Source: an uncultured Succinivibrionaceae bacterium
Lineage (GTDB): Bacteria; Pseudomonadota; Gammaproteobacteria; Enterobacterales; Succinivibrionaceae
NCBI GenBank assembly: GCA_944390105.1
Contig: CALXOV010000055.1
Coordinates: forward strand, 2,930-66,929
DNA: 64,000 nucleotides
Reading direction: 5' to 3'
Made by a program: the position numbers and the translations under genes. The first letter of the stretch is position 1. Each line of letters starts with the position of its first letter. The notes beneath the pieces were generated by a model. That model made no database searches. It worked only from the letters and a program-made list of their open reading frames with translations, and had not been told where the DNA came from. Positions 1 through 64,000 of this stretch are shown one piece after another.

Positions 1-227
1 TCAAGTCCCCCCATGGTCATGATAAAGAACACGCCCATGGCAGCAATCATAGTCACATAAACCTGTGACAATGCCAAATGCATGTGCGAAATCATGCGGC
101 CATTGGTCAGGATATTGAACAGGATGAAGACGGCAATTAAACCGGCAATCGGCAACAGAGACCGGATGAGCTTCATCTTAGCCGCTTTAACGGCCTGCTC
201 TTCTTTAGTGAGAATTTTGTCAGTCAT
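1..227 (-). CDS. sugar ABC transporter permease, N-terminal part (gene runs off the window start)
   Basis: ATG at 225-227 (minus), 11 nt after the ATPase stop. Translation MTDKILTKEEQAVKAAKMKLIRSLLPIAGLIAVFILFNILTNGRM... has a hydrophobic TM-type N-terminus like the permease at 1758-2708. Absent from the ORF track because it is truncated by the window edge. Confidence 0.6.
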   Translation of the reverse strand, partial: MTDKILTKEEQAVKAAKMKLIRSLLPIAGLIAVFILFNILTNGRMISHMHLALSQVYVTMIAAMGVFFIMTMGGL

Positions 228-238
228 TTTTGTTCTCC

Positions 239-1768
239 TTACACCATCATCTCAATTAAGCTGTGCTCATTGAGATCGCGATTGCGCATGATTTCACCGC
301 TGACCGTGCCCTCTTTCATGATGATGATGCGATCGCACATGCCGATAAGCTCCATCAGCTCCTCAGAAATCATGATGATGGACTTTCCTTCCTTGCGCAT
401 CTTATCCATCTGCTGATAAATATCCTGCTTGACTTTAATGTCAATGCCGCGCGTCGGGCTGTCGAGCACCACGATGTCAGAGTCCTTGCCAATCCAGCGC
501 GCCAGCACTACTTTCTGCTTATTGCCGCCCGAGAGTTCGGAAACAAACTGTCCCGTACCCTGCATCTTCACCGACATTTCGCGCGCATACTTCAAAGCAA
601 AAGCTTTGATGGCTGCCCAGTTTAAAAAGGGTAGCTTGGGAATGCGGGTGAGCTTGTCAAGTGAAGGGAGCACAATATTGTCGCGAATGCTCTGATTAAT
701 TACGATACTTTCGTTATCGCGGTCTTTAGAGGTATAAGCAATCGAATGTGCAATCGCCTGCGGAATTGAATTGATATGCGTACCGTCAGCGAGCACTACT
801 TCGCCCTCACGATCATAGCTAGCACCAAAGATCGCTTTGCCGACTTCATGCATGCCGGACTCCGACAAACCGCCGAAGCCTAAGATTTCGCCTTTGTGCA
901 GATCAAAGGACACATTATGAATCACCCCCGGAACGGTCACATCCTTAACCGACAATACCACTTCATCAGAGATCTTTTCCCCATAATCGGCGCGATAGTA
1001 ATCGCCCGTGATCTCGCGACCGACCATCAGACGCTTTAAGTCCTCCTCCGTCACATCCTTGCTCTTGACCGTATCGATATAAATGCCATCGCGCAACACA
1101 GTAATCGTGTCGGACTTATCTAAAATTTCCGATAAATCATGAGAAATGAAGATCACGGTACTGCCTTCATCGCGGATACGGTTCATGTGCTTATACAGCT
1201 CTTCACGCCCTTCCTGCGACAGTGCCGTAGTGGTCTCATCCACCACCACAATCTTCGGATGGAAATAGGTTGCCTTAACAATCTCGATAAGCTTACGATC
1301 CTCGAAATTGTACTCATCCACCATCTTATTGGCCTTGATGTGATCAAAACCGTACTGTTGCAGCAGGCGGTTGGCCTCAGCGTTCATCTGATTGGTATTG
1401 CGAAAACCCATCGTAATGAAACGCTCTTCATGACCTAAGAAAATATTCTCGGCTACGGTCAGACCGGATAACGTGCCTAATTCCTGCACGATGATGGCAA
1501 TGCCCATATTGTTGGCATCCACCTGATTTTTCGGGTGAATTTCCACGCCATCCATAATAAACTTGCCGCTTTCCATCGGATAAATACCGGTGAGCATATT
1601 GGTTAAAGTCGATTTACCCGAGCCGTTCTCACCAATTAAGGCATGCACTTCACCCTTATTGACATTAAAGGATACATGCTGCAGCGCCTTAGTAATACCG
1701 AAGGTTTTGCTGATGTCCTGTACTTGTAATCTTACTTCTTCAGTCATATCTGCCGCCTTACTTAACAA
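239..1768 (-). CDS. sugar ABC transporter ATP-binding protein with two fused NBDs (RbsA/MglA type)
   Basis: 509-aa ORF. Walker A GENGSGKST near the N-terminus and ABC signature LSGGNKQKVVLARW in the second half. Overlaps the upstream permease gene by 11 nt. Confidence 0.9.
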   Translation of the reverse strand: MLSKAADMTEEVRLQVQDISKTFGITKALQHVSFNVNKGEVHALIGENGSGKSTLTNMLTGIYPMESGKFIMDGVEIHPKNQVDANNMGIAIIVQELGTLSGLTVAENIFLGHEERFITMGFRNTNQMNAEANRLLQQYGFDHIKANKMVDEYNFEDRKLIEIVKATYFHPKIVVVDETTTALSQEGREELYKHMNRIRDEGSTVIFISHDLSEILDKSDTITVLRDGIYIDTVKSKDVTEEDLKRLMVGREITGDYYRADYGEKISDEVVLSVKDVTVPGVIHNVSFDLHKGEILGFGGLSESGMHEVGKAIFGASYDREGEVVLADGTHINSIPQAIAHSIAYTSKDRDNESIVINQSIRDNIVLPSLDKLTRIPKLPFLNWAAIKAFALKYAREMSVKMQGTGQFVSELSGGNKQKVVLARWIGKDSDIVVLDSPTRGIDIKVKQDIYQQMDKMRKEGKSIIMISEELMELIGMCDRIIIMKEGTVSGEIMRNRDLNEHSLIEMMV

Positions 1769-2708
1769 TTTCGCCCTTGTTCACCTTAGTGGTGAAGGTA
1801 ATGATGATGAGTAGCGCAAGGCCAGTGATCACGTCCTGAATAGCCGTCGGCGCACCTAAGGAAATAAAGCCGAAGAAAATAATGTTGACGATGAACTCGC
1901 CTAAAATAATTGCCTGCAGCGGAATGCCGTACTTCATGAACGCCAGACCAAAGAAGCAGCCCATAGTCGGAATGAAGTTGCGGCTCATTGACGACATGCC
2001 GGTTACCGCCACCATTGATGAGCCATAACTAATGGTCAGTACCGCCATCGCACCAAAGAAAGCGCCACTTAAAATAAAAGCCAGCACCTTAAACTTATCA
2101 ACATTAATACCCATGTTCTTAGCCACAAATTCATCCGAGCCAATGGCATAGGTATAAGTACCGAACTTGGTATAGTTCAAAATAAGCCACGCTAAAATAA
2201 AGGTGACAAAGGCTAAGATGAGGTTGCCCGGCATCTGACCTAAGCCGCGCAGATCAGAGGGCAACGTCTGCTCAGCACCGCCTGCTATATAGTTGGCAAG
2301 CGATTCATAAATTAATGCCAAGCCCGCGGTCACAATCATTGACGGAATACGTAGCCGTACATAGAAAAAGCCGTTGCACAAACCCACAAGTGCGCCCGTG
2401 GCAATTGCTCCCAGCACCAGACCGGTATAGCCTAAATTAAAGTCGGTAGCCAGCTGACAGCCGACAATTGCCGACAAAATAATATTGGCGCCAATCGAGA
2501 AATCGAACAGCCCCATGTCCATCACAAAGTAGAAGCCAATGGCACCTACCGTGGCAATAAGACTTGCCTGAAAGTAGCTGAGCAGATGCTCGGGAGTACC
2601 GAAATTATGCGGCGTTAAAATCTTAAAAATAAGCCAGGAGAGCACCACTAAGGATATGAGCACAATATATCCTTTAGTCGCTCCTGACAGGTTCTTAAAA
2701 GCAGTCAT
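1758..2708 (-). CDS. sugar ABC transporter permease (RbsC/branched-sugar type)
   Basis: Multi-TM hydrophobic ORF. I prefer the ATG at 2706-2708 (MTAFKNLSG...), which is preceded by GGAAGG, over the ORF-track start at 2732. Confidence 0.85.
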   Translation of the reverse strand: MTAFKNLSGATKGYIVLISLVVLSWLIFKILTPHNFGTPEHLLSYFQASLIATVGAIGFYFVMDMGLFDFSIGANIILSAIVGCQLATDFNLGYTGLVLGAIATGALVGLCNGFFYVRLRIPSMIVTAGLALIYESLANYIAGGAEQTLPSDLRGLGQMPGNLILAFVTFILAWLILNYTKFGTYTYAIGSDEFVAKNMGINVDKFKVLAFILSGAFFGAMAVLTISYGSSMVAVTGMSSMSRNFIPTMGCFFGLAFMKYGIPLQAIILGEFIVNIIFFGFISLGAPTAIQDVITGLALLIIITFTTKVNKGEIVK

Positions 2709-2787
2709 AAAATTACCTTCCCTTCTGCGCACCGTAAGTTAGTGCTGTCAATGTGAAAACTGTAAACATATGATTATCTGCTGTCAT

Positions 2788-2799
2788 GCAACCGTTTAC
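2788..2799. promoter_or_regulatory. candidate LacI/GalR-family operator half-palindrome (GCAACCGTTTAC)
   Basis: 10 of 12 match to the GCAAACGTTTGC-type core. Lies about 80 nt upstream of the permease start, in the divergent intergenic region. Confidence 0.25.
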
Positions 2800-3176
2800 G
2801 ATAATTTTACCCAGCGCACGTTTTTGTTAGAAAAAAGTTAAATTATTTGAACTACATCACAAATAAAAAAACTTTGCAGATCCGCATATATAAGCCATAA
2901 ATCGCACTTTTAAGTCCCGTACCCTATCTGAACAAAGTGCGCAGTAACCCGCAAGTATCGTCAAGAAATGCTTGCGGCACAGCCGGCACAATTCACATGA
3001 AGAGGACCTACGCCGCTTAAACTTACACAGTACTTATTCCTTGTTTATGCAGAGGTTTTTACTTAATATCAATTTTATCTTCTTTTAGCCAAATTTATTT
3101 TATTTATATGAATTTACAAGATTTTTTATACTAAATTACTACTGCTAACTTCGGCTAATTATCGAAAGTGTGATCT

Positions 3177-3190
3177 GCGCAAACGTTTCT
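3177..3190. promoter_or_regulatory. candidate LacI/GalR-family (RbsR/PurR-like) operator GCGCAAACGTTTCT
   Basis: Perfect 8-bp palindrome AAACGTTT at 3181-3188. The left half GCGCAAAC matches the PurR/RbsR-type box as I remember it. Lies about 100 nt upstream of the binding-protein gene. Confidence 0.35.
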
Positions 3191-3287
3191 GGAAAATATT
3201 TTCAGTATTATCACTTGTGTGTCGTATCGTTGCGGCCGCAAGTCGCGAACGCGCAATTACTATCAAATAGGGAAGGGTATAGCTCTT

Positions 3288-4424
3288 ATGAAATTCAAGA
3301 AATTAGCACTGTCCATCGCCGGTACCGCCTTAGCTGCTACCGTAGCCAGCTTCAGCACCAGCGCCATGGCAATTGAGAACTCCGATATTAAGATCGGTAT
3401 TTCGATTTGGTCCTCCACTGACGTGTTAGGCTCGCAGTGCAAGCGCGTGCTGGACGCTGCTGCTGAGGCTTTAGGCGTAGAAATTCAGTACGTTGACCAA
3501 GCCCACGTGTCGGAAAAGGTTACCGCCTCAATTGAGCAGCTGGTCGCCGCCGGCTGCCAAGGCATTATCGTGTGCAACTCATCCGATACTGAAATGATTT
3601 CGGCCATCAAGACCGCTAACGATAATGAAGTCTACTTAGCCCAGTTCTTCCGCATCATCTCCAAGGATGCCAATCCGGCTATCTACCAGATTGCTACCGA
3701 TTCTCCCTACTTCATCGGTGCCGTACACGAAAATGAGCCGCAAAATGGCGAGAACTTAATGAACATCCTTCTGGCCAAAGGCGATCGCAATATCGGCCTT
3801 ATCGGCTGGGAACAGGGCGACGCTACTTGGCTCGGCCGCTGGGAGGGCTATAAGGCTGGCGTAGAAAAGTGGAATGCTGAGCATCCGGACGATCAGGCCA
3901 CTTTAACCGAGCCTCAGTATGCCGGTACTTCCTCTGAAGGCGGCTCCAAGGCTGCTGAAGCTTTAATGGCTGCTAACCCGAACCTGGATGCCTTGATTCC
4001 GGCCGGCGGCGGCGGAGACCCGCTGCTGGGCGCTATTGCTGCCGTTGAGCGCGCTGGCAAGACCCAGACTATCGACATCGTGTCCACCGACTTCCTGCCG
4101 GATTTAGGCGAGCGCTTAGCTAACGGCTCAATGGCCGGTCAGTCTGGCGGTCACTACTGCGATCCGCTGATTGCCTTCATGATGGTCTACAATGCCATTA
4201 AGGGCAATTATACTGACTTTGAAGGCAAGTTTGAGGACGTCACCTTCCCGTACCTGTACGTCTCGTCGCCTGATGATTATGCCGATTACGAGAAATACTT
4301 CGTTGACCAGCTGCCATTCACCACAGAAGAGTTTGTGGAAATGTCCAAGCTGTCGCTCAATGACCTCAAGGCTCTGGCCTCGCGCATCTCCATTGAAGAT
4401 GCCGCTGCCCGCGCCGCTAAGTAA
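3288..4424 (+). CDS. periplasmic sugar-binding protein of an ABC transporter (PBP type I)
   Basis: Start chosen at the ATG at 3288, giving MKFKKLALSIAGTALAATVASFSTSAMA (signal peptide with AMA cleavage motif), preceded by GGAAGG. Divergent from the permease/ATPase operon. Confidence 0.8.
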   Translation: MKFKKLALSIAGTALAATVASFSTSAMAIENSDIKIGISIWSSTDVLGSQCKRVLDAAAEALGVEIQYVDQAHVSEKVTASIEQLVAAGCQGIIVCNSSDTEMISAIKTANDNEVYLAQFFRIISKDANPAIYQIATDSPYFIGAVHENEPQNGENLMNILLAKGDRNIGLIGWEQGDATWLGRWEGYKAGVEKWNAEHPDDQATLTEPQYAGTSSEGGSKAAEALMAANPNLDALIPAGGGGDPLLGAIAAVERAGKTQTIDIVSTDFLPDLGERLANGSMAGQSGGHYCDPLIAFMMVYNAIKGNYTDFEGKFEDVTFPYLYVSSPDDYADYEKYFVDQLPFTTEEFVEMSKLSLNDLKALASRISIEDAAARAAK

Positions 4425-4466
4425 TCAGGCCTACAGGCTGTAACCCTTGTCTGCAGCCTCTAGGTT

Positions 4467-4492
4467 ACCGGGATCTTAGATCCCGGTTTTTT
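4467..4492 (+). terminator. rho-independent terminator after the binding-protein gene
   Basis: 9-bp stem ACCGGGATC / GATCCCGGT with loop TTA, followed by a T run. Confidence 0.6.
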
Positions 4493-4532
4493 ATTGTCCG
4501 TAAAATGACACGACCTTAGCCGCCGCTAGTCA

Positions 4533-4557
4533 ATAAAAAGGGCATCCGCAGATGCCC
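4533..4557 (-). terminator. rho-independent terminator after pykA
   Basis: 7-bp stem GGGCATC / GATGCCC with loop CGCA. On the minus strand it is followed by TTTTT. Confidence 0.5.
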
Positions 4558-4595
4558 ATTCCTTTTAGCGCAATTTATACTATATAGCCTAAAAC

Positions 4596-6032
4596 CTAAA
4601 CCGTAACTACGCGCATACTGTCGGTATAGCCCGAACGGCCCATTGCCACGCCGAAGGCAATTACTACCTTATCGCCGCTTTGCACTAAGCCTTTATTAAC
4701 TAAAAAGCGCACTGCTGATGCCAATACATCATCGTGATTGGAATAGGCTGAAGTATCAAAGTAGAACGGGAACACCCCACGATACATGTTCATCCAGCGT
4801 ACGGCCTGCTCTGAGCGCGAGAAAGCATAAATCGGCAGTCCAGAGCGGATACGCGACATTAATAGCGGCAGGCGCCCGGTATCAGTAAAAGCCACTAGAC
4901 CATGGATTCCACGCAGATGGTTAGCAGCAAACATTGAAGTAATAGCCACCGTCTCTTCAGCTGTTTCAAAAATACGCTCAGCGCGATAACCCGAACGCTG
5001 AATCGATTCCTCCGCACCATGACAGACATTGGACATTGCGCGAACCGTCTCTACCGGGAAATCTCCGGCCGCAGTTTCGGCCGACAGCATTACCGCATCG
5101 GTACCATCCAGCACCGCATTGGAGACGTCCATCACTTCAGCACGCGTTGGCATTGGCGCCTTAATCATCGATTCCATCATCTGCGTGGCTGTGATCACCA
5201 CGCGATCAAGTCCGCGGGCAAAATTAATCAATTTTTTCTGCACGCTCATTAAGCGCGCATCACCGATCTCTACGCCAAGATCGCCGCGTGCTACCATTAC
5301 CGCATCAGATGCCATAATGATATCGCGCATCGCATCTTCGCTTTCTACCGCTTCAGCGCGCTCTACTTTAGCAACAATACGCGCAATTGAGCCAGCTTCA
5401 TTGAGTAGACGCCGCGCTTCACGCAGATCATCACCGCTACGCGGAAAGGACACCGCAATATAGTCAAGCCCGAGTTTAGCCGCAGTCACAATATCGCGCT
5501 TATCTTTCTCGGTCAGCGCCGGAGCGGATAAACCGCCGCCCTGCTTATTGATGCCCTTAGAATTAGATAGCGGTCCGGCTACAATTACTGTGGTGTAAAC
5601 CTCATGACCTTCAACCTTAGTGACTGCCAGCTGAATTCGTCCATCATCTAGCAAAAGAATATCGCCAGGCTTAAGATCATGCGGCAGCTCTTTATAGGTC
5701 AGACCTACCCGCTCTTGGGTACCTGCATGCAGATCAAGCTCCGCATCTAAAATAAACTGATCCCCTAAATTAAGCAGGATCCGCCCTTCTTTAAAGCATC
5801 CGATGCGAATTTTCGGTCCCTGTAAATCGCCCATAATGGCAACCGGGCGATCAACCTCTTTAGAAATGCGACGCACTTCCGCCACGCGCTTGGCGTGATC
5901 TTCTGGGGTTCCATGCGAGAAATTAATGCGTACTACATTAGCACCGGCTTTAATCAGCGCCTCTAATACTCCCGGGCGATCAGTAGCCGGACCTAAAGTG
6001 GTTACAATCTTCGTTCTACGCTTTTTGGCCAT
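4596..6032 (-). CDS. pykA: pyruvate kinase (PykA type)
   Basis: 478 aa. N-terminus [15 protein letters not shown]...[17 protein letters not shown] and the [12 protein letters not shown] and [10 protein letters not shown] motifs closely follow E. coli PykA as I recall it. Confidence 0.9.
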
Positions 6033-6130
6033 GACAACATCCTAAATTTGATTACTATTAATTTATATTGAACCCATCTAAGTTTACCCGATCTGCATCA
6101 CCATGCGGTAGACGGCCGGAAAAACTGTGA

Positions 6131-6170
6131 GCTAAAAGCGCAGAAAGCCGCACCTTACGGCACGGCTTTC
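6131..6170 (-). terminator. possible terminator after purC
   Basis: 8-bp stem GAAAGCCG / CGGCTTTC with a 12-nt loop. TTTT follows on the minus strand. Confidence 0.35.
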
Positions 6171-6198
6171 TGCTTTTCATATAGGCTGACGCACGCGT

Positions 6199-6909
6199 TT
6201 ACAGCGGACAGCCAATACGACGAGCTACTTCTTCGTAGGCCTCAATCACCCCGCCTAAGCCCTGACGGAATCTATCCTTGTCAAGCTTCTTGCGGGTTTC
6301 CTTATCCCACAGACGGCAGCCGTCCGGCGAGAACTCATCGCCCAAAATCAACTTACCATGATACAGACCAAACTCCAGCTTATAGTCAACTAAGATGAGC
6401 CCAGCCTTATCGAACAATGCCTTTAAAATTTCATTGATCTGATATGACATACGCCGCATCTCATCGATCTGTTCCTGCGTACCCCACTTAAAGGAAATGA
6501 TGTGCGAATCATTGACCATCGGATCATGCAGTTCATCATTCTTTAAGAAGAACTCAAAGGTCGGAGGATTTAAGTCGAGGCCTTCCTGCACGCCTAAGCG
6601 ACGACAGATGGAGCCGGCGCTGACATTACGCACCACGCACTCCACTGGAACCATCTCCAGCTTCTTAACTACGCACTCAGTATCATTGATGAGGCTTTCC
6701 ACATGCACCGGGATACCGGCCTCTTCGAGCTTCTTCATGATGAAATAGTTAAAATGGCAATTGGTACGGCCCTTGCGCTCTAACTGCTCAATCTTCTTGC
6801 CGTCAAAAGCGGAAGTGTCGTCGCGAAACAGCATGATGTAGTGATCAGGATCATCAGTCTCGTAAACCGACTTAGCCTTACCGCGATACAGTTCTTTTAA
6901 TTTTTCCAT
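6199..6909 (-). CDS. purC: phosphoribosylaminoimidazole-succinocarboxamide (SAICAR) synthase
   Basis: Start taken at the internal ATG at 6907-6909 ([22 protein letters not shown]...), giving a typical 237-aa PurC. The longer ORF-track N-terminus has no PurC-like sequence. Confidence 0.9.
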
Positions 6910-7031
6910 TTTAAAATCCCAGCTTGGAATGTGAAAAGTCAATATGCTCCGGCTCACCCACGGGATGAGCCGGAGCACCGGCATATTGTACTCTCAAAAC
7001 CTGCCTAAATTAAACCTTTTTAACAAAAGGT

Positions 7032-8195
7032 TTAATGCGCGGACGCAGTAAAAGCACGGCTTAAGGCAGCCGAGAAACCCGGATAGAGGCGCGCGACCAC
7101 CTCAGAGCGCAGCGGCTTATCATCTTCGTTATAGAAAGTGACGAAAGTGCGCTCCCCGTCAATTGACACGCGGATGATGTAGGATCCTTCCTCAAGACCG
7201 AAATCGTCTAAGCCTTGATTGCGGAAGAACTCCGGATCCTGCTCTTCATAATCGGTATTAATTGAGCTGTGCGAGATTGAGTACTCGGTAATTTCAAAAC
7301 CATAATCAGGCAACATATTGCGCAGTACATCCCAAGTGGCCTGATACGGAGCACTAACCACAAAACAATCCTGATTATTGTTGTCTCTATCTAAAGTTAC
7401 CGCTACGCTGCGCGGAATCCCCTCGGGCACAGCGGTGACCTTATCCATTGCCTTAATGATCTGATTAGAAAAACCGGTAGCAAAGCGTTGCTGCTCAGCC
7501 GGAGTTAAGATGTCTGACAGCGTACGCGAGGCTCTAAAGGAGAAGATACCGGTGGTGGCAATGGTCATTGATCCGATAAGCGATGTGGCAATACCTATAT
7601 TGCCGGCGGCATTACGACCTATGCGCAGACGATAGACCTGACGGTAACGCAACGCATCGGTGGCTGCAGTAGTAAGTGCAATCGGCGTACCAAATTCATT
7701 GTAATCGGTGGCCATGGTAGTAAGCTCGTAGGCTCCCGGGGTAATTTCGCCGGGCTGCACTCCCATATTAACCAGCACGCGCATCAATAGCGCCCAAGCT
7801 TCTGCCTCATTGGCCACATTGATTTGTCCATTGGAGTTGAGCCACACAATGCTCTCGCCGGCAGCCCACACTGACTGCACACCGGACACTGAACGCAATT
7901 GCACTACCGGAGCGCGCACATCCATATTTGCGCCCAAGGGTCCCTGCGCCGTCGCCAGCATTGGCAGTTCCATATTGCGATCCTTGGCAGGAACATTCAG
8001 CCCCGGCGGCACTACCAGCTGATCGCCGCGTTCCGTGGCATCAGCATGATCATAATATCCGGTCGGTTCACGCAGCGAGGTATCTACATCACCTTCATAC
8101 ATCTGCCACCAGTTACGGATCGTACTGCATCCGGACAGCTGGACTAAGGATAAAGTAATGGCCGCAGCCAAGGCCGTATGCTTAAGCGCTGACAA
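7032..8195 (-). CDS. bamC: outer-membrane lipoprotein, BamC (NlpB)-like
   Basis: Lipobox LVQLSGC at the N-terminus. Sits immediately upstream of purC, as in the enterobacterial bamC-purC arrangement. Loose similarity to E. coli BamC segments (for example ATWDVLRNMLPDYGFEITE versus [20 protein letters not shown]). Confidence 0.55.
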   Translation of the reverse strand: MSALKHTALAAAITLSLVQLSGCSTIRNWWQMYEGDVDTSLREPTGYYDHADATERGDQLVVPPGLNVPAKDRNMELPMLATAQGPLGANMDVRAPVVQLRSVSGVQSVWAAGESIVWLNSNGQINVANEAEAWALLMRVLVNMGVQPGEITPGAYELTTMATDYNEFGTPIALTTAATDALRYRQVYRLRIGRNAAGNIGIATSLIGSMTIATTGIFSFRASRTLSDILTPAEQQRFATGFSNQIIKAMDKVTAVPEGIPRSVAVTLDRDNNNQDCFVVSAPYQATWDVLRNMLPDYGFEITEYSISHSSINTDYEEQDPEFFRNQGLDDFGLEEGSYIIRVSIDGERTFVTFYNEDDKPLRSEVVARLYPGFSAALSRAFTASAH

Positions 8196-8229
8196 CGTAA
8201 ACTCTCCTGTCTATCGTATAAAAAACGAA

Positions 8230-9282
8230 TTAGATTAAATTCTGACGCCAATTTTCGTGCTCAATATACCACAAAACACATTGGCTCAAGCCCTGCTCCA
8301 AGCCAATCTGCGGGCAAAAACCTAGCTCTGCCGCCGCTTTGGTGCAATTTAAACTATAGCGCCGATCATGTCCTTTGCGATCCGCTGCCGACTGAATAAC
8401 TTTAGCAAATGGGGCTGCGCGTACAGCGAAGCTTTCAGGGAAACGGGCGACAAGCTCAGGACGCTTGGCAAAGATTGCACACAGCGCTGCGTACAAAGCC
8501 TGCAGAAGCTCGCGGTTAGTCAGTTCACAGCTTGCGCCTAAATTATAGACCGCTCCGGGCTGACCGTAACTTAGCACTAAGTCAATTCCCCGACAGTGAT
8601 CGCTGACATAAATCCAATCGCGCCGCTGCAGTCCATCGCCATAAACTGGCACCGGATGTCCGTGGAGAAGACAGTCAAGCGCTTTGGGAATAAGCTTTTC
8701 GGGGTGCTGATACGGGCCGTAATTATTGCTGCAACGAGTGAGCGTGACCTCAAGTCCATAAGTACGGGCAAAGGCACACACAAAATGTTCAGCCGCAGCT
8801 TTAGATGCGGCATAAGGAGAGTTGGGCTGCAGCGGTTGCGCTTCATCCCAAGGAACCTCGTCAAGGCGCAAAGAACCATAAACTTCATCAGTTGAGATCT
8901 GATGGAAGCGTCCGCCACGTTTACCATCCACAAAGACCGCCACCGCAGCCTCAAGCAAAGCTGTGGTCCCTGCGACATTATTACGGACAAAAGGAGCAGG
9001 ATCGGTGATTGAGCGATCGACATGGGTATGCGCCGCAAAATTGACAATAACGTCAATGTCCTCATCGGCAAGCAGCTGTTGCATTAGAGTTTTATCGCAG
9101 ATATCCGCCTGTATAAATGTAATGCGACCACTGTCGATAAGCGGCTGCAGATTATTAAGGCAGGCTGCATAATGCAAAGCATCGACTACGCACAGCGTAT
9201 CCTCTGGATGCTGTGTAGCATGCGCATACAGATAGTTAGTGCCGATAAAGCCGGCACCTCCGGTCACAAGGAGATGCGGCAT
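8230..9282 (-). CDS. rfbB: dTDP-glucose 4,6-dehydratase
   Basis: 350 aa. Rossmann motif VTGGAGFIG, ISTDEVYG, and catalytic YAASKAAAE (YxxxK). Confidence 0.85.
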   Translation of the reverse strand: MPHLLVTGGAGFIGTNYLYAHATQHPEDTLCVVDALHYAACLNNLQPLIDSGRITFIQADICDKTLMQQLLADEDIDVIVNFAAHTHVDRSITDPAPFVRNNVAGTTALLEAAVAVFVDGKRGGRFHQISTDEVYGSLRLDEVPWDEAQPLQPNSPYAASKAAAEHFVCAFARTYGLEVTLTRCSNNYGPYQHPEKLIPKALDCLLHGHPVPVYGDGLQRRDWIYVSDHCRGIDLVLSYGQPGAVYNLGASCELTNRELLQALYAALCAIFAKRPELVARFPESFAVRAAPFAKVIQSAADRKGHDRRYSLNCTKAAAELGFCPQIGLEQGLSQCVLWYIEHENWRQNLI

Positions 9283-9287
9283 AATAG

Positions 9288-9743
9288 CTACTTATTTTGT
9301 AACAAAGGTTTTTGTAGATAGTCAAATAAGTTCTGACTAACCTTAGACAATACTTCTTTAATCGAGTTGAGCTCGGGATCGTAAGCATTGATATAGGTCG
9401 GCTCTTGATCTTCGCTGTCGTAATAGCACACTGAGGAAAACACCGCATCAACTCCGGTATCGGACAGCGTAAGAGAGCAGCGAAAATCAATATATCGGGT
9501 TACACCAGCCTGAATTAACAGCGGATCACGCATCACCTTACGGAAATTGATCACGCTCATGGAGCGATCTTCCAAGAAAATACGGTTAGGTCTAACGCCG
9601 GCCTTTACCCAATGCTCGGCCTTGTCATACGCACGTTCAAGCTGATTTGGCGAATGATAGGAAAAGGGAACTTCATAGTCACTGCCCAAAGGCGGCGCCA
9701 TGGTCTCCTCGCCCTTCTCATTCTCATTATCAAAATCACTCAT
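9288..9743 (-). CDS. hypothetical protein (151 aa, acidic N-terminus)
   Basis: ORF ends 6 nt before the rfbB start on the same strand. I recognise no motif. Confidence 0.5.
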   Translation of the reverse strand: MSDFDNENEKGEETMAPPLGSDYEVPFSYHSPNQLERAYDKAEHWVKAGVRPNRIFLEDRSMSVINFRKVMRDPLLIQAGVTRYIDFRCSLTLSDTGVDAVFSSVCYYDSEDQEPTYINAYDPELNSIKEVLSKVSQNLFDYLQKPLLQNK

Positions 9744-9881
9744 TTACTGCTCCTTTTGCGTGTAATTAAGCTGTGCACCTTGACCCAGCTGTGATGTGCC
9801 ATTGCATTTTATGACTAATTTACAGTTAACCGGGGCTTATTACAAGCACTACCCTCTGCTTTTTGCGTGTTCACTCAAGGC

Positions 9882-11561
9882 TTAAGCAGCCGCTTTCTTA
9901 TTCTCGCGCAGCGCCACCGTGAGGTTAAACTCCAGCTTTCCTGCAGCAAACGCTTTGCTGTCCGCACAGAAGTAACCTTCGCGCTCAAACTGATACGCCT
10001 GTCCAGGTTTTGCATCAGCCAATGACTTTTCCAAAGCAGCATCCGCAAGTACGGTCTTCGACTCAGGATTGACCACCGCCATAAAGTCCTCTGCCGCTCC
10101 CGGATTAGGGTCGGTAAACAGCGGGGCATACAAATTCACTGTGGCGCGCAGGCAATCCTGTGCGTTAACAAAGTGAATCACACCCTTGGGCTTGTGGTTT
10201 TCTACATTCGCGCCAGCAGAATTCGGCACCGCCTCAGCATGCACCAATACGACATTGCCGTTTTCATCCTTGTCACAGGACACCGCTTTAATAATGTAAC
10301 TGTGGCGCAGACGAACCTCCGCGCCTAACTTCAGGCGCTTGTACTGCTTATTTGCCTCTTCACGAAAATCGGCAGCATCAATATAGATTTCCTTAGAGAT
10401 AGTAACAATACGACTGCCCATCTCCGGATGTTCCGGATGATTGGGCACGGTAAATTCAGTGGCGGTGACCCCTTCGCTGCCGAAATTATCAATGACCACC
10501 TTTAAAGGATGAAGCACCGCCATCGCACGCGGAGCATGCGCATTTAAATCTTCACGCAAGCAACTTTCCAGTGCACTCATCTCCACAGTATTTTCCTGCT
10601 TGGTCACACCGATGCGGCGGCAGAATTCACGAATAGATGCAGGGGTGTAGCCGCGCCGGCGCAGGCCAGAAATCGTGGTCAGGCGCGGATCGTCCCAGCC
10701 GTCCACAATGCCCTTTTCCACCAGCAGGTTGAGCTTACGCTTTGAGGTAAGAGAATACTCAAGATTCAAGCGGCTCATTTCATACTGATGCGGACGCGCT
10801 TCAATTGAAATATGATCAAGCACCCAATCGTAGAGGCGGCGGTTATCCTGGAACTCCAGCGTGCAGATGGAATGGGTAATGCCCTCAATGGCATCAGAAA
10901 TACAGTGAGTAAAATCATACATCGGATAGATGCACCATTTATCCCCAGTCAGCGCATGCTGCGCAAAGCGCACACGGTAAATGACCGGATCGCGCATACA
11001 GATAAACGGTGATGCCATATCGATCTTTGCCCGCAGGCAGGCCGTGCCTTCAGCAAATTCGCCGCGACGCATTTTTTCAAACAGTTCGCGATTTTCTTGC
11101 GGCGAACGATCGCGATACGGGCTGTTGCGTCCCGGCTCCTTTAAAGTGCCGCGATACTCGCGAATTTCATCGGGAGACAGCTCATCAACATAAGCTAGCC
11201 CCTTATCAATAAGCTCAAGTGCATAACCGTACAGGCGGTCAAAATAATCCGAGGAGTGACGAATAGGATCCTGCCAATTAAAGCCCAGCCAGCGTACGTC
11301 ACGCTCTATGGACTTAATGTATTCCATATCCTCTTTTACCGGATTGGTATCATCAAAACGCAGATTACAGGTACCGCCGTAATCGCGAGCCAAACCAAAA
11401 TTCAAGCAAATGGATTTAGCATGACCAATATGCAGATAGCCATTAGGTTCCGGCGGAAAGCGCGTCGCAACATGATCGGTACGACCGTTTTTTAAATCAT
11501 TATCAATAATATCGGTAATAAAGTTGCGCGGGATGCGTTCTTGTTCTTCAGCAGCAACCAT
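9882..11561 (-). CDS. glnS: glutamine--tRNA ligase
   Basis: Class I HIGH motif in [14 protein letters not shown] and a TSKRK (KMSKS-like) motif. The start at ATG 11559-11561 is preceded by GGAGGAG. The ORF-track start at 11579 is less likely. Confidence 0.92.
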
Positions 11562-11864
11562 CAGCTCTCCTCCAAGCATGCAAAAATCCGGGATCCCCGG
11601 CTGCGGCAGCCCCTAACTTACGGGGCGCTGCCAAAAAATTCGCTTATTTGTTGCCTGCGATTGTAGCAAAGCCCGCTGCCTAGCTCAAATTATTGCCCAA
11701 TACGACGCAGGATCGTCCCCGCGGTGCAGCTACTTTTACTTAGGAGCGTACTGCTTGGCAAAAGCGTCGGCAGCGCCATGATTTTTTACTGGAAAAGCGG
11801 GCGCAAAATGATTAATATAAGCGCAAATTTTAGGCAGCCCTAGATTTATATTGAGGTTTACCCC

Positions 11865-12215
11865 ATGAGCTTTGAGTCTGAAAAGCAATTTAACGATTTT
11901 CAGCATTTTGCCCGCGGCATCCGTCGCAGCGGTGAATTTTCCATCCGCGAGTCTAATCTGCTGGAAACCTGCGGCACAGCGATGATGGAACTTCACAACG
12001 GCACCCGTGAGCCTAAGGATGAACAGGAGAAAGTTTTCCTTGAACAGTTGCACGGCGACGGCGTGATCACCGATCCTTATGCAAAGGTCTTTAACAAGTA
12101 CTTAACGGTGATTCGTCCGCGGCACCTGCATCGTCTGTGCTCGGTAGGCGATGAAGAGATGGGCGGCGGCGAGTTTGGCAGCGGCACCGGCAACGAAGAC
12201 AGCTCCATTGATTAA
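11865..12215 (+). CDS. maoP: DUF413 protein, MaoP/YifE-like (macrodomain Ori protein)
   Basis: RGIRRSGEFSIRESNLLETCGTAMMELHNGTREPKDEQEKVFL parallels E. coli YifE [43 protein letters not shown] (from memory). Confidence 0.7.
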   Translation: MSFESEKQFNDFQHFARGIRRSGEFSIRESNLLETCGTAMMELHNGTREPKDEQEKVFLEQLHGDGVITDPYAKVFNKYLTVIRPRHLHRLCSVGDEEMGGGEFGSGTGNEDSSID

Positions 12216-12262
12216 GTCCCCATATTTACAGCGCGGGGGCTTTTACCCCCTGCGTTAACATC

Positions 12263-13231
12263 CTACTTTACCCATTCTTTTATATTTTCAATTACCCCAT
12301 TCTCCTCCCGCACAACCCTGCCACGCGCGCGAAAGTTGCCGTTATTAGTAAAGTGCGCTTCCCCTCCTACCCGAATAAGGCTGTCTGCTTCACCATACCA
12401 CGATCCTTTATTGACAAAGCTCGCACTATCGGTAAGCAGCAGCTGCCCCTGCTGCGTGGCGTTTTGCTCATTAATTAATGCTCCCCTACCGCCGACGTAC
12501 CACAGCGCAGTGGGCAAAAGCTCAAGGCGCCGCTGATTTAAACATACGCTGTCCCCTTGCTGCGCGACATTACCCGCAAACTGCAATTGACGTTGATTTA
12601 TAAACTGTGCCTGAGAGCTAAGTTCCATGGTGGCTTCAGCATCCTGCTGCAACGTCCCGACATTTTGTAGCTGACAGTCCCCGTGTAGCTGTAGAATGCT
12701 CATGCCCTGCAGATGCAAAATGCCACCATTGCGCAGTCCTCCTGCGCTGCAACGTAAAGCTGCAGCATAAAGCTGCAGGCGTCCAAAATTCTCCACCACC
12801 CCTTCGGTGTCTACCTGCGCCGCGCTCAGTTCACTTAATCCGCTGTTGGTGAATGCTGCACCAGCAGCAACCTCAAGTTTGCTATCTGCAGCAAGCTGTA
12901 GCGTGCCGTAATTGACCAGCTGAGCACCTTTTTGCAGTTCAAGTTTACCTTGCGCAAGCCTTAGCGTACCGCGTTGCAGCAGCTGCGCCTTATCCGTAAG
13001 AGTCAACCCATGCTCCACTGACAACTGCGTACCGCGACGCACAATCATCCGTCCCTTAAGTACCATTGCAGCAGGAAGTACCCCTCGCCCAGACAGTTCC
13101 ACACACGATCCTGCAGGTAGCAGCGACGGCAGCGCAGCTGGCAGCTGCACCCGCAGACAAGCTGCGTCTGCAGCTGCATACGGCAACAACGCCATACCAA
13201 GGACAAACTGTAGCGCGCGTAAAACTCGCAT
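12263..13231 (-). CDS. secreted repeat protein, probable parallel beta-helix
   Basis: Signal peptide MRVLRALQFVLGMALLPYAAADAA, followed by repeated G-x-L-x-L / N-x-G-x-L units along the whole length. Confidence 0.55.
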   Translation of the reverse strand: MRVLRALQFVLGMALLPYAAADAACLRVQLPAALPSLLPAGSCVELSGRGVLPAAMVLKGRMIVRRGTQLSVEHGLTLTDKAQLLQRGTLRLAQGKLELQKGAQLVNYGTLQLAADSKLEVAAGAAFTNSGLSELSAAQVDTEGVVENFGRLQLYAAALRCSAGGLRNGGILHLQGMSILQLHGDCQLQNVGTLQQDAEATMELSSQAQFINQRQLQFAGNVAQQGDSVCLNQRRLELLPTALWYVGGRGALINEQNATQQGQLLLTDSASFVNKGSWYGEADSLIRVGGEAHFTNNGNFRARGRVVREENGVIENIKEWVK

Positions 13232-13368
13232 TAACTTTATCTCCTGTAATTTTAGTATTAACTTAAGTCTAACACGCAGTACAAATTTGCGCCCTGTACA
13301 GCGTTTTTATGCCACTATCTTCGCTACAATAGCGCCATTCTTATTTTTTTATCTGCAGGAGAAAAGTT

Positions 13369-14346
13369 ATGTCAGCCTTATGCGGACAGGCCTTAGTCGG
13401 CGATATCGGTGGTACCAACGCTCGTCTGGCACTGTGTAATTTAGAAGACGGCACCTTAAGCACTCCCATCATTTATTCAGCTTTAGAAAACGACTCGCTT
13501 GAAAGCTGTATTTTAAAGTTTCGCCAAGAAACCCACAGCGACTTTACAGCAGCCTGCATTGCCATTGCCTGCCCCATCACAGGTGATTACGTCAAAATGA
13601 CGAATAATCCGTGGGAATTCTCGCAGCAGCAACTTAAAAATGCCGTAGGCCTTGATCAACTCATCGTCATTAATGATTTCACCGCCATGTCCATGTCGGT
13701 CCCCTGCCTTGATAAAAAGAATTTAGTGAAAATCGGCGGCGGTGAGCCAGATCCACAAGCTCCAATTGCGGTTTACGGCGCCGGCACAGGGCTGGGTGTA
13801 GCGCACTTAGTGCATATCGGCAATCAATGGGTCTCGCTACCAGGCGAAGGCGGTCACGTCGATTTAGCACCAGCCAATATGGCAGAAGATCTAATTTTAA
13901 TTGCCATGCGTGCGCGCATCGGCCATGTATCTGCCGAACGCGTGCTCTCTGGCCCGGGCCTTGTCAATCTCTATGAGGCCATCGCCATGCGCAATGAAAG
14001 ACTGCGCCCCGACATGACTCCGGCCGATGTTACCTCGCAGGCTTTAGCCTCGCCCCCGGAGCCGGATTGCCTTGAAGCCCTTGAGACCTTCTGCCGCTTA
14101 ATGGGCCGCTTTGGCGGCAACTTAGCGCTGACCATGGGGACTTTCGGCGGCGTTTATATTGCAGGCGGTGTGGTACCACGCTTTATCGATTTCTTCAAGC
14201 AGTCCAAGTTCCGCGATGCCTTTGAAGATAAAGGCCGCTTTAAGAGCTATATGCAGCGCATTCCGACCTATGTCATTACCGACACTAAGGCCGGGCTGCG
14301 CGGTGCCGGAGCTACGTTGCGTCAGGCCTTAGGCGCCATCCTCTAA
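13369..14346 (+). CDS. glk: glucokinase
   Basis: 325 aa. N-terminal LVGDIGGTNARLALC phosphate-1 motif, and GGVYIAGGVVPRF near the C-terminus. Confidence 0.9.
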   Translation: MSALCGQALVGDIGGTNARLALCNLEDGTLSTPIIYSALENDSLESCILKFRQETHSDFTAACIAIACPITGDYVKMTNNPWEFSQQQLKNAVGLDQLIVINDFTAMSMSVPCLDKKNLVKIGGGEPDPQAPIAVYGAGTGLGVAHLVHIGNQWVSLPGEGGHVDLAPANMAEDLILIAMRARIGHVSAERVLSGPGLVNLYEAIAMRNERLRPDMTPADVTSQALASPPEPDCLEALETFCRLMGRFGGNLALTMGTFGGVYIAGGVVPRFIDFFKQSKFRDAFEDKGRFKSYMQRIPTYVITDTKAGLRGAGATLRQALGAIL

Positions 14347-14406
14347 ATAATGAATTATAAGCGCAGGCTTGTTGTTCACACCCTGCTCTTAAGTTGACCT
14401 TACTTA

Positions 14407-14437
14407 GGCGGCAGTACTGACTGCCGCCATTATTTTT
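14407..14437 (+). terminator. rho-independent terminator after glk
   Basis: 9-bp stem GGCGGCAGT / ACTGCCGCC with loop ACTG, then ATTATTTTT. Confidence 0.6.
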
Positions 14438-14553
14438 ACCATCGGCTAAAGTCAAGCTAACGGCTAGCCGATAAAATATAAAGACGAGTCCGTCCAGACA
14501 CGGCAGATTAAGCTGTTTTATGTTTCATTCTATAAAAAGGAAAGGTTTGGTAC

Positions 14554-15330
14554 ATGCTTGATGCAGTTAATACTCATGCTTATACAGCAGTACAGCTGCC
14601 ACAGCAGACCAGGGCCGCAGCTCCCAATCCGCCTACCGTCGCAATACCGGCTGTAAATGGCGCAAACGAGCAGTCACAAGCGGGTATGGCGCAGCATGAC
14701 GCTCAGCATGACCCCACTTTAGCTGCTTTTGCCCATCAGCATCATCAGGCCCTGCAGGGCTATTTGAATTTAAACCGTGCCGAGCGCGCAGAACACTCCG
14801 TTGGCACATCCTCATCTATAACAGACAATGAAGATACTGTCGCGACTTCGACTACAGATAAACGCGATGACGCATTAAATCCGCAGGCACGCGTAGATAA
14901 GACCGCTTCCGAGACAAAAGATAGTGATGAAGATACGGAGGATAATGATACCGGCAGTGATGGGCAGCCGCTGTCTGACGAAGAACAACAGAAACTTGAT
15001 GCCATGCAGGAACGACATGATGAGGTAAAAGTGCATGAGCAAGCCCACAAAAGTGCCGGTGGAAGCTTAGCTGCTGCCCCGTCCTACAGCTATGAAACCG
15101 GACCTGACGGCAAACGCTATATTACAGATGGTGAAGTGCAGATTGATACCTCTAAGGAAAAAGATCCGCAGTCCACCATCGAAAAGATGCAACAGGTGCG
15201 CCGTGCCGCACTTGCTCCTGCCGAACCTTCATCGCAGGATAGAAAAGTAGCCGCCGAGGCGCAGCGTCTTGAAGCCGAGGCCCGCGCTGAACTCAATCAG
15301 CAGAATACAAAGTCATCTCCAGCCGAATGA
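14554..15330 (+). CDS. putative metalloprotease, SprA-related family, with acidic low-complexity N-terminal half
   Basis: HExxH motif in [13 protein letters not shown], followed by [23 protein letters not shown] and [15 protein letters not shown]. This matches my memory of the SprA-related family (PF12118). Confidence 0.5.
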
Positions 15331-15673
15331 ACTGCCTACGCACTTAGGTGCGAGGTTTCATGAGATTGATGCCGCACTTTTATTACGCCCTCACTTCTTT
15401 GCGCTTGAGGCATGTCCACAAAGCCCCATCAGGTAGGAGCAAAAAGCTCGTTCCTGAATTCTTAGGTGTAATGTACATAATCAAAAAGAGCTGTGCCAGC
15501 CGCCTACATTCCCTTGCTCATGTAAGATAAATTACGCGGCATAAGTTAAATTTGCACCATTTTGCTTCATTATGACGTCCAAAAGGGCGCAATTCCCACC
15601 CTATGCTATAATGCGCGCGGCATGTGGCTTGCCTAAATGCCCCATTTCAATGCAACGCACCAAAGGATAGGTT

Positions 15674-17251
15674 ATGGAACCGTACTATGCCGGCGCACTT
15701 TCCGTGCTGCCGCCCGTCATTGCAGTAGTATTAGCTTTAGTTACCAAAGAAGTATTTTCTTCCTTAATTATCGGTATCTTAACTGGTACCTGTATTTATT
15801 CTTTCGGCATGGCAGAGCCGATGCCAATCATTAAGGCCGTAGAGCACACTTTCACCTTGATGGTAGATAAGGTCGATTTCAGTATTGTGATATTCTGCTC
15901 GCTGCTAGGCTCTTTGGTCTACGTCATTGCTATGGCCGGAGGCTCGCGCGCTTACGGCAAGTGGGCGGCAACTAAGATTAAGGGTCGCAAGAGCGCACTG
16001 CTTGCCACCTCGGGGCTTGGCATCCTCATCTTCATTGATGACTACTTCAATTGCCTAACCGTCGGTACAGTAATGCGTCCGATCACTGATGCCTATAAGA
16101 TCTCGCGTGCAAAGCTTGCCTACATCATTGACTCAACGGCAGCTCCTATCTGCATCATCGCTCCGATTTCTTCGTGGGCGGCCGCCGTCGGATCCAATAT
16201 TAAAGCCACCGGTGCAATGGAAAACGAAATGGATGCGTTCATTGCCACTATTCCGTGGAACTTCTACGCACTGTTATCGCTCATCATGGTACTGATGATT
16301 GCTATCGGCAACTTTGATTTTGGTCCGATGCGCAAAGCCGATATTGCCGCAATCCGCGGAGAGGAAAATCAAGAAGCGGTCACTGGCTCAAATGAAGAGC
16401 TATCTGTGCACGCCAACGGCGGTGTACTTGATATGGTGATTCCTATTGTCTCCCTCATCATTTTCTCCACATGCGCGTTACTTTACTGCGGCGGCTACTG
16501 GGGGGAAGATCCAGCTTATCATTCCATCAGTGCCGCTTTTGGCAATACCTCCGCAGGTCCTGCCTTGGTACTCGGCTCCTTTGCGGCCTTAGTTGTTGCG
16601 CTGATTCAATTTGTAGGCCGTCGCCTGCTGGACCTTAAGACCTTCATGCAAGGTGTACTGCGCGGTGTACAAGCTATGATCCCGGCTAACATGATCTTAG
16701 TACTCGCATGGACTATTTCTGGCGTGTGCCGCGATTTACTGCAAACTCCGCTATTTATTTCTACTTTAGTGCAAGATGATGGCGGACTTGTCGGCAATAT
16801 GCTTCCAGCTGCGATGTTCCTGATTGCCTGCTTCTTAAGCTTCTCTACTGGTACAGCGTGGGGCACATTCGGTATTCTGATCCCGATTGTCGTCTCAGTC
16901 GCCCAAGCAATTGACCCGTCTGGCTCACTTATCATCATCGCGCTTTCGGCCACTTTGGCAGGATCTGTCTTTGGTGATCACTGCTCACCAATATCCGATA
17001 CCACGATTCTATCAAGTGCCGGTTCAGGCTGCTTGCATATTGAGCACGTCTCCACGCAGCTGCCCTATGCCTGCTTAATTGCCTCATCCGCTTTAGTGGG
17101 CTACGTGATAGCCGGATTCAGCCACAGCTTATTCTTAAGCTTAGGTGGTGCGGTCATCGTGCTGGTCTGCGCGCTGTGCTTCCTGCATGTGCGCAATTCC
17201 AAGCGTGAGAGCCTGGACGATCACTTAAAGGCTGTACAAAACAATGCCTAA
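15674..17251 (+). CDS. Na+/H+ antiporter, NhaC family
   Basis: 525-aa polytopic membrane ORF. N-terminus ALSVLPPVIAVVLALVTKEV and FIDDYFNCLTVG are typical of the NhaC family. Confidence 0.8.
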   Translation: MEPYYAGALSVLPPVIAVVLALVTKEVFSSLIIGILTGTCIYSFGMAEPMPIIKAVEHTFTLMVDKVDFSIVIFCSLLGSLVYVIAMAGGSRAYGKWAATKIKGRKSALLATSGLGILIFIDDYFNCLTVGTVMRPITDAYKISRAKLAYIIDSTAAPICIIAPISSWAAAVGSNIKATGAMENEMDAFIATIPWNFYALLSLIMVLMIAIGNFDFGPMRKADIAAIRGEENQEAVTGSNEELSVHANGGVLDMVIPIVSLIIFSTCALLYCGGYWGEDPAYHSISAAFGNTSAGPALVLGSFAALVVALIQFVGRRLLDLKTFMQGVLRGVQAMIPANMILVLAWTISGVCRDLLQTPLFISTLVQDDGGLVGNMLPAAMFLIACFLSFSTGTAWGTFGILIPIVVSVAQAIDPSGSLIIIALSATLAGSVFGDHCSPISDTTILSSAGSGCLHIEHVSTQLPYACLIASSALVGYVIAGFSHSLFLSLGGAVIVLVCALCFLHVRNSKRESLDDHLKAVQNNA

Positions 17252-17285
17252 AGCGCTAGGTTTCTAGGTTTATTTTAGTTTGCAG

Positions 17286-17318
17286 CTTAAGGCGGCTTAC
17301 AGGCCGCCTTAAGCTTTT
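17286..17318 (+). terminator. rho-independent terminator after the nhaC-family gene
   Basis: 11-bp stem CTTAAGGCGGC / GCCGCCTTAAG with a 6-nt loop, then CTTTT. Confidence 0.6.
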
Positions 17319-17431
17319 GCGGCCAAACCAAAGTTGCGCCTGTCTGCTACTAAAGTAGGCCTTTATCTGCACCTGAACTGGAACTGCTAATTCCTAACAC
17401 TAGGAAATTGTTTCTAATTTAAACTTAATTA

Positions 17432-18370
17432 TTGCGCAACCGCGAGAAATTAACCTTGTTTGAACTACGTCAGTACCTGCTGCTTTTTACTACCGCTACT
17501 ATTTGGGGGTCGGGATTTATTGGGCAGAGCATCGGCATGGATCATGTTTCGCCCTTTACCTTTACCTTCTTTCGCACCTTAATCGGCGCCTTAGTGCTAT
17601 TACCAGTGATTTATCTGTTAAAGAGAAAAGCGCAACGCCGCCACAAAATACAAAAAGCCAATAATCGACGCGCCTTATGCATCGGTTCAATAGTCTGCGG
17701 AGTCTGTCTTATCAGCGCTGAGAGCTTTCAACAGTTTGGCCTTGTCTACACCGAAGCCTCAAAGGCCGGCTTCATCACCTCAATGTATATCATCTTTGTG
17801 CCATTTTTATCGTGGGTTTTCGGTAAACGGCCCAATCTGCTGGTACTCATCGCCACCTTGCTGTCAGCGCTTGGACTGTATCTTTTGTGCATTGAAGATC
17901 CATCTCGTCTCCATTTAGAGCAAGGAGATATTCTGATCCTTATTTGCGCTGTGATTTTTGCGGTGCATATCCTAGCCATTGCGCATTTTGTCGAGCAAGT
18001 AGATGGCGTCGCTCTGTCCTGCGGCCAGTTCTTCGTCGCCTCTTTTTTAGGACTTATTACCATGCTACTGTTCGACACGCATTTATCGCTGGCCAATATT
18101 CTAGCCGCCGCCCCTGCCATGCTGTGGTGTGGCATCATGTCCAACGGAGTAGCCTATACCTTGCAAATTATCGGACAGCGCGGCATCAATCCGACTATCG
18201 CTACCATTATTCTGTCGCTTGAATCAGTGATGGCGGTGTTCTTTGGCAATCTGATCTTAGATGAGACCTTGCACGCTAAACAGTATGTCGGCTGTGCCGT
18301 AATGCTGGTAGCAGTGATTATTGCCCAGCTCAACCCGCGACTTTTCTCCAAGTTGCTCCTGCGCCGCTGA
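17432..18370 (+). CDS. EamA/DMT-family transporter
   Basis: About 10 TM segments in two EamA-like halves. There is no in-frame ATG near the 5' end, so a TTG start is assumed (17432, or possibly the TTG at 17455). Confidence 0.75.
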   Translation: MRNREKLTLFELRQYLLLFTTATIWGSGFIGQSIGMDHVSPFTFTFFRTLIGALVLLPVIYLLKRKAQRRHKIQKANNRRALCIGSIVCGVCLISAESFQQFGLVYTEASKAGFITSMYIIFVPFLSWVFGKRPNLLVLIATLLSALGLYLLCIEDPSRLHLEQGDILILICAVIFAVHILAIAHFVEQVDGVALSCGQFFVASFLGLITMLLFDTHLSLANILAAAPAMLWCGIMSNGVAYTLQIIGQRGINPTIATIILSLESVMAVFFGNLILDETLHAKQYVGCAVMLVAVIIAQLNPRLFSKLLLRR

Positions 18371-18487
18371 AAAAACCGGGCGCGACTAGATCTGCTAAAA
18401 TAGCGCCCATATTTATATTATTAACCATTGCGCCGGCAGGCGCATTTTCGCGCAGTATATAGACTGCATATTTAGGATTTTAAAGCC

Positions 18488-20518
18488 ATGAGCAAACGTT
18501 CGATGCTAGTTACCTCCGCGCTGCCCTATGCCAATGGGCCAATCCATTTAGGCCACATGCTAGAGCATATTCAGTCTGATATTTTTGTGCGCTTTGAACG
18601 CGCCATAGGTAATGAGGTCTACTATGTCTGCGCCGATGACTGCCATGGTACTCCGGTGATGATTAAAGCTCAAAGCCAGGGCAAAACCCCAGAGCAGTTG
18701 ATTGAAGAGGTCGGCATCAGCCACCGTGCCGACATGCAGGGCTTTTTAATCAATTACGATAATTACTACCGCACCCACTCGCCGGAAAATCAAAAATTTT
18801 CACAGGAGATTTACTTAAAGCTGCGTGAGCGTGGCTATATCTTCACTAAGACCATTTCACAGCTATACGATCCGGTTAAAAACATGTTTCTACCCGATCG
18901 CTTTGTGAAGGGGACCTGCCCGCGCTGTGGTGCTAAAGATCAATACGGCGACAACTGCGAAGTGTGCTCAGCTACCTATAATCCGACTGATTTAAAAGAT
19001 GCGTATTCCACCGTCTCTGGTGCTAAACCTGTCTTAAAGGAAAGTGAGCACTATTTCTTTGATCTGCCCAAATTTGCCGACTTCCTGCACGGCTACGTCA
19101 AAACTGTGCTGCCGCCTGAAATGGCCAATAAACTTGAGGAGTGGTTTGCCCAAGGCTTAAAGCCGTGGGATTTATCGCGCGATGCGCCTTATTTTGGCTT
19201 CCCGATTCCTGACGCCCCCAATAAGTTCTTCTACGTGTGGCTGGATGCCCCGATTGGCTACATGGCATCATTTAAGAACTTCTGCGACAAGCAGGGCATT
19301 GATTTTGATGTCTTCTGGAAGCAAGACTCAGACAAAGAGCTCTATCACTTTATCGGTAAGGATATCCTCTACTTCCACTCTCTGTTCTGGCCAGCTACCT
19401 TAAAGGGTTCCGATCACCGTCTGCCAAGTAAAATTTTCGTGCACGGCTACGTGACGGTCAACGGCGCTAAGATGTCCAAATCCAAAGGCACATTTATTAA
19501 GGCGGCTACCTACTTAAAGCATCTGCAGCCTGAATGCCTGCGCTATTACTTTGCCTCTAAGCTCACTGCGCAGGCTGTGGACTTGGATCTGTCCTTAGAT
19601 GACTTTGTAGCCAAGGTAAATTCTGATATTGTCGGCAAGGTGGTAAATCTAGCCTCGCGCAGCGCCGGCTTTATCGTCAAGCGCTTTGACGGTATGCTTG
19701 GCTCGACTATTTGCGATGAAGACTTAGCATGCAAATTCACCGAGGCCGCACCGCTGATCACCGCTGCCTATGAAGAGCGCAATTATGCCGAAGCGGTGCG
19801 TCTGACCATGACTTTAGCCGATGAGGCCAATCGCTTTGTAGACAGCCATGCTCCGTGGGTCTTGGCCAAAGATGAAGCCAATAATGATCTGTTGCAGGCA
19901 GTGTGCACGCAAGCCATTAACTGCTTTAAAGCCCTAATTACCTTCTTATCGCCTATTCTGCCGCAGGTATATGCCGCAAGTCAGGAATTTTTAAACGATA
20001 AACTTGATTTCAACTCAGCTGCGCAGGCGCTACTAAATCATCAGATCAATAAGTTCAAGCCGCTGTTTGCCCGCATTGACCCCAAGGATGTCGCAGCCAT
20101 GGTGGAGGAAAGCAAGCAAGACTTAAAGGAAGCGCAAAGCGCCAAACCTCAAAAGGAAGCTACCCCGAGCTCTGAGTACGTGCCTCTGGCTCCTGAGATC
20201 ACCATCGATGATTTTATAAAGCTTGACCTGCGCGTTGCGCAAATCATTGCAGCCGAGCAAGTGCCAGAGGCCCGCAAATTGCTGCGCCTGCAGCTGGACC
20301 TTGGCTTTGAACAACGTCAGGTATTTGCCGGCATCAAGAGCGTGTACAAGCCTGAAGAGCTGATTGGCCGCAAGGTCATCGTGGCAGCGAACTTAAAGCC
20401 GCGCCAAATGAAATTCGGCCTGTCGCAGGGCATGGTCCTAGCCGCCGGTGAAGGCGGACAGGATATCTTCCTGCTCTCAGTTGATAACAAAGCTCCGTTG
20501 GGCAGCAAAGTGCATTAA
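18488..20518 (+). CDS. metG: methionine--tRNA ligase with C-terminal tRNA-binding (EMAP/Trbp111-like) domain
   Basis: 676 aa. HIGH motif (PYANGPIHLGHMLE), zinc knuckle CPRCG...CEVC, and KMSKS. Confidence 0.95.
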   Translation: MSKRSMLVTSALPYANGPIHLGHMLEHIQSDIFVRFERAIGNEVYYVCADDCHGTPVMIKAQSQGKTPEQLIEEVGISHRADMQGFLINYDNYYRTHSPENQKFSQEIYLKLRERGYIFTKTISQLYDPVKNMFLPDRFVKGTCPRCGAKDQYGDNCEVCSATYNPTDLKDAYSTVSGAKPVLKESEHYFFDLPKFADFLHGYVKTVLPPEMANKLEEWFAQGLKPWDLSRDAPYFGFPIPDAPNKFFYVWLDAPIGYMASFKNFCDKQGIDFDVFWKQDSDKELYHFIGKDILYFHSLFWPATLKGSDHRLPSKIFVHGYVTVNGAKMSKSKGTFIKAATYLKHLQPECLRYYFASKLTAQAVDLDLSLDDFVAKVNSDIVGKVVNLASRSAGFIVKRFDGMLGSTICDEDLACKFTEAAPLITAAYEERNYAEAVRLTMTLADEANRFVDSHAPWVLAKDEANNDLLQAVCTQAINCFKALITFLSPILPQVYAASQEFLNDKLDFNSAAQALLNHQINKFKPLFARIDPKDVAAMVEESKQDLKEAQSAKPQKEATPSSEYVPLAPEITIDDFIKLDLRVAQIIAAEQVPEARKLLRLQLDLGFEQRQVFAGIKSVYKPEELIGRKVIVAANLKPRQMKFGLSQGMVLAAGEGGQDIFLLSVDNKAPLGSKVH

Positions 20519-20593
20519 GCACCCAAACAGTGGCGGCCATCGCCGCCGCTGTTTTCCACCTACTCTGTCGCTTGACAACAGCATCAATCCATC

Positions 20594-21934
20594 ATGTCCC
20601 CGCTTTTTGCTGAAATCCGTGGGCTCGTGCACTTAAGCATGCCTATTGGTTTTGGGCTTTTATGCTCAGCGTTGCTCACTTTCAGCGATACCTTAATGGC
20701 AGGTCTTGCCGGCAGCCGCGATTTAGCCGGAGTCGCCGCAGGCGGCGCGTTATTTTTTCCCACCTTAATGTTTCTGCAGGGACAGCTTTCCGCCTACAGC
20801 GCCAAGCTCGGTCGGTTGTGCGGGGCGGGTCGGCATAATGAGATAGCTCCTGCCTGTTACGCCGCCTTAAGTGCTGCCGTAATTAGTGCGCTTAGCATGA
20901 TGGCTCTACTGTATACTGCAACTTTTATAATTGATCTTAAAGGCGATACGCTAATGGCACAGCATTTTCGCCACTATCTGTACTTTGCCGCGCTTGCACT
21001 GCCCGATGCTGCTTTGCTCATGGTATTGAAAGCAAGCTCTGAGGCCTTAGGCGCTCCGCGGTTATCCGCCTTTGCTGCCTTCATGATGCTACTGCTCAAT
21101 CTGCCGCTTAATTATCTGTGCATCTTTACCTTAGGCCTTGGCGGGCGCGGCTGCGGTCTGGCTACTCTCATATCCATTTCGCTCACTGCCGGAGCGTTGC
21201 TACTGATTTTGCGACGTTACTCTTCCATCTGGGCGCAGCTGCACCTGACGGCTTATCGCTTTAACTCAGCTGAAGTAAAAAACTGTTTGCGCATCAGCCT
21301 CCCCTTAGGCATCGCCGCAGCTATTGAAAGCGCAGCCTTTGCTTTAATCGCCCTATGCCTTACCCCGCTAGGCCCCTCGGTCACAGCAGGGCACAGCATT
21401 GCAATGTGCGTAAACTCGCTTATCTTTGTACTGCCACTTGCTATTGGACTTGCTGCCTGTATCCGCGGAGCGCAGGCCTACGGAGCGCAGGATAAAGCTT
21501 TGTATCACCTGCGCTTAAAAGTGCTAATGTGCTTAAGCACGCTTGTCATTATGCTTACAGTGAGTACAACCTTCATATTAAAAGATGTCCTGCCTTCGCT
21601 TTTTACTCATGATGCCGCAGCTGCTGCTTTAGCCTCCGCACTACTTAACTATGCTCTCTTTAATCAGATTTTTGAGCATTTACAATGCATCCTGTCATTG
21701 CAGTTGCGCATCTTTAAATTAAGTCACGTAGTACTTAAAGTTACGCTCTTCTGTTTTTATCTGCTGGCATTGCCCGGCGGTGCGGCATTGTGCTTTGGCT
21801 TCATTGGTCCTAATCTGGGCGCAGCAGGCTTTTGGCTGGCATTGAGCATAACGCTGCCGCTCCCTACTATGATTTACGCAGTGGTACTGCACCGAGCTTT
21901 GCGCCAAAGCTTCAAAGCAACATTGCAAGCATAA
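20594..21934 (+). CDS. MATE-family efflux transporter
   Basis: 446-aa 12-TM-like ORF. It has the same repeated architecture as the adjacent NorM-like gene. Confidence 0.7.
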   Translation: MSPLFAEIRGLVHLSMPIGFGLLCSALLTFSDTLMAGLAGSRDLAGVAAGGALFFPTLMFLQGQLSAYSAKLGRLCGAGRHNEIAPACYAALSAAVISALSMMALLYTATFIIDLKGDTLMAQHFRHYLYFAALALPDAALLMVLKASSEALGAPRLSAFAAFMMLLLNLPLNYLCIFTLGLGGRGCGLATLISISLTAGALLLILRRYSSIWAQLHLTAYRFNSAEVKNCLRISLPLGIAAAIESAAFALIALCLTPLGPSVTAGHSIAMCVNSLIFVLPLAIGLAACIRGAQAYGAQDKALYHLRLKVLMCLSTLVIMLTVSTTFILKDVLPSLFTHDAAAAALASALLNYALFNQIFEHLQCILSLQLRIFKLSHVVLKVTLFCFYLLALPGGAALCFGFIGPNLGAAGFWLALSITLPLPTMIYAVVLHRALRQSFKATLQA

Positions 21935-22090
21935 ATTACACACGCTCGCGCTTAGAGGATTTCACAGCTTCAGATTAAAAACCGCGTCTACCGCTTGATC
22001 TATTAAGTATAAGCTATAGAATATGTCGGCTTATACCTTTCCTTGTAACCATTTTGACGGTAAAGGCCCTAGAGCCTTTCTGAGGTAGAC

Positions 22091-23500
22091 GTGACGCAAG
22101 CTGTTGACCAGACTACCCCTGAAGTCGTGCCGCCCTTAGGCACAGAAGGCAAACGTATTTTCCGTTTATTCAGTCCAATATTCCTTGGACAGATCGCCCA
22201 GACCTCAATGGGCGTTGTTGATACCTTAATGGCCGGAGCTGCCGGTACTGAGCAACTCTCTGGAGTAGCAATTGCCGGATCATTTTTTTGGCCCGTACTG
22301 CTGTTTATTATCGGGCTTTGCTTTGCAGTATCCCCGATCGTCGCACAGCTGCGCGGTGCTGGGAAGCCCGAGCTGATTGCCGCACGACTGCATGTAGCAA
22401 CCATTACCTGTCTGTTATTCTCTTTTGTTGTCGCCGCATTAATGTTTGCTGCTCCCAAGCTCTACACGCTCATCCCTGACATCAATCAGGAAATGGTACG
22501 CGTGGCCAGCGGCTATCTGTATGCAATTGCTATCGGCATCCCCGGCTTTGCACTATTTAACATTCTGCGCGCCTACTCCGAGGGACTTGGCAATACCATG
22601 CCAACCTTAATCTTCGGTTTTGTCGCGCTCCTGCTCAATATTCCGCTCAACTATATCTGCATCTTCGGCAAATTTGGTCTGCCGGCCATGGGTGGTATCG
22701 GCTGCGGCGTCGCTACCACAGTCACCATCTACCTAACATCTCTGCTATTTTTAATCTACGTACAGCGCCATAAGTTCTACGCCAACTTCCGTTTATATCG
22801 GCAGTGGTATGCGCTCAAATGGAATGAAATTAAAGGCTTTCTGCACTTAGGCATTCCGCTGGCCTTAAGCGCGATGATTGAAGTAACATGCTTTTCAATG
22901 GTGTCCTTCCTGCTCACTCCGTTCGGACCAATTGTAGTGTCAGCGCATGCTATCGCGATGAATCTGTCGGGTCTGCTTTTCATGTTCCCGCTATCGCTGT
23001 CCAACGCTGTCACTATCCGTGTCGGCGAAGCTATGGGAGCGCGCCATTGGAAGCGCGCAGGGCGCTCTTTGCAGGCAGCCTTCCTCTTAGGCGCCGTTTT
23101 CGTACTGTTTAACTGCGCGCTAGTACTGCTGCTGCGCCACCAAATTATTGGTTTGTACAGTCCAGCACCTGAAGTATGGGCTTTGGCCGAAGTACTGGTA
23201 GTATTTTGCGTGTTTTATCAGTTGCCGGACAGTTTGCAAGTATTGTCTATCGGCGTGCTGCGCGGCTTTAAGGATTCACATACCATCTTCATGGTAACCA
23301 TCGGCGCATATTGGATTGTTGGTATGCCGCTGGGCTTCGCGCTGGCTTATGGTCTGCTTGGATGGGAGCCTATGGCAGCTCAGGGCTTCTGGATAGGCTT
23401 TATCGCCGCGCTGTTTACCTGTGCGGGAATTTACTTAAGTCGCCTGTATTATCTCTTCACCCGCCGCCGTATTCCCAAGACCATGCAAGCTTCAATTTAA
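22091..23500 (+). CDS. norM: MATE multidrug efflux transporter, NorM/MdtK-like
   Basis: GTG start. QIAQTSMGVVDTLMAG, NIPLNYICIFGKFGLPAMGGIGCGVAT and VLRGFKDSHTIF track E. coli MdtK closely (from memory). Confidence 0.85.
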   Translation: MTQAVDQTTPEVVPPLGTEGKRIFRLFSPIFLGQIAQTSMGVVDTLMAGAAGTEQLSGVAIAGSFFWPVLLFIIGLCFAVSPIVAQLRGAGKPELIAARLHVATITCLLFSFVVAALMFAAPKLYTLIPDINQEMVRVASGYLYAIAIGIPGFALFNILRAYSEGLGNTMPTLIFGFVALLLNIPLNYICIFGKFGLPAMGGIGCGVATTVTIYLTSLLFLIYVQRHKFYANFRLYRQWYALKWNEIKGFLHLGIPLALSAMIEVTCFSMVSFLLTPFGPIVVSAHAIAMNLSGLLFMFPLSLSNAVTIRVGEAMGARHWKRAGRSLQAAFLLGAVFVLFNCALVLLLRHQIIGLYSPAPEVWALAEVLVVFCVFYQLPDSLQVLSIGVLRGFKDSHTIFMVTIGAYWIVGMPLGFALAYGLLGWEPMAAQGFWIGFIAALFTCAGIYLSRLYYLFTRRRIPKTMQASI

Positions 23501-24003
23501 CTGAAAACCGCACCCTGTCCCAAAGCTGCGCGCAGGAATATCAACGGGCAGCCAAAAAACTTGTAAAACCGGCTGCATGCTACTCCCTGCCGCCGCTGCA
23601 ATATCACCAGCAGCGGCGGCACAGCGGCATCGCTGTGATGAATAACTGCTTTCATTTCCCTCCGCCTGATGATGACTTCATGCTGGACAAAAGCCCGCGG
23701 CAAAGCGGATAAGAGGAACACTGTACGCGCAGCCGAGGAGTAAAGCTGACTTAAAGCGCGCAGGCAGCGCTGCAAGCTGTGGGCTATCGCGGATTGCTGA
23801 ATATGCGAGCGGTTAGATTTATGCTCAGGCGCGCCAATTTATGATCGGCCGCTTGCCAGATTGAAATGGACAAAAATTGAAGCAATACTGTCTAAAATTT
23901 TACCTTATGACAGCCATGCCTCAATTATGATCGCCAGTACAGACTAACGCCATAATGCACCCTAAGCTAAGGCCGATACACATCAGCTCTGCGCCGGCCC
24001 AGC

Positions 24004-24030
24004 CATGTCCCCGCACGCAGCGGGGACATG
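24004..24030 (-). terminator. strong hairpin downstream of the autotransporter gene (possible terminator, no T run)
   Basis: 11-bp stem CATGTCCCCGC / GCGGGGACATG with loop ACGCA, 23 nt past the stop codon. Confidence 0.4.
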
Positions 24031-24052
24031 ATGCAATTGGCGGGCAATTTAC

Positions 24053-27000
24053 TTAAAAGCGATAGCCAAAGTTTGCACTCAGCCCAAAGGCATCGGTATT
24101 TTCCGAGCCTTGATAGCTAACGCCCAGACCTAAGGCAAAATTGCCATGGTCAGCGCTGAGGCCTAAAGCCGCACCATAGGTGAAGCTGTCGATCACCTCA
24201 GTGGACAGATTCGCCTCATAGCCGTTCACGCCGGCAAAGGTTACATCGCTATCGTACTCGTCATCGCCGAAATTACCGGTAACCATTAAGTCAAGCGCCG
24301 GAGAAATCTTCCAGTCATTGACTTTAAAGTCACGCGAGAACTTGACGCCGACCGGTACTGAGAACACGTTCAGGCTATCTGAGTCGGTGTCGGCTAAAGT
24401 CCCTGCCGCGCTATCTACGCTGTAGTCATCAACATCCAGCATGGTATAGCGCAGTCCCAGGTGCGGCGTGATGTCCACCGTTGACAGCGCAAAGCGATAC
24501 TGCGCAGTGACGCCCAAGGATAATGCGGTGCTGTCCACAGAGGTAGACAGCGTGCCGTAATCATCCAGCCCGCTGCTGGCATCCACATCGTTATCTACGC
24601 TCGTATAGCTGATATCTGCCAGGATATCGAGGTTTTCCACCGGGTTGATGGCGGCATACGCGGCCAGCGCCCAGTAGTCAAAGTCATTATCCACCGCCGA
24701 GCCCGCGTCCTGACCGTCAGCCGAGCCTGAGCCGATATTGAACATCACGCCGGCCTTAACGGTATTCATAAAGGCGTAATCCGCGCCTAAGGCCGCACCG
24801 TACAGATCTACGTCGGCCCCAGCATTAAGACCGTCGGCATCCAAGCCGTCGGAATCTTGGCTGCGGTATATCGGAGCAAACCACAGCCCGAAGCCGTTAT
24901 TCTCGGCCACGGTGAGATTTGACATTACGCCGATGCCGGCACGTGCCGCGATAGCATCAGTCGTTGACAGCGCGGCCTGTTGCGCGCTCTGCACCACGCC
25001 GCCAAAGGCGGCCAGACGCGCTGCCGTCTCCAGCGACAAACCATTGCCGAAGCCGGTGGCATCCTGAATGAAGTCCATACCTAACAATACCGGCTCGTCA
25101 TCCCCTGGCTGCCAGCCCTCCGGCCGTGCGTCTTCGCGGATTTCCTGCACGTGCTCAAGCACGTCCATAGCGTAAGTATAGGTGGCATCGGACAGCCCTG
25201 AAAGAATGCCGCGCGTATTCGACCCTAAGGTCATCTGCAGCTCATCCAAGGTCTTGCCATCCTCAAGGTAGCCGACATACAAGCCGTTTTGCGTGGTGAA
25301 CTTCAGGCGATAGTCGCCATCGGTCTTAATAGCAATTGGATTGCTAGACTTTTCATTCTCAAAGGCCTGCTTAATCTGATCGGCGGTAGTACCGGCCGGC
25401 ACCACGATTTGACCGCCGCCGGCCACTAAGGATCCGCCGTTAGTTCCTTCAAAGATAAACGTGGCCCGATCCTCGCTTAGAGCATTGGCTGTCAGCACCA
25501 TGGAGCCGCCCGCGCCAAAGTAGATGGCGTCGCTCTGCACCTTAGTACGCAAAGTTGCAATATCCGCACTGCCCACCACGATGCTGTGGCCATCGGCGAT
25601 GTGCAGACCGGTGCGATTAACCATCAGCACAGAACCGTAGGCACCGTCAACCAGCGAGCCGCCTTGCTGATAGCCGGCAATCCCGGTAAGCAGCTCGTCT
25701 TTGGTCATGCCTACACCCAAGGCTGAGTTCTTACCGACTATCACATTACCATCAAGCTCCATGTCCTCAGCGTCTGTGCTCGGCCTCTGCCCAAAGTACT
25801 GCACCGTAGCTACAGCAGTTGCATCGCCAAAAGCCGGATCAATCTCTAAGGTAGCGCCATTGAGTGCCAAGTTTTCCACGTGCAGCGAACCGGTTGAAGC
25901 GCTTTCGCTGGCCGAGCCTTCGCTGCCAATACGCAGCGTGCTGCCGTCACTCAAGCTAAGGGTAGTCGCAGTTACGGTTGACGCACCGACTACATTCATA
26001 TCGCCAGACACGTGAATCTCAGAGGCATCCATGCTGCCGCCGTTAGCAACGTTAATCGCGTCTGCAGTGACGCTGCCGCTTACTGCAGCTGAGGAGGCGT
26101 TAATGTTAATCGTAGCGGCCTGCAAATTGGCGGCATTTAAAGAAGAATCGCTCTGCAAAGAGAGCTCACCCTCAGTCGCGACATCCGCTGCCTGCAGGGC
26201 TGAAGCGCTTGCAAGCTTAATACTATCCGCAGCAGTCACGTCACCTGCGCTGATGTGGGCGTCGGTTTGCTCTATCTTAGCTACGGCAATATCTGCCGCC
26301 GCGCAGCCATCGGCAGCGACAACGCTCACGGCAGACTGATTTACGCTCAAAGTACCATCGTCGCCGCTAATAGCGCCAACCTGTCCGGAGGCATTCACCG
26401 TAAAGGTTCCGCCCGCGCCGATATTCACCGCAGCCGTATTACCTGCAGCATCCGCCACCAGCTTATCTCCCGCGGTAGTGCCGTACACTGCCAGCGTACC
26501 AGCAGCGGTAACTTCTAAGTTATCCGCGTTTTCAGCCAGCTTAACGGCTTTCCAGCCGCCGGTGACGCCGCCTGCGACATTAGTCAGCACGGACGAACGG
26601 GTTTCCTCGTTATCAAAGGTCAGAGTCAAATCACCGGTAGTGCTGCCCGCGTCGCCCTGCAGCTTGTCGAAATCAACCATGCTCTCGCCGGTAGACGGAT
26701 CTGTTTCAGTCGGGATATCAACAGCATCATTGACTAAGGATACCAGACCGCTGCCTGAGGCCAAGACACTCAGTAAAGAATTAGCCTGGGCTACAGTATA
26801 GCCGCCGCTGACATTGGCCATATCCAAGCGGATGGTGCCGTTTTGCATGGAGAGCTTGCTGTATCCGCTGCTGGTGCTGAAGCCATTGCTACTAAAAGTA
26901 AGACCTACAGTATCAGCTGCGTCGGTCAAATCAACGATACCGCCGTTAACTGTCACGTTATTGCCGCCGCTTAAGTCCACCGTGTTATTCTGATTATCAC

Positions 27001-29038
27001 CGCGCACAATCAAAGTGGCATTACTTGCGATCTCCCCTTGGCCGGCCGCGACATTTAATGTCTGCACACTCAAAGAAGAATTGGCTAAAACCTCTAAGCT
27101 TTGCTCTAAGCCTTCTGCGCCTGATGCAAGGGTCACGGTGTCGGCGATCACGGAGACTTGTGCCGCCACATCGTCTTCGTCCTCATCATCGCCGATGCTC
27201 AAGCTGCCGTTATTGACGGTAATATCCTGCACGTTCCAAGTGCCTTGCCCAAAATTGGACAGCGCGCCGGAACCGCTTAAAGTAAGATCGGCGTTAACAC
27301 TGTAAGCGCCTGCAGCCGCAAAATTCATCTCGCCGCGATCAGCCAGCACAATGGTTCCCGGATGATCCGCAGCGGCAGTAACATCGCTCAGGCTTACGTT
27401 GCCGCCCGCATTAATTTCGCTTTCAACACTTCCAGTTCCGCCGCCTAACGTAAAGACGTTATTGGCGTCTACCTCCAAAGTTAAATTACCATTGACTATC
27501 AGCTCCAAACTGGCGGTAGTAAGCGAGCCGCCGCTTACCCTAAGATTATTAAACTCCACTGCAGAATGAGCACCAGAATCCTCCCCAGCGTTGTGTAAAT
27601 GCTGATCGCTAAAAAGCGCGGAGCTTACCGTGGAGTTCGCGGCAGTCACGTACACCGTGCCCTCCCCCTCCTCACCCGACTCATTTTCTGCCTGAATTAA
27701 GCCGATAGGGCCCAAAGCAGTTAAAGTATCTACCGTATCAACTAAGACAATAGCGTTATTCTGTACAATGATCTTGCCGCCGGACGCTTTATCCTCACTT
27801 GCTGAAGCTTTCAGGTTAATATCCGAGATTTCGTATACACCAGGCCCGTCAAATATTAATTGCGTTTTTTCCGGTACGATATAGGTGCCGCTTAAGTTTT
27901 GTGCTAGAGATACCGTGTCACTGATCGCGTTTAAGGCGTCAAGCTGTGCTTGTGAAACATTACTGCCAAAAGTTAAGCTACCTGAATTGATCTCAACGGT
28001 ACCATTTTCATTATTCAGTGCTATCCCCTGCAGCGTTAAATCGCCCTTAAACTCAATCGTACCGAGATTGACGATGCTGCCGCCGCTAAAAGACAGTTCA
28101 CCGCCACTGACATTCTCCAGCGAAATGTTACTGTCTGAGAGCAGCTGATAGGCTGAGTTATCGCTTGCATTGCTGATATTACCGCTAAGATACAGCGCTG
28201 CGCCGGTGGCTACATTCAGATCAACATTGGTAAAATTTCCGGTCACCGCGCCAATAATATTGCCTGAGCCACTAACTGAAATATCTGCGTCACTGACATC
28301 TAAAGTGCCAGTTGTGCCGGAGCCGTAGGCGCGAACTACAGCCAAGTTCTTACCGTCAGAATCAGCAACACCGTTTAAGTTGAGGCTGCCACCGTCAATT
28401 GTCATATATCGGGCCGTGAGCATGGAGCCGTTATTCATGTTGAAATCTGTGTTGACAGCCGTAAGCACGCCTTCGTTCTGATTGCTTGCGAAATTGTACG
28501 CTGCCATTAATGAAGCGTTCTCACGCCACGAATCCCCACGATTGCCGCTTAACGTCACTGCTGTATCGTTTAGGCTGATGCGCAAAGTCTCAATGTAGGA
28601 GCCATCACTCAGGTTAATGCTATTGCCGCCCTGCGCTACCAAAGCTGAAACGCTATCATGTGAACCCTGATCTGGCGCTACCGTTATATCATCAATGCCG
28701 GCACCGTTTGACAGGTTAATCGCAGCATTCTGCCCCAAGTTTAGGGTGCCGGATAAGTACAAGAAAGTATTAGAAGTAGCGCCATTAATTGAGCCGGTTG
28801 AGCTGACATTAATATCATGCGCATAGCTGTTTTGCGTGAACGCAGTATTATCAGTTACATTGATAAGAGCAGCATTCATGTCAGCTCCGGAAGCATCAGT
28901 TGGCAGCTCCGCCGCTTGGGTCGAGGACAAGCCAGCGGTAAATATTACCGCGCCAGCTAACCCCTTGAAATAGGCAAACTTGTAAATCGAACGATAAGCA
29001 TTTAGCAACATGCCAAGTGCGTTCTTCGTTTGTTTCAT
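24053..29038 (-). CDS. large autotransporter (type Va) with a roughly 1350-aa repetitive passenger and a C-terminal beta-barrel
   Basis: Start chosen at ATG 29036-29038 (MKQTKNALGMLLNAYRSIYKFAYFKGLAGAVIFTAGLSSTQAA, a long signal peptide), preceded by GGAGAG. The passenger is rich in S/G/A/N/T/V/L. The C-terminus (...GLSANFGYRF) ends in an aromatic residue and follows alternating beta-strand patterns typical of an autotransporter beta-domain. Confidence 0.85.
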   Translation of the reverse strand: MKQTKNALGMLLNAYRSIYKFAYFKGLAGAVIFTAGLSSTQAAELPTDASGADMNAALINVTDNTAFTQNSYAHDINVSSTGSINGATSNTFLYLSGTLNLGQNAAINLSNGAGIDDITVAPDQGSHDSVSALVAQGGNSINLSDGSYIETLRISLNDTAVTLSGNRGDSWRENASLMAAYNFASNQNEGVLTAVNTDFNMNNGSMLTARYMTIDGGSLNLNGVADSDGKNLAVVRAYGSGTTGTLDVSDADISVSGSGNIIGAVTGNFTNVDLNVATGAALYLSGNISNASDNSAYQLLSDSNISLENVSGGELSFSGGSIVNLGTIEFKGDLTLQGIALNNENGTVEINSGSLTFGSNVSQAQLDALNAISDTVSLAQNLSGTYIVPEKTQLIFDGPGVYEISDINLKASASEDKASGGKIIVQNNAIVLVDTVDTLTALGPIGLIQAENESGEEGEGTVYVTAANSTVSSALFSDQHLHNAGEDSGAHSAVEFNNLRVSGGSLTTASLELIVNGNLTLEVDANNVFTLGGGTGSVESEINAGGNVSLSDVTAAADHPGTIVLADRGEMNFAAAGAYSVNADLTLSGSGALSNFGQGTWNVQDITVNNGSLSIGDDEDEDDVAAQVSVIADTVTLASGAEGLEQSLEVLANSSLSVQTLNVAAGQGEIASNATLIVRGDNQNNTVDLSGGNNVTVNGGIVDLTDAADTVGLTFSSNGFSTSSGYSKLSMQNGTIRLDMANVSGGYTVAQANSLLSVLASGSGLVSLVNDAVDIPTETDPSTGESMVDFDKLQGDAGSTTGDLTLTFDNEETRSSVLTNVAGGVTGGWKAVKLAENADNLEVTAAGTLAVYGTTAGDKLVADAAGNTAAVNIGAGGTFTVNASGQVGAISGDDGTLSVNQSAVSVVAADGCAAADIAVAKIEQTDAHISAGDVTAADSIKLASASALQAADVATEGELSLQSDSSLNAANLQAATININASSAAVSGSVTADAINVANGGSMDASEIHVSGDMNVVGASTVTATTLSLSDGSTLRIGSEGSASESASTGSLHVENLALNGATLEIDPAFGDATAVATVQYFGQRPSTDAEDMELDGNVIVGKNSALGVGMTKDELLTGIAGYQQGGSLVDGAYGSVLMVNRTGLHIADGHSIVVGSADIATLRTKVQSDAIYFGAGGSMVLTANALSEDRATFIFEGTNGGSLVAGGGQIVVPAGTTADQIKQAFENEKSSNPIAIKTDGDYRLKFTTQNGLYVGYLEDGKTLDELQMTLGSNTRGILSGLSDATYTYAMDVLEHVQEIREDARPEGWQPGDDEPVLLGMDFIQDATGFGNGLSLETAARLAAFGGVVQSAQQAALSTTDAIAARAGIGVMSNLTVAENNGFGLWFAPIYRSQDSDGLDADGLNAGADVDLYGAALGADYAFMNTVKAGVMFNIGSGSADGQDAGSAVDNDFDYWALAAYAAINPVENLDILADISYTSVDNDVDASSGLDDYGTLSTSVDSTALSLGVTAQYRFALSTVDITPHLGLRYTMLDVDDYSVDSAAGTLADTDSDSLNVFSVPVGVKFSRDFKVNDWKISPALDLMVTGNFGDDEYDSDVTFAGVNGYEANLSTEVIDSFTYGAALGLSADHGNFALGLGVSYQGSENTDAFGLSANFGYRF

Positions 29039-29196
29039 TGAAATTTCTCTCCAAAAAATTTTTATGCAAAATTTAAGGCTCCGTTCAGCCTTTTTCAGAG
29101 CTTTGTCTCTAACGCCCAACTTTTCTATGAATTGGAGCTCCGTCCTACGGAGTAGTCATATTCCATAAGACGCCGCAAGTATTAATATAATTCGTT

Positions 29197-29208
29197 AAAA
29201 AAAAAAAA
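29197..29208. repeat. homopolymer A12 (T12 on the autotransporter strand), directly abutting the 13-bp palindrome ACATATAATATGT (29209-29221)
   Basis: Read directly from the sequence. Lies about 160 nt upstream of the autotransporter ATG in a very AT-rich region. Confidence 0.9.
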
Positions 29209-29630
29209 CATATAATATGTATTTAGAAAAATAATATTGTTTTAATTAAACTATAACTATACATCCATTTAACACGTAATATAATAAACATATTAACGCG
29301 CAAACCAGACCAATCCGACCTATTTATTTACTAATCTGGATAAGTTTTCTAACACGTACCCCCCGGTTAATCCGGCCTGTTCCTTAGAGACTCCTTTGTG
29401 TATGCGGGGGGCGGCTATGGGCAGCGGTGTTAACGGCGGGTAAATGGCAGACAGGTACAGACTGCGGTCAAGCGGCCCGAAAAAATTTTTTGCGGAAAAT
29501 CTTTGCGCGTAAGTTATCATGCCGTCTATCTCATCAAGACGCAGCAGTATTTTCGCCTAACATAGCTGCGCGTTATACTCACAAATTAACGCTGCAGTTA
29601 CAGAGTAATCAGCTAAAGGGAAGACACCTG

Positions 29631-30389
29631 ATGAAAACCATCTTTATCACCGGCGGCGCCACCGGGATTGGACGCGCCTGCGTGCGTAAATTCTTACAAG
29701 AAGGCTATAACGTGGCCTTCATGGATATTAATTCTGAGGCGGCAACGGCCGTTGTGGCCACAGAGAACAGTGCGCAGCTCTACTTTATTTACGGCAATAC
29801 AGCCAAGAAAGCTGACATTGCGCATGCCGCCGCCGCCGCGGCAGCTCGCTTTGGCTCGCTTAATGCGCTGTTTGTTAATGCCGGCATTCATCGCTCCAAT
29901 ACCGTGCTTGACATCAGCGATGAAGAGCTGGATTTAATGATTCATACCAATCTTTACGGCAGCATCAATACGCTGCGCGTGGTCACCCCATTTCTGGTTA
30001 AGGCCGGCGGCGGCTCGATTGTCATCAATGCCTCCGATCAGGTCTTTATCGGCAAGGCGCACAGCTTTGCCTATGGGCTGATTAAAGGTGCACTGGGGCA
30101 GGCCACCCGCTCACTGTCGGTGGATTTAGCGCCTCATCACATCCGCGTGAACGCGGTGTGCCCCGGCACCATTGCCACCCCGCTAGTAGATGGAGTCTTT
30201 GCGCGCACCAGCGCGAAAACCCATCAGTCCATTGACGCGCTGTGGGCGGAGGAAAATGCATTGTTTGCGCGTGGCAGCGTCGGCACGCCGCAGGAAGTGG
30301 CCGATTTAGTGTACTTTCTGACCGAAACCGGCACGTTCTGCACCGGCGGGCAGTATTTAATTGATGGCGGTCTGAGCGCCGGACTGTAG
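29631..30389 (+). CDS. SDR-family oxidoreductase
   Basis: Start at ATG 29631 (MKTIFITGGATGIGRA, TGxxxGxG motif), preceded by AAGGGAAG. Also NAG and YGLIKGAL (YxxxK). The longer ORF-track N-terminus is not SDR-like. Confidence 0.85.
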   Translation: MKTIFITGGATGIGRACVRKFLQEGYNVAFMDINSEAATAVVATENSAQLYFIYGNTAKKADIAHAAAAAAARFGSLNALFVNAGIHRSNTVLDISDEELDLMIHTNLYGSINTLRVVTPFLVKAGGGSIVINASDQVFIGKAHSFAYGLIKGALGQATRSLSVDLAPHHIRVNAVCPGTIATPLVDGVFARTSAKTHQSIDALWAEENALFARGSVGTPQEVADLVYFLTETGTFCTGGQYLIDGGLSAGL

Positions 30390-30392
30390 CGC

Positions 30393-32258
30393 TCAGTCCT
30401 CCAAATACGTATAGCCGTACAAGCCCTCTCTAAAGGCATCGACCAGCATGCGCGCTTCCTTATCATCTAGCGCCGAGGCGCGCACCTGCGAGGTAAACTG
30501 CTGCAGCAGCGCCGTGGCATCCAGCTTGACGTAAGAGAGCATCTCAGCTGCGGTGCTGCCTTCATCGGACAGATGCACCTCCACGCGCTCCTGGTAGACC
30601 ATGACATCCACCGCCTCAGTATCGCCGAACAGATTGTGCATATTGCCGAGGATTTCCTGATACGCTCCGACCATGAAAAAGCCGATATACGGCGGATCAT
30701 CTACCGGAAAATCCGGCAGCGGCATGGTCGCGGCAATATCCTCGCCCTCAATATACTGCTTGATCATGCCGTCGGAATCGCAGGTAATGTCCAGAAGCAG
30801 CGCCCGGCGCGTACACGGCGCATTGAGCCTTTCAAGCGGACAAATGGGAAAGAGCTGCCCAATGCCCCACGCGTCCGGCAGCGACTGAAACAGCGAAAAA
30901 TTAAGGTAGAGCTTATCGGCCATGCGCTCAGCGATCTCATCGTCAAGCGCCCGATGCTGCCGATTGCTTAAATCCAGGCGATGCTTGACCGCCTGACCGA
31001 TGCCCAAAAAGAGCTGCTCGGCCAAAGCCCGCTGCTCAAGACTGTAGACACCGGCGATAAAGCCTTGATTGATATCCTGCAGATCCATCTGCCCATCATG
31101 CCACCACTCACTTAAAGAGCGCTTGACCACCCCGCCCTTGGCCTCTTGATAAGTGTGAAACATCGACTGCAGCGGGCGCGGCGCATCCGCTGGTAATTCA
31201 TTAATGTCAGTAAACTCACAGCGCTCCTGCCCAATGACATTGGTTACCAAAACGGTGTGGTAGGCAGTAAGGGCTCGGCCGGATTCGGTGATGATGGTAG
31301 GCGGAGTCAGACCGTTTTCGCGGCAGGCATCGCCGATGGTCCAAATGATGTTGTTGGCATATTCCTTAAGCCCGTAATTGACCGAGCCCTCGGTCTGTGA
31401 GCGCGTGCCTTCATAGTCAACACCCAAGCCGCCGCCGACATCAAAAAACTCTAAGTTAACCCCGAGCTTACTTAACTGCACGAAAAAGTGCGCCGATTCA
31501 CGCACGCCGCGCACGATATCGCGGATGTTGGACAGCTGTGAGCCTAAATGAAAATGAATCAACTTTAAGCAATCAAGGCAGCCGGCCTCTTTGAGCGTGG
31601 CTACCATCTGCAGAATTTGCCCAGCCGTCAAGCCGAATTTAGACTTATCTCCGCCCGAGGCCTGCCATTTACCAGAAGCCTGCGAGGCCAAACGCGCGCG
31701 AATTCCCAACAGCGGCTTAACCTGCAGCCGTTTACCTTCACGCAACACAATGGCAAGCTCCGAGAGTTTTTCTATAACCAGAAAAACTTTATGGCCAATT
31801 TTCTGCCCCATTAACGCCAGCGCAATGTACTCGGCATCCTTATAACCATTGCACACAATCACAGAGCGAGTACGCCCAGCATGCGCCAAGACTGCCAACA
31901 GCTCAGCCTTTGAGCCAGCCTCAAGCCCTACCACTTCACCTGATTGGGTAATCGCATCCAACACCCGTTTGTGCTGATTGACCTTGATGGGATAAACCAG
32001 AAAATACTTGCCGCTGTAGCCGTAGCTTTCCCGTGCCTGCGCAAAAGCCTGATTAATTGAGCGCACGCGGTGCACTAAAATCTGCGGGAAACAAAACAGA
32101 GCAGGCAAACGCTGGCCATTACGTTCACGCTGGCGGACTAATTCGGCAAGATCAACCTGCGCCTCGGGCAGCGACGGATCGGGGCATACCGCGATGTGCC
32201 CTTTAGTGTTGACGGTAAAGTAATTATTGCCCCACCAGGCGATATTGTATGCGCTCAT
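30393..32258 (-). CDS. speA: biosynthetic arginine decarboxylase
   Basis: About 621 aa. N-terminus [11 protein letters not shown] and the PLP-region YPIKVNQ are typical of SpeA. The ATG at 32256-32258 is preceded by GGAGG; the ORF-track start at 32273 is the alternative. Confidence 0.9.
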
Positions 32259-32435
32259 GGGCTGCGCCTCCATAAAAGCTGCCGAAAAAAGGAGAGATAT
32301 GAAGCTGCTGCCGTTCTACAAGCTGCGGCTTGGCTTTACTCTAGCAGAGAATGACGCGCCTTGGGGACAAATTGTGCACTGAATGTGATATCAGCCGCCG
32401 CACAGAATGTGGGCGGCTTATGCAGCAAACCCAAC

Positions 32436-33512
32436 TTACTGCAAATTAGTCTTAAAGAAGGACTCTAGCTTATCAAACGGGATCGCATCAAAGTTATCGT
32501 ACAGATCAACATGATTAGCCCCCGGAATGATCATCAGCTCCTTATTATCTCCGGTCAAACGCTTGAAGGCATCTTCGGAAAAATAGCGCGAATGGGCTTT
32601 TTCACCGTGCACAATCAAAACCGGATTTTTAATCTCCGCAATGTAGGTAAGCTGCGGCATATTAATAAAGGACAGGGATGAAGTCATATTCCAGCCGCCG
32701 TTAGAGTTCAGCGAACGCGGATGATAGCCGCGCTCAGTCTTATAGTAGCCGTAATAATCTTTGACAAACTGTGCCGCATCAGCAGGCAACTTATCGGGCA
32801 GGCCGCCGGCTAATGTATAGCGGAAATTGCGATAATCCTCGGTGCGCTGAGCATTGAGTTGCTCCCGCAGCTTCATGCGATCTGCAGCATTCATCGCATC
32901 AAAATAACCATTAGCATTCACGCGGCTCATATCGTACATCGTCATAGCGGCAGTAGCCTTAATACGTGTATCAATGGCAGCAGCATTCAGCGACAAACCG
33001 CCCCAGCCGCAGATGCCAATAATACCGATGCGCTCGGGATCTACATCTGGTCGGGTAGACAGATAATCAACGGCAGCGCAGAAGTCTTCAGTATTGATAT
33101 CCGGCGAGGCCACGTAGCGCGGCTGACCACCGGATTCACCCGTAAATGACGGATCAAAGGCAATGGTTAAAAAGCCGCGTTCGGCCATGGTCATCGCATA
33201 CAATCCCGAGGCCTGCTCTTTGACGGCACCGAAGGGTCCTGCCACCGCGATTGCCGGCAGCTTACCCGTTGCATCCTTGGGCATGTACAGATCTGCCGCT
33301 AGAGTAATGCCATAGCGATTAACAAAGGTTACCTTAGCATGATGCACCTTGTCGCTGAGTTTAAACACCTTATCCCACTTCGTTTCGAGCTTTAAATCCT
33401 GTAGTACTATCGGACTGCCGGTATGAGTATTACTGTCAATAGCCATTGCTGCTCCTGTAGTCATTACGCTTAAGGCCAGAGCGGCGCATACTGCGCGAGC
33501 TAACTTACGCAT
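32436..33512 (-). CDS. secreted alpha/beta hydrolase (dienelactone-hydrolase-like)
   Basis: Signal peptide MRKLARAVCAALALSVMTTGAAMA. Nucleophile elbow IGIIGICGWGG (G-x-C-x-G, Cys nucleophile). C-terminal GANHVDLYD supplies a His. Confidence 0.7.
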   Translation of the reverse strand: MRKLARAVCAALALSVMTTGAAMAIDSNTHTGSPIVLQDLKLETKWDKVFKLSDKVHHAKVTFVNRYGITLAADLYMPKDATGKLPAIAVAGPFGAVKEQASGLYAMTMAERGFLTIAFDPSFTGESGGQPRYVASPDINTEDFCAAVDYLSTRPDVDPERIGIIGICGWGGLSLNAAAIDTRIKATAAMTMYDMSRVNANGYFDAMNAADRMKLREQLNAQRTEDYRNFRYTLAGGLPDKLPADAAQFVKDYYGYYKTERGYHPRSLNSNGGWNMTSSLSFINMPQLTYIAEIKNPVLIVHGEKAHSRYFSEDAFKRLTGDNKELMIIPGANHVDLYDNFDAIPFDKLESFFKTNLQ

Positions 33513-33759
33513 AATTAAATCTCCTTGAAAGTATCGTTCCTCAGGCTCGGAACTTAACTGACCTCATTATGCCAATCCAGCTTAATTATTACTAATACTA
33601 TATTTTTATATAAAATTATGCGTTTTACACATAATAAAGACAGCAAAAATGCATTCAAAGAAAGTCTCAGCTACGCCCAAGCCGCGACGCCTGTGCATAA
33701 ACCAAAAAAGATATTGGGGAATTTGCGCCATAGCGCTAGACAAGCAAGGCTCATTGAGC

Positions 33760-33797
33760 AAAAGAAAACGCCTGCTATTTTGTTGAGAATGCAGGCG
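33760..33797 (-). terminator. possible terminator after sucD
   Basis: 7-bp stem CGCCTGC / GCAGGCG with a 15-nt loop, followed on the minus strand by TTTTCTTTT. Confidence 0.4.
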
Positions 33798-33807
33798 CTA
33801 AAGAGAC

Positions 33808-34686
33808 TTAATTCCAGCCGGCGGCTTCTCGCAGACCGTCGGCGATATCAGCGGCTGTCGGCACCACGATCACGCCAGCATCGCGCAGCGCCTGCTGCTT
33901 GGCCTGCGCGGTACCTTGTCCGCCAGTAATAATCGCCCCCGCATGTCCCATGCGCTGTCCGGGAGGAGCAGTAACCCCGGCAATATAGGACACCACCGGC
34001 TTGGTCATATGCGCCTTAATCCATGCGGCAGCATCCTGCTCCGAGGTTCCGCCAATCTCGCCAACCATCACCACCGCTTCAGTTTCCGGATCGTTTTCAA
34101 ACAGCTCCAGCATATCAACAAAACTAGAACCCTGTACCGGATCGCCGCCGATGCCGACACAGGTGGATTGACCAAATCCCGCATCAGTGGTCTGCTTAAC
34201 GGCTTCATAAGTTAAAGTACCCGAGCGCGACACGATGCCGACTTTGCCCTTTTGATGAATACTGCCGGGCATAATGCCGATTTTACATTCATCTGGGCTG
34301 ATGATGCCCGGACAGTTAGGGCCGATTAAGCGCGTATGCGGAGCTAGACGCAACTTGGCCTTAACCTTTAACATATCAAGTACCGGAATGCCTTCGGTAA
34401 TGCAGACGATAAGCTCAAGACCGGCATCTATCGCCTCTAAAATTGAGTCAGCGGCAAAAGCTGGCGGCACTAAAATCATTGACGCAGTCGCACCGGTAAC
34501 CTCAACGCATTCGCGCACCGTATTGAAAACCGGCAGCCCTAAATGCTGCTGGCCACCGCGCCCTGGGGTCACACCGCCGACCATGCGAGTACCGTATTCA
34601 ATGCACTGCTCAGTGTGCGCACTGCCCTGCGAGCCGGTGATGCCCTGTGTCATCACCTTGGTATCTTTGTGAACCAGAATGCTCAT
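33808..34686 (-). CDS. sucD: succinate--CoA ligase subunit alpha
   Basis: 292 aa. [27 protein letters not shown] and the phospho-His loop MGHAGAII. Confidence 0.93.
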
Positions 34687-35855
34687 GCCTGTGCCTCCGC
34701 TGCCATCTGAACGGCTAGCAACGCTGCTTGACGCAGCGTCGTTGCCGGATGAATATTAAGTCCGCTGTGCATTAATAATTCAGCCCCTGCTGCAGCGTGA
34801 TTGCCCTCAAGGCGTACCACCACCGGCACATTCGTTCCGACTTCACGCACGGCGCCAAGAATACCTTCAGCAATTAAGTCACAGCGCACAATACCACCGA
34901 AAATATTGACGAGAATGCAGCGCACATGCGCATCCTCGAGAATGATTTTAAAAGCTTCCATCACGCGTTCGCGCGTTGCCGTACCGCCGACATCAAGGAA
35001 ATTCGCCGGAGCGCCGCCAGAGTTTTTAATAATGTCCATAGTGCCCATGGCCAATCCCGCGCCATTAACCAGACAACCGATGCTGCCCTCAAGCGGCACG
35101 TAAGAAAATCCGGACGCCACGGCACGCGCAATACGCGGATCTTCTTGCGATGGATCGTCAAGCTCTACTAAATCAGGGTGGCGGAACAACGCATAATCAT
35201 CAAGATTAATCTTAGCATCCAAACATAAGAGTGTTCCTTCAGGGGTAACTGCCAGCGGATTAATCTCCACTAAGCTCAAATCCTTTTCCAAGAACATCTT
35301 AGCGATGCCAACAAAAATCTTGGTAAATTCGTTGACCTGCTTACCCTTAAGTCCCAATTTATAGGCAAGCGCGCGGCCCTGATAAGGCTGCGGCCCGGTA
35401 AGTTCATCAATCACCACCTTTAAAATCTTGTCCGGCTCCTTGGCTGCAAGCTCTTCAATTGACATGCCGCCAGCCTCAGAGGCCATAATAGTCAAATGGG
35501 CGGAAGTGCGGTCAATGGTAGCGCCTAAGTAGAGCTCGCGGACGGCAGCAGTCGCCCGCTCAATTAAGATGCGCGATACCAGCTTGCCGTGTGGTCCGCT
35601 TTGATGCGTAACGAGGCGATTACCGAGCCACTTGGCAGCAAAAGCTTCGGCCTCAGCAGGGGTCTGCACCAGCATCACGCCGCCGGCCTTGCCGCGGGCT
35701 CCCGAGTGCACCTGACATTTGCAGACAAAAGGACCGGGGGATAATTCATAGGCTGCCTTGCCAATACCGGTAGCCTTAGTGCTGACTTTAAAGTCCGGCA
35801 CCGGGATGCCGTAGGCGCGGAGCATCTCTTTAGATTGATATTCGTGTAAGTGCAT
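34683..35855 (-). CDS. sucC: succinate--CoA ligase (ADP-forming) subunit beta
   Basis: 390 aa starting [24 protein letters not shown] overlap with sucD. Confidence 0.93.
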
Positions 35856-35892
35856 TTTTTATTAACTTAGTGTAGCAAATTTGTGCAACATA

Positions 35893-35927
35893 ATAACAAA
35901 AAACCCTGCCAGGAGATCCGACAGGGT
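35893..35927 (-). terminator. possible terminator after ppiD
   Basis: Short CCCTG/CAGGG stem followed by TTTTTT on the minus strand. Confidence 0.3.
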
Positions 35928-35960
35928 AAGTAGCAAGCAATTGCAAAATCAGTGCAAAGC

Positions 35961-37883
35961 TTATTCTTCTGAACGATTTTGCTGATTAATCATATTGATA
36001 GCTTCTTCGTTGTACTCAATATCGGTCAGCTCGCGTGCACCAGCATAGAGCGCATTTTGCAACTTGTCCTGATAATACTGCACCATTTGAGAGCGCAATA
36101 GCGCTTCATATTCGCTCGGCTGCATCTCATCCGAACGCCCGACACTCTTTAACACCGCTAAAGCTTCTTGTCCCTTATTCGGGCCAATGCAATAACGCGC
36201 ATCCCCGTCCTGCGGAATGGCGTAGATAGCAAGACCAAAATCACGTTCAAAGTCATTAACGCCGCGCTCAACCTTAAGATTCTGCACGACGGTAACATCA
36301 GCAGGCAGCGCAGTATCGGGATCCCGCATCAGCTTTGCTGCAAAGTCTTCTAATACCGCGCGGCTTTGTTGCTCTGCCTTGGCATTAATCACCTGCGCGG
36401 CGGCTTCTGCCTTGACCTCAGCAAAAGTACGCAGCTGCGCTTCATGATAATCATGAATATTGATCACCATAGCAACGCTATCAGAAATAGTAATGACGGG
36501 AGAATTAATCCCTGACGTATAGTTCTCTTCATTAAAGGCCGCATCCTGTAGCGCCGGAGTATTCAGCGGCCACGGGGCAGTGCTATCGCCCTGATTTAAA
36601 CCGCCGCACTCCTTAACCTCAAGCTTTAAATTCTCGGCAGTCACATCTAAGGAATCCGGATTTTCAAAGGAAAGATCTGACATGGTGTTGAGTGCATTTT
36701 GATACAGCTCACGGGCCTTATCGTTGACATAGGCGGTAGTCAGCGCATCCTTAATCTGAGCAAACTCCGGCACTGCTGCCGGATGAATCTTATCCACCTT
36801 AAGGTAATGGGTGCCGAAATTATCAACAATTTTGTCGCTGACCTGCCCTACCTGCAGCGCAAACACCGCCGCATCAAGATTTGACGCTAAATTACCACGC
36901 GCCACCGTACCTAGGCTACCGCCGTTATCGTGGGCACTGGGGTCATCGGAATACTGCGCGGCAAGCTGCGCAAAATCCTGCCCCTGGGCTAAGGCTTCAT
37001 CAATAGCGGCAATGCGTTCCTGCGCATCCGCAGCATCCGCTTTAATTAAAATCTGGCGCACTTCACGGGTCTCGGGCTGCATGAAGTCATCTGCATTGAG
37101 ATTTAAGTAGTTCGTCAAATCTTCGTCAGTGTAGGTGACCTGTTTTTTCAAATCATTGATATCAAGCAACAGATAAGTGAACTTCACCTGCGCCGGTGCC
37201 ATAAAATCGTCATGATGCGCATCATAATAGGCCTGCACCTCAGCATCCGGAGCTGAAAGTCCAGCTTTGATGTGCTCAGGATTTAAGGTATAGAGATCGA
37301 TCACGCGCTGCTGCATGAAGAGATCGGTCATCGCGTTTAACTCATAGGGCAAAGGCAACGCCGCGGTATTGACCACCGGATTGCGTACAAAGTCAGTCAT
37401 CAGCGACAGCCGCAGCTGCTCGCCGAAATACTCAGGATTCATGCCCATATTGCGCACGGAAGCTAAATACAATTCGTTATCAAATTTACCGTCACGCTGG
37501 AAGGCCGGAGTACGGCGAATGACATCGCGGACCTGCTCATCGCCAATGCGCACATCCGTGTGGTAAACGGCGCTGCTTAACGCGACATTATTAATCATGC
37601 TCTCAAGCACCTGTGAGCGCAGGGCGTTCACATACTGCTGATTTTCCAGCAGGCGAGACGCCTCGGCGCCGTACATGCGGTGCATTTGCTGCGTCTGCCG
37701 GTTGTACTGCTCATTCCACTCATTAGCGCTGATGGAATAGCTGCCGACCTTAACTGGGTCAGTGTTGAGCCGCGGAATCAAATAACCGCCGACGCCGGCA
37801 AAAATAAAGGAAAGGATGATGATCCAGAACAGTATTTTAAAAATTTTACCCTGTGCGCCTTCACGCAGCTTATCCGATAACAT
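35961..37883 (-). CDS. ppiD: periplasmic chaperone PpiD (membrane-anchored PPIase-domain protein)
   Basis: Start at ATG 37881-37883 (MLSDKLREGAQGKIFKILFWIIILSFIFAGVGGYL) parallels the E. coli PpiD N-terminus and TM anchor. Position after hupB matches the conserved synteny. Confidence 0.85.
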   Translation of the reverse strand: MLSDKLREGAQGKIFKILFWIIILSFIFAGVGGYLIPRLNTDPVKVGSYSISANEWNEQYNRQTQQMHRMYGAEASRLLENQQYVNALRSQVLESMINNVALSSAVYHTDVRIGDEQVRDVIRRTPAFQRDGKFDNELYLASVRNMGMNPEYFGEQLRLSLMTDFVRNPVVNTAALPLPYELNAMTDLFMQQRVIDLYTLNPEHIKAGLSAPDAEVQAYYDAHHDDFMAPAQVKFTYLLLDINDLKKQVTYTDEDLTNYLNLNADDFMQPETREVRQILIKADAADAQERIAAIDEALAQGQDFAQLAAQYSDDPSAHDNGGSLGTVARGNLASNLDAAVFALQVGQVSDKIVDNFGTHYLKVDKIHPAAVPEFAQIKDALTTAYVNDKARELYQNALNTMSDLSFENPDSLDVTAENLKLEVKECGGLNQGDSTAPWPLNTPALQDAAFNEENYTSGINSPVITISDSVAMVINIHDYHEAQLRTFAEVKAEAAAQVINAKAEQQSRAVLEDFAAKLMRDPDTALPADVTVVQNLKVERGVNDFERDFGLAIYAIPQDGDARYCIGPNKGQEALAVLKSVGRSDEMQPSEYEALLRSQMVQYYQDKLQNALYAGARELTDIEYNEEAINMINQQNRSEE

Positions 37884-38061
37884 GCTTTCTTTCTCCGCAG
37901 TGTACACTGCCTCCTGCCGTCCCTTGGCCGCAACTCTAACGTCTGCAGCAAAGAGCCATAATCGTCTTGAACTTACGTTGCGGACAGACCAGCAAACGCT
38001 GTGCCTTTAGGCTTGAGACGAACTTATAAATTAAAACTTTGGGGATTATACCTTAGTCTTG

Positions 38062-38091
38062 AGCAAAAGAAATCCCCGCAAGCGCGGGGAT
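38062..38091 (-). terminator. rho-independent terminator after hupB
   Basis: 8-bp stem ATCCCCGC / GCGGGGAT with loop AAGC, then TTCTTTTG on the minus strand. Confidence 0.6.
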
Positions 38092-38170
38092 CCTGACACT
38101 AACGCTAATAGCTATCTAAGGGCGCACACGTGACTTCACACCACCGCCGCCTGCAATTTTAAACCGCATA

Positions 38171-38446
38171 TTACTGATTGACAGCGTCCTTTAAGGACTT
38201 ACCTGCTTTGAAAGCCGGAACCTTGACGGCAGGAATCACCAACTTTTCCTTAGTGCGTGGGTTAAGACCAGTACGCTCAGCACGTTCGCGCACCATGAAG
38301 GTGCCAAAGCCGACTAAAGCGATTGAATCACCGGCGCTGAGAGCTTCCTGAACTACTTCCATGAAGGCATTGACAGCAGCAGCAGCATCCTTAGGGGATA
38401 ATTTAGCTTTGGCAGCAACCTTCTCGACTAACTCACCTTTTTTCAC
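38171..38446 (-). CDS. hupB: DNA-binding protein HU
   Basis: 91 aa. GFGTFMVRERAERTGLNPRTKEKLVIPAVKVPAFKAGKSLKDAV is the HU/IHF signature. Located between lon and ppiD, as hupB is in E. coli. Confidence 0.9.
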   Translation of the reverse strand: MKKGELVEKVAAKAKLSPKDAAAAVNAFMEVVQEALSAGDSIALVGFGTFMVRERAERTGLNPRTKEKLVIPAVKVPAFKAGKSLKDAVNQ

Positions 38447-38617
38447 AATACACTCCTTGCTTAATTCTGTGATACAGCCTCATTGCCTGCAAAAGGCTGC
38501 GATATAGCGCCTTCATTATGCCTAGCTTTTTCCGCAATACTTGTTTTTCTTGCTATAAATGGGATCTTGGGCACTTTTTTGCCCGGATTTACCGGGCAAA
38601 AAAGCCCCCAAGCGGTA

Positions 38618-38986
38618 CTACTGCGTGCCTGCGGATGGAATTATGGGCTCGATTTTGTCTGTAGCTTTTTCCTGCTCTAGTTGCGCCACGAAGGCAGCGA
38701 GGCAACTTAAATCTTCGTCCAAATCTTCAATCAAGCGGCGCAACTTAATGCTTTGCTCATCAGGCACTTCATCTTGCTGCCAGAAGTCAAGCAAGTGATT
38801 GAGCTCGGGCAACAGATTTTCTGCAGTGACCCACAAAGGCTTGACGATACGCAACAGCAAGCCGGCATCAGCTGGTGTTGCGTTTTGCCGCACCAGCTGC
38901 GCCAAACCATGGACTTTGTGCGCCAAATCAGCCGCTGAAGTTAAGAACTGCGCAACCGCCTGCGGAGCCTTTGCTTCATCCGTCAT
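38618..38986 (-). CDS. hypothetical acidic protein (about 122 aa)
   Basis: ORF between lon and hupB. I prefer the ATG at 38984-38986 (MTDEAKAPQ...), preceded by GGAGGAAAAAACG, which avoids overlapping lon. No recognisable motif. Confidence 0.4.
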   Translation of the reverse strand: MTDEAKAPQAVAQFLTSAADLAHKVHGLAQLVRQNATPADAGLLLRIVKPLWVTAENLLPELNHLLDFWQQDEVPDEQSIKLRRLIEDLDEDLSCLAAFVAQLEQEKATDKIEPIIPSAGTQ

Positions 38987-39012
38987 CGTTTTTTCCTCCA
39001 AGATTGGCACGC

Positions 39013-41619
39013 TCAGCAATTTGAGAGCGCGCTGTTGGCCGCACTATCATCCGGCACCGACGGCTGTCGTCCGGCAGCCCAGGCAGTGGTCGGCACAAAA
39101 CGGTACGGATCATGCACTAATGCCCGCTCAAGCACTTCATCAATGCGCTTGACTGGCACAATTTTCAGCCCCTGCTTAATATTCTCCGGGATATCCCACA
39201 GATCTTTTTCATTGTCCGCAGGGATTAAGACCTGCTTAATCCCGCCACGGAGGGCGGCAAGCAGCTTTTCCTTTAAACCGCCGATCGGCAGCACATCTCC
39301 GCGCAGCGTAATTTCACCGGTCATAGCCACATCCGCGCGCACCGGATTATCCGTCAGCGCCGATACAATCGCGGTTACCATCCCGATGCCGGCGGAAGGA
39401 CCTTCCTTCGGGGTCGCACCTTCAGGAACATGAATATGCAGATCGCACTTTTCATGGAAGGTCGGCGCCAAATGCAAAGCTGCGGCGCGCTTGCGGACCA
39501 CCGTAATCGCAGCACTGATACTTTCCTTCATCACCTCACCTAATTTACCGGTAAGCTGATGTTTGCCGGTACCCTCCAGCGCCACGGCCTCAAGCTGCAA
39601 AATATCGCCCCCCAAAGACGTCCACGCCAGTCCATTGACGAGCCCGACCTTATTGTCCTCAAGTTTAGAAGTAAAGTCATAGCGCCGCGGACCGAGTAGC
39701 TTACCGACGGTCTTGACCGTGATCACGCTCTTCCGGCGGCGTGCGGTTTGACCCGCAGCCTGCTTTTCTGAGGCCTTAAGCAGCCTCTCCTTCACCACCT
39801 TGCGGCAAAGCTCGTTAATCAAGCGCTCAAGACCACGCACGCCAGCTTCATGAGTGTAGTAGCGAATTAACTCGATAATCGCTTCATCGGCTAAGACAAA
39901 CTCTTTTTCGTCAAGAGCATTGGCGCGCAGTTGCTTGGGCAACAGATAACGGCGCGCAATATTGAATTTCTCATCTTCGGTATAAGATGAGAGATCGATG
40001 ATTTCCATGCGATCAAGCAACGGTCCAGGTATGTTATAGGAATTAGCCGTCGCAATAAACATCACCTTAGATAAATCGTACTCAAGCTCGACATAATTAT
40101 CAGCAAAACTCTTATTCTGCTCTGGATCAAGCACCTCAAGTAGTGCTGCGGAAGGATCACCGTGCAAGCCGTCCGAGCCGATTTTATCTATTTCATCAAG
40201 CACAAACAGTGGATTATTCACCCCGGCTTTAATTAAATTCTGCATAATGCGCCCCGGCAGCGAACCGATATAGGTGCGACGATGTCCGCGAATTTCAGCT
40301 TCATCATGCAGACCGCCTAAGGACACGCGAATGTATTTGCGCCCAGTAGCTTTAGCCACAGACGCGCCTAGCGAGGTCTTACCGATACCCGGCGGCCCCA
40401 TTAGGCAAATGATGGGACCGTGTAACCGCTCCGAGCGCGCCTGTACTGCCAAATACTCAAGGATGCGATCCTTAACCTTAGTCAAGCCGTAATGATCAGC
40501 ATCCAAGCTCTCCTTCGCCTTAAGCAGATCCGTATTAACTTCCGAGCTTTGTTCCCAAGGAATGGCCAGCAGTGTATCAATATAGTTGCGCACCATGATG
40601 TTCTCAGAGGAATTAATGCTCATGATGCCAAGCTTACTTATCTCTTTATCCAGCTTATCCTTTACCGCGGCCGGAGCCCGCAATTCAGTAAGTTTACGCC
40701 GATACTCTGCCAGATCGGCATCCTCATCATAGTCAATGTGCAGCTCATGCTTGATCGCTTTTAACTGCTCATTTAAATAATAATCACGCTGATGGCGCTC
40801 CATTGACTGCTTAGCTTCCTGACGGATGCGTTCAATCATTTCCTCTCGATAGGAATAGCCAGAAAGTAGCGAAATTAAAATACGCGCACGCTCAACCGGA
40901 TTGTTTTCAGACAAAAGCCGACGCTTATCGCTGACGTCTAATGTCATAACCTGTGTCAGCATATCCGTAAAGCGCGCCAGAACTGATTCCTGCTTAATAT
41001 TGTCCAGCACTTCAGGCGGAACTGCCTTATCGGTAAGGCGCGTTACAGCCTGCGCCGAATTTTCCATTGCGCTAAGCAAACTAGCTTGCAGTGCATCTAA
41101 ATAATGCTGCTGTTTACGAATTTCTTCAGCAGTGCGCGGCAGAGCATCATCCAAGACCTCCACTTCTGCCTGACGATACTGCAGTTTAGGATCATCAATC
41201 ATGCGCACTAGCTTTATACGGTGAAAGCCGCGAATCACGCAGCGATAAGTGTCCGGATCTTTAAACTCTCCATTGTGTACCAGGCATACCACTCCGGTAT
41301 TGAGCAGCGCATCAGCTGCAGGATGTTCGTCACTGTCATTGAGCTGACAGAATACCGCCAGACTCTGCTGTTTGGCGATACAGTAGGCGCAGGCCTGAAT
41401 CGACTGCTCGCGCGCAGCTAAGATCTGCACATTAGAATGAGGCATTACAATAATGCCGCGCAGCGTAATTAACGGCAGAATTAAGCGGCTGCCAGGCTCG
41501 GCGCTGCGTATCAGCTCGGCCATGGTATTGGCATTGTCAAGATAATCAGATGCAGCTTGCTTCTCAGATTGATTAACGGCAGCAGATGCCGGCGAACGCT
41601 TGGCTTTAGAGGCTGACAT
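39013..41619 (-). CDS. lon: ATP-dependent Lon protease
   Basis: Walker [10 protein letters not shown], Walker B FVLDEIDK, and protease site PKEGPSAGI (PKDGPSAG-type). It is 868 aa, with about 45 extra N-terminal and 35 extra C-terminal residues compared with E. coli Lon as I remember it. The start is therefore uncertain. Confidence 0.92.
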
Positions 41620-41750
41620 AAAACTTATGAACTCACTTTAGAGGTAAAAGTTGGCTTAATCGTAAGGTATGTTTTACATGCGGGCAGGATGAAAATTTTT
41701 CAAGAGCTGCAACAGCCGGCAGTCATAAGATTGCCGGCTTGATGTGGACC

Positions 41751-43055
41751 TTAAGCGTTGGAGGCTAAAGCTCCAGACTCATCCTTAATTACTAAGGGCT
41801 CCGAGCCTGTCTTCACCGTATTTTCGTCCACCACCACTTTCTTCACATCATGCACTGAAGGGATATCGTACATGGTGTTGAGCAGTAGACTTTCGACCAC
41901 CGAGCGCAGACCACGCGCACCGGTGTGGCGAGCAATTGCAGTATCCGCGATCGCCTGTAGCGCCTCTTCAGTGAAGATGAGCTCAACCCCTTCAAGTTTG
42001 AACATAGTCTCAAACTGACGCACAATGGCATTTTTCGGCTCGCGCAACACGCGAACTAAAGCAGCGCGGTCAAGCTCAGATAAAGCGGTAATCACCGGCA
42101 TGCGGCCGACAAACTCCGGAATAATGCCAAATTTGACTAAATCATCCGGCTCCACGCGTTGATATTTCTGCGTTAAGGTCAGCTGATCTTTCTGCCCTAG
42201 AACTTCAGCGCCAAAGCCGATACCCGAGTTTTTCGACACCCGCTTTTCAACAATCTTATCCAGACCATCAAACGCGCCGCCGCAGATAAATAAAATCTGT
42301 GAAGTATCGACTTCCAGCATCTTTTGCTGCGGATGCTTGCGGCCGCCTTCCGGCGGAATTGAAGCTACCGTACCTTCAACGAGCTTGAGCAAGGCCTGCT
42401 GTACACCTTCGCCGGACACATCGCGGGTAATAGACGGATTTTCCGACTTGCGAGCAATCTTATCAATCTCATCAATATAAATGATGCCGCGCTGCGCTTT
42501 CTGCACATCATAATCACAGCTTTGCAGCAGACGCACAATCACGTTCTCCACGTCTTCACCCACGTAGCCAGCTTCAGTTAAAGTCGTGGCATCAGACATG
42601 GCAAACGGCACCTGCAGATAGCGCGCTAAAGTCTGCACTAACAGCGTTTTACCTGAGCCGGTGGGACCAATCATTAAAATATTAGACTTGCCAAGCTCCA
42701 CATCATCACTGTGCTGCATGTGTTTTAAGCGCTTGTAATGATTGTAAACTGCCACCGACAGTACTTTCTTAGCATCTTCCTGGCCAATGACGTAATCATT
42801 TAAATGCTGCGCCATCTGATGGGGAGTCGGAATGTTGTCAAGGTCAAGCCCACCATGCTGCGCAGCGCTACTGAGCGGGGCTGGCTCCTCTGGCTTTACC
42901 GCCCCCTGCGACGCCAGCACGCGATAGCAGCGCATCACACAGTCCGAGCAGATACAGCTGCCGCCATCTGACTGAATTAAAGTGCGCCCAGTACTTTGAC
43001 CGCGGCCGCAGAAAATGCAGGTTGGCGACTTTTTATCCGAATCGTGGTCTTGCAT
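41751..43055 (-). CDS. clpX: ATP-dependent Clp protease ATP-binding subunit ClpX
   Basis: N-terminal zinc finger CIFCG...CSDC, Walker A GPTGSGKT, Walker [10 protein letters not shown]. Confidence 0.95.
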
Positions 43056-43056
43056 A

Positions 43057-43689
43057 TTAATCCTGTTGCTCCTTAGTCATCTCGCTACGGCTGACAATCA
43101 CCTTATCGATAAGACCGTATTCGAGGGCTTCCTGTGCATTCATGAAATTATCACGATCACAGTCACGCTCTAGGTCGCTCAGCGGACGTCCGCAGTTTTT
43201 AGCTAAAATCTCTGTCAATGTGCGCTTAGTGCGCTCAATTTCCTTAGCATGAATCATGATGTCAGAAGCTTGGCCTTTAAAGCCGCCTAAAGGCTGATGA
43301 ATCATGATGCGGGCATTTGGCAGCGCACAGCGCTTACCTTTGGCACCGCCTGAAAGCAGAAACGAACCCATTGAGCAAGCCTGTCCTAAGCACAGCGTGC
43401 ACACATCCGGCTTAATATATTGCATGGTATCGTAAATTGCCATGCCAGCCGTGACGACCCCGCCTGGCGAATTGATGTACAGATAAATATCTTTATCTGG
43501 ATCATCGGACTCTAAGAACAGCAGCTGGGCCACAATCAGATCCGCCATGTGATCTTCAATTTCGCCAGTAACGAAAATGACGCGATCTTTGAGCAGACGC
43601 GAAAAAATATCAAATGAACGCTCGCCCCGACCGGTCTGTTCGATCACCATGGGAACTAAGCTCTGCATGCGCTCTTGCATGGCTGTCAT
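43057..43689 (-). CDS. clpP: ATP-dependent Clp protease proteolytic subunit
   Basis: 210 aa. Catalytic region [11 protein letters not shown], plus IMIHQP. Confidence 0.95.
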
Positions 43690-43698
43690 CCTTCCTGT

Positions 43699-43732
43699 AA
43701 AAAAATCCCCGCAATGACAAAGCCAGCGGGGA
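43699..43732 (-). terminator. terminator or attenuator hairpin between tig and clpP
   Basis: 7-bp stem TCCCCGC / GCGGGGA with a 13-nt loop, followed by TTTTTTT on the minus strand. Confidence 0.5.
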
Positions 43733-43804
43733 ACTCATTATGACACATTTAGCCGTCAGCTTGTCTAAGCTTACGGCCAAGCGACAATACAGCTACAGCT
43801 GCAG

Positions 43805-45139
43805 TTAAGCCGTCTGCCCAACCCGCAGCAGCTCGGAGAAGGTCTCTTCCTTAACTTCGCACTTAGCGCTGTTCTGAATGTAATTGAAGAGATCGCGCTC
43901 AAAGGCCTGATTGCGAATATTAGCAAACTGCTCTTTGTTCTTACGAATAGCTTCCTTCACAGCTTCCGGATCTTCATAGGCGTCAGCCACTAAGGATAAT
44001 TCCTCATTGATGGCATCATCGGACGGAGCCTGCAGCCCAGACTTCTTCACATACAGATCAATGATGCAACGCAGGCGTACCGCGTTGACCGCATCATCCT
44101 TATGCACCGACGGATCGGCGGCTAAATCTTCCTTAACCGGAATGCCATAAGACTTGAAGCGGCGCATATCCATTTCACACATGCGCTTGCGCTCATTTTC
44201 CACTGCATCAGCCGGCACATCGAACTCGCCGAAATACTTAAGCAGCGCATCACACACATTGTTGCGCTGGGTCACGTGCAACGCACGCTTCTGCTCACGC
44301 TCCATATTGCGCAGTAAATCTGCGCGGAAAGCCTCAAGACCGCCTTCCTTAACACCGAACTGAGCAAAGAACTCATCATTGAGCTCCGGCAGTTTCTGAT
44401 CTGAAACGGAATTGACCGTGATGTCAAACTCTGCCGGCTTACCCTTAAGCTCCTCAGCGTGGTAATCCTCAGGGAAAGTAACCTGAATGGTGAACTTATC
44501 ACCCGCCTTATGACCGATGATCTGCTCTGAAAAGCCCGGAATCATGGCGGTACGGCCGATGACTAAAGAGAAATCATTGGCACTGCCACCTTCAAAGGTC
44601 TCACCGTTGACGCGACCGACAAAATCAATCTTAGCAAGCTTGCCGTCGGCGGCAGCGGCATCATCATTAACCTGCCACTTGCCCTGCTGAGCGCGCAGAT
44701 TTTCAATCATGGTATCGATATCGGCATCGGAAATCTTGCTCTGCACCACGGTCAGCGGCATCTCGCTTAACGGCTTCTCTTCGAGCACCGGCATTACTTC
44801 AAACTCAGCGGTATAAATTACCTCGCTGCTGCCGTCTAAATTGGCCTTATCATCCAAGGCAATTGACGGCACGCCGGCCGGCTCAACCTGGCACTGCTCA
44901 AAAGCCTGCGGCAGGCTCTGCTGCACGACTTTATCTAAAGCATCGCTGTAAATCTTCGGGCCGAAGTGCATCTCTAGCACTTTGGTCGGAACGTGACCCT
45001 TACGGAAACCATCAATACGCGCGTTCTTGGCAACATTACGTAAGCTGGCAGCATACGCTTTCTTCATATCGTCAGCTGGCACAGTCACGGTAATGCGGCG
45101 CTTTAAGCCCTCAAGATTCTCTAATGAAGCCTGCATCAT
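43805..45139 (-). CDS. tig: trigger factor
   Basis: 444 aa. MMQASLENLEGLKRRITVTVPADD parallels the E. coli Tig N-terminus. The second ATG (45136) is an equally likely start. Confidence 0.92.
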   Translation of the reverse strand: MMQASLENLEGLKRRITVTVPADDMKKAYAASLRNVAKNARIDGFRKGHVPTKVLEMHFGPKIYSDALDKVVQQSLPQAFEQCQVEPAGVPSIALDDKANLDGSSEVIYTAEFEVMPVLEEKPLSEMPLTVVQSKISDADIDTMIENLRAQQGKWQVNDDAAAADGKLAKIDFVGRVNGETFEGGSANDFSLVIGRTAMIPGFSEQIIGHKAGDKFTIQVTFPEDYHAEELKGKPAEFDITVNSVSDQKLPELNDEFFAQFGVKEGGLEAFRADLLRNMEREQKRALHVTQRNNVCDALLKYFGEFDVPADAVENERKRMCEMDMRRFKSYGIPVKEDLAADPSVHKDDAVNAVRLRCIIDLYVKKSGLQAPSDDAINEELSLVADAYEDPEAVKEAIRKNKEQFANIRNQAFERDLFNYIQNSAKCEVKEETFSELLRVGQTA

Positions 45140-45312
45140 TTACCCCTGTTAGGTTGCAGTAAAATCGAACAATTCCTGTCAGACATCACGGTAAACTGTG
45201 CCGTGCGTCCGTAAAAACTGCGATATTATATTAAACAAGCAAAGCATGAATCAATAGCCGCAAAAAAGCGCCGCATCATCAATGCCCCGCACGCGGCCAC
45301 AGGGAGCAATCC

Positions 45313-46377
45313 ATGGCATATATCGGCATTATCGAAGGCTTTTACGGTAAGCAATTCAAACCAGAAACCCGCAGCGTACTGCTGCAGGCGCTACAGCAAA
45401 ACGGCGGCAGCTTTTACATCTATGCCCCCAAGGAGGAGCGTGTGCTGCGCCAAGATTTACTGCGCTCCGTAATGGCGCCGCCTAAAATGCAACGGTTGCT
45501 GACGCTCAAACAAGAATGCTCTCATCTTGGCTTAGATTTTGGCCTAGCGCTGTCGCCCTTTAATCTGACCCACTGCTATTTAGAGGTAAAAGAGAAATTC
45601 CTCAAGCAGCTAACGGACTACTGCAGCGCGCTGCAGCCTGACATCCTGTGCCTTTTATTTGATGATCAAAAAGTAGACGGCAGCCATGCCGCAGCAGTAC
45701 AGAACCGCATCATTCAGGATGCGTACGCCAAACTTCCTGCCTGTGTGAAACGCTTTATCATCTGCCCAAGCTACTACAGCTTTGATCCTATTTTAGAAAA
45801 ACTTTTCGGTCCGCGACCGCAGGATTATTTCACCACTCTGTGTTACCAGCTGCCGGATAAGGTCGAGATCTTTTGGACCGGCAATCAGGTATTGTCCCCG
45901 GATATTGAACCTGCGGATTTGCAAGCCGCAGCTGCAATGTTAGGCCGTACCCCTTTTATTTGGGATAATTACCCGGTAAATGACGGTAAATACAGCAGCA
46001 ATTTTCTCCCGCTTAAGCCTTTTGGCCTCAGGCGCAACCTTGAGGCGGCAAGCTGCGGACATGCGATTAACCCCATGCTTGAAGGCGTACTTAATCTGCC
46101 GGTTATCACCACTTTATTTAAGCAATATCAAAACGAGGCGCCATCTAACATTGCTGCACAGTTTAATTGCGATTTAAGCGTGCTTTTAGGTAAGGGCGCA
46201 CCTATTTTAATGGAGCAGCTGCATCTTTTAACCGAGCGCGGTCTCTCTTCATTGAATGCGCTACAAAAAGCGATGCTAATTGCCGCCTGTGAACTTGAAC
46301 CTAAGAATGCGGCGCTGCGGGAAATCAAAGCTTTTTTACAGGGCAAATATGTCTTTGACCCCGCCTGTCTGACCTAA
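45313..46377 (+). CDS. GH84-like glycoside hydrolase (beta-N-acetylglucosaminidase / O-GlcNAcase-like), cytoplasmic
   Basis: N-terminus IGIIEGFYGKQF...FYIYAPKEE, tandem-Asp motif LLFDDQ, and WDNYPVNDG match the GH84 catalytic-domain signatures as I recall them. No signal peptide. Confidence 0.6.
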   Translation: MAYIGIIEGFYGKQFKPETRSVLLQALQQNGGSFYIYAPKEERVLRQDLLRSVMAPPKMQRLLTLKQECSHLGLDFGLALSPFNLTHCYLEVKEKFLKQLTDYCSALQPDILCLLFDDQKVDGSHAAAVQNRIIQDAYAKLPACVKRFIICPSYYSFDPILEKLFGPRPQDYFTTLCYQLPDKVEIFWTGNQVLSPDIEPADLQAAAAMLGRTPFIWDNYPVNDGKYSSNFLPLKPFGLRRNLEAASCGHAINPMLEGVLNLPVITTLFKQYQNEAPSNIAAQFNCDLSVLLGKGAPILMEQLHLLTERGLSSLNALQKAMLIAACELEPKNAALREIKAFLQGKYVFDPACLT

Positions 46378-46386
46378 GGAGAACGC

Positions 46387-47691
46387 ATGCATATTGTCTT
46401 TCCCCTGCCCGGCGGTAGCGAGGCCTTAAGCGCTGAGCTGGCGCTGGCGCCCTTAGGTCAAATCTTTGACAGCACGACCACTTCATATAAGTACTGGTGG
46501 TTTGCCGCTTTGCTGCAACTGCATCGCAGCGCCATGATTGAACTTAAAAGTAAGCATCTTCTCCAGCCTGCCGGCAAATTGCACCCTCTTGGATCGGATG
46601 CGGCTACTGCTGCTCCGGCGGAGACTTTGACCTTGCGCCATGGCCACACGCAGCTGCTCACCAAGCTTACCCAAGCCCCCCTTCCGGCAATCCCTTTTTG
46701 GCAACTGGCGGCCTTAATGACGGCTAAAGCGTGGTATCCACGCTGCTATTTCCGCCTGCGCTTTGGCAGTGCCGATCAGATCCCGCCGCTCTTGGATGCC
46801 TTAGCGCAGAAACTTCCGCTTAATCAAGCTGGCAGCGAAGAGGCTATCTACACGTTGCTCTGTCAGGCTGCAATTAGCGATGACAAGATCAAAGAACAGC
46901 TCTTAGAGCTTACCGTGCATGTTCCCTATCGCCTGCTATCACCTTGGATTTCTTACAAAAGTGATGGACAGGTGATTGCACAAAGTGCGCTGGAGCCTCA
47001 GGCGCTCTATCAGATTGAAGGCTCGCGGCGCGGCGAGCGCGCAGTACGCATTCATCCGCTATGGCAGGAGTATTTATTCGAAAATTACGCGGTGCTGCAG
47101 AATTTTACCGACTTGGCACTGGCTAAATACTTAGAAAAGCGCAATCCCAATGTGCCCAATATCATCAATAAACTGCATCCGCAGCACAATCGTGCCCCAC
47201 TTAGCTATGCCAAAAAATATTTTGATGTGTATCTGTCACAGTACCCGGCTGCGTGCTGCATTTATACGCAGCAGCCGCTGCCGCAGGCGTATGCACTTGA
47301 TCACTTCATCCCGTGGTCTTTTGTAGCGCATGATGAGCTATGGAATTTAGCGCCGATTGATCAGTCGAGCAACAGCAGCAAAAGCGATAAACTGCCGGAT
47401 TTAGCGCGTTTTCTGCCGCGTCTGGCGCAATTGCAGCAAGAGGCGCTGCGTGCCAATCTGCCAAAGCTTAAGACCTGCTCGCAAGGCTATTTAGTCAAAG
47501 CGCGCGACAGCTTAACGGATGGTTTGGGCAAGAGTATTGACGAATTAGCAGCCATGAGCCTATCACAATTTAAAGACTGCCTTGAGCAGGTGATCTATCC
47601 GCTGTATCTGCAGGCCCAGAGTCTTAACTTTCAGCCTTGGTCAGGGCCTGCAGCAGCTCCTCTTAAGAGTGCATGTAGTGATTACCCTTAG
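46387..47691 (+). CDS. HNH (His-Me finger) nuclease-domain protein with an uncharacterised N-terminal region of about 300 aa
   Basis: HNH motif LDHFIPWSFVAHDELWNLAPIDQSSNSSKSDKLP. Starts 10 nt after the GH84-like stop and has GGAGAA upstream. Confidence 0.6.
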   Translation: MHIVFPLPGGSEALSAELALAPLGQIFDSTTTSYKYWWFAALLQLHRSAMIELKSKHLLQPAGKLHPLGSDAATAAPAETLTLRHGHTQLLTKLTQAPLPAIPFWQLAALMTAKAWYPRCYFRLRFGSADQIPPLLDALAQKLPLNQAGSEEAIYTLLCQAAISDDKIKEQLLELTVHVPYRLLSPWISYKSDGQVIAQSALEPQALYQIEGSRRGERAVRIHPLWQEYLFENYAVLQNFTDLALAKYLEKRNPNVPNIINKLHPQHNRAPLSYAKKYFDVYLSQYPAACCIYTQQPLPQAYALDHFIPWSFVAHDELWNLAPIDQSSNSSKSDKLPDLARFLPRLAQLQQEALRANLPKLKTCSQGYLVKARDSLTDGLGKSIDELAAMSLSQFKDCLEQVIYPLYLQAQSLNFQPWSGPAAAPLKSACSDYP

Positions 47692-48163
47692 CAATGCCCA
47701 GTACACCTGAGCGCACGGTCTCAAGCACATCTGAACACTTACTGAAGGTAGCAATGAAGTTATCTACTTCATCTGACGAGCCTACATATTCGACAGTATA
47801 AAGCTCGGGGGTTACATCAATGATCTGCGCATGGAAAATATCGCACAGTGAACGGATCTCCTCGCGCAGCTGCCGATTAGGCGTCGGCATCTTCATCAAG
47901 ACCAGCTCGCGCTCCAAGCCGATATTAGTCTCGTCATAATCGCTGACGCGCAGCACATCAACTAGCTTATGCAGCTGTTTGGTGATTTGCTCGGCCTCAT
48001 CGGGGTCACCTAAAGTAAGAATGGTACAACGCGACAGTGTCGGATCTTCGGTTGGAGCTACAGTCAGACTTTCGATATTGTAGCCACGCTGGGAGAACAA
48101 ACCCACTACGCGCGACAGAGCACCAGCTTCGTTTTCAATTAAGATGGATACCACATGTCTCAT
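47663..48163 (-). CDS. ilvH: acetolactate synthase small (regulatory) subunit
   Basis: 166 aa. ACT-domain N-terminus MRHVVSILIENEAGALSRVVGLFSQRGYNIESL. Confidence 0.9.
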   Translation of the reverse strand: MRHVVSILIENEAGALSRVVGLFSQRGYNIESLTVAPTEDPTLSRCTILTLGDPDEAEQITKQLHKLVDVLRVSDYDETNIGLERELVLMKMPTPNRQLREEIRSLCDIFHAQIIDVTPELYTVEYVGSSDEVDNFIATFSKCSDVLETVRSGVLGIAKGNHYMHS

Positions 48164-48166
48164 CGC

Positions 48167-49891
48167 TTAGTCCTCCTCAGCCTCGCTTAAAATCATATCC
48201 TCCATTGAGCCGCCGGTACGCTGCATCGGGAAGACCTTGCTGTCAGTGTCGGTAATGACATCAACAATCACCAGATCGTCCTTCATTGCCAGCACCTTAT
48301 CTATCACCGCACGCAACTCTTTTGGATCGGAGACCTTAAAAGCCTTGTGATCGTATGCATCTGCAAGCTTAATGAAGTCCGGATTGTAATCTAAGTTAGT
48401 CTGCGAGTAGCGCTGATGGTAGAACAGCGACTGCCACTGACGCACCATACCTAAGGTATGATTATCCAAGATGAAAATCTTCACCGGCAGATGGTACTGC
48501 TTGCAGGTTCCCAGCTCTTGAATATTCATCTGGAATGAGCCATCGCCGGTAAAGCAGATCACCTGCGCATCCGGGAAAGCGACTTTAATGCCGGCTGCCG
48601 CCGGGAAGCCGAAGCCCATGGTACCCAAACCGCCTGAAGTAATGAAATGGCGCGGATGCTTAAACTTAAAGAATTGCGCCGCAAACATCTGATGCTGTCC
48701 GACGTCGGTGGTAATAAAAGTATTATCCCCGCGCGCCTGCACCGCAGCGCACACCTCTTCAATCACCTGCTGCGGCTTAATCACCGTATCTGACTTCTGA
48801 TAGGACAGGCAGTTTCGCGCTCGCCACACGTTAATCTGCTCCCACCACGCGTCTAATTCCGGGTTGGCATGCAGATCCTGCTCTTCAATGCTCTGCAGCA
48901 GCTGACCTAATACCGTATTGCAATCGCCGACAATCGGAATATCGGCATGCACGCATTTGGAGATAGATGCCGGATCCACATCCACATGAATGATCTTGGC
49001 ATTGGGGCAGAACTTGCGCGCATTGTTGGTCACTCTATCATCAAAGCGCACCGCGATGGCAATCACTAAGTCGGAGTTATGCATCGCCTCATTGGCCTCA
49101 AAAGTGCCATGCATGCCGACCATGCCTAAGTTGTGCCGATCATCGCTGGGCAGCGCAGAAATACCCATTAAAGTCTGGGTCGCCGGCAGATTCATCTTAG
49201 TGATGAGCTGACCTAAATTATCCGCAGCATTGCCCTGCACTACACCGCCGCCGAATATCAGCACCGGACGCTTGGCCTCGGAAATGAGCTTGGCCGCACG
49301 GCGCACCTGCCCCTTATGGCCAAAGACGGTCGGATTATAAGAACGCAGGCTGATAGTTCCGGCCGGCTCATAGGGTACCTTAATATTAGGATTCTGCGCA
49401 TTTTTCGGAATATCGACCACCACCGGGCCCTTGCGGCCAGTGGAGGCAATATAGAAAGCCTTGCGGATATTGATGGCAATGTCCTCAGCTTTTTTACACA
49501 AGAAGCTGTGCTTAACCACCGGGCGGGTAATGCCTACAGTATCAACTTCTTGGAAGGCATCCGAGCCAATCAGCGAGGTCGCGACCTGACCTGTAATCAC
49601 CACCAGAGGAATCGAGTCGCCGTAAGCAGTAGCAATCGCAGTTACGGTATTAGTAGCACCAGGGCCAGAGGTTACGATCGCGCAGCCGACCTTGCCAGTT
49701 GCGCGTGCATAGCCGTCAGCCATGTGCACCGCCCCCTGTTCGTGGCGGGCGAGGATATGAGTAATTTTGCCGGAGTTTAAAAGCTCATCGTAGATATCAA
49801 TCACTGCAGCGCCGGGATACCCGAACATCTGCTCTACGCCTAAGTCTTCAAGCGCGCGCACGACTATCTGTGCGCCATTGAGCATTTCCAT
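48167..49891 (-). CDS. ilvI: acetolactate synthase large (catalytic) subunit
   Basis: 574 aa. ThDP-binding motif GDGSFQMNIQELGT and N-terminus GAQIVVRALEDLGVEQMFGYPGAAV. Confidence 0.93.
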   Translation of the reverse strand: MEMLNGAQIVVRALEDLGVEQMFGYPGAAVIDIYDELLNSGKITHILARHEQGAVHMADGYARATGKVGCAIVTSGPGATNTVTAIATAYGDSIPLVVITGQVATSLIGSDAFQEVDTVGITRPVVKHSFLCKKAEDIAINIRKAFYIASTGRKGPVVVDIPKNAQNPNIKVPYEPAGTISLRSYNPTVFGHKGQVRRAAKLISEAKRPVLIFGGGVVQGNAADNLGQLITKMNLPATQTLMGISALPSDDRHNLGMVGMHGTFEANEAMHNSDLVIAIAVRFDDRVTNNARKFCPNAKIIHVDVDPASISKCVHADIPIVGDCNTVLGQLLQSIEEQDLHANPELDAWWEQINVWRARNCLSYQKSDTVIKPQQVIEEVCAAVQARGDNTFITTDVGQHQMFAAQFFKFKHPRHFITSGGLGTMGFGFPAAAGIKVAFPDAQVICFTGDGSFQMNIQELGTCKQYHLPVKIFILDNHTLGMVRQWQSLFYHQRYSQTNLDYNPDFIKLADAYDHKAFKVSDPKELRAVIDKVLAMKDDLVIVDVITDTDSKVFPMQRTGGSMEDMILSEAEED

Positions 49892-50223
49892 GTTGTCACC
49901 TTTTCCTATCTCAATGCAGTGTCTGCGGCCAACATCAAAACCGTATGCTCCGTCAGCGCAGCTTGTGGCCGCATTACCGCAGCAGGGCTTTGAGGCAAAT
50001 TTCCGCCTGCATTTTCATCAATATGCTCAGGCATTATAGCGCTCTGCCAAATTGTTATTTGTATTGCACTATTAAGGTGAAGACAAAATTCAAACACGCA
50101 CCAAAATAGCGCTTATTTAGTAGATATCATGCAACAACAGATAGTTAAAATGTATCAAAAAAGAAACTTACTTTAATAGTCTAATTTTCATCGGATTGAT
50201 TACAGATTTGCAAGACGATAATT

Positions 50224-53076
50224 CTACTCGCCATCATCCCCATTCAACTCACTATCAGATTTAGATTTTTTATCGCTATCTTCGCCAGCCAATTCACGAA
50301 TTGCTTCAAGTCCTTTAATAGACCCTTCACCCTCAAAATATTCTTTTAATCTATCCCTAACTGCAACTAAATTATTATGATAGCTTACGAGGTTTGATTC
50401 CATACATCTCATAGGATCGGTGTATTTGACGGCTTCATCCATAATATTCATACATTCATTATAATACAGAATACCCTCATGACTAATATTATCACCTTTT
50501 ACATAAAGAAAGTCAGGCTCCTGAGCACGATATTTAAGCGCTTCTAGAATTAAATAAGCCGCATTGTAGAATGATTTTTTAAAATTTTTTGTTTTATATT
50601 CATTTTTCATTAAATTAATGCCACACTTAATCATCAATAGTGCTATTTTTCTGTCAATAATATGCTTGCTACTAGGATAGTTATCCAGCATTTTTCCCAA
50701 TGCCAACGCATGGGTTCCCTTAAATAAAATCATATTTTTACAAAAAGTTTTATAAAATAAATCAAATAACCTTTTCAGCGCATCATCAGAAGAAAAAACA
50801 CTAGCCGCATAATTCCAAATTAAAGTTTTTTTGGGATCCTGTTCTAGGATATCCAAAATAATTTTCTTAAACTTTTCAGTTAAATTTCCACGCAAATAAG
50901 CAGCACATCTAGGTATAGCCTGATTTACAACATAACGTTTTGTATCGTAATCTAAGCGATCTATGATATCTAAAAATTTTTCTAATATTGCTATATACTC
51001 ATTAATGAATGTATCATATTCATTTTTATATTCTTCAACATTGATGGAACCATATTGGTCAAGTAAGAAACAATATTTTTCACTATTATCAATATTTTTA
51101 ACCTTATCATATGCATTAAAAAATTTAGAATTTGGTAATTTATTTAAGATCTTTCTAGTTAAAACTAACCCCTTAACTCTACGAGGTTGATAAAGACAAA
51201 CTTCTACCTCATTTAGTAAAGTTTTATATTTTTTAATAAAATCTTTCATTGTTAAAATAGCAGACCAACATTTTCTAAATTTAACATAGTCTTTGTCATA
51301 ACTTCCGATTGTAAATGGCTCACATTTTAAATCTGGAGGATAAGATAACCCTCTCCTAAATCTATCCATAATCTCTTGAAGAGTAATATTACTCATGGAG
51401 TTAAAATCGAAACATTGACCTTCTTTTAGTCTACGATCAATTTTGGAAGAAATATCAGCAGCAGCAAATTTAATAATTGCATAGCCCGAAGCCGCAGACA
51501 TCTGCACTGTAGTAACTAGCTTTACCTTGGTTTTACTTATAGTATTGAAAGGCACATAACCAGCTCTTAACTGATTTGTAGTACTGCCTTTATTAAATTT
51601 TCCTTTGGCAATAAATACCTCAAAGTTGGATACATTTTCCGGCAGATAGAAAGTTATGTCGGTAATTTCGGATGAATAGATCTTACCTGCTGGATATCCA
51701 TTCTTTAAAATACTCGGCTTTAGCAGAGATATCGGTTTTGGTTCATTTTGCCCTTTTTCGATTGCAAAAATCGACAGCTCATCTAATTTATCATTATATG
51801 ATGGTAATCCCCTGGCCACGCGCTGGGCAAATAATGCCGTTCCATCAGCAATATCATCTTTATTGGTATACCACACTCCTCTATGTGCATAATTATCCCC
51901 GAGATAGTTCATAAAAAGGCCATTAGCCAGTTCTCTCGCAATAAATTCACTGCTAAGAGGTCCAGTTACAATTAATGAAGCTAACTTTTCATTGCTGATA
52001 TTGTGCATAACAAAAGCAACAACAGCATCTAACCACGCTTTTTTATCATAAATACTGACATCTGTATTTGTTATATTATACTTTTGATTTTTTAAATCGA
52101 TTAATAAACTATTAATATCTACTTTATTATCTTCAACTATGTTATTATTTAAGTTGTTAAAATGCAAATTTTCCACTTTAACCCAGCGTTTATTCAAATA
52201 GAAAATATAATTCTTTTCTTCTGTTGGTAATTTCAATAAACTTGGCCAAATCTGATCACATAAATTTAAAATTTGACTTTTCTCAGTGGCATTATACTTA
52301 TAATTAGGAAGACTTTTATTAAGTCTATCAATAAATAATTCAAACAAGCTCATCCCATCAAAAGGAAATCTTTCGCGTTCCTCATCAGGAAAATCTCTAA
52401 TTGGCACATAGAATGTTTTATTATTTTCAAGAGTAGGAGATACGGCAAAACTTGAAAATTCAACGCAATCTAGACCTAAATATAAAACTCCAAGCTCTTT
52501 ATTGCTTCCTTCAGTAAATTGCTGAGCATAATAATCCTGATGGGCTGGACGCCGCAACCAATCCATTGCCGCGGCCACTGTTCGCCAAACTAATCTAACG
52601 TCTTTAAGACCAAGTATTCTCTTCAGATCCTGCAACAGATGCTCTCTTGCATTCATATTGATGAAATTAGGCACGGCTACAGCTACGTGTGAATCACTTC
52701 CTAATCTTGTTGGGAACAGCGCTTTAATATGCTCTGCCATCAACTGTGAGCAGTTTATTCCATCCCACTTGTGAACTATATCTATATCTTCCATCAGCTT
52801 TTCCCAGATTAAGCTGATAAGCGCACGTTTGCCGCTAAAGGAATCCAAAGTTTTGAGCGGGTAAGAAGGTGGGAATGGAAAACCTAAGCCGGTTCGATCT
52901 CTCTTAGCACTGAAGCCAGTAGTGGGCAAGGTATAAGCATCATCGCTTAAGATCACGCAGGATGGCTGAAAATCATTACTGCGGTCCAAGGTAAATTCAG
53001 GTACATTATCTTCAATTGTGCTGAAAGAATCCCGCAAGCCGAAAGCTGCCACACCTATATACTTAGAATTACCCAT
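50224..53076 (-). CDS. divergent Hsp70-like protein (actin-fold NBD plus beta-sandwich) with a C-terminal alpha-helical extension of about 400 aa
   Basis: VAVAVPNFINMNAREHLLQDLKRILGLKDVRLVWRTVAAAMDWL (aa 131-174) parallels Hsp70 AVITVPAYFNDxQRQATKDAGxIAGLxVLRIINEPTAAALAYG. LIVTGPLSS resembles LVGGSTRIP, and DDIADGTALFAQRVARG resembles NPDEAVAxGAAxQA. Residues aa 430-545 read like an SBD-beta domain. The start overlaps the upstream gene's stop by 8 nt. Confidence 0.6.
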   Translation of the reverse strand: MGNSKYIGVAAFGLRDSFSTIEDNVPEFTLDRSNDFQPSCVILSDDAYTLPTTGFSAKRDRTGLGFPFPPSYPLKTLDSFSGKRALISLIWEKLMEDIDIVHKWDGINCSQLMAEHIKALFPTRLGSDSHVAVAVPNFINMNAREHLLQDLKRILGLKDVRLVWRTVAAAMDWLRRPAHQDYYAQQFTEGSNKELGVLYLGLDCVEFSSFAVSPTLENNKTFYVPIRDFPDEERERFPFDGMSLFELFIDRLNKSLPNYKYNATEKSQILNLCDQIWPSLLKLPTEEKNYIFYLNKRWVKVENLHFNNLNNNIVEDNKVDINSLLIDLKNQKYNITNTDVSIYDKKAWLDAVVAFVMHNISNEKLASLIVTGPLSSEFIARELANGLFMNYLGDNYAHRGVWYTNKDDIADGTALFAQRVARGLPSYNDKLDELSIFAIEKGQNEPKPISLLKPSILKNGYPAGKIYSSEITDITFYLPENVSNFEVFIAKGKFNKGSTTNQLRAGYVPFNTISKTKVKLVTTVQMSAASGYAIIKFAAADISSKIDRRLKEGQCFDFNSMSNITLQEIMDRFRRGLSYPPDLKCEPFTIGSYDKDYVKFRKCWSAILTMKDFIKKYKTLLNEVEVCLYQPRRVKGLVLTRKILNKLPNSKFFNAYDKVKNIDNSEKYCFLLDQYGSINVEEYKNEYDTFINEYIAILEKFLDIIDRLDYDTKRYVVNQAIPRCAAYLRGNLTEKFKKIILDILEQDPKKTLIWNYAASVFSSDDALKRLFDLFYKTFCKNMILFKGTHALALGKMLDNYPSSKHIIDRKIALLMIKCGINLMKNEYKTKNFKKSFYNAAYLILEALKYRAQEPDFLYVKGDNISHEGILYYNECMNIMDEAVKYTDPMRCMESNLVSYHNNLVAVRDRLKEYFEGEGSIKGLEAIRELAGEDSDKKSKSDSELNGDDGE

Positions 53077-54736
53077 TCTGCACCACCCGATTTAGTAAGC
53101 TTGTTACAGCCATCTGCACTTGTTCAGATACATTTCTCCATTGGCCTATCTGCATGGGTACGTGACACAGCAATGCATGTTCTTTTTCCTCATTAAACGC
53201 AGATGGGGTAACTTTTAGTTCATAATTAAAAGTTAAACTTAATAAATGCCATTCCTGCAACTCCAAAAGCTCATAATCATTAATACATGACTCTGAGCTT
53301 TTGAGGATTTGTGACGCAACCTCAGCATTGTCCTCATGCGTGCTTAATGCATTATTCAATGAATACAACAATATTAAATAAGGCTTATCATCCTCATTCA
53401 ACGGTGTACACAGAATACATGACTTTGTTCCTAATATAGATGCGGTTTGCGCAGCCGTATTGTAAAGATCATCTTGCCGCGACGTTATAGGGATGCTGTT
53501 GACATCCGAAATAAAATCAATGACATATTCTCGTCCAGAGCTACCGCATAAATAAAATGAACCTGGCGGCAATGAATGATCTAGTAATACCCCCTGTCTA
53601 TTTTCCTTTCTTATCTTTAAATTAGACGTTGCAATCAGTTCCAAGGTGAAATTAGGATTTGATGAATTTTCATTTGGTAATACATACAGAGCGGATGCCA
53701 TCAGCAGACATGATAGATCGGAGGAAGTTATATACAGCCAATGCAACAGATTATCGACCCTTCTATTATGTCTCAGCAAGTCCTGATAATACTGCCATAC
53801 TTTTCTATACCTTAAATCATTCTGTAGCACATAATTAGGAACTATAGCCGCAGCAGGCCGGCGCACATATGTAAATTCAGCTCTATGCAAGCCATCAATA
53901 CATTGTTGCTCAAAGTGTTTGACTAAATCTTCATTAGAAGATTTATGGTTTTCTTTGAGAAAATTAGTGCAGGCTAAGATACATCTGCGCAAAAAATCTT
54001 TTAATACTTGATTTTCAAGCAGATCATAATTTTCAGTTCGCACTACCGCCAAAATCTTACTATCGTTAGCTGCAGCTTTCTGGAAAATACTCTTGCCTGG
54101 CTGCTTGACCAACCAGCGCAGGCTGTTCACATTAACTTCATTGACTTTATCTAATTTCTGTAATCTATCTTCACGTTTTAAAGTCTTTCTTATACCGCTC
54201 AGCACTAATGGTAGAAATTTTGTAAATTCATTACTAATCGTGACTATAAGGGGCTTATAGATCTCTTCATCTTCTTGAACCATTTTCACTATTATTTCCG
54301 GCAAATCATCATAGCGGAACAGTTCATGCTCAAATTTAACATTAACATTATTCGGATCTGATTTGTACGCAAGATAATCAAAAAATCCTATCCAGCTTTT
54401 TAGACATTCTTTAAGTTCTTCACTAAAATTTTGATCTCCCAAGTAGTGAAAATTCTTAAACCTTATCTTAGCCCATTCAATGCATAGATTATTTTCAATG
54501 CTACTATTATGCTCTGAATAAGGCATTGCCACCAACATATACCAGCGGTGATTTTTATAATATTTCCTTCCTATGCAGGAATATTCTGTAAGTAAGTTAA
54601 GTTGATTTAAATCATCTTGAGGAACTTCAAGTAATACACTTCCTAAGAAAGAGTAATCTTGCACAGCACCATTAATTGACCTGCTAGATTTAAATTCCCA
54701 TTCCCAAGGATAAGTTTTTACTATTATTTCATGCAT
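53069..54736 (-). CDS. McrC/DUF2357-like partner protein of the McrB-like NTPase
   Basis: Sits immediately downstream (3-nt gap) of the McrB-like gene. RTENYDLLENQVLKDFLRRC (aa 233-252) resembles the (S/T)xDxxENRxxKxFL motif of DUF2357/McrC-like proteins. I could not find a D...(D/E)xK motif by eye. Confidence 0.5.
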   Translation of the reverse strand: MHEIIVKTYPWEWEFKSSRSINGAVQDYSFLGSVLLEVPQDDLNQLNLLTEYSCIGRKYYKNHRWYMLVAMPYSEHNSSIENNLCIEWAKIRFKNFHYLGDQNFSEELKECLKSWIGFFDYLAYKSDPNNVNVKFEHELFRYDDLPEIIVKMVQEDEEIYKPLIVTISNEFTKFLPLVLSGIRKTLKREDRLQKLDKVNEVNVNSLRWLVKQPGKSIFQKAAANDSKILAVVRTENYDLLENQVLKDFLRRCILACTNFLKENHKSSNEDLVKHFEQQCIDGLHRAEFTYVRRPAAAIVPNYVLQNDLRYRKVWQYYQDLLRHNRRVDNLLHWLYITSSDLSCLLMASALYVLPNENSSNPNFTLELIATSNLKIRKENRQGVLLDHSLPPGSFYLCGSSGREYVIDFISDVNSIPITSRQDDLYNTAAQTASILGTKSCILCTPLNEDDKPYLILLYSLNNALSTHEDNAEVASQILKSSESCINDYELLELQEWHLLSLTFNYELKVTPSAFNEEKEHALLCHVPMQIGQWRNVSEQVQMAVTSLLNRVVQNG

Positions 54737-54739
54737 ATA

Positions 54740-56968
54740 TTACTCGTCAGCTCTATATAAGCCTACCCAATTGAAAATTCCTGTTTCCTGAGAGCTTATA
54801 TCAATTGACTGACTGATGGATTCAGCTAACTTAGCGTCACTAAGCTTAGTCGCTACAAACTCTTTTAAGGCATTGAGCTCATTGCGTTTGCTGTTAACAT
54901 CGACACCTCTCAATTTAGGCAGGATCTTATGTTCAATTTGATCTGACATGGCATATTTCAAACTGGTTTGAATGTTCACTCCATCGTGGGGATAATTCAT
55001 AATATAATCCCGTATGGAATTATCCACACGCAAACCAAAAGGCCGGCCTAAATCTTTCATGAGTTTGGATAATTCAACTATCCAATTATTGACATTGACC
55101 TTATCTTGGTTATTATCAAAGGATTTTTTAATCCATTTGCACCATGTTTCATAATTGATAAAATATTTATTTTCATTATCTGAAGCAATTTGAGTCTCAT
55201 TGTCCACTTTATTGGGTCTACCGAATCTAATAACATCTGAGCGATCCAGCACTTTATCTGCTAAGGTCTGCGTTGTCTCATCTTCATTCATAGTACCAAC
55301 AAAAAGAATATTTTTCGGTACCCAGAGCTTAAGATCATTCTGCACATTTAATGATATTTCAGCTTGAGATATTTCCTCATCAGTAATATTCTTTACATTT
55401 CGCCTAAATTCTAATTTAGATAAAAACTCCGAGAAATAATATTCAGTTCGTGCCAAATTCATTTCATCTAATAAAACTAATAGCATTGGTGAATTATCGC
55501 TCAAGTCTTTAATAACATCATTGTTATCAAAGTATCGTATGTTTTTATTATTTAACTTGTTTTTTCTCCTAAATACATAATCATAGGCATTTAAGCTCTT
55601 AGCTAAATCGGTTGCTTGATATTTTCCAGTTAAGTAATTATAGAACCCTAATAAATCCTGTGGAGAATCCCAACGCGGCTGAACTGAAATAATTAGATTA
55701 TTCATGCCGAAGTATTTTGCATACTGGGTAGGCAGCAACGACTTACCAGTACCTGACAGTCCAGCTAAAACTGTCAAAGGACTTATATCTTGAATCTTCA
55801 GACTGGTATGAAAAGATTTGATCAGTCTTTGGCTGAAAATTAATTTATTGTTTTTTAAATAATCGTAAAAATTATCTAAAGCTTGTAATTCATTTTCCGG
55901 CTTACGATTATTTGTTTTTTGCGTGAAAGATAAACATGAAGGAATGCGATATAAGTCAGCGAAAGCATCAGTTTCCTTGTTAAGCTTAAGCTTATCATTC
56001 TCATCGTGCAGCCGCTGATTTTCTTTCTTAAGTTGATTTTGATCAAAACATCCTTGAATATATTTCTGAATAAGATATGCCGTATCCCGGATGTTGTTGC
56101 TAAGCTGTTCGTTGAGCACATGCATAACTGCTTTATGCTGCGCATCAAGATCCTTTTTCAGACTGCTATCTAAGACCTCTGCTTGATTAAGTAGCGCCTT
56201 CCCTAAGGCTTGACCGTGAGATTTAAAGACGTTATCAAAAGATTGGGCTAATGCATTACCTTGGTTTTTAAAGACTTCATCAAAAGATTGGGCCAATGAT
56301 CTGCCCTGATCCGTCATCGCCTGTTTAAAACCGTCTGCCAGCGAATTTTCATCAAAGCTGAAATTATCCTTGTTAAACGCTTCAGTTAAGATACTCTGCA
56401 AGTTTGAGGCAATTTCTTTATCCACATGCAACAAGCTTTGCTCTGCGCGCAAATCCTCAATTTTCTGTTCTAGTTCAGCTAACTCTGCCTGCTGCTGCTT
56501 TATCAGCGCGCGCTTTTCCTCATATTCATTCAGCTCCCGCTTAATGCGTTCATATTCAGCGCTTTTATCCTTTAATTCGCTTAATTCGCGCTCTTTAGTT
56601 TCAATCTTTAATTTTAGGTCCGTCAAACGTTCTGTATATTGCCTTTCAAGCTGTTCTAAGTTATTTCTTAATTGATCAAGATCTTTGTCTTGCTGCACAG
56701 CTTCAGCATAATTCTGTTTAAGGCGAATTAGCTCTTCATGAATTTGATCCTTTTTAGTCTGCATTACTTGGACTTGGTTGCGCAGATCCGTTAGCTTTTT
56801 GGCATTAAGATCCATAGCATCTGCAAATTTCTTTGAATGCAAAAAGATACTAGGAATTTTGTTATAGTTTGAAATAGTCACCATCGCATAGATTAATACA
56901 ATGATGGCAACAATAAGCCCGACCAATGGCAAGTACAGCCAAAAATTTCCCGCAAAGCTTAAATCCAT
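54740..56968 (-). CDS. membrane-anchored coiled-coil protein fused to a McrB-like AAA+ (AAA_5) NTPase
   Basis: TM helix FWLYLPLVGLIVAIIVLIYAMVTI (aa 9-32), then heptad-rich E/K/Q/L sequence at about aa 55-335. Walker A GLSGTGKS (aa 403-410, nt 55739-55762) and Walker B LLVLLDEMNLARTEYYFSEFLSKLE. FVGTMNEDETTQTLADKVLDRSDVIRF corresponds to the McrB MNTADRS...RRF region. Confidence 0.75.
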   Translation of the reverse strand: MDLSFAGNFWLYLPLVGLIVAIIVLIYAMVTISNYNKIPSIFLHSKKFADAMDLNAKKLTDLRNQVQVMQTKKDQIHEELIRLKQNYAEAVQQDKDLDQLRNNLEQLERQYTERLTDLKLKIETKERELSELKDKSAEYERIKRELNEYEEKRALIKQQQAELAELEQKIEDLRAEQSLLHVDKEIASNLQSILTEAFNKDNFSFDENSLADGFKQAMTDQGRSLAQSFDEVFKNQGNALAQSFDNVFKSHGQALGKALLNQAEVLDSSLKKDLDAQHKAVMHVLNEQLSNNIRDTAYLIQKYIQGCFDQNQLKKENQRLHDENDKLKLNKETDAFADLYRIPSCLSFTQKTNNRKPENELQALDNFYDYLKNNKLIFSQRLIKSFHTSLKIQDISPLTVLAGLSGTGKSLLPTQYAKYFGMNNLIISVQPRWDSPQDLLGFYNYLTGKYQATDLAKSLNAYDYVFRRKNKLNNKNIRYFDNNDVIKDLSDNSPMLLVLLDEMNLARTEYYFSEFLSKLEFRRNVKNITDEEISQAEISLNVQNDLKLWVPKNILFVGTMNEDETTQTLADKVLDRSDVIRFGRPNKVDNETQIASDNENKYFINYETWCKWIKKSFDNNQDKVNVNNWIVELSKLMKDLGRPFGLRVDNSIRDYIMNYPHDGVNIQTSLKYAMSDQIEHKILPKLRGVDVNSKRNELNALKEFVATKLSDAKLAESISQSIDISSQETGIFNWVGLYRADE
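56222..56311 (-). repeat. imperfect 45-nt tandem duplication inside the coiled-coil region (15-aa units LAQSFDEVFKNQGNA / LAQSFDNVFKSHGQA)
   Basis: Units at 56222-56266 and 56267-56311 both begin TTTAAAGAC..ATCAAAAGATTGGG on the plus strand. Confidence 0.8.
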
Positions 56969-57035
56969 CTTTAATCCCTTTTATATCAAAGTTAACTCTA
57001 AATTCTGCCGATAAATTTATTAGTAAACTGAAGAA

Positions 57036-58574
57036 CTAGTCTTCAGCCTCCAGTTGGTCTAATGTCTTCACATACTGCTGAGCAGTACTCTTAAAATGAT
57101 CTAATTGCGTAGCATCAAGTCCTGCATTGGTACTCAGATTTGCAATATCATCTTCACTCATTGCATCGAACTGCTTTATGGTTGCGTCTAATGCTTGCGT
57201 ATTAGCACGCAGCTGCTCAGCTGTATTGATGCTTATCTGAAGCGCTACGGCTGCAGACACCTTCTGCTGTGACTCAGCTAGACTTGCGATAATTGCATTC
57301 AGCTGCGTATTTTGCTGATTAAAAGCATCAGTAGCTCGTTGCAGTTGCTGTGTATATGGATCTAAGTTAGTTTTATTGTTTATCTCAGTAACTGCACTTT
57401 GATAATTTGCTGCAGTTTTTACAACTTGTTCACGTAAGATGACAAGTTCATCCAGCATAGAGCTTAGAGTTACCTGTTTCTCTTGACTATTGCTTGGCGC
57501 ATTGTGCCTATCGTTAGTTCCTACCAACTGGTTCAAGTTAGTAATCGCCGTGCTGATATTTTCTGCAGATGAAGCCAGCTTGCTATTAGTTCCAGTAAAA
57601 TCCACTTGCTGCAGTTGTTCATTTTTAGCTTGCAGAGCCTTAATCTCTGCTGTTAAGCTGTCATGTAACTGTGTGTATGATCTGTATTCACTGCTGTAAT
57701 TATTCAACACAGTATCTAATGTATTCTTTTGTCCTGCAATATCATTCACTTTTTTATTAAATTGCTCTGAAGCAACGCGGATATTCTTAGCATAATGCGC
57801 AATAGAGTTCGGTTCATTCTCATCTAGCTGATCATTTAACTTATCATTTACGGTCATGTAGTCATTGATAATGCCACTGATTCTAGTCTGCATATCAGAT
57901 AACGATTTTGTCAGCACATTTATCGAACTGTCCTCTTGTTTAAGTGCTGCAAACCGCTTTTCCAGGGAAGTTAACTCTATTTCAGTTGCTTCTTTTTTAC
58001 TCAACAATCCATTTACTTCATCGGTTAAACTTGATGCTGTCCGTTTAAGCGTAGTTTGCTCATTTCTTAAGGACGTTATTTCTTTATTCAACGTCTGCTT
58101 ATCAGCCTGTAGGGAAGCTAGCTCATTTGTTAATTTAACCTTACTGGCATTAAGCTCTCCGACTTCTGCCTTCAAGTCTTCATAACGAGCCAATACAGCT
58201 ACAGCTTCATCGTAAGCTTGTTTTTTAGCGTCATACTCTGCGGCGATTGACTTAAGCTCAGCACGATTCTTTTCCAGCCCAAAAGAAATTTCATTAAATT
58301 CTTGGCGCATCCCGGGCAGTTCGGAAATGTAGTGCTGATAGTCGGCCAGATCCTGCTCTAGCTGCTGCTTTTCTTCGATGAAAGTATTGCGCTGCCATAA
58401 CTCGATGGCAAAGCAACAGATACAGAAAATCGTCACCGCCGAAATACCGCAAATTAAGCCGATAAAACGGGATTTGGGCATTTTTTTATCAATAGATAAA
58501 TCATAAAATGCATCGTTATCTTCCATGTGCGATAAATCAGCAGAGTCAGACTGTGCATTAAAATCCGATTTCAT
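57036..58574 (-). CDS. membrane-anchored long coiled-coil protein (512 aa) with no enzymatic motif
   Basis: TM helix FIGLICGISAVTIFCICCFAIELW (aa 37-60). The rest is Q/L/N/E/A/T-rich heptad-like sequence. The start overlaps the helicase stop by 17 nt and is preceded by GAGGGA. Confidence 0.6.
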   Translation of the reverse strand: MKSDFNAQSDSADLSHMEDNDAFYDLSIDKKMPKSRFIGLICGISAVTIFCICCFAIELWQRNTFIEEKQQLEQDLADYQHYISELPGMRQEFNEISFGLEKNRAELKSIAAEYDAKKQAYDEAVAVLARYEDLKAEVGELNASKVKLTNELASLQADKQTLNKEITSLRNEQTTLKRTASSLTDEVNGLLSKKEATEIELTSLEKRFAALKQEDSSINVLTKSLSDMQTRISGIINDYMTVNDKLNDQLDENEPNSIAHYAKNIRVASEQFNKKVNDIAGQKNTLDTVLNNYSSEYRSYTQLHDSLTAEIKALQAKNEQLQQVDFTGTNSKLASSAENISTAITNLNQLVGTNDRHNAPSNSQEKQVTLSSMLDELVILREQVVKTAANYQSAVTEINNKTNLDPYTQQLQRATDAFNQQNTQLNAIIASLAESQQKVSAAVALQISINTAEQLRANTQALDATIKQFDAMSEDDIANLSTNAGLDATQLDHFKSTAQQYVKTLDQLEAED

Positions 58575-61500
58575 CGTGGTCCCTCATCATTTGCTGCCAT
58601 TTATCTAAAACCTGCTGAGCACATTGCGCAGGTTCGGCATAAACCTTTCTTCCCCAAAAACGTAATACTTCATAGTGCAGCGCGCCCATCTGCAGATCAC
58701 GCAGGTAATCATCAGCCTTCCGCTGTCCCATGGCATCTACATGACAGTTGCCGTCCACTTCAACATCCAAAAAGAGTTTACGTTCTTCATCAATAAAGGC
58801 AAAATCCAAGCGGCGATTAATCGCGGGCAGCGGATATTGAACCTTAGGTTTTGGCAGTGGCAATTTTTTAAGATGCCACAGCATCAAACGTTCAAGCGGA
58901 GATTCGGTAAGAGCCATGTCATCATCATCATCAAGACTGCCCTCGGCCCCACCGACAGCCGGCAAAGTGCGGATAAATTCAGCATCAGACATTAGTGCAG
59001 CCTCAGTATTGCCAACGACGCACACCAGTGAACGTGCTCGAGAAACTGCAACATTCAGAATATTTTTATTGCCGCTGATAAAGGCGTTTCCGAAACGCGA
59101 GGTCAAGCACAAACTCAGGATCACAATATCCCATTCAGAGCCCTGTGCTTGATGCACTGACTGAATAGTTAAATCCCCAAGTCCTTGCTGGACAGACTCG
59201 TCTCCGGCAGTCTGCAAATGAACTGCCAATAGGCTGTCAGCTGCAACTGCTTGTCTAATCCTGTCCACTTGAAGTTTATACGGAGACAAGATTCCTACAG
59301 TGCCCCCAAAGTCTGCATCTGCATAAATTGTGTGCAGCAGTTCAAGCACTGCCTTAATCTCAGCTGCATTGCTACGTGAGGAATTAGTACTGCTTTTTTC
59401 GGTCTGATCTGCTGTCTCATACCACTTTATGCCGTATTCCATATGCTTCGGCAACGGCAGATCAGCTTCGCTGCAGCGTGAAATGAGCATCCCGTCATAA
59501 CACAAGTCTGAAATATACTGCGTAATGCGGTTGCAGGAGCGATATGACTGGATTAATGACAATTTTTCCGCTCCCGGCGTCAAATAAGCAAAAGCGTAGA
59601 GTGATTTAATATCCTGCCCTAATTCAGGAAATGCATTGCACAGCCACAGTCTACTTTCAACCGCGTTCATCTCTAAGCCGTTGTTGCGCATGATTGAATC
59701 CTGCTTAGATACGCTGACGGCATTAACGATCGGCCCTAATTGATTTGGGTCACCGATAACAGCCGCCGCTTTAGCGCGATACAGCAAAGGAATGGCAGCC
59801 ACAAAATCAAACTGCGAGCTTTCATCAAAAATAACCAAATCAAACATGCCGGCTATTAAGGGAAATAAGCTGCGGGCAGAAGCTGTTGTGCATAGCCATA
59901 TCGGCTTATGCTGCAGAATTTGTTTAACCTTGTGGCTAAGGTGAGTGCAAAAGTCAGCGTCAGTCAGTAATTTGTCATTAAAATCATCTTTTTGCTTAGC
60001 ATCGCTATAAGCGTATTGCTTTAATTCGTTCAGATAATTTTGCCAATCCTTGGCATTATCGCATACATGCTCTGATGACCACACACAGTAGCGGATGGCT
60101 CGTTCATAGGCATCATGTAGCTTTTTTTGTTGCACTGCAAAATCTGCTTCTAGCTGCTCAATATCAGCATCGGCAGATAAAGTTCTGAGCTGCTCGGCAC
60201 AGAGGTTTTTGCGCAAGCTAAGAAGCAGATAATCATTTATTATCTTAAAGTTGCTGCTGTGCTTAACTAAGGCGTCAGTCAAAACTGATCCACCACTTAT
60301 CCGTAAGCGCAGCTTGGTCATAAAGGCGGTGATGCGATTTTTAAGGTTGAAAAAACTGCGTTCATCCTGACATCTACAGTACTGCGCAAAATATTGCATG
60401 CATTGTTGCAGATGATCGCTGCTAAACTTAGTAAGTTGTGGCTCAAGCTGTGTAAACACTGTTGCCAAATGCTTAAAACTGTTTTTCATCGTGTCACGGC
60501 AGCTGTCGTAATGCGCTATCTCAGTTTTAAGATTTTCTACGACATCTTTACGCTTTAAATGCTCCTGCAACTGTGTACGGAGCTGATTAAACTTGGCGAT
60601 GTCATTAAATGAAGCGTCTGTTGTCTCTGTCCTTTTACTTAACCCCATGGCCACAGAGTACAACGTGGCATCAGTGCCTTCTTTGCTGTTGGCCCGTATC
60701 GTTAGGTCTGTGGCATGCTCAATTTTCTGCAGCCTTTCAATCAGTGCATTAATAGCCTGATGGTTATATGAGGTAATTAACACGCTCTTACCCTGGGCAG
60801 CGGCATTTAAAGCCGCTGCCGCAATGACCTGCGTCTTACCGGTACCTGGTGGCCCCTGTAGCACGGTGATCCTATTGTCTAAGATCGATGCCACCGCAAG
60901 TTGCTGCTCAAAATTAAACGGCAGCTTATCTCTATCCGTACAAACAAGTTCAGGGTAGATACCCACAGCTGGTGCTGAATTATAGAGAAAAAGCGGCAAA
61001 ACCGAGTTTTTTAACTGCTGGCTTTGTGCGCGACTTATATTCTTTAAATCATGCTGAATGGATTTTAAAAAGGGATTTTCCCTAAATTCACCTAGCAGTG
61101 CGACGTTATAAATTCCATCATGGCGCAGACTGTTGAGTGAACTTAAGTTATAAATATTCAGTGGTTGCTGCGGCTGAAAATAGGTCTCGACCAACACCTT
61201 AAAGCATGACCAGCTATCAGCTTTAAGGAAATTGCTCATTGGATCAGCCTCTTCTGAAATAAGGCTGTCTACGCATACTTTGTATCTGCGCTTAAACTCC
61301 TCTGCAGCATGATCTTTATTGGCAAATTTAAGCTTAAACCAACTTTCATTGATTTTCGGAATTAAGTCTTCTTCAAAACTATTAAGTTTAATGCTGTTAG
61401 ACAGTATTGAAGCGTCGTATATGCGTACGTAAAAAATCGGGACAATCCGCTCATCAACAACATCTACCGGATACCCGAGGGTCATTGTTTTCCTGCCAAA

Positions 61501-62082
61501 ATCAAATTGTTGGCAATCACTGCCTGCCATAACGCTATCACTTACCGAAGTAAGTTGCATTGAACTGCCATAGGTATGCTTATTCCACCGCGGCAGTTCG
61601 TCGATGTTGATGAAGGTTAGACCCTGATCTGATTTTTTATATTCCTGAGTTACCGATCCTTCACAGTTTTTTAAATCAATATAAGCGTTGATCAGTTGTT
61701 TAAATGAACTTTCATCAAGCTTCTGTTCAAACAGCTCATCCTCACTTAAAAACTGCTTTAAGAAATCCTTATCATTTACATTGGCCGAGATTAACTCCCG
61801 CCATGAGTAATGGCGCCGCGGCGAAGTGACGACATAAAAACAACCGGAAGGAGTTATTGTACGGAGTTTGTCCTGTCGAATTAAAAGATAAAATGCGGTA
61901 TGCGCCTGAATATAACTTAAATGAGCTTGAGTGCGTAAAATAGCAATGATGCTGGACTTATCCATCACCTGAGAGCGCGTCTGCATTACTTTCCATGCGC
62001 GCTGATAAATTTGAGAACTCGATAATGGAACTATATCATATTCATTATCACTGTCCTCGGAATAGGATAACGCATCTAGCAT
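58558..62082 (-). CDS. SF1 (Upf1/DNA2-like) helicase fused to a C-terminal Vsr/DUF559-like endonuclease domain, with an N-terminal region of about 390 aa of unknown function
   Basis: Motif I GPPGTGKT (aa 410-417, nt 60832-60855), motif II FDLVIFDESSQ (DESSQ at nt 59812-59826), QSYRS, VHQAQGSEWDIV and NVAVSRARS. C-terminal SPLERLMLWHL...RLDFAFIDEERKLFLDVEVDGNCH...DDYLRDLQMGALHYEVLRFW (aa 1060-1160, nt 58603-58905) matches the DUF559/Vsr-fold pattern. Confidence 0.8.
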   Translation of the reverse strand: MLDALSYSEDSDNEYDIVPLSSSQIYQRAWKVMQTRSQVMDKSSIIAILRTQAHLSYIQAHTAFYLLIRQDKLRTITPSGCFYVVTSPRRHYSWRELISANVNDKDFLKQFLSEDELFEQKLDESSFKQLINAYIDLKNCEGSVTQEYKKSDQGLTFINIDELPRWNKHTYGSSMQLTSVSDSVMAGSDCQQFDFGRKTMTLGYPVDVVDERIVPIFYVRIYDASILSNSIKLNSFEEDLIPKINESWFKLKFANKDHAAEEFKRRYKVCVDSLISEEADPMSNFLKADSWSCFKVLVETYFQPQQPLNIYNLSSLNSLRHDGIYNVALLGEFRENPFLKSIQHDLKNISRAQSQQLKNSVLPLFLYNSAPAVGIYPELVCTDRDKLPFNFEQQLAVASILDNRITVLQGPPGTGKTQVIAAAALNAAAQGKSVLITSYNHQAINALIERLQKIEHATDLTIRANSKEGTDATLYSVAMGLSKRTETTDASFNDIAKFNQLRTQLQEHLKRKDVVENLKTEIAHYDSCRDTMKNSFKHLATVFTQLEPQLTKFSSDHLQQCMQYFAQYCRCQDERSFFNLKNRITAFMTKLRLRISGGSVLTDALVKHSSNFKIINDYLLLSLRKNLCAEQLRTLSADADIEQLEADFAVQQKKLHDAYERAIRYCVWSSEHVCDNAKDWQNYLNELKQYAYSDAKQKDDFNDKLLTDADFCTHLSHKVKQILQHKPIWLCTTASARSLFPLIAGMFDLVIFDESSQFDFVAAIPLLYRAKAAAVIGDPNQLGPIVNAVSVSKQDSIMRNNGLEMNAVESRLWLCNAFPELGQDIKSLYAFAYLTPGAEKLSLIQSYRSCNRITQYISDLCYDGMLISRCSEADLPLPKHMEYGIKWYETADQTEKSSTNSSRSNAAEIKAVLELLHTIYADADFGGTVGILSPYKLQVDRIRQAVAADSLLAVHLQTAGDESVQQGLGDLTIQSVHQAQGSEWDIVILSLCLTSRFGNAFISGNKNILNVAVSRARSLVCVVGNTEAALMSDAEFIRTLPAVGGAEGSLDDDDDMALTESPLERLMLWHLKKLPLPKPKVQYPLPAINRRLDFAFIDEERKLFLDVEVDGNCHVDAMGQRKADDYLRDLQMGALHYEVLRFWGRKVYAEPAQCAQQVLDKWQQMMRDHDEIGF

Positions 62083-62143
62083 ATCATCATTATAATCGTG
62101 TGAATTTTTTCAAAGTTATTTTAAAAAGCAATTATATGTATAA

Positions 62144-62185
62144 ATTATAGCACCAGTAGCTTTTACAAAATAGCTATAATTTACC
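62144..62185 (-). promoter_or_regulatory. candidate extended -10 promoter for the island operon
   Basis: The minus strand reads GGTGcTATAAT (TATAAT at 62144-62149, TG at 62151-62152), about 60 nt upstream of the helicase ATG. The -35 element is poor. Confidence 0.3.
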
Positions 62186-62331
62186 CTCCAAAATTATACG
62201 TATATCTTTTATCCGACACTGCAATACCGCTCCCGCTCACTGCACTCAGCTCCTATATCGGCTCTACTGCGCTGCAGCAATCTGCTACCTACTAATTTAA
62301 GCTTAGAATGCTTAGTAGCGGGATTTTGCGG

Positions 62332-63360
62332 CTAATTGTTGACTGCTTTCACCTGCGCCAAAGCATCCACTCTATCTTCATAATACGGGCACAGCACCGC
62401 ATGCGCTACCTGCAGGCGCTCTAAAAGTTCCTGTGCACTGTGTTGCTGCCGGTATGCCGCCTCTAACGGATAAAGCGGCAGCACCTGAAAGATATTCACT
62501 CGAAAACCATCTGGCAACTGATAACTCTGAGCCGCACGTGGATAGTCGCCTAAGGCCGTAAGCATCAGCGCACTGGCGCGCACCGCCGGCACCAAGGGCG
62601 CACCGTTATCAACGGTATAGCCAAAACCGACGAAATGATCACTAAGGCGTATCTGCGCAGTTAAATCCAAAAGAAACTTAAACGGGTAATAGTAAGCAAG
62701 CTCACTTCTATCCACGGGCCAAGCCTTAGGCAAAGCAAGAGCCAGCTCAAGACAGGAATTTTCCTTAGCATCAGCACCGGGCGGCACCGCTTGGCGCAAT
62801 GCAGACAGCCCCTTGGTTACTACTAAGTAATAATCGTGACCATCCTGCGGGGCAAAAACGATAAGCTCAACCTTATCGCCTTTAAGCGTGGCATGCACCT
62901 TACCAAAATGCTGCGACGCATGCGCATCAAAGGCGGCACTTTCTGCCGCATTAAGCGATCGCACCGCCGCAGCTTTATAGATAAGTTGCAGCTGTGCTTC
63001 AATACGCGCGAAAAGCTCGGGCTGAGTAAGCGGAACAAAACGCCGCGCCCGCTCAAGGCGCAACAGCGCATCCTGCAGCAGATTTTCTTTAATTAAAGTC
63101 AGTGCCTTAAGATACAGATACTGCGCGTCATTGCCTCCCTCATCTTCAAAAGTATTGAGAATATCTTCGGCGCGGCGCAGGCAGAAATCGTCTTGCTTTT
63201 GATTATGCAAATTTAAATACGCGCGCACTAAATACAGTGCTAAAGTCAAATCAATACTATCTTGTGCCTCAAGCATATCTACCGCCTGTTGATAAGCACT
63301 TTTTACTAAAAGTTCATCAAGCTTGGTGCACAGCGCGGTTTTTTCATCATTGGTTAACAT
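62332..63360 (-). CDS. SUFU-like (suppressor-of-fused domain) protein with an N-terminal helical/TPR-like region
   Basis: The C-terminal half (YYLVVTKGLSAL...CLELALALPKAWP...YYYPFKFLLDL) resembles bacterial SUFU-domain (PF05076) proteins. Start chosen at ATG 63358-63360 (MLTNDEK...), preceded by AAGGGAAAG. The ORF-track start is 63417. Confidence 0.55.
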   Translation of the reverse strand: MLTNDEKTALCTKLDELLVKSAYQQAVDMLEAQDSIDLTLALYLVRAYLNLHNQKQDDFCLRRAEDILNTFEDEGGNDAQYLYLKALTLIKENLLQDALLRLERARRFVPLTQPELFARIEAQLQLIYKAAAVRSLNAAESAAFDAHASQHFGKVHATLKGDKVELIVFAPQDGHDYYLVVTKGLSALRQAVPPGADAKENSCLELALALPKAWPVDRSELAYYYPFKFLLDLTAQIRLSDHFVGFGYTVDNGAPLVPAVRASALMLTALGDYPRAAQSYQLPDGFRVNIFQVLPLYPLEAAYRQQHSAQELLERLQVAHAVLCPYYEDRVDALAQVKAVNN

Positions 63361-63497
63361 GAAATGCTTTCCCTTAATCTCAGGCTTCACTAAATACGGC
63401 AAAGCTCTAAGCGACATCTGCCATGACTACAGTTCAGGCAGCACGCTTAGAGCTCAGCTTCCCCGCACCAGTTTAGGTGCAGGCCTTTAGGCTAATG

Positions 63498-64000
63498 TTA
63501 CAGATGCAGTGCGTGCTCACCGCGGGCAATGCCGCACACTCCTGAGCGCACAGTTTCGATTACATCCGCCTGTTTAGCGATCACCTCTAAAAAGCGCATA
63601 ATCTCAGCTGACGTATTAACGTACTGCAACACGTACAACTCCGGAGTTACATCCACAATCTGCGCTTTAAAGATATCGCACAGACTCTTGAGCTCATCAC
63701 GCACCGCACGGCTCATTGCCTGTACTTTGACAAACAAGATCTCGCGCTCCACCGCCCCTTCGGGGTTTTCATCTAAAATCGACACCTTAATCACATTGAT
63801 AAGCTTGTGGATCTGCTTGGAGATATGTTCAATTTCCACCCCCTCAGATTCGGTCACAATTGTGATGCGCGAAATGGACGGATCTTCAGTAGGGCCTGCC
63901 GAAATGGTTTCGATATTATAGCCGCGCTGCGAGAACAAACCTACCACGCGGGAGAGCGCACCGTTCTGATTTTCAAGCAGAATTGAAATGATATGACGCA
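63498..64000 (-). CDS. ilvH: second acetolactate synthase small-subunit paralog (the first base of the start codon lies just beyond the window end)
   Basis: Reading the frame back to the window edge gives (M)RHIISILLENQNGALSRVVGLFSQRGYNIETIS.... The GTG start in the ORF track is internal. By eye, roughly half the residues are identical to the ilvH at 47663-48163. Confidence 0.85.
   Translation of the reverse strand, partial: RHIISILLENQNGALSRVVGLFSQRGYNIETISAGPTEDPSISRITIVTESEGVEIEHISKQIHKLINVIKVSILDENPEGAVEREILFVKVQAMSRAVRDELKSLCDIFKAQIVDVTPELYVLQYVNTSAEIMRFLEVIAKQADVIETVRSGVCGIARGEHALHL

Follow-up and report, generated by a model that had tools for sequence, protein, structure and literature searches.

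A block of five genes in the window, the whole 64,000-nucleotide stretch of Succinivibrionaceae DNA that was analysed, is likely to represent a complete Type III-B CoCoNuT (cnuH-cnuA-cnuB-cnuC-cnuD) on a horizontally acquired 12.3-kb island, with defence against phages and other mobile elements as its most likely role. CoCoNuTs are candidate anti-phage systems derived from McrBC that were described computationally by Bell, Sahakyan, Makarova, Wolf and Koonin (Bell et al. 2024, eLife, PMC11090510). The original prediction had already pointed to these systems; this proved right and can be sharpened to Type III-B, because both the components and the gene order equal the published definition. A literature search turned up no experimental work on Type III-B systems, and the defence role is therefore assigned through guilt by association.

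Layout and extent of the island

The open reading frame list of the window contains five frames in the insert, all on the minus strand (Table 1). Their coordinates, running from 62082 down to 50224, agree with the original prediction, and its junctions (a 17-nt overlap, gaps of 67 and 3 nt and an 8-nt overlap) are reproduced exactly. The GC content of the block is indeed lower than that of its surroundings (0.382 versus 0.505 for window positions 1-50000) and declines along it from 0.437 in cnuH to 0.337 in cnuD. The insert encodes no methyltransferase, as had been claimed, nor any gene beyond the five. While the predicted locus was right, its extent (50100-62230) was not, the strain-specific insert being slightly larger. 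In the AT-rich region upstream of the operon, matches to consensus promoters were weak only and did not exceed those in shuffled sequence. All sequence motifs that had been read by eye were found in the translations, i.e. GPPGTGKT (K416), DESSQ, VHQAQGSEWD, VAVSRAR, GLSGTGKS (K409), LLDEMN, GTMNEDE, DRSDVIRF and TENYDLLENQVLKDFL.

Table 1. Coordinates of the island, its genes and the protein regions discussed in the text (window positions).
Feature	Position	Strand	Basis or remark
Strain-specific 12.3-kb insertion (island)	about 50054..62362	.	blastn against empty-site contig L085; GC 0.38 versus 0.51
AT-rich region upstream of operon, within insert; presumed promoter region	62083..62362	-	inferred from sequence
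cnuH	58558..62082	-	UPF1-like SF1B helicase, 1174 aa; Pfam, profile versus PDB
CnuH helicase core, residues about 385-1030, including helical insertion	58993..60930	-	Pfam, conserved columns, profile versus PDB
CnuH Vsr/DUF559-like PD-(D/E)xK nuclease domain, residues about 1060-1165	58588..58905	-	Pfam, profile, conserved residues
cnuA	57036..58574	-	512 aa; N-terminal tail, one predicted TM helix, ~450 aa coiled coil
CnuA predicted TM helix, residues about 37-57, preceded by KKMPKSR	58404..58466	-	19-residue Kyte-Doolittle maximum 2.55; positional homologues
cnuB	54740..56968	-	742 aa; short N-tail, predicted TM helix, ~300-aa coiled coil, McrB-like AAA+ GTPase
CnuB predicted TM helix, residues about 15-33	56870..56926	-	19-residue Kyte-Doolittle maximum 2.79; homologues
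CnuB coiled-coil stalk, residues about 45-340	55949..56836	-	family profile, heptads
CnuB GTPase domain and C-terminal region, residues 385-742	54743..55816	-	invariant alignment columns; McrB alignment
cnuC	53069..54736	-	555 aa; McrC-like adaptor, DUF2357, C-terminal region without catalytic lysine
CnuC DUF2357 (McrC N-terminal) domain, residues 163-317	53786..54250	-	Pfam; invariant E241/N242 (ENYDLLEN)
CnuC C-terminal region, suspected degenerate PD-(D/E)xK remnant	53357..53629	-	alignment column statistics
cnuD	50224..53076	-	950 aa; Hsp70-like: NBD, beta-sandwich SBD, long helical C-terminal repeat region
CnuD actin/Hsp70-type nucleotide-binding domain, residues 1-425	51802..53076	-	AlphaFold2 model, Foldseek
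CnuD beta-sandwich, substrate-binding-domain equivalent, residues about 428-560	51397..51795	-	strand-rich model segment
CnuD helical C-terminal region, residues about 596-930	50287..51291	-	all-helical model

Mobility and genomic neighbourhood

An empty site was seen in two contigs of the same species, at 99.5-99.8% nucleotide identity. In one of them (L085) the blastn alignment with the window runs at 99.5% identity to position 62363 and resumes at 99.8% from position 50053; where the window has the insert, the empty site has 143 bp of its own, among them roughly the final 10-15 codons of a SUFU-like gene. Inspection of the boundaries and the content of the insert turned up neither a target-site duplication or terminal inverted repeat nor an integrase. 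The original prediction had named universal presence at a fixed locus as the finding that would speak against it. An empty site within the same species shows that the lineage does not carry the block as a fixed feature. A related organism carries a cassette that is 50-63% identical on the opposite side of the SUFU-like gene. As part of the reading given at the outset, the cassette was probably acquired horizontally, and one strain of a gut Anaerobiospirillum-like gammaproteobacterium carries it as an accessory island.

The cassette is patchily spread across phyla, and many of the related loci with cnuB, cnuC and cnuD are contributed by alphaproteobacteria. Relatives occur on 30 plasmids, rhizobial and cyanobacterial ones among them, of which 11 are conjugative. 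Among 115 nearest neighbours those that recur are parts of Type I restriction-modification (R-M) systems and transposases, the enrichment of defence genes being modest and determined without a baseline; on R. leguminosarum p2 the cassette adjoins genes for a Shedu nuclease and the BPTD_3080 restriction endonuclease. The five genes move as a set: in related loci cnuC always lies directly downstream of cnuB, and the gene after cnuC is matched by the CnuD profile in 42 of 46 loci.

This distribution bears on two other readings. Quality control classically involves both Hsp70 and the UPF1-like helicase family, and the block might thus be a housekeeping or stress module for RNA and protein quality control at the membrane, with no part in conflict. 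We regard this as very improbable, since the block is strain-variable, atypical in GC, found on plasmids and patchy across phyla, and its neighbours include transposase, Shedu and R-M genes. Moreover, the nuclease is the only enzymatic output, and by eye the Hsp70 catalytic motifs look degenerate. A selfish module that stabilizes mobile elements, and is kept because its loss is toxic, would fit the occurrence on large plasmids, conjugative ones included, and an insertion that lacks a recombinase of its own. However, a small gene pair resembling a toxin-antitoxin system is absent, addiction alone would hardly repay the cost of five large genes (about 3,900 codons) and the present chromosomal copy lies outside any recognisable mobile element, which leaves such a module with hardly any credence.

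Composition of the five proteins

The assignment of CnuH as an SF1 helicase with a Vsr/DUF559 domain was upheld by Pfam (AAA_11, 1.4e-21; AAA_12, 5.5e-29) and by a comparison of the family profile to the PDB, in which Sen1, Upf1, IGHMBP2 and DNA2 were retrieved at E-values of 1e-49 to 1e-38. Besides the helicase core the protein comprises an N-terminal extension, a helical insertion of roughly 335 aa after Walker A (about residues 455-720; heptad-positive segment 512-547, Pro/Gly-free run 599-726) and the C-terminal nuclease domain. The latter is matched weakly in Pfam, by DUF559 (5.9e-5, above its cutoff) and MTES_1575 (2.4e-5, below its cutoff), and more clearly by the family profile, which finds the DUF559 structure 3hrl_A at 2.7e-9. 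Within the family alignment Q393, G410-K416, D753/E754/Q757 and R848 of the helicase are invariant, as are D1093, D1106, E1108, D1110, G1111 and R1128 of the nuclease, with H1114 present in at least 90%; the Vsr motif was found in all 23 CnuH proteins among 40 non-redundant loci with cnuB, cnuC and cnuD. Judged from these residues, the helicase motifs and the acidic active site of Vsr/DUF559 type are intact.

CnuB is predicted to be an McrB-type AAA+ NTPase with a shortened NxD signature (MNEDE), on a coiled-coil stalk of roughly 300 aa that begins with a TM helix. The McrB-like assignment was confirmed by hhalign, which aligned the family profile with E. coli McrB over both Walker motifs and N(x)xD (probability 90.8%, E=1.2e-6). 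Walker A (G403-K409), Walker B (D501/E502) and N561-E-D563 are invariant columns; among the 120 closest homologues GTMNEDE is found in 109 and N-x-D-[DE] at that position in all. The window protein itself has no match in Pfam, whereas 33 of 36 homologues match AAA_5. Profile positions of about 35-350 match myosin, Rad50 and SMC rods, and CnuB contains a heptad segment at residues 56-159 within a Pro/Gly-free run (40-212). For CnuA, searches against Pfam, PADLOC and other profiles returned solely coiled-coil-type matches (rods of SMC, Rad50, LmuB and JetC), and heptad segments are spread over residues 147-509; by these measures it is a TM helix and a coiled coil without a further domain. The coiled coils that had been claimed are supported both by the profile matches and by a crude heptad test against shuffled sequences.

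The claimed DUF2357 domain of the McrC-like protein CnuC is recognised by Pfam (1e-9, 38.5 bits with a cutoff of 23.3). The family profile has no significant similarity to E. coli McrC or to any PDB chain, so that the McrC identity stands on DUF2357 and gene position. In the C-terminal region E378, G382 and an acidic residue between hydrophobic ones ((E/D)407) are conserved, and there is no Lys two residues beyond the acidic one. CnuC appears to have the N-terminal domain of McrC and to lack the (D/E)xK lysine, and we suspect that its C-terminal region is a degenerate PD-(D/E)xK remnant.

CnuD was matched by nothing in Pfam, NCBIfam or PADLOC. Its AlphaFold2 model (64-sequence alignment; pLDDT 84.8, pTM 0.76) nevertheless supports the assignment as Hsp70-like: the best Foldseek match in the PDB is full-length DnaK (4b9q_A, E=1e-13; TM(target) of 0.60 for 7kru_B), with alignments to near-full-length DnaK spanning 630-720 columns. 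NBD-only structures of DnaK and mortalin, and then actin, MreB and MamK, are matched as well. The C-terminal region, whose helices are termed HEAT-like repeats by Bell et al. (PMC11090510), has a pLDDT mostly above 85 from residue 680 on. According to the model CnuD has an Hsp70 fold, while by sequence it has no detectable Hsp70 membership. For CoCoNuT proteins wHTH, OB and IG-like domains have also been described (PMC11090510).

Of the Pfam families that had been expected, AAA_11/AAA_12, DUF559 and DUF2357 were recovered with the window proteins, whereas AAA_5 was reached only via homologues and HSP70 only via predicted structure. PADLOC, proposed as a check, does not call the system: among its defence models CnuB matches PDC-M26A (a candidate model, 1e-36) and CnuH matches MkoA (3e-52) and MkoC (6e-46) of Mokosh. 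Two features thought to be new relative to the CoCoNuT description, namely the degenerate nucleotide motifs of the Hsp70-like protein and a CnuC without catalytic motif that leaves the helicase-fused Vsr domain as sole nuclease, were in fact already reported in PMC11090510.

Membrane anchors

The claim that both coiled-coil proteins start with a TM helix was corroborated by their hydropathy maxima (Table 1); that of the remaining three proteins never exceeds 1.6. The helix recurs in 24 of 27 positional homologues of CnuA, and for CnuB in 34 of 40 non-redundant loci and 104 of the 120 closest homologues. Predicted N-terminal TM helices are thus a property of the whole family and not peculiar to this locus. 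As the original prediction supposed, they go unmentioned in the CoCoNuT description: neither Bell et al. 2024 (PMC11090510) nor its preprint brings them up in the main text. The flanks of the CnuB helix have more K+R on the C-terminal side in 52 of 58 cases, which predicts an N-out/C-in orientation, and for CnuA the net charge difference delta(C-N) is negative in 28 of 33. By the charge rules the two topologies would, tentatively, be opposite. Should the coiled coil of CnuA be periplasmic, as these rules suggest, the pairing proposed between the coiled coils of CnuA and CnuB would be impossible.

A TM helix and coiled coil in front of an NxD McrB-like GTPase are also found in CoCoPALM systems, which are mentioned in PMC11090510 with a detailed description still to come. 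In that sister clade, which is linked to signal-peptidase or pilus-assembly genes, the N-terminus is FtsB-like, and as a TM helix is followed by a coiled coil in CnuA and CnuB alike, the block could be a CoCoPALM-type or other envelope, division or pilus machine with an FtsB-like membrane function. However, signal-peptidase and pilus-assembly genes are absent from the insert, Pfam gave no DivIC/FtsB match for the window protein, nor does one figure in the 25 commonest families of 36 homologues, and a conspecific strain lacks the block. The partners here are a helicase-nuclease and an Hsp70-like protein, and it is by its helicase-Vsr and Hsp70-like genes that CoCoNuT Type III is defined. We therefore consider an envelope function most unlikely.

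Relation to described systems

[quoted passage not shown] The host differs, being a Succinivibrionaceae-like gammaproteobacterium, whereas Type III-B is mainly alphaproteobacterial (PMC11090510). Type III-A shares the NxD coiled-coil CnuB, the UPF1-like CnuH and the Hsp70-like and helical-repeat domains, but there CnuC and the Hsp70-like part form one fusion protein (CnuCD), a double-HEPN CnuE serves as separate effector, TerY-P is usually present and CnuB has no TM helix in the III-A/II-like loci that we recovered (L075, L077-L084). With EcoKMcrBC of E. coli K-12 the block has in common the AAA+ core of McrB and a partner gene directly downstream with the N-terminal domain of McrC; it differs by NxD instead of NxxD, by a TM helix and coiled coil in place of the N-terminal reader of modified DNA, by the lysine missing from the McrC-like protein and by three additional genes. 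Druantia I/II, experimentally validated defence systems now classed as Type IV CoCoNuTs (PMC12458937), also have CnuB homologues with coiled coils, but these are inactivated and accompanied by YprA-type SF2 helicases, while the CnuB motifs here are intact. Mokosh shares only the SF1 helicase core. As described in PMC11090510, the anti-phage system Shield has an analogous architecture: its single core protein ShdA, with a TM helix, a long coiled coil and an RmuC-like nuclease, is a membrane-anchored stalk that carries or recruits a PD-(D/E)xK nuclease, of another family and without an McrB-like NTPase.

A putative mechanism

CnuB would form an McrB-like ring, the NTPase activity of which may be gated by CnuC as in McrBC, and which its stalk would hold at the inner membrane, probably along with CnuA. 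CnuC would no longer cut and may instead link the ring to CnuD as an adaptor; in Type III-A both are present in one polypeptide. CnuD could recognise the ligand, either a nucleic acid or a phage or unfolded protein. On activation CnuH, a 5'-3' helicase, would translocate along single-stranded nucleic acid, which would be cleaved by its Vsr-like domain. Bell et al. (PMC11090510) proposed RNA as the target of CoCoNuTs, which may hold here too. For Type III-B we are more inclined to see the target in invading DNA or in ssDNA close to the membrane, because the sole nuclease is a PD-(D/E)xK enzyme of Vsr/DUF559 type and there is no HEPN domain.

With the same sensors, activated CnuH might instead degrade the nucleic acid of the host indiscriminately and cause dormancy or death. 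Such an abortive-infection or toxic effector system, a sub-variant of the defence reading and not a true alternative to it, is conceivable but rather unlikely. It would suit an insert without a specificity domain, be it a modified-base reader or a methyltransferase partner, and Bell et al. (PMC11090510) propose an echeloned backup resembling programmed cell death for CoCoNuTs generally. However, that proposal depends on HEPN and CARF components, which are absent from Type III-B, and the sequence contains nothing that separates self from non-self targeting.

For the preferred reading, an anti-phage or anti-mobile-element Type III-B CoCoNuT, the present analysis adds to the published description that two of the cassette proteins, by their predicted TM helices, would be membrane-anchored across the whole family.

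Results

Layout of the block and its assignment to Type III-B

Table. Coordinates of the five block genes and of the SUFU-family gene next to them (window positions; L002 is a contig of a related organism)
Feature	Position	Strand	Remarks
cnuH (protein 1)	58558-62082	-	1174 aa, six-frame ORF list
cnuA (protein 2)	57036-58574	-	512 aa, six-frame ORF list
cnuB (protein 3)	54740-56968	-	742 aa, six-frame ORF list
cnuC (protein 4)	53069-54736	-	555 aa, six-frame ORF list
cnuD (protein 5)	50224-53076	-	950 aa, six-frame ORF list
SUFU-family protein	62332-63417; L002 16799-17830	- (window)	Pfam SUFU 2.4e-21

The computed coordinates show tight translational coupling of the five genes, with a 17-nt overlap between cnuH and cnuA, a 67-nt gap between cnuA and cnuB, a 3-nt gap between cnuB and cnuC and an 8-nt overlap between cnuC and cnuD. 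The original prediction, which had described five packed co-directional ORFs with low GC, agrees exactly with these junctions, and all peptide motifs that it quoted are present in the translations. The GC content of the block is 0.382, versus 0.505 in the rest of the window, and drops along the block from 0.437 in the first gene to 0.337 in the last. The insert carries these five genes only and contains no TerY-P triad; an Rfam scan of it returned no family at gathering score, and the number of promoter and terminator sites did not exceed that in shuffled sequence.

The kinship with the CoCoNuT systems that had been named in the original prediction was supported and, on basis of gene set and domain features, could be sharpened to Type III-B as defined by Bell et al. 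2024 (PMC11090510), each of whose defining features that we examined (gene set, domains and motifs) is shared by the block. According to that work, Type III-B comprises a CnuH whose UPF1-like helicase has a helical insertion and continues directly into a Vsr-like nuclease; a separate CnuA that consists of coiled coil only; a CnuB with an NxD GTPase and a coiled coil; a DUF2357 CnuC whose nuclease carries inactivating replacements; and a separate CnuD with Hsp70-like NBD/SBD and HEAT-like repeats, whereas TerY-P is absent from the type. The published description also assigns a Sul7s-like wHTH and an OB fold to the N-terminal part of CnuH, and to CnuC an IG-like beta-sandwich at its N-terminus together with an inactivated PD-(D/E)xK fold. 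Genome matches that share this five-gene architecture come largely from Alphaproteobacteria. Our literature search found no experimental study of Type III-B, in line with the original prediction, and the class has been described only computationally. The block is thus supported as a gammaproteobacterial addition to an already described, experimentally untouched class.

The helicase-nuclease CnuH

The predicted SF1 helicase with a Vsr/DUF559-like C-terminus was borne out by Pfam matches to AAA_11 (1.4e-21) and AAA_12 (5.5e-29), and by weak matches of residues 1087-1160 to MTES_1575 (below gathering score) and DUF559 (just above it). Moreover, a profile of 23 homologues found Sen1, Upf1, IGHMBP2 and DNA2 as best PDB matches (E 1e-49 to 1e-38), while its C-terminus matched the DUF559 structure 3hrl_A (2.7e-9). 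The nuclease is fused directly to the C-terminus of CnuH, and the insert has no separate CnuE gene. About 335 residues, helical or coiled-coil-like, separate the Walker A motif (410-417) from the DESSQ motif (753-757), and residues 1-385 can also be aligned with homologues. Both enzymatic parts look active, because in the homologue alignment the helicase residues Q393, GPPGTGK 410-416, DE..Q 753-757 and R848 as well as the nuclease residues D1093, D1106, E1108, D1110 and G1111 are invariant, with H1114 conserved at 90% or more. Mokosh was considered as an alternative identity, since PADLOC matched the MkoA and MkoC models, yet only with the SF1 helicase region of CnuH; the block contains neither a PLD domain nor an MkoB-like gene, and Mokosh was rejected.

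CnuB and CnuC compared with McrBC

The McrB-like nature of CnuB stood at the level of the family: the family profile aligned with E. coli McrB in hhalign (probability 90.8%, E=1.2e-6) over Walker A, Walker B and the signature Asn, and 33 of the 36 family members have an AAA_5 Pfam match, although the window protein itself has none. A phmmer search of the GTPase domain alone against the PDB gave no match. In the alignment the signature, N561-E-D563-E within GTMNEDE, lacks one residue compared with the NTAD of E. coli McrB; among the 120 closest homologues, 109 have the exact GTMNEDE string, and N-x-D-[DE] occurs at the site in all 120. This NxD signature, with E or D as the usual next residue, and a long N-terminal coiled coil are what characterizes CnuB of Type III-B. 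The coil is apparent from the resemblance of profile positions ~35-350 to myosin, Rad50 and SMC rods, from a heptad test and from a 173-residue stretch free of Pro and Gly. The PADLOC candidate model PDC-M26A also matches CnuB (1e-36, residues 200-459), most of the match falling on the distal coiled coil and on the linker that leads into the GTPase; none of the PDC-M26 partner models matches CnuC, and a literature search found no publication on PDC-M26.

CnuC has a Pfam match to DUF2357 (1e-9) over the gathering score, which agrees with the McrC-like assignment of the original prediction, but the family profile gave a non-significant alignment with E. coli McrC in hhalign and found nothing among the PDB chains. 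An alignment of 30 homologues shows that E378, G382 and, within a hydrophobic strand, an acidic residue at 407 are retained in the C-terminal half; two residues past 407 no Lys is conserved, hence there is no (D/E)xK, in agreement with the original prediction, which had seen no nuclease motif in the protein. This computation shows CnuC to be a predicted dead nuclease. An identity as a canonical McrBC Type IV restriction enzyme was rejected on three grounds: CnuB has the NxD signature whereas canonical McrB has NxxD, its N-terminus is a transmembrane (TM) helix followed by a coiled coil instead of a domain that binds modified DNA, and CnuC lacks the conserved Lys of the catalytic PD-(D/E)xK motif of McrC.

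The Hsp70 fold of CnuD

Searches of CnuD against Pfam, NCBIfam and PADLOC gave no match, and a word-index search found two relatives only; an exhaustive profile search among 1.84 billion cluster representatives found 275. The homologue set used for the loci was composed of positional candidates and profile-search results. With an alignment of 64 sequences AlphaFold2 produced a confident model (pLDDT 84.8, pTM 0.76), versus an unusable one (pLDDT 48.6) with three sequences. The top PDB matches of the model in Foldseek were near-full-length DnaK structures, 4b9q_A (E=1e-13), 7ko2_B and 7kru_B, with E-values between 1e-13 and 2e-12 over 630-720 aligned columns and a TM(target) of 0.60 for 7kru_B; Hsp70 NBDs followed, and then actin, MreB and MamK. 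Because of this model and its near-full-length matches, the predicted Hsp70 fold of CnuD (NBD and beta-sandwich, then a helical repeat region, with residues 596-930 modelled as helical) is confirmed at the level of modelled structure.

Membership of the Hsp70 family by sequence was not confirmed: the protein has no Pfam HSP70 match, and the 64-sequence profile found nothing significant among the PDB sequences, with an Hsp70-like chain only at E=0.099. By eye, the stretch VAVPNFINMNAREHL resembles ITVPAYFNDAQRQAT, but WRTVAAA stands instead of NEPTAAA and a GGG-T phosphate-2 loop is lacking. CnuD thus has the NBD and SBD fold in common with DnaK, but apparently not the intact phosphate-binding and catalytic motifs. 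Degenerate nucleotide motifs had already been stated for CnuD (PMC11090510).

Membrane anchoring of CnuA and CnuB

Hydropathy analysis supported the predicted TM helices of the two coiled-coil proteins, with one strong segment at residues ~37-57 of CnuA (KD19 2.55), one at residues ~15-33 of CnuB (KD19 2.79) and none in CnuH, CnuC and CnuD. Apart from this helix, CnuA matches coiled-coil rods only (SMC, Rad50, LmuB and JetC), in line with the CnuA of Type III-B, a coiled coil with no other recognizable domain. An N-terminal hydrophobic helix was found in 104 of the 120 closest CnuB homologues, the exceptions being mostly short fragments. In a sample of 40 non-redundant genomic loci with CnuB, CnuC and a profile-confirmed CnuD, the helix was present in CnuB at 34 loci and in 24 of the 27 proteins at the CnuA position, and it was absent from CnuB of the Type III-A/II-like loci of the same scan. 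The computation shows that predicted membrane anchoring of CnuA and CnuB is a family-wide trait.

Three features had been listed in the original prediction as going beyond the published description. Two of them, the degenerate Hsp70 motifs and the nuclease-dead McrC, are in fact already reported there, but TM helices of Type III-B are mentioned neither in the main text of PMC11090510 nor in its preprint, where the only TM segments named are those of the FtsB-like CoCoPALM clade, EssC, ShdA and a 4-TM protein. The CoCoPALM systems offer a comparison: their NxD GTPase is fused to an FtsB-homologous TM/coiled-coil domain, and CnuB has a TM helix and a coiled coil. An envelope or pilus function of that kind is nevertheless disfavoured by the gene content and by the empty site described below. 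The window CnuB has no Pfam match to FtsB/DivIC, and for 36 homologues this family does not rank in the top 25 Pfam families by frequency; genes of the signal-peptidase family or for pilus assembly, to which CoCoPALM is linked, occur neither in the insert nor among the recurrent neighbours of related loci.

The charge distribution around the helices points to different topologies. The N-terminal tail of CnuB is ~9 residues long and nearly free of K and R, and CnuB is predicted to be N-out/C-in, with stalk and GTPase in the cytoplasm, because K and R are richer past the helix (in 52 of 58 proteins). The tail of CnuA is ~26 residues long and usually ends in K or R; subtracting the net charge of the N-flank from that of the C-flank gives a negative value in 28 of 33 proteins, and counting K and R alone gave 18:5 with 12 ties. 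This suggests N-in/C-out, which would place the ~450-aa coiled coil in the periplasm. We offer this topology as a hypothesis, not as a finding, since simple charge rules were applied to highly charged coiled-coil flanks.

A transferable island with a natural empty site

The island is flanked by core genes, namely tig-clpP-clpX-lon and two paralogous acetolactate synthase operons; a recent ilvH duplication around it was ruled out, as the two small-subunit genes are paralogues of 54% identity. The ClpX cluster at 90% identity includes a protein of a "Candidatus Anaerobiospirillum" MAG. An E. coli origin was rejected, as a megablast of flank and block against 5,426 E. coli genomes gave no match. 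By exact-sequence look-up of the neighbouring IlvH we found two contigs (L085 and L086) that share the core genes at 99.5-99.8% nucleotide identity but in which the SUFU-like gene and ilvI are not separated by a cassette. Comparison delimits the insert to window positions 50054-62362, where it replaced 143 bp of the empty site including the last codons of the SUFU-like gene, which itself sits between the paralogous acetolactate synthase operons and marks a probable insertion hotspot. Self-mobility was rejected, as neither an integrase nor a target-site duplication or terminal inverted repeat was found, only chance 7-8-mers, and so was tRNA-linked integration, the window being devoid of tRNA genes. 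At 46387-47691 (+) lies a gene whose 434-aa product has an HNH_4 endonuclease domain (9.4e-8). The gene runs towards ilvH and extends 29 nt into the 3' end of the latter; since the empty-site strain has it too, it lies outside the island.

In the related organism, the flanks are ~80-82% identical to those of the window, and the cassette, 50-63% identical in amino acids, lies upstream of the SUFU-like gene instead of downstream and has a GC content of 0.52 versus 0.55-0.57 in its flanks. Considering this divergence, the other side of insertion and the GC content of its own, the two cassettes are probably independent insertions at one hotspot. CnuH was called there as two ORFs (L002 4980-5714 and 5813-8554; 244 and 913 aa), which may reflect a frameshift, a pseudogene or an assembly error; two further contigs with this cassette type (L003 and L004) are silent on the split, as their CnuH ORFs (974 and 913 aa) reach the contig edge.

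Relatives of CnuB are carried by 30 plasmids, 11 of them conjugative, in e.g. S. meliloti GR4, R. leguminosarum, R. tropici CIAT 899, Synechocystis PCC 6803 and on enterobacterial plasmids, where they are annotated 'chromosome partitioning protein ParA', probably a misnomer. Plasmid p2 of R. leguminosarum OyaliB (NZ_CP071401.1 323122-333418) has the same five genes (locus tags J0664_RS31040-31060), with a Shedu nuclease gene directly upstream of them and, two genes past the latter, one for a BPTD_3080 restriction endonuclease; RefSeq names the five AAA domain, hypothetical, 'chromosome segregation ATPase-like protein', DUF2357 and hypothetical. At 37 related loci, none of the 115 nearest neighbours is conserved, although Type I R-M subunits, a mad2-like protein, DUF559 proteins and IS110/IS21 transposases recur. 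Phage records gave two weak partial AAA+ matches only. The empty site, the plasmid carriage, the cassette of the related organism and the neighbours together fit an accessory, horizontally moving conflict system, and contradict the fixed housekeeping locus that the original prediction had named as a refuting scenario. A housekeeping role in quality control is disfavoured by the gene content and the empty site, and the same two observations disfavour a plasmid addiction module.

Several variants of the system were observed. The helicase-Vsr gene is last (order B-C-D-H) in two Anaerobiospirillum MAGs (L054 and L071), with larger CnuB, CnuC and CnuH, which indicates a divergent lineage of the system in the genus of the window's organism; the same order occurs in L011, L064, L067 and L070 (Verrucomicrobiota, Kiritimatiellia, Planctomycetota and Akkermansia). 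Phycisphaeraceae MAGs (L016, L021, L031 and L033) have giant CnuB ORFs of 1327-2295 aa upstream of CnuC, which may be CnuA-CnuB fusions or have long N-terminal extensions. In the cyanobacterial loci L039, L042, L047, L056, L059, L062 and L068, two genes of ~470-570 aa after CnuB and CnuC replace the single CnuD of ~800-950 aa and may correspond to Type III-C; several of their CnuB proteins also begin with a TM helix, so that anchoring may reach beyond Type III-B.

Discussion

Motif comparison shows by computation that the predicted helicase, Vsr-like nuclease and McrB-like NTPase are intact in their motifs. Since all CnuC proteins of Types II and III are without catalytic motif, the Vsr domain is considered the effector of Type III-B (PMC11090510). 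We propose that CnuB would form a membrane-tethered ring gated by CnuC, as the biology of McrBC (Niu et al. 2020, summarized in PMC11090510) and the CnuC-CnuD fusion of Type III-A suggest. CnuC might recruit CnuD as a ligand-binding module, and activation would license CnuH to move along single-stranded nucleic acid and cleave it. RNA is favoured as the CoCoNuT target by Bell et al. (PMC11090510). For Type III-B we lean slightly, and with low confidence, towards DNA or ssDNA at the membrane, as the system has no HEPN domain and its one nuclease belongs to the Vsr/DUF559 type. Abortive infection is a rival mode of action of the cassette. With respect to function in the wider family, a 2025 preprint reclassed the validated Druantia I/II as Type IV CoCoNuTs (PMC12458937).

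Membrane anchoring constrains any mechanism, as the McrB-like ring must then operate at the inner membrane, and the two coiled coils may sit on opposite sides of it. A bolder and, in our estimate, rather unlikely reading is that Type III-B systems are trans-membrane devices, in which opposite topologies of CnuA and CnuB couple an envelope event to the cytoplasmic McrB-like motor. Phage adsorption, genome injection or periplasmic damage would then act on the motor, which would license the helicase-nuclease, and CnuA and CnuB would contact each other solely via their TM helices. If true, the opposite topology would contradict the published idea of CnuA/CnuB coiled-coil pairing, and the device as a whole would be an infection-sensing mode not yet proposed for any McrBC relative.

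What is new here are the precise boundaries of the island with a natural empty-site control, the family-wide membrane anchoring with the opposite-topology hypothesis, and a confident Hsp70-fold model of CnuD. The filled and the empty site in one species show that the cassette is a self-contained, transferable unit of 12.3 kb, and the plasmids of R. leguminosarum OyaliB, R. tropici CIAT 899 and S. meliloti GR4 provide cultured, genetically tractable carriers. If the TM tether is functionally essential, McrBC-derived immunity would be linked to events at the cell envelope.

Follow-up and report, generated by a model that had tools for sequence, protein, structure and literature searches.

The question raised by this locus is what an Hsp70-like protein with degenerate ATP-binding motifs and a long helical tail is doing beside a McrC-like gene. 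The protein is encoded by a 950-aa ORF with an ATG start (50224..53076, minus strand) in the window, by which we mean the whole 64,000-nucleotide stretch analysed, and its gene is the last in an operon ordered cnuH-cnuA-cnuB-cnuC-cnuD, on a low-GC island adjoining ilvIH. The best explanation, to which we give a probability of about 0.85, identifies this protein as CnuD, the Hsp70-derived subunit in a five-gene, McrBC-derived Type III-B CoCoNuT defence operon; gene labels here follow the published CoCoNuT nomenclature (Bell et al., eLife 2024). Type III-B CoCoNuTs were described from genomes in that paper (Bell, Makarova, Wolf and Koonin; PMC11090510), which gave CnuD its name, pointed out that its ATPase motifs are degenerate and suggested that it binds RNA, with the conclusion that it "binds but barely hydrolyses". 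The core finding is thus already published in kind, and all five genes together make up a known system that the original prediction did not recognise. In DNA sequence the neighbouring ilvI shares about 66% identity with E. coli ilvI, which fits a gammaproteobacterial host without being proof of one.

The cnuH gene (58558..62082, minus strand) encodes a UPF1/DNA2-like SF1 helicase fused to a Vsr/DUF559-like endonuclease, according to its Pfam and PADLOC matches: AAA_11 (1.4e-21; the 257-position model is stretched over aa 389–786 by a large insertion that follows Walker A), AAA_12 (5.5e-29, aa 839–1026), DUF559 (23.3 bits against a cut-off of 20.6, aa 1098–1160), MTES_1575 (aa 1087–1160) and MkoA of PADLOC (2.9e-52). 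Residues 1–388 have no Pfam match; Type III-B CnuH proteins are described as carrying an N-terminal Sul7s-like wHTH and an OB fold (PMC11090510). The Vsr family is a DNA-type nuclease family, which has no obvious fit with RNA targeting. Overlapping cnuH by 17 nt is cnuA (57036..58574, minus strand), whose 512-aa product is matched by coiled-coil models only (SMC, Rad50, LmuB and JetC) and, a predicted transmembrane (TM) helix apart, has no recognisable domain beyond the coiled coil in Pfam, PADLOC or NCBIfam. The next gene, cnuB (54740..56968, minus strand), encodes a McrB-like AAA+ GTPase (PADLOC PDC-M26A 1e-36; AAA_5 weak) with an N-terminal TM helix and a coiled coil, aa 46–300 of which match the SMC, Rad50, TrlF and JetC coiled-coil models. 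By motif reading it has a Walker A GLSGTGKS (aa 403–410, 55739..55762, minus strand), a Walker B LVLLDEMN and an NxD signature N561-E562-D563 within GTMNEDETT (55280..55288, minus strand), and the last is present in all 41 related CnuB proteins. The cnuC gene (53069..54736, minus strand) encodes a McrC-like DUF2357 protein (PF09823, E 1e-9; 38.5 bits, cut-off 23.3). Across the C-terminal 220 aa of six aligned CnuC sequences no (D/E)xK is invariant and one acidic position is kept (VIDFI/VLEIV); the protein is devoid of conserved nuclease residues, as expected of the inactivated PD-(D/E)xK fold that, with an N-terminal immunoglobulin-like beta-sandwich, is described for Type III-B CnuC (PMC11090510). 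The pair departs from classical McrBC in both respects, NxD replacing NxxD and CnuC being without a conserved (D/E)xK.

Assignment to Type III-B is by gene content, motifs and the published description of the type. The partners are those of that type, namely CnuH-Vsr, a coiled-coil CnuA, an NxD CnuB and a nuclease-dead CnuC, and as in that type TerY-P and HEPN proteins are absent; the five genes of the window operon include neither the TerY-P triad nor a HEPN CnuE effector, both of which Type III-A systems have. Type III-B CnuD (representative PDS29263.1) is likewise encoded by a separate gene downstream of cnuC, joins Hsp70-like nucleotide-binding (NBD) and substrate-binding (SBD) domains to helical (HEAT-like) repeats, and is degenerate in its ATPase motifs; the window protein differs in being a divergent branch, and is likened to it by the published description. 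In Type III-A CnuC and CnuD form one fused polypeptide (PMC11090510). That CnuCD fusion has the same Hsp70-like NBD/SBD and HEAT-like repeats joined to a McrBC-derived module, and in the deepest NxD clade Hsp70-McrB fusions have an Hsp70-like NBD/SBD so joined, whereas the window CnuD is free-standing and tied to CnuC by a start/stop overlap alone. Membership of the CoCoPALM systems was considered and rejected: these share with CnuB an N-terminal TM helix followed by a coiled coil ahead of an NxD McrB-like GTPase, but their TM helix is FtsB-like, their partner genes are for signal peptidase or pilus assembly, and CnuH-Vsr, CnuA and CnuD are missing.

The H-A-B-C-D order is kept in L001, L007 and L010 and in every metagenomic locus with enough upstream DNA; it recurs in more than 40 metagenomic loci, the metagenomes having been scanned with a 12-sequence subset of the CnuD family alignment, and it is conserved down to about 20% identity. 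L001 itself lies in a defence context, flanked by a JetD gene on one side and a Dcm/EcoRII pair on the other. The most distant loci, L082–L091, were considered as Type III-C (PLD effector) and rejected, since they have a helicase with MTES_1575/DUF559 (MTES_1575 is above its cut-off in L090) and a coiled-coil gene, which is Type III-B-like. Type III-B has been reported mainly from Alphaproteobacteria (PMC11090510); the closest named relative of the window CnuD is from a gut gammaproteobacterium of the Succinivibrionaceae, Ca. Avisuccinivibrio. Predicted promoters and terminators in the operon are no more numerous than in shuffled sequence and do not define transcript ends.

The cnuD ATG lies 8 nt inside the 3' end of the 555-aa McrC-like ORF, so that the cnuC stop codon (GTG CAG AAT GGG TAA) and the cnuD start codon (ATG GGT AAT) overlap at 53069..53076 (minus strand). 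Of 56 non-redundant related loci, 45 have cnuC and cnuD overlapping by 1–11 nt. The overlap is thus confirmed, and translational coupling of the two genes, as in the original prediction, is probable.

As a single sequence CnuD has no match in Pfam, PADLOC or NCBIfam, nor by phmmer in the PDB, and specifically none to the Pfam HSP70 model PF00012 at E<=1; just one of 53 family members matches that model, weakly (E 0.0027). A word-indexed search of 5.8 billion proteins returned two relatives only (50% and 33% identity), also when profiles of 3 and 66 sequences were used, whereas an exhaustive HMMER search found 275 representative relatives (E<=1e-3), with the bulk of which the window protein shares 20–25% identity. 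A 66-sequence alignment of this family is the basis of the structural model, profile comparison and conservation counts below. By hmmsearch the family profile has no significant match in the PDB, the best being de novo helical bundles and antibody strands; its best Hsp70 matches there are the atypical 4gni and 5mb9 (E 0.09–0.14), which we take to be Ssz1 of the ribosome-associated complex. Ssz1 resembles the role that we propose for CnuD in being an Hsp70-fold regulatory or adaptor subunit that binds nucleotide without meaningful hydrolysis, but its similarity to CnuD is non-significant, and it is eukaryotic, ribosome-bound through Zuo1 and without McrBC partners. Comparison with hhalign to E. 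coli DnaK, which is also the reference for the residue mapping, places CnuD aa 2–245 on DnaK 1–242 (E 0.0056). Local hhalign pairs CnuD DDIADGTALFAQ with DnaK PDEAVAIGAAVQ (E about 0.1), and for the SBD region recovers the helix at the end of the NBD alone (E 0.11–0.16). At the sequence level the likeness to Hsp70 is therefore statistically weak, and the case for homology is mainly one of predicted structure.

AlphaFold2 with the 66-sequence alignment gave a model with a pLDDT of 84.7 and a pTM of 0.76; one made with three close sequences alone (pLDDT 48.6) was set aside. In the model strands alternate with helices in an actin-like manner over aa 1–424, a beta-rich block follows with strands over 428–539, helices occupy aa 548–939, and aa 308–336 form a low-confidence insert. 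The first twelve Foldseek matches in the PDB are all Hsp70/DnaK (4b9q_A E 1.8e-14, TMt 0.52; 7krv_A TMt 0.59); full-length NBD+SBD DnaK chains, with 630–770 aligned columns, rank above NBD-only chains (1e-8, TMt 0.58–0.59), actin, MreB and Arp come after Hsp70 at about 1e-6, and Hsp70 homologues also top the BFVD matches. The model thus shows an actin/Hsp70-type NBD with a remodelled pocket (aa 1–424, 51805..53076, minus strand; also from hhalign), then an interdomain linker and a beta-sandwich like the Hsp70 SBD-beta (aa 425–545, 51442..51804, minus strand; also from conservation), and then an alpha-helical repeat tail (aa 546–950, 50227..51441, minus strand) with one small hairpin at aa 656–670. 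The linker (family consensus PTYLDTLPQL) is, as in DnaK, a hydrophobic run followed by Asp, and conserved residues of the linker and SBD-beta are P425, Y427, D429, G531 and A533. The SBD-beta hairpin motif PASGLA, conserved in the family, resembles DADGIL by eye, and it is on this resemblance and the AlphaFold2 model that homology of the SBD rests. An Hsp70-type NBD and SBD-beta and a helical tail from aa 546 had all been predicted from the sequence alone, with the same register of the Hsp70 landmarks that hhalign gives, and prediction and model agree at each point; a structure with no actin/Hsp70 fold, which would have told against the prediction, is not what was obtained. The reported absence of a HEPN motif also holds, in that the single R-x5-H in CnuD (R124..H130, a search for R-x4-6-H) is unconserved.

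CnuD shares with DnaK the NBD-linker-SBD-beta architecture and the collinear blocks VPxxxxxxQ, xPxAAAxxx and end-of-NBD DxIAxGA. It differs in having no Pfam match, in a 400-aa helical tail much larger than the Hsp70 lid, in lying in a defence operon with neither a J-protein nor an exchange factor (the operon has no DnaJ-like or GrpE-like gene), and above all in its phosphate-binding loops, where D8, E171, D194 and T199 are replaced and the Gly-rich phosphate-2 loop has become G-x-D. In the profile alignment the phosphate-1 equivalent (aa 6–17, YIGVAAFGLRDS, 53026..53061, minus strand) has A10 at D8, the counterpart of DnaK NEPTAAALAYG (aa 164–174, WRTVAAAMDWL, 52555..52587, minus strand) has R165 at E171, and the phosphate-2 equivalent (aa 197–208, VLYLGLDCVEFS, 52453..52488, minus strand) has Y199 at D194 and C204 at T199; G196 is kept as G201, G197/G198 become L202/D203, D201 becomes E206, and K70 has no alignable counterpart. 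The family consensus at D8, E171, D194, G197/G198, T199 and D201 is S, R, Y, P/D, A and E, respectively, position 10 being Ser or Ala. The original prediction that both phosphate loops are degenerate therefore stands, the canonical Asp and Gly-loop residues being absent at the aligned positions. Nor are those residues present but displaced: the beta1-beta2 loop has equal length in CnuD and DnaK, so a shifted alignment does not explain the missing Asp, and the nearly invariant D16 lies opposite S14 and not D8.

The pocket appears remodelled and not decayed, with the replacing residues under strong conservation: among the 66 aligned sequences G13 is kept in 64, D16 in 61, R165 in 64, G201 in 65, D203 in 63, E206 in 60 and G372 in all. 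This strong conservation suggests that the pocket probably still binds a ligand. The conserved remodelled pocket is not mentioned in the available parts of the text and supplements of Bell et al. 2024. The conserved acidic residues in the phosphate loops could also mean a non-canonical but real NTPase. If CnuD is indeed still an NTPase, D16, D203, E206 and R165/R61/R227 would form a re-wired catalytic centre; by hydrolysing ATP or another NTP, the NBD would do conformational work on a substrate that it holds, and the protein would be a genuine motor or chaperone of the complex. Such an activity is in keeping with the charged and Gly residues that are nearly invariant in the two phosphate loops and the adenosine-motif strand, with the conserved linker, which is DnaK-like by eye (DnaK LLLDVTPLSL), and with the D or E found at position 12 of the phosphate-1 loop in 12 of 66 members. 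Set against it are the substitution of every alignable DnaK catalytic position across the family (D8 to A/S, E171 to R, D194 to Y/H and T199 to C/A/G) and in particular the Arg at the E171 position; in Hsp70 this site positions the catalytic water, and Arg there is a charge reversal. Together with the conclusion of Bell et al. that CnuD "binds but barely hydrolyses" (PMC11090510), these points make a hydrolysing CnuD rather unlikely.

At the other extreme, CnuD may be a pseudo-enzyme and pure scaffold, a rigid adaptor from CnuC to the coiled coils of CnuA and CnuB that senses no ligand. The lost catalytic residues, a long helical tail suited to protein-protein contacts, and the CnuC-CnuD fusion of Type III-A would all suit such a role, but a scaffold would need neither near-invariant Gly, Asp, Glu and Arg in nucleotide-pocket loops at about 20% identity, nor a conserved linker, nor the PASGLA hairpin, and we regard this as very unlikely. 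That the resemblance to Hsp70 comes from the modelling or from convergence, CnuD having a generic ASKHA/actin fold (sugar-kinase, MreB or ParM-like) and a beta region unrelated to the SBD, is hardly credible, even granting the failure of Pfam HSP70, the low hhalign probability, the matches of actin, MreB and Arp at 1e-6 and the moderate TM-scores (TMt 0.51–0.59). The reading of CnuD that we prefer is a poorly hydrolysing or non-hydrolysing Hsp70-derived binder of RNA or peptide, the function suggested in the original prediction and by Bell et al. 2024 (PMC11090510) alike.

CnuB and CnuA each have a predicted TM helix near the N terminus (CnuB aa 10–33, 56870..56941, minus strand, KD19 2.79; CnuA aa 37–59, 58398..58466, minus strand, KD19 2.55). 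Such a helix is present in 39 of 41 CnuB and all 32 CnuA homologues and in none of 144 CnuH, CnuC and CnuD proteins taken as a control, and the K/R flanks of the CnuB helix (0.10 versus 3.05) indicate an N-out/C-in orientation. These helices suggest that the complex is probably membrane-anchored; they are not mentioned in the available parts of the text and supplements of Bell et al. 2024.

From sequence we infer the following for ATP binding, hydrolysis, ligand and partners of CnuD. Made in step with CnuC, it would bind the CnuC/CnuB GTPase complex, and its NBD would bind nucleotide or a related ligand with slow or no hydrolysis, so that it would serve as a switch and not as a motor. The state of the NBD would be relayed by the conserved linker to the SBD-beta and helical tail, which would capture the trigger; the likeliest triggers are single-stranded RNA and a polypeptide associated with the ribosome or the phage. 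Occupancy of CnuD would be passed to the CnuB GTPase ring, tethered with CnuA to the inner membrane via long coiled coils, and the one nuclease that the system has intact, the Vsr-like domain of CnuH, would be licensed to degrade nucleic acid of the invader (or host). A bolder version is that Type III-B CoCoNuTs are inner-membrane-tethered machines in which the CnuD pocket (S10/G13/D16, R165 and G201-x-D203-x-x-E206) binds something other than ATP, such as a signalling nucleotide or an RNA end. On this view Hsp70 would have given rise to a new class of sensor: CnuD would recognise nucleic acid or protein of the phage at the membrane, the site of genome entry, and turn on CnuH via the GTPase. 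We consider this speculative and quite unlikely.

The locus is a divergent, gut-associated gammaproteobacterial example of a defence family so far described by computation alone, and the published structural inference for CnuD is reproduced here independently. The putative pocket residues under selection are narrowed to D16, R165, D203 and E206, and these, with the conserved cnuC-cnuD coupling and the apparent anchoring of CnuA and CnuB, are sharper targets. In P. aeruginosa, protection by a Type II CoCoNuT extends to RNA phages and to one DNA phage (bioRxiv 10.64898/2026.04.06.716636); if CoCoNuTs target RNA, as this experiment suggests, CnuD would be the best candidate for the specificity subunit, and re-use of the Hsp70 fold as a non-hydrolysing immune sensor would, if true, be a notable exaptation.

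The gene cnuD (50224–53076, minus strand) has an ATG start, encodes a protein of 950 amino acids and is the last of five co-directional genes. The others, all on the minus strand, are cnuH (58558–62082; 1174 amino acids), cnuA (57036–58574; 512 amino acids), cnuB (54740–56968; 742 amino acids) and cnuC (53069–54736; 555 amino acids), and the successive junctions cnuH/A, A/B, B/C and C/D are -17, +67, +3 and -8 nt. The operon is a low-GC island, with a G+C content of 34–44% against about 50% in its flanks (window 50000–62300); the individual values are 0.337 for cnuD, 0.362 for cnuC, 0.361 for cnuB, 0.401 for cnuA and 0.437 for cnuH, and 0.50 for the flanks. The ilvI and ilvH genes adjoin it. 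In the related locus L005 (a 50%-identical relative) ilvIH is also nearby, with two additional genes between, and the G+C content of that operon is host-like (0.50–0.55). Another related locus, L001, lies in a defence island, where it is preceded by a JetD gene and followed by a Dcm/EcoRII pair.

CnuH is an SF1 helicase of the UPF1/DNA2 type (AAA_11, 1.4e-21; AAA_12, 5.5e-29) with a long insertion after its Walker A motif and, at its C terminus, a Vsr-like nuclease (DUF559/MTES_1575); PADLOC recognizes it as MkoA-like (2.9e-52). CnuA gave coiled-coil matches only. [quoted passage not shown] The PADLOC model PDC-M26A matches CnuB amino acids 200–459 (1e-36), so the unnamed PADLOC candidate system M26 probably contains a CoCoNuT-type McrB. 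CnuC matches DUF2357 (1e-9), no conserved (D/E)xK was found in an alignment of six CnuC orthologues, and neither CnuC nor CnuD matched any PADLOC model. This set matches the system that Bell, Makarova, Wolf and Koonin (eLife 2024, PMC11090510) defined as the Type III-B CoCoNuT. The text of that paper describes a CnuH fused to a nuclease of the Vsr-like kind, a coiled-coil CnuA that lacks other domains, an NxD CnuB, a CnuC whose nuclease is inactivated, and a CnuD that is encoded by its own gene and has an "Hsp70-like NBD/SBD" and "HEAT-like repeats". We put the probability that the 950 amino acid protein is a Type III-B CnuD at 0.85–0.9; the original prediction, which read it as a diverged Hsp70-like protein coupled to an McrC-like gene, was thus a correct independent rediscovery.

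When HMMs built from five seed operons were run on all ORFs of 91 related loci and the window, the order H-A-B-C-D was found in every locus with sufficient upstream DNA. The HMMs missed the A and H genes of the most distant loci, where Pfam identifies a coiled-coil protein and an MTES_1575/DUF559 helicase. All 41 full-length CnuB proteins carry NxD. In 45 of 56 loci cnuD begins before cnuC ends, with an overlap of 1–11 nt (4 nt in 34 and 8 nt in nine), an arrangement that supports translational coupling throughout the family. All five genes are split into several ORFs at 1100–12600 of locus L074, a metagenomic contig that is either a decaying copy or one with frame errors.

CnuD has no matches in Pfam or NCBIfam, and phmmer against the PDB returned nothing. 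Among 5.8 billion proteins, a word-indexed search retrieved just two relatives, P0001 and P0002, which are 50% and 33% identical to it, respectively; the source of the latter is a Candidatus Avisuccinivibrio stercorigallinarum MAG (Succinivibrionaceae). When a three-sequence profile was used in an exhaustive HMMER search, it gave 275 representative relatives at E<=1e-3 (133 at E<=1e-10), most of them 800–1000 amino acids long, indicating that the family is sizeable; the window protein lies on a divergent branch and is 20–25% identical to the remaining members. An Mrr_N domain is present in two of 53 relatives scanned (best E 2.8e-11), and the same alignment of relatives includes two long proteins, P0112 (1597 amino acids) and P0123 (1405 amino acids), which suggest that the Hsp70-like unit is in some cases fused with other modules of restriction systems.

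AlphaFold2 modelled CnuD with a pLDDT of 48.6 from a three-sequence input, and with a pLDDT of 84.7 and a pTM of 0.76 from a 66-sequence family alignment. The predicted structure consists of an N-terminal half of alternating strands and helices (amino acids 1–424) with a disordered insert at 308–336, a beta-rich block (428–539) and a helical part (548–939). The best 12 Foldseek matches in the PDB are all Hsp70s, the best-scoring being ATP-bound DnaK (4b9q_A, E 1.8e-14); 7krv_A has a TMt of 0.59, and chains with both NBD and SBD outscore NBD-only chains (7n46, 1.3e-8). Actin, Arp2/3, MreB and MamK rank lower (E ~1e-6), and a viral library gave the same ranking. By eye, the linker consensus of the family, PTYLDTLPQL, is similar to DnaK LLLDVTPLSL, and a PASGLAxV hairpin to Hsp70 DA(D/N)GILxV. 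The model therefore bears out the predicted Hsp70 fold, and the tail, as also foreseen, has no conserved R-x4-6-H (HEPN) motif.

Alignment of the 66-sequence family with E. coli DnaK by hhalign placed CnuD amino acids 2–245 collinear with DnaK 1–242 (E 0.0056), the same register as the by-eye alignment of the original prediction. DnaK D8 is replaced by A10 (Ser in 40 and Ala in 12 of the 66 proteins), E171 by R165 (Arg in 64), D194 by Y199 (Tyr in 53, His in 11), G198 by D203 (Asp in 63), T199 by C204 (Ala, Gly or Ser in the family) and D201 by E206 (Glu in 60), and G196 is retained as G201 (Gly in 65). The LVGG strand has become (C/T)GP, with G372 invariant, the DxIAxGAxxYG helix at the end of the NBD is retained, and no counterpart of K70 could be aligned in the profile comparison with DnaK. 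The missing Asp is not rescued by an alignment shift, since beta1-loop-beta2 of the model (strands 5–10 and 17–22) has the DnaK length. As judged from these alignments the canonical hydrolytic set is lost, which rules out catalytic residues that are present but shifted, and the phosphate motifs are as degenerate as had been proposed. Pocket conservation is strong, including G13 (64/66) and D16 (61/66); by the same sequence criteria the pocket is rebuilt, not eroded, so we read ligand binding as continuing. About 12 of the 66 proteins have GCSFDGL or GCSxEGL in the columns for amino acids 8–16 of the window protein, so that position 12, a Phe in the window protein, is acidic in them, and part of the family may have kept or regained a metal-binding carboxylate in the phosphate-1 loop.

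CnuA and CnuB each have one strongly hydrophobic N-terminal helix, at amino acids 37–59 (58398–58466, minus strand) and 10–33 (56870–56941, minus strand), respectively. Such transmembrane-type helices are found in 32 of 32 CnuA and 39 of 41 CnuB proteins from non-redundant loci, and in none of 31 CnuH, 51 CnuC and 62 CnuD controls (0/144 together). The flanks of the CnuB helix contain on average 0.10 Lys and Arg residues N-terminally and 3.05 C-terminally (39/39 proteins), predicting an N-out/C-in topology with a short periplasmic N-terminus and a cytoplasmic coiled coil and GTPase; the CnuA flanks are ambiguous. The motifs (I/V)P(F/Y)LP in CnuB and LD(K/R)xFP(S/P) in CnuA are conserved ahead of the helix. 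The text of Bell et al. (eLife 2024, PMC11090510) and those of its supplements that were examined, figures aside, do not mention transmembrane helices in Type III-B and mention them only for the separate CoCoPALM clade.

[quoted passage not shown] The ATPase activity of CnuD is probably negligible, and RNA is a tentative candidate for its ligand. In a possible mechanism CnuD would bind CnuC/CnuB, its NBD would serve as a nucleotide switch with slow hydrolysis or none, its SBD and tail would capture RNA or a polypeptide, and the signal would reach the CnuH helicase-Vsr nuclease by way of a CnuB/CnuA assembly tethered to the membrane. The window locus is a new, divergent example of a known but experimentally uncharacterised system, and the parts worth pursuing are its predicted anchoring in the membrane and the pocket of CnuD, which is re-wired yet conserved.

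What the first reader, a model, noticed from the sequence alone, without database searches (positions are those of the whole stretch)
54740..58574. Two consecutive proteins that each combine an N-terminal TM helix with a several-hundred-residue coiled coil, tethering a McrB-like NTPase to the membrane
The 512-aa protein has a TM helix at aa 37-60 and the 742-aa protein has one at aa 9-32. Both continue into long heptad-rich segments of similar length (about 300-450 aa). In the 742-aa protein the coiled coil replaces the N-terminal DNA-binding domain found in classical McrB. A membrane-anchored restriction-type NTPase is unusual. It suggests surveillance at the inner membrane, for example at the phage genome entry site, or a membrane-directed effector or abortive response. 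The two coiled coils might pair as a heteromeric stalk.
Basis: partly seen in the sequence, partly recalled or inferred. Interest (0 to 1): 0.65.

Follow-up and report, generated by a model that had tools for sequence, protein, structure and literature searches.

The report
Membrane-anchored Type III-B CoCoNuT defence operon
The two membrane-anchored coiled-coil proteins are real and belong to a five-gene McrBC-type "CoCoNuT" (Type III-B) predicted anti-phage operon; its family is already described, but the membrane anchors, conserved across phyla, are not mentioned in that paper's main text.

Summary
p512 (57036-58574, -) and p742 (54740-56968, -) each have one strongly hydrophobic N-terminal helix followed by a coiled coil, and p742 ends in a McrB-type AAA+ domain.

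They are genes 2 and 3 of a tight five-gene operon in a low-GC island:
- an SF1 helicase fused to a Vsr-like nuclease
- a coiled-coil-only protein
- a coiled-coil McrB with an NxD signature motif
- a DUF2357 McrC homologue
- a ~950-aa protein with weak Hsp70-like similarity

This gene order and domain content match the published Type III-B CoCoNuT (Bell et al. 2024, eLife).

The same operon occurs in Desulfobacterota, Planctomycetota, Verrucomicrobiota, Alpha- and Gammaproteobacteria. In 65 of 65 non-redundant loci with both genes intact, both proteins keep the anchor. About 90% of 140 full-length family representatives have it.

CnuB has a textbook N-out/C-in charge signature, so its coiled coil and GTPase are cytoplasmic. 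CnuA has a different, balanced signature, and its orientation is unresolved. The proposed heteromeric stalk is therefore not supported.

The eLife main text never mentions these anchors. Verdict: a new member of a known, experimentally untested kind, with a conserved feature not found in that text. Interest is moderate.

The parts
58558..62082 (-). CnuH: 1174-aa UPF1-like SF1 helicase (core aa 389-1029, nt 58996-60918) fused to a C-terminal Vsr/DUF559-like nuclease (aa 1087-1160, nt 58603-58824). No TM helix.
   Evidence: Pfam AAA_11 1.4e-21, AAA_12 5.5e-29, MTES_1575 and DUF559. PADLOC MkoA-like 2.9e-52. NCBIfam IGHMBP2-family helicase. Helicase motifs and D1093, E1108, D1110 and H1114 are 100% conserved in 41 homologues. 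Maximum KD19 is 1.51.
57036..58574 (-). CnuA: 512-aa protein with an N-tail (aa 1-36), one TM helix (aa 37-57, nt 58404-58466) and coiled coil only (aa 61-512, nt 57039-58394). Its start overlaps the end of cnuH by 17 nt.
   Evidence: KD19 2.55. Heptad z = 12.1. Only coiled-coil families hit in Pfam, PADLOC and NCBIfam, and the same is true for 69 positional homologues. The TM helix is present in all retained loci. SD sequence and N-tail conservation support the start.
54740..56968 (-). CnuB: 742-aa protein. TM helix aa 9-36 (nt 56861-56944). Heptad coiled coil aa 38-179 (nt 56432-56857). Helical linker without heptads aa 180-335 (nt 55964-56431). McrB-type AAA+ GTPase aa 360-742 (nt 54743-55891) with Walker A G403-K409, Walker B D501-E502 and NxD signature N561-E562-D563.
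   Evidence: KD19 2.79. AF2 pLDDT 74 with these helices. Invariant motifs in 30 homologues. PADLOC PDC-M26A 1e-36. Foldseek matches AAA+ folds including McrB 6ut3_F, TMt 0.53. N-out/C-in charge bias in 62 of 65 loci.
53069..54736 (-). CnuC: 555-aa McrC homologue with a DUF2357 domain (aa ~163-317), an extra ~160-aa N-terminal region, and a C-terminal region with no conserved nuclease motif. It starts 3 nt after the cnuB stop.
   Evidence: Pfam DUF2357 1e-09. Conserved columns cluster at aa 164-334; after that only E378, G382 and G392 plus a few hydrophobic positions are conserved, and no (D/E)xK. No PDB sequence match.
50224..53076 (-). CnuD candidate: 950-aa protein with an N-terminal Hsp70/actin-like ATPase-like region (weak support) and C-terminal helical repeats (aa ~680-930). 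It overlaps the end of cnuC by 8 nt.
   Evidence: No Pfam, PADLOC or NCBIfam family. hhalign of a 20-sequence profile against DnaK gives a collinear match of aa 1-253 to DnaK 1-240, E = 0.0017, probability 15%. The AF2 model is poor (pLDDT 48.6), with only the C-terminal helices reaching 70-90. A gene of this size and position is conserved in related loci.

Best explanation
The finding covers genes 2 and 3 (CnuA and CnuB) of a horizontally acquired five-gene Type III-B CoCoNuT operon, cnuH-cnuA-cnuB-cnuC-cnuD. This is a McrBC-derived predicted anti-phage or anti-mobile-element system.

Shown here:
- CnuB is a single-pass inner-membrane protein. A tiny acidic N-tail lies outside. A roughly 21-nm heptad helix, a helical linker and an NxD-type McrB GTPase domain lie in the cytoplasm.
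- CnuA is a second single-pass membrane protein made only of coiled coil.
- Both anchors are conserved across phyla.
- CnuH is the only protein in the operon with a conserved nuclease active site.

Inferred from knowledge of the McrBC family:
- CnuB forms a hexameric ring whose GTPase is stimulated by the DUF2357 domain of the nuclease-dead CnuC.
- The ring is therefore held at the membrane by up to six anchors.
- The soluble CnuH helicase-nuclease does the cutting. The Hsp70-like CnuD is a further soluble partner of unknown role.
- The coiled coils act as scaffold or signal conduit, functionally comparable to the cytoplasmic ZorA tail of Zorya.

The orientation of CnuA is not settled. I put about 55% on its coiled coil being cytoplasmic and about 45% on periplasmic. 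The trigger and the target (RNA or DNA) are unknown.
For: Operon and island:
- The five genes are tightly packed or overlapping, in an island of GC 0.32-0.45 against about 0.50 in the flanks.
- Domain content matches.
- The NxD motif and Walker motifs are invariant.

Match to the literature:
- Gene order and domains match the text of Bell et al. 2024 for Type III-B: Vsr-like nuclease fused to CnuH, a separate coiled-coil-only CnuA, coiled-coil CnuB, nuclease-dead CnuC, a separate CnuD, and no TerY-P genes.

Conservation:
- The same five-gene order occurs in L001, L004-L007 and in 29 of 88 scanned loci in full form. Most of the others are cut by contig ends.
- It also occurs on the alphaproteobacterial plasmid pRtrCIAT899b, again with TM helices in both A and B.
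- CnuB topology statistics have p of about 6e-12.
- Nuclease residues are conserved in CnuH but not in CnuC.

Defence context:
- Neighbours in related loci include SinI and EcoRII R-M systems plus JetD, Cas12a, and TerB plus BrxC/D.
- A scan of 111 flanking ORFs found type I R-M, GmrSD and BrxL genes.

Zorya precedent: a membrane complex with a ~70-nm coiled-coil tail that recruits nuclease effectors (PMC11946911).
Against: - No CoCoNuT of any type has been tested experimentally. The defence role rests on homology and genomic context.
Membership therefore rests on architecture, not on phylogenetic placement.
- The CnuD-Hsp70 link is weak.
- Many flanking genes in related loci are housekeeping genes, and I did no formal enrichment test.
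- No TM predictor trained on real data (DeepTMHMM, TMHMM) was available. Topology rests on hydropathy and the positive-inside rule.
- AF2 coordinates could not be inspected, so I cannot tell a hairpin from an extended coiled coil.
Confidence: 0.75

Rival explanations
1. Trans-envelope variant. CnuA inserts in the opposite orientation to CnuB (N-in/C-out), so its ~450-aa coiled coil lies in the periplasm, like TolA, FtsB or HlyD-type proteins. It would meet CnuB only within the membrane. It would act as an envelope sensor and relay a signal to the cytoplasmic GTPase and helicase-nuclease.
For: - The residue just before CnuA's helix is K or R in 53 of 65 loci, against 0 of 65 in CnuB.
- CnuA's N-tail has a median length of 29 aa and carries 4.6 K+R on average, which disfavours its export.
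- Net flank charge is +1.06 on the N side and -0.60 on the C side, in that direction in 46 of 65 loci, p = 5e-6.
- K+R is slightly higher on the N side within 5-8 residues of the helix (p about 0.02-0.04).
- CnuA's coiled coil is richer in S, T, Q, N and A and poorer in E, R and L than CnuB's linker in 64 of 65 loci. From general knowledge, that trend is typical of exported proteins.
- In the window itself, the flank before the helix is KKMPKSR and the flank after it is ELWQRN.
Against: - K+R counts tie at 10-15 residues (2.77 against 2.80) and favour the C side at 25 residues.
- K or R immediately follows the helix in 42 of 65 loci.
- Post-TM length varies about two-fold (311-674 aa), which fits poorly with a periplasmic ruler.
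- CnuA's TM helix resembles CnuB's slightly better in the same N-to-C direction (5.15 against 3.61 bits).
- All the other partners are cytoplasmic.
- The statistics are not corrected for phylogeny.
Confidence: 0.4
2. Both coiled coils are cytoplasmic and pair one-to-one into a heteromeric stalk that holds the GTPase at a fixed distance from the membrane.
For: - The genes are adjacent and both proteins are anchored.
- Bell et al. propose coiled-coil to coiled-coil contacts between Cnu proteins.
- There is weak same-direction similarity between the two TM helices.
- The two linker lengths show a weak positive correlation (r = 0.26, p = 0.04).
Against: - The length correlation is weak and not corrected for phylogeny.
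- Only about 140 aa of CnuB show heptads, against about 450 aa in CnuA.
- Composition differs systematically between the two.
- The two proteins have different flank-charge signatures.
- No multimer prediction could be run.
Confidence: 0.3
3. The locus is a CoCoPALM-type system (McrB fused to an FtsB-like TM+coiled-coil and linked to pilus assembly), or some other non-defence membrane machine, rather than a CoCoNuT.
For: Bell et al. describe a clade of NxD McrB homologues fused to an FtsB-like TM+coiled-coil module. CnuB here has a TM helix plus a coiled coil.
Against: - There is no signal-peptidase or pilus gene in or next to the operon, nor in relatives L001 and L004-L007.
- p742 gives no FtsB/DivIC Pfam hit at E<=0.1.
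- The operon instead carries the CnuH-Vsr, CnuA and CnuD genes that define Type III-B.
- It sits in a low-GC island, and some related loci have restriction or CRISPR genes as neighbours.
Confidence: 0.05
4. The hydrophobic segments are artefacts: mis-called starts, cleaved signal peptides or buried helices.
For: The only methods available were hydropathy and AF2. No dedicated TM predictor was available.
Against: - KD19 is 2.5-2.8 over 21-34 uncharged residues.
- The segments are conserved in position but not in sequence across phyla.
- The starts are supported by SD sequences and by N-tail conservation.
- CnuB's helix lies at the extreme N-terminus with an acidic residue before it and an R/K cluster after it. 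That is the reverse of a signal peptide.
- I saw no AxA or lipobox cleavage site after CnuA's helix when reading the sequence.
Confidence: 0.03

Closest known systems
Type III-B CoCoNuT (coiled-coil nuclease tandem), Bell, Sahakyan, Makarova, Wolf & Koonin, eLife 2024 (PMC11090510)
   Same: It has the same five genes in the same order:
- a UPF1-like SF1 helicase with a directly fused Vsr-like nuclease and no CnuE
- a separate coiled-coil-only CnuA
- a CnuB with only coiled coil upstream of an NxD McrB GTPase
- a DUF2357 CnuC without a nuclease motif
- a separate large CnuD
- no TerY-P genes

Alphaproteobacterial plasmid copies, which is the paper's main taxon for III-B, share the architecture and also the TM helices.
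   Different: - The paper's main text never mentions TM helices, anchoring or the periplasm for III-B. Here they are a conserved feature of both CnuA and CnuB.
- The distribution found here is much wider than 'primarily Alphaproteobacteria'.
- The Hsp70-like nature of CnuD could only be weakly reproduced here.
CoCoPALM systems (same paper): NxD McrB fused to an FtsB-like TM+coiled-coil module
   Same: A McrB-type NxD GTPase preceded by a TM helix and a coiled coil. This shows that membrane-anchored McrB homologues have already been noted.
   Different: CoCoPALM is defined by neighbouring signal-peptidase or pilus-assembly genes, which are absent here. This operon has the CnuH-Vsr, CnuA and CnuD genes instead, and p742 gives no FtsB/DivIC profile match.
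Classical McrBC Type IV restriction (E. coli K-12)
   Same: An AAA+ McrB-family GTPase with a DUF2357-containing McrC partner encoded immediately downstream. The hexamer-plus-McrC mechanism is likely retained.
   Different: - It has no N-terminal DNA-binding domain.
- The signature motif is NxD, not NxxD.
- The McrC homologue lacks a conserved PD-(D/E)xK motif.
- It is membrane-anchored.
- It has three extra genes.
Zorya type I (ZorAB-ZorC-ZorD), Hu et al., Nature 2024 (PMC11946911)
   Same: The analogy is functional only. Zorya combines inner-membrane anchored components, a very long cytoplasmic coiled coil, and soluble DNA-binding and nuclease effectors recruited at the membrane.
   Different: There is no homology: none of the five proteins matched a Zor model in PADLOC. 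Zorya is an ion-driven 5:2 motor with a peptidoglycan-binding domain, whereas this system is driven by a McrB-type GTPase.
PADLOC candidate system PDC-M26 (PDC-M26A model)
   Same: p742 matches the PDC-M26A profile at 1e-36. A related protein is therefore already listed as a phage-defence candidate.
   Different: None of the other four proteins matched any PDC-M26 component at E<=0.1. No paper mentioning PDC-M26 was found.

Membership tests
McrB-like GTPase, NxD clade | Walker A and Walker B motifs of the AAA+ McrB family | tested here: met
   G403-x-S-G-T-G-K409 and D501-E502 are invariant in 30 homologues.
McrB-like GTPase, NxD clade | Signature motif shortened from NxxD to NxD, usually followed by E or D | tested here: met
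   N561-E562-D563-E564 (MNEDE). N, E and D are invariant. The GTMNxD[ED] pattern is present in 135 of 140 representatives.
McrB-like GTPase, NxD clade | Adjacent McrC homologue with a DUF2357 domain | tested here: met
   p555, 3 nt downstream, hits Pfam DUF2357 at 1e-09. The pairing is conserved in related loci.
McrB-like GTPase, NxD clade | AAA+ fold like solved McrB structures | tested here: met
   Foldseek matches T. gammatolerans McrB 6ut3_F (TMt 0.53, rmsd 5.7 over 248 columns). Dynein, MoxR and BchI AAA+ domains score similarly.
Type III-B CoCoNuT | CnuB carries only coiled coil N-terminal to the GTPase, with no CSD or YTH domain | tested here: met
   Heptad z = 7.7 for aa 40-180. AF2 models the whole region as helix. 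No other Pfam domain is detected. The TM helix is additional to the published description.
Type III-B CoCoNuT | UPF1-like SF1 helicase CnuH with a directly fused Vsr-like PD-(D/E)xK nuclease and no separate CnuE | tested here: met
   AAA_11 and AAA_12 plus C-terminal MTES_1575 and DUF559. Acidic and His residues are invariant. The next gene is CnuA, not a wHTH-effector.
Type III-B CoCoNuT | Sul7s-like wHTH at the CnuH N-terminus and an OB fold | not tested
   No sequence-profile hit in aa 1-380.
Type III-B CoCoNuT | Separate CnuA with no recognisable domain other than coiled coil | tested here: met
   Only coiled-coil families hit for p512 and for 69 positional homologues. Heptad z = 12.1.
Type III-B CoCoNuT | CnuC with DUF2357 and an inactivated PD-(D/E)xK fold | tested here: inconclusive
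   DUF2357 is met. No conserved D...(D/E)xK motif is present in the C-terminal ~220 aa of 82 and 23 homologues, which is consistent with inactivation. The fold itself was not modelled.
Type III-B CoCoNuT | IG-like beta-sandwich at the CnuC N-terminus | not tested
Type III-B CoCoNuT | Separate CnuD with an Hsp70-like NBD/SBD plus HEAT-like repeats | tested here: inconclusive
   hhalign against DnaK is collinear over aa 1-253, E = 0.0017, probability 15%. A profile search against PDB sequences found nothing. The AF2 model has pLDDT 48.6, with confident C-terminal helical repeats only. Foldseek gave no significant hit.
Type III-B CoCoNuT | No TerY-P triad | tested here: met
   The island contains only the five genes. 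The flanking genes encode acetolactate synthase and a SUFU-domain protein.
Type III-B CoCoNuT | GTPase falls inside the published III-B clade | not testable with these tools
   The III-B sheet of the paper's Supplementary file 3 is truncated in the held copy. Indirect support: Rhizobium and Sinorhizobium plasmid copies with the same gene order are 37-38% identical in the GTPase.
CoCoPALM | Associated signal-peptidase-family or pilus-assembly genes | tested here: not met
   None in the operon or its flanks, nor in L001 and L004-L007.
CoCoPALM | FtsB-homologous TM+coiled-coil module fused to the GTPase | tested here: inconclusive
   A TM helix plus coiled coil is present, but p742 gives no DivIC/FtsB Pfam hit at E<=0.1. 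Remote homology was not tested.
Classical McrBC (E. coli type) | N-terminal modified-DNA-binding domain and an NxxD motif | tested here: not met
   The N-terminus is a TM helix plus coiled coil. The motif is NxD.
Zorya | ZorA/ZorB MotAB-like motor proteins | tested here: not met
   None of the five proteins hit a Zor model in PADLOC. The resemblance is functional only.

The most novel reading that the evidence does not exclude
CnuA and CnuB insert with opposite orientations. CnuB places its coiled coil and McrB GTPase in the cytoplasm. CnuA projects a ~450-aa coiled coil into the periplasm, and the two meet only through their TM helices. The Type III-B CoCoNuT would then be a trans-envelope device. 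A periplasmic coiled-coil probe would sense phage-induced envelope damage or DNA injection and switch on a membrane-bound McrBC-type motor and a helicase-nuclease inside the cell. This is quite different from the purely cytoplasmic, translation-surveillance picture proposed for CoCoNuTs.
Probability: 0.4. Interest if true: 0.7.

Novelty: new member of a known kind. Interest (0 to 1): 0.45.

Why it matters
CoCoNuTs are a large, purely computationally defined branch of McrBC systems. They have been proposed to survey RNA and translation in the cytoplasm, and none has been tested experimentally.

Two of the five Type III-B proteins are integral membrane proteins in every intact locus examined. 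A III-C-like CnuB on a Synechocystis plasmid also begins with a hydrophobic segment. This changes where such a system should be looked for in the cell and how it should be purified. It also gives simple, discriminating experiments: TM deletions, topology reporters and localisation during infection.

Together with Zorya and Shield, it adds to a theme of defence systems that combine a membrane anchor, a long coiled coil and a nuclease. The different charge signatures of CnuA and CnuB raise the testable possibility of a sensor that spans the envelope.

Tried and rejected
- Direct comparison with the paper's III-B sequences was impossible, because the held supplement is cut before the III-B sheet.
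- The homologue search for p512 returned only one relative, and the search for p950 returned only two. These proteins evolve too fast for the word-indexed search, so I collected positional homologues from 80 genome loci instead.
- Hsp70 test for p950. A profile search against PDB sequences gave only spurious antibody hits. AF2 with a 3-sequence alignment was poor, and its Foldseek search was uninformative. Only hhalign against DnaK gave a weak collinear match.
- A CnuC profile search against PDB sequences found no McrC.
- I looked for CnuA homologues with an extra domain that would reveal which side of the membrane they face, and found none.
- I looked for CnuA-CnuB fusions with two TM helices, which would have fixed the relative topology, and found none. 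The two very long CnuB ORFs (L076, L085) are coiled-coil expansions with a single TM helix.
- The promoter and terminator scan of the operon gave no more hits than shuffled sequence. Tandem-repeat and tRNA scans found nothing relevant.
- Literature searches for 'PDC-M26' and for membrane-anchored McrB found nothing beyond the CoCoNuT paper.
- I could not read AF2 coordinates, so the question of a hairpin or an extended coiled coil in CnuB stays open.

Full report
**1. What is at the coordinates**

They are the second and third genes of five tightly packed minus-strand genes:

| Protein | Coordinates |
|---|---|
| p1174 | 58558-62082 |
| p512 | 57036-58574 |
| p742 | 54740-56968 |
| p555 | 53069-54736 |
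| p950 | 50224-53076 |

The junctions are a 17-nt overlap, a 67-nt gap, a 3-nt gap and an 8-nt overlap. The block has GC 0.32-0.45, against about 0.50 in the flanks.

The surroundings are chromosomal housekeeping genes: tig-clpP-clpX-lon, a NAGidase gene, two acetolactate-synthase loci and a SUFU-domain gene. No tRNA gene is present. This looks like a horizontally acquired island.

**2.

- **Hydropathy.** The Kyte-Doolittle 19-residue maximum is 2.55 for p512 (aa 34-61) and 2.79 for p742 (aa 3-36). The other three proteins stay below 1.6.
- **Start codons.** Both have Shine-Dalgarno-like sequences upstream. The p512 N-tail aligns from Met1 with a 47%-identical relative.
- **AlphaFold2 model of p742** (30-sequence alignment, pLDDT 74). 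It gives a helix at aa 9-36 that continues, after a one-residue break, into a helix at 38-179. A low-confidence hinge follows at 180-230, overlapping further helices at 212-262 and 270-329. A confident AAA+ domain covers 360-742.
- **Heptad test against shuffles**:

| Segment | z |
|---|---|
| p512 aa 61-512 | 12.1 |
| p742 aa 40-180 | 7.7 |
| p742 aa 181-335 | 0.7 |
| GTPase domain (control) | 0.3 |

p512 is therefore coiled coil nearly throughout. p742 has about 140 aa of true heptads plus a helical linker without heptad regularity.

**3. What the operon is**

- **p1174** is a UPF1-like SF1 helicase (AAA_11, AAA_12) with a C-terminal DUF559/MTES_1575 (Vsr-like) nuclease. Its helicase motifs and D1093, E1108, D1110 and H1114 are 100% conserved in 41 homologues.
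- **p742** has invariant Walker A and B motifs and an invariant N561-E562-D563. This is the 'NxD' variant of the McrB signature. Its fold matches AAA+ domains, including McrB 6ut3. It also hits the PADLOC candidate PDC-M26A at 1e-36.
- **p555** carries DUF2357, the McrC N-terminal domain. It has no conserved (D/E)xK motif in its C-terminal part.
- **p950** has no family hit. A 20-sequence profile aligns collinearly with the DnaK nucleotide-binding domain, but only weakly (E = 0.0017, probability 15%). Its C-terminus is predicted as helical repeats.
- **p512** matches only generic coiled-coil models.

This composition and order matches the Type III-B CoCoNuT of Bell et al. 2024. That description is a Vsr-like nuclease fused directly to CnuH, a separate coiled-coil-only CnuA, a coiled-coil CnuB with NxD, a nuclease-dead CnuC, a separate Hsp70/HEAT CnuD, and no TerY-P genes.

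**4. Related loci**

Relatives of the CnuB homologue number more than 4,287 in the word-indexed search. In the exhaustive search there are 865 clusters at 50% identity with E<=1e-30.

The same five-gene order appears in:
- a 63%-identical relative, also between two acetolactate-synthase loci
- a contig where SinI and EcoRII R-M genes and JetD flank it
- Desulfovibrio subterraneus
- a locus next to Cas12a
- a locus next to TerB and BrxC/D

A scan of one genome per GTDB species found relatives in at least 549 species. I kept 80 loci, from Desulfobacterota, Planctomycetota, Verrucomicrobiota, Alpha-, Beta- and Gammaproteobacteria. In a scripted survey of 88 loci, 29 show the complete H-A-B-C-D order, and most of the rest are cut by contig ends.

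The alphaproteobacterial plasmid pRtrCIAT899b carries the same operon. Among 111 ORFs flanking these operons there are type I R-M, type II methylase, GmrSD, BrxC/D and BrxL genes. There are also many housekeeping genes, and I did no formal enrichment test.

**5. The membrane anchors are a family trait**

- 104 of the 120 closest CnuB homologues have the N-terminal helix; the rest are mostly truncated.
- 126 of 140 full-length 50%-cluster representatives have it. Most of the remaining 14 have a weaker hydrophobic start.
- Sixty-five non-redundant loci have a TM helix in both A and B plus a recognisable Walker A motif, and these were used for the statistics below.
- H, C and D have no TM helix in the five operons tested (L001, L004-L007).
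- The Rhizobium plasmid copy has the anchors too. A III-C-like CnuB on Synechocystis pSYSX also begins with a hydrophobic segment.
- CnuA is otherwise almost unalignable (12% mean column identity), so the conserved architecture is meaningful.

The eLife main text uses 'transmembrane' only for CoCoPALM, EssC, a 4-TM protein and ShdA. It never uses 'anchor', 'periplasm' or 'inner membrane'. As far as that text shows, the anchoring of III-B CnuA and CnuB is not described.

**6. Topology**

CnuB is unambiguous:
- Its N-tail has a median length of 3 aa.
- The residue before the helix is D or E, or there is none (65 of 65 loci).
- The residue after the helix is R or K in 62 of 65 loci.
- In 15-residue flanks, K+R averages 0.35 before the helix and 3.55 after it (p = 6e-12).

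By the positive-inside rule this is N-out/C-in, so the coiled coil and GTPase are cytoplasmic.

CnuA is different:
- Its N-tail has a median length of 29 aa and carries about 4.6 K+R.
- K or R immediately precedes the helix in 53 of 65 loci.
- K+R ties between the two flanks at 10-15 residues. It is slightly higher on the N side at 5-8 residues and higher on the C side at 25 residues.
- Net charge is +1.06 on the N side and -0.60 on the C side (46 of 65 loci).
- Its coiled coil is richer in S, T, Q, N and A and poorer in E, R and L than CnuB's linker in 64 of 65 loci.

Two points argue the other way. CnuA's TM helix scores slightly better against a CnuB TM profile in the forward direction than reversed (5.15 against 3.61 bits). 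Its post-TM length also varies two-fold.

I conclude that CnuA's orientation is unresolved, at roughly 55:45 in favour of a cytoplasmic coiled coil. The linker lengths correlate only weakly (r = 0.26).

**7. Most likely mechanism**

The architecture, the motifs, the anchoring and CnuB's topology are shown by the results above. The rest is inferred from knowledge of the McrBC family and from the CoCoNuT paper:
- CnuB forms a GTP-dependent hexamer, stimulated by the DUF2357 domain of the catalytically dead CnuC.
- The complex is held at the inner membrane by CnuB's helices, together with the membrane-anchored CnuA.
- The CnuH helicase-Vsr nuclease is the effector.
- CnuD is an Hsp70-like sensor or regulator.

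The layout is functionally reminiscent of Zorya, where a membrane complex with a ~70-nm cytoplasmic coiled coil recruits nuclease effectors on phage invasion (PMC11946911). There is no homology to Zorya. The trigger, and whether the target is RNA or DNA, remain unknown.

**8. Verdict**

The locus is a new member of a known, computationally defined and experimentally untested family. The conserved dual membrane anchor, with its contrasting charge signatures, is a useful feature not mentioned in the paper's main text. It makes simple experiments possible. I rate interest at 0.45.

The most novel reading not excluded is a trans-envelope arrangement with a periplasmic CnuA coiled coil (p about 0.4).

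Noticed in passing
L076:4911-9242 and L085:2298-9185: Two Phycisphaerae CnuB homologues have 1,000-1,900 aa of ~70-aa repeat coiled coil between the single N-terminal TM helix and the GTPase. If extended, that would be up to ~280 nm. L085 still has a TM+coiled-coil CnuA upstream. In L076 the upstream ORF looks sigma-factor-like.
   Followed up: partly
L089:6897-9056 (Synechocystis PCC 6803 plasmid pSYSX): A III-C-like CnuB, next to DUF2357 and phospholipase-D genes, also begins with a hydrophobic segment (KD19 2.39 at aa 4). Membrane anchoring may therefore extend to Type III-C CoCoNuTs.
   Followed up: partly
CnuA homologues in L005, L007, L011-L016, L024, L029, L035, L043, L045, L070, L071 and others: In an otherwise unalignable protein, one subclade keeps a juxtamembrane motif, [ST]xLD[KR] - TM helix ending in GW - K[IV][IV]NLExE[RK]. 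It occurs in Desulfobacterota, Planctomycetota and Methylobacillus. Twenty of 65 loci match the post-TM part. Its function is unknown.
   Followed up: partly
window 56189-56323 (p742 aa ~216-260): Three tandem 15-aa repeats of the form QG(R/N)(S/A)LAQSFD(E/N)VFK(N/S), the third degenerate (HGQALGKALLNQAEV), lie in the low-confidence hinge between the two helical arms of CnuB. Tandem Repeats Finder sees nothing at the DNA level.
   Followed up: partly
window 46387-47691 (+): A 434-aa ORF with an HNH_4 endonuclease domain lies next to a beta-N-acetylglucosaminidase gene, just outside the island. It could be another mobile-element or defence-related gene.
   Followed up: no
window 47663-49891, 62332-63417 and 63498-63947; L001: The island lies between two acetolactate-synthase loci (large plus small subunit on one side, a small subunit on the other) and a SUFU-domain gene. 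In the 63%-identical relative L001 the operon also lies between two acetolactate-synthase loci, but the SUFU gene is on the opposite side. This suggests a local rearrangement or independent insertion.
   Followed up: partly
window 50224-62082: GC content falls to 0.32-0.45 across the operon, against about 0.50 in the rest of the window. This is consistent with recent horizontal acquisition. No tRNA or integrase gene lies at the borders.
   Followed up: partly
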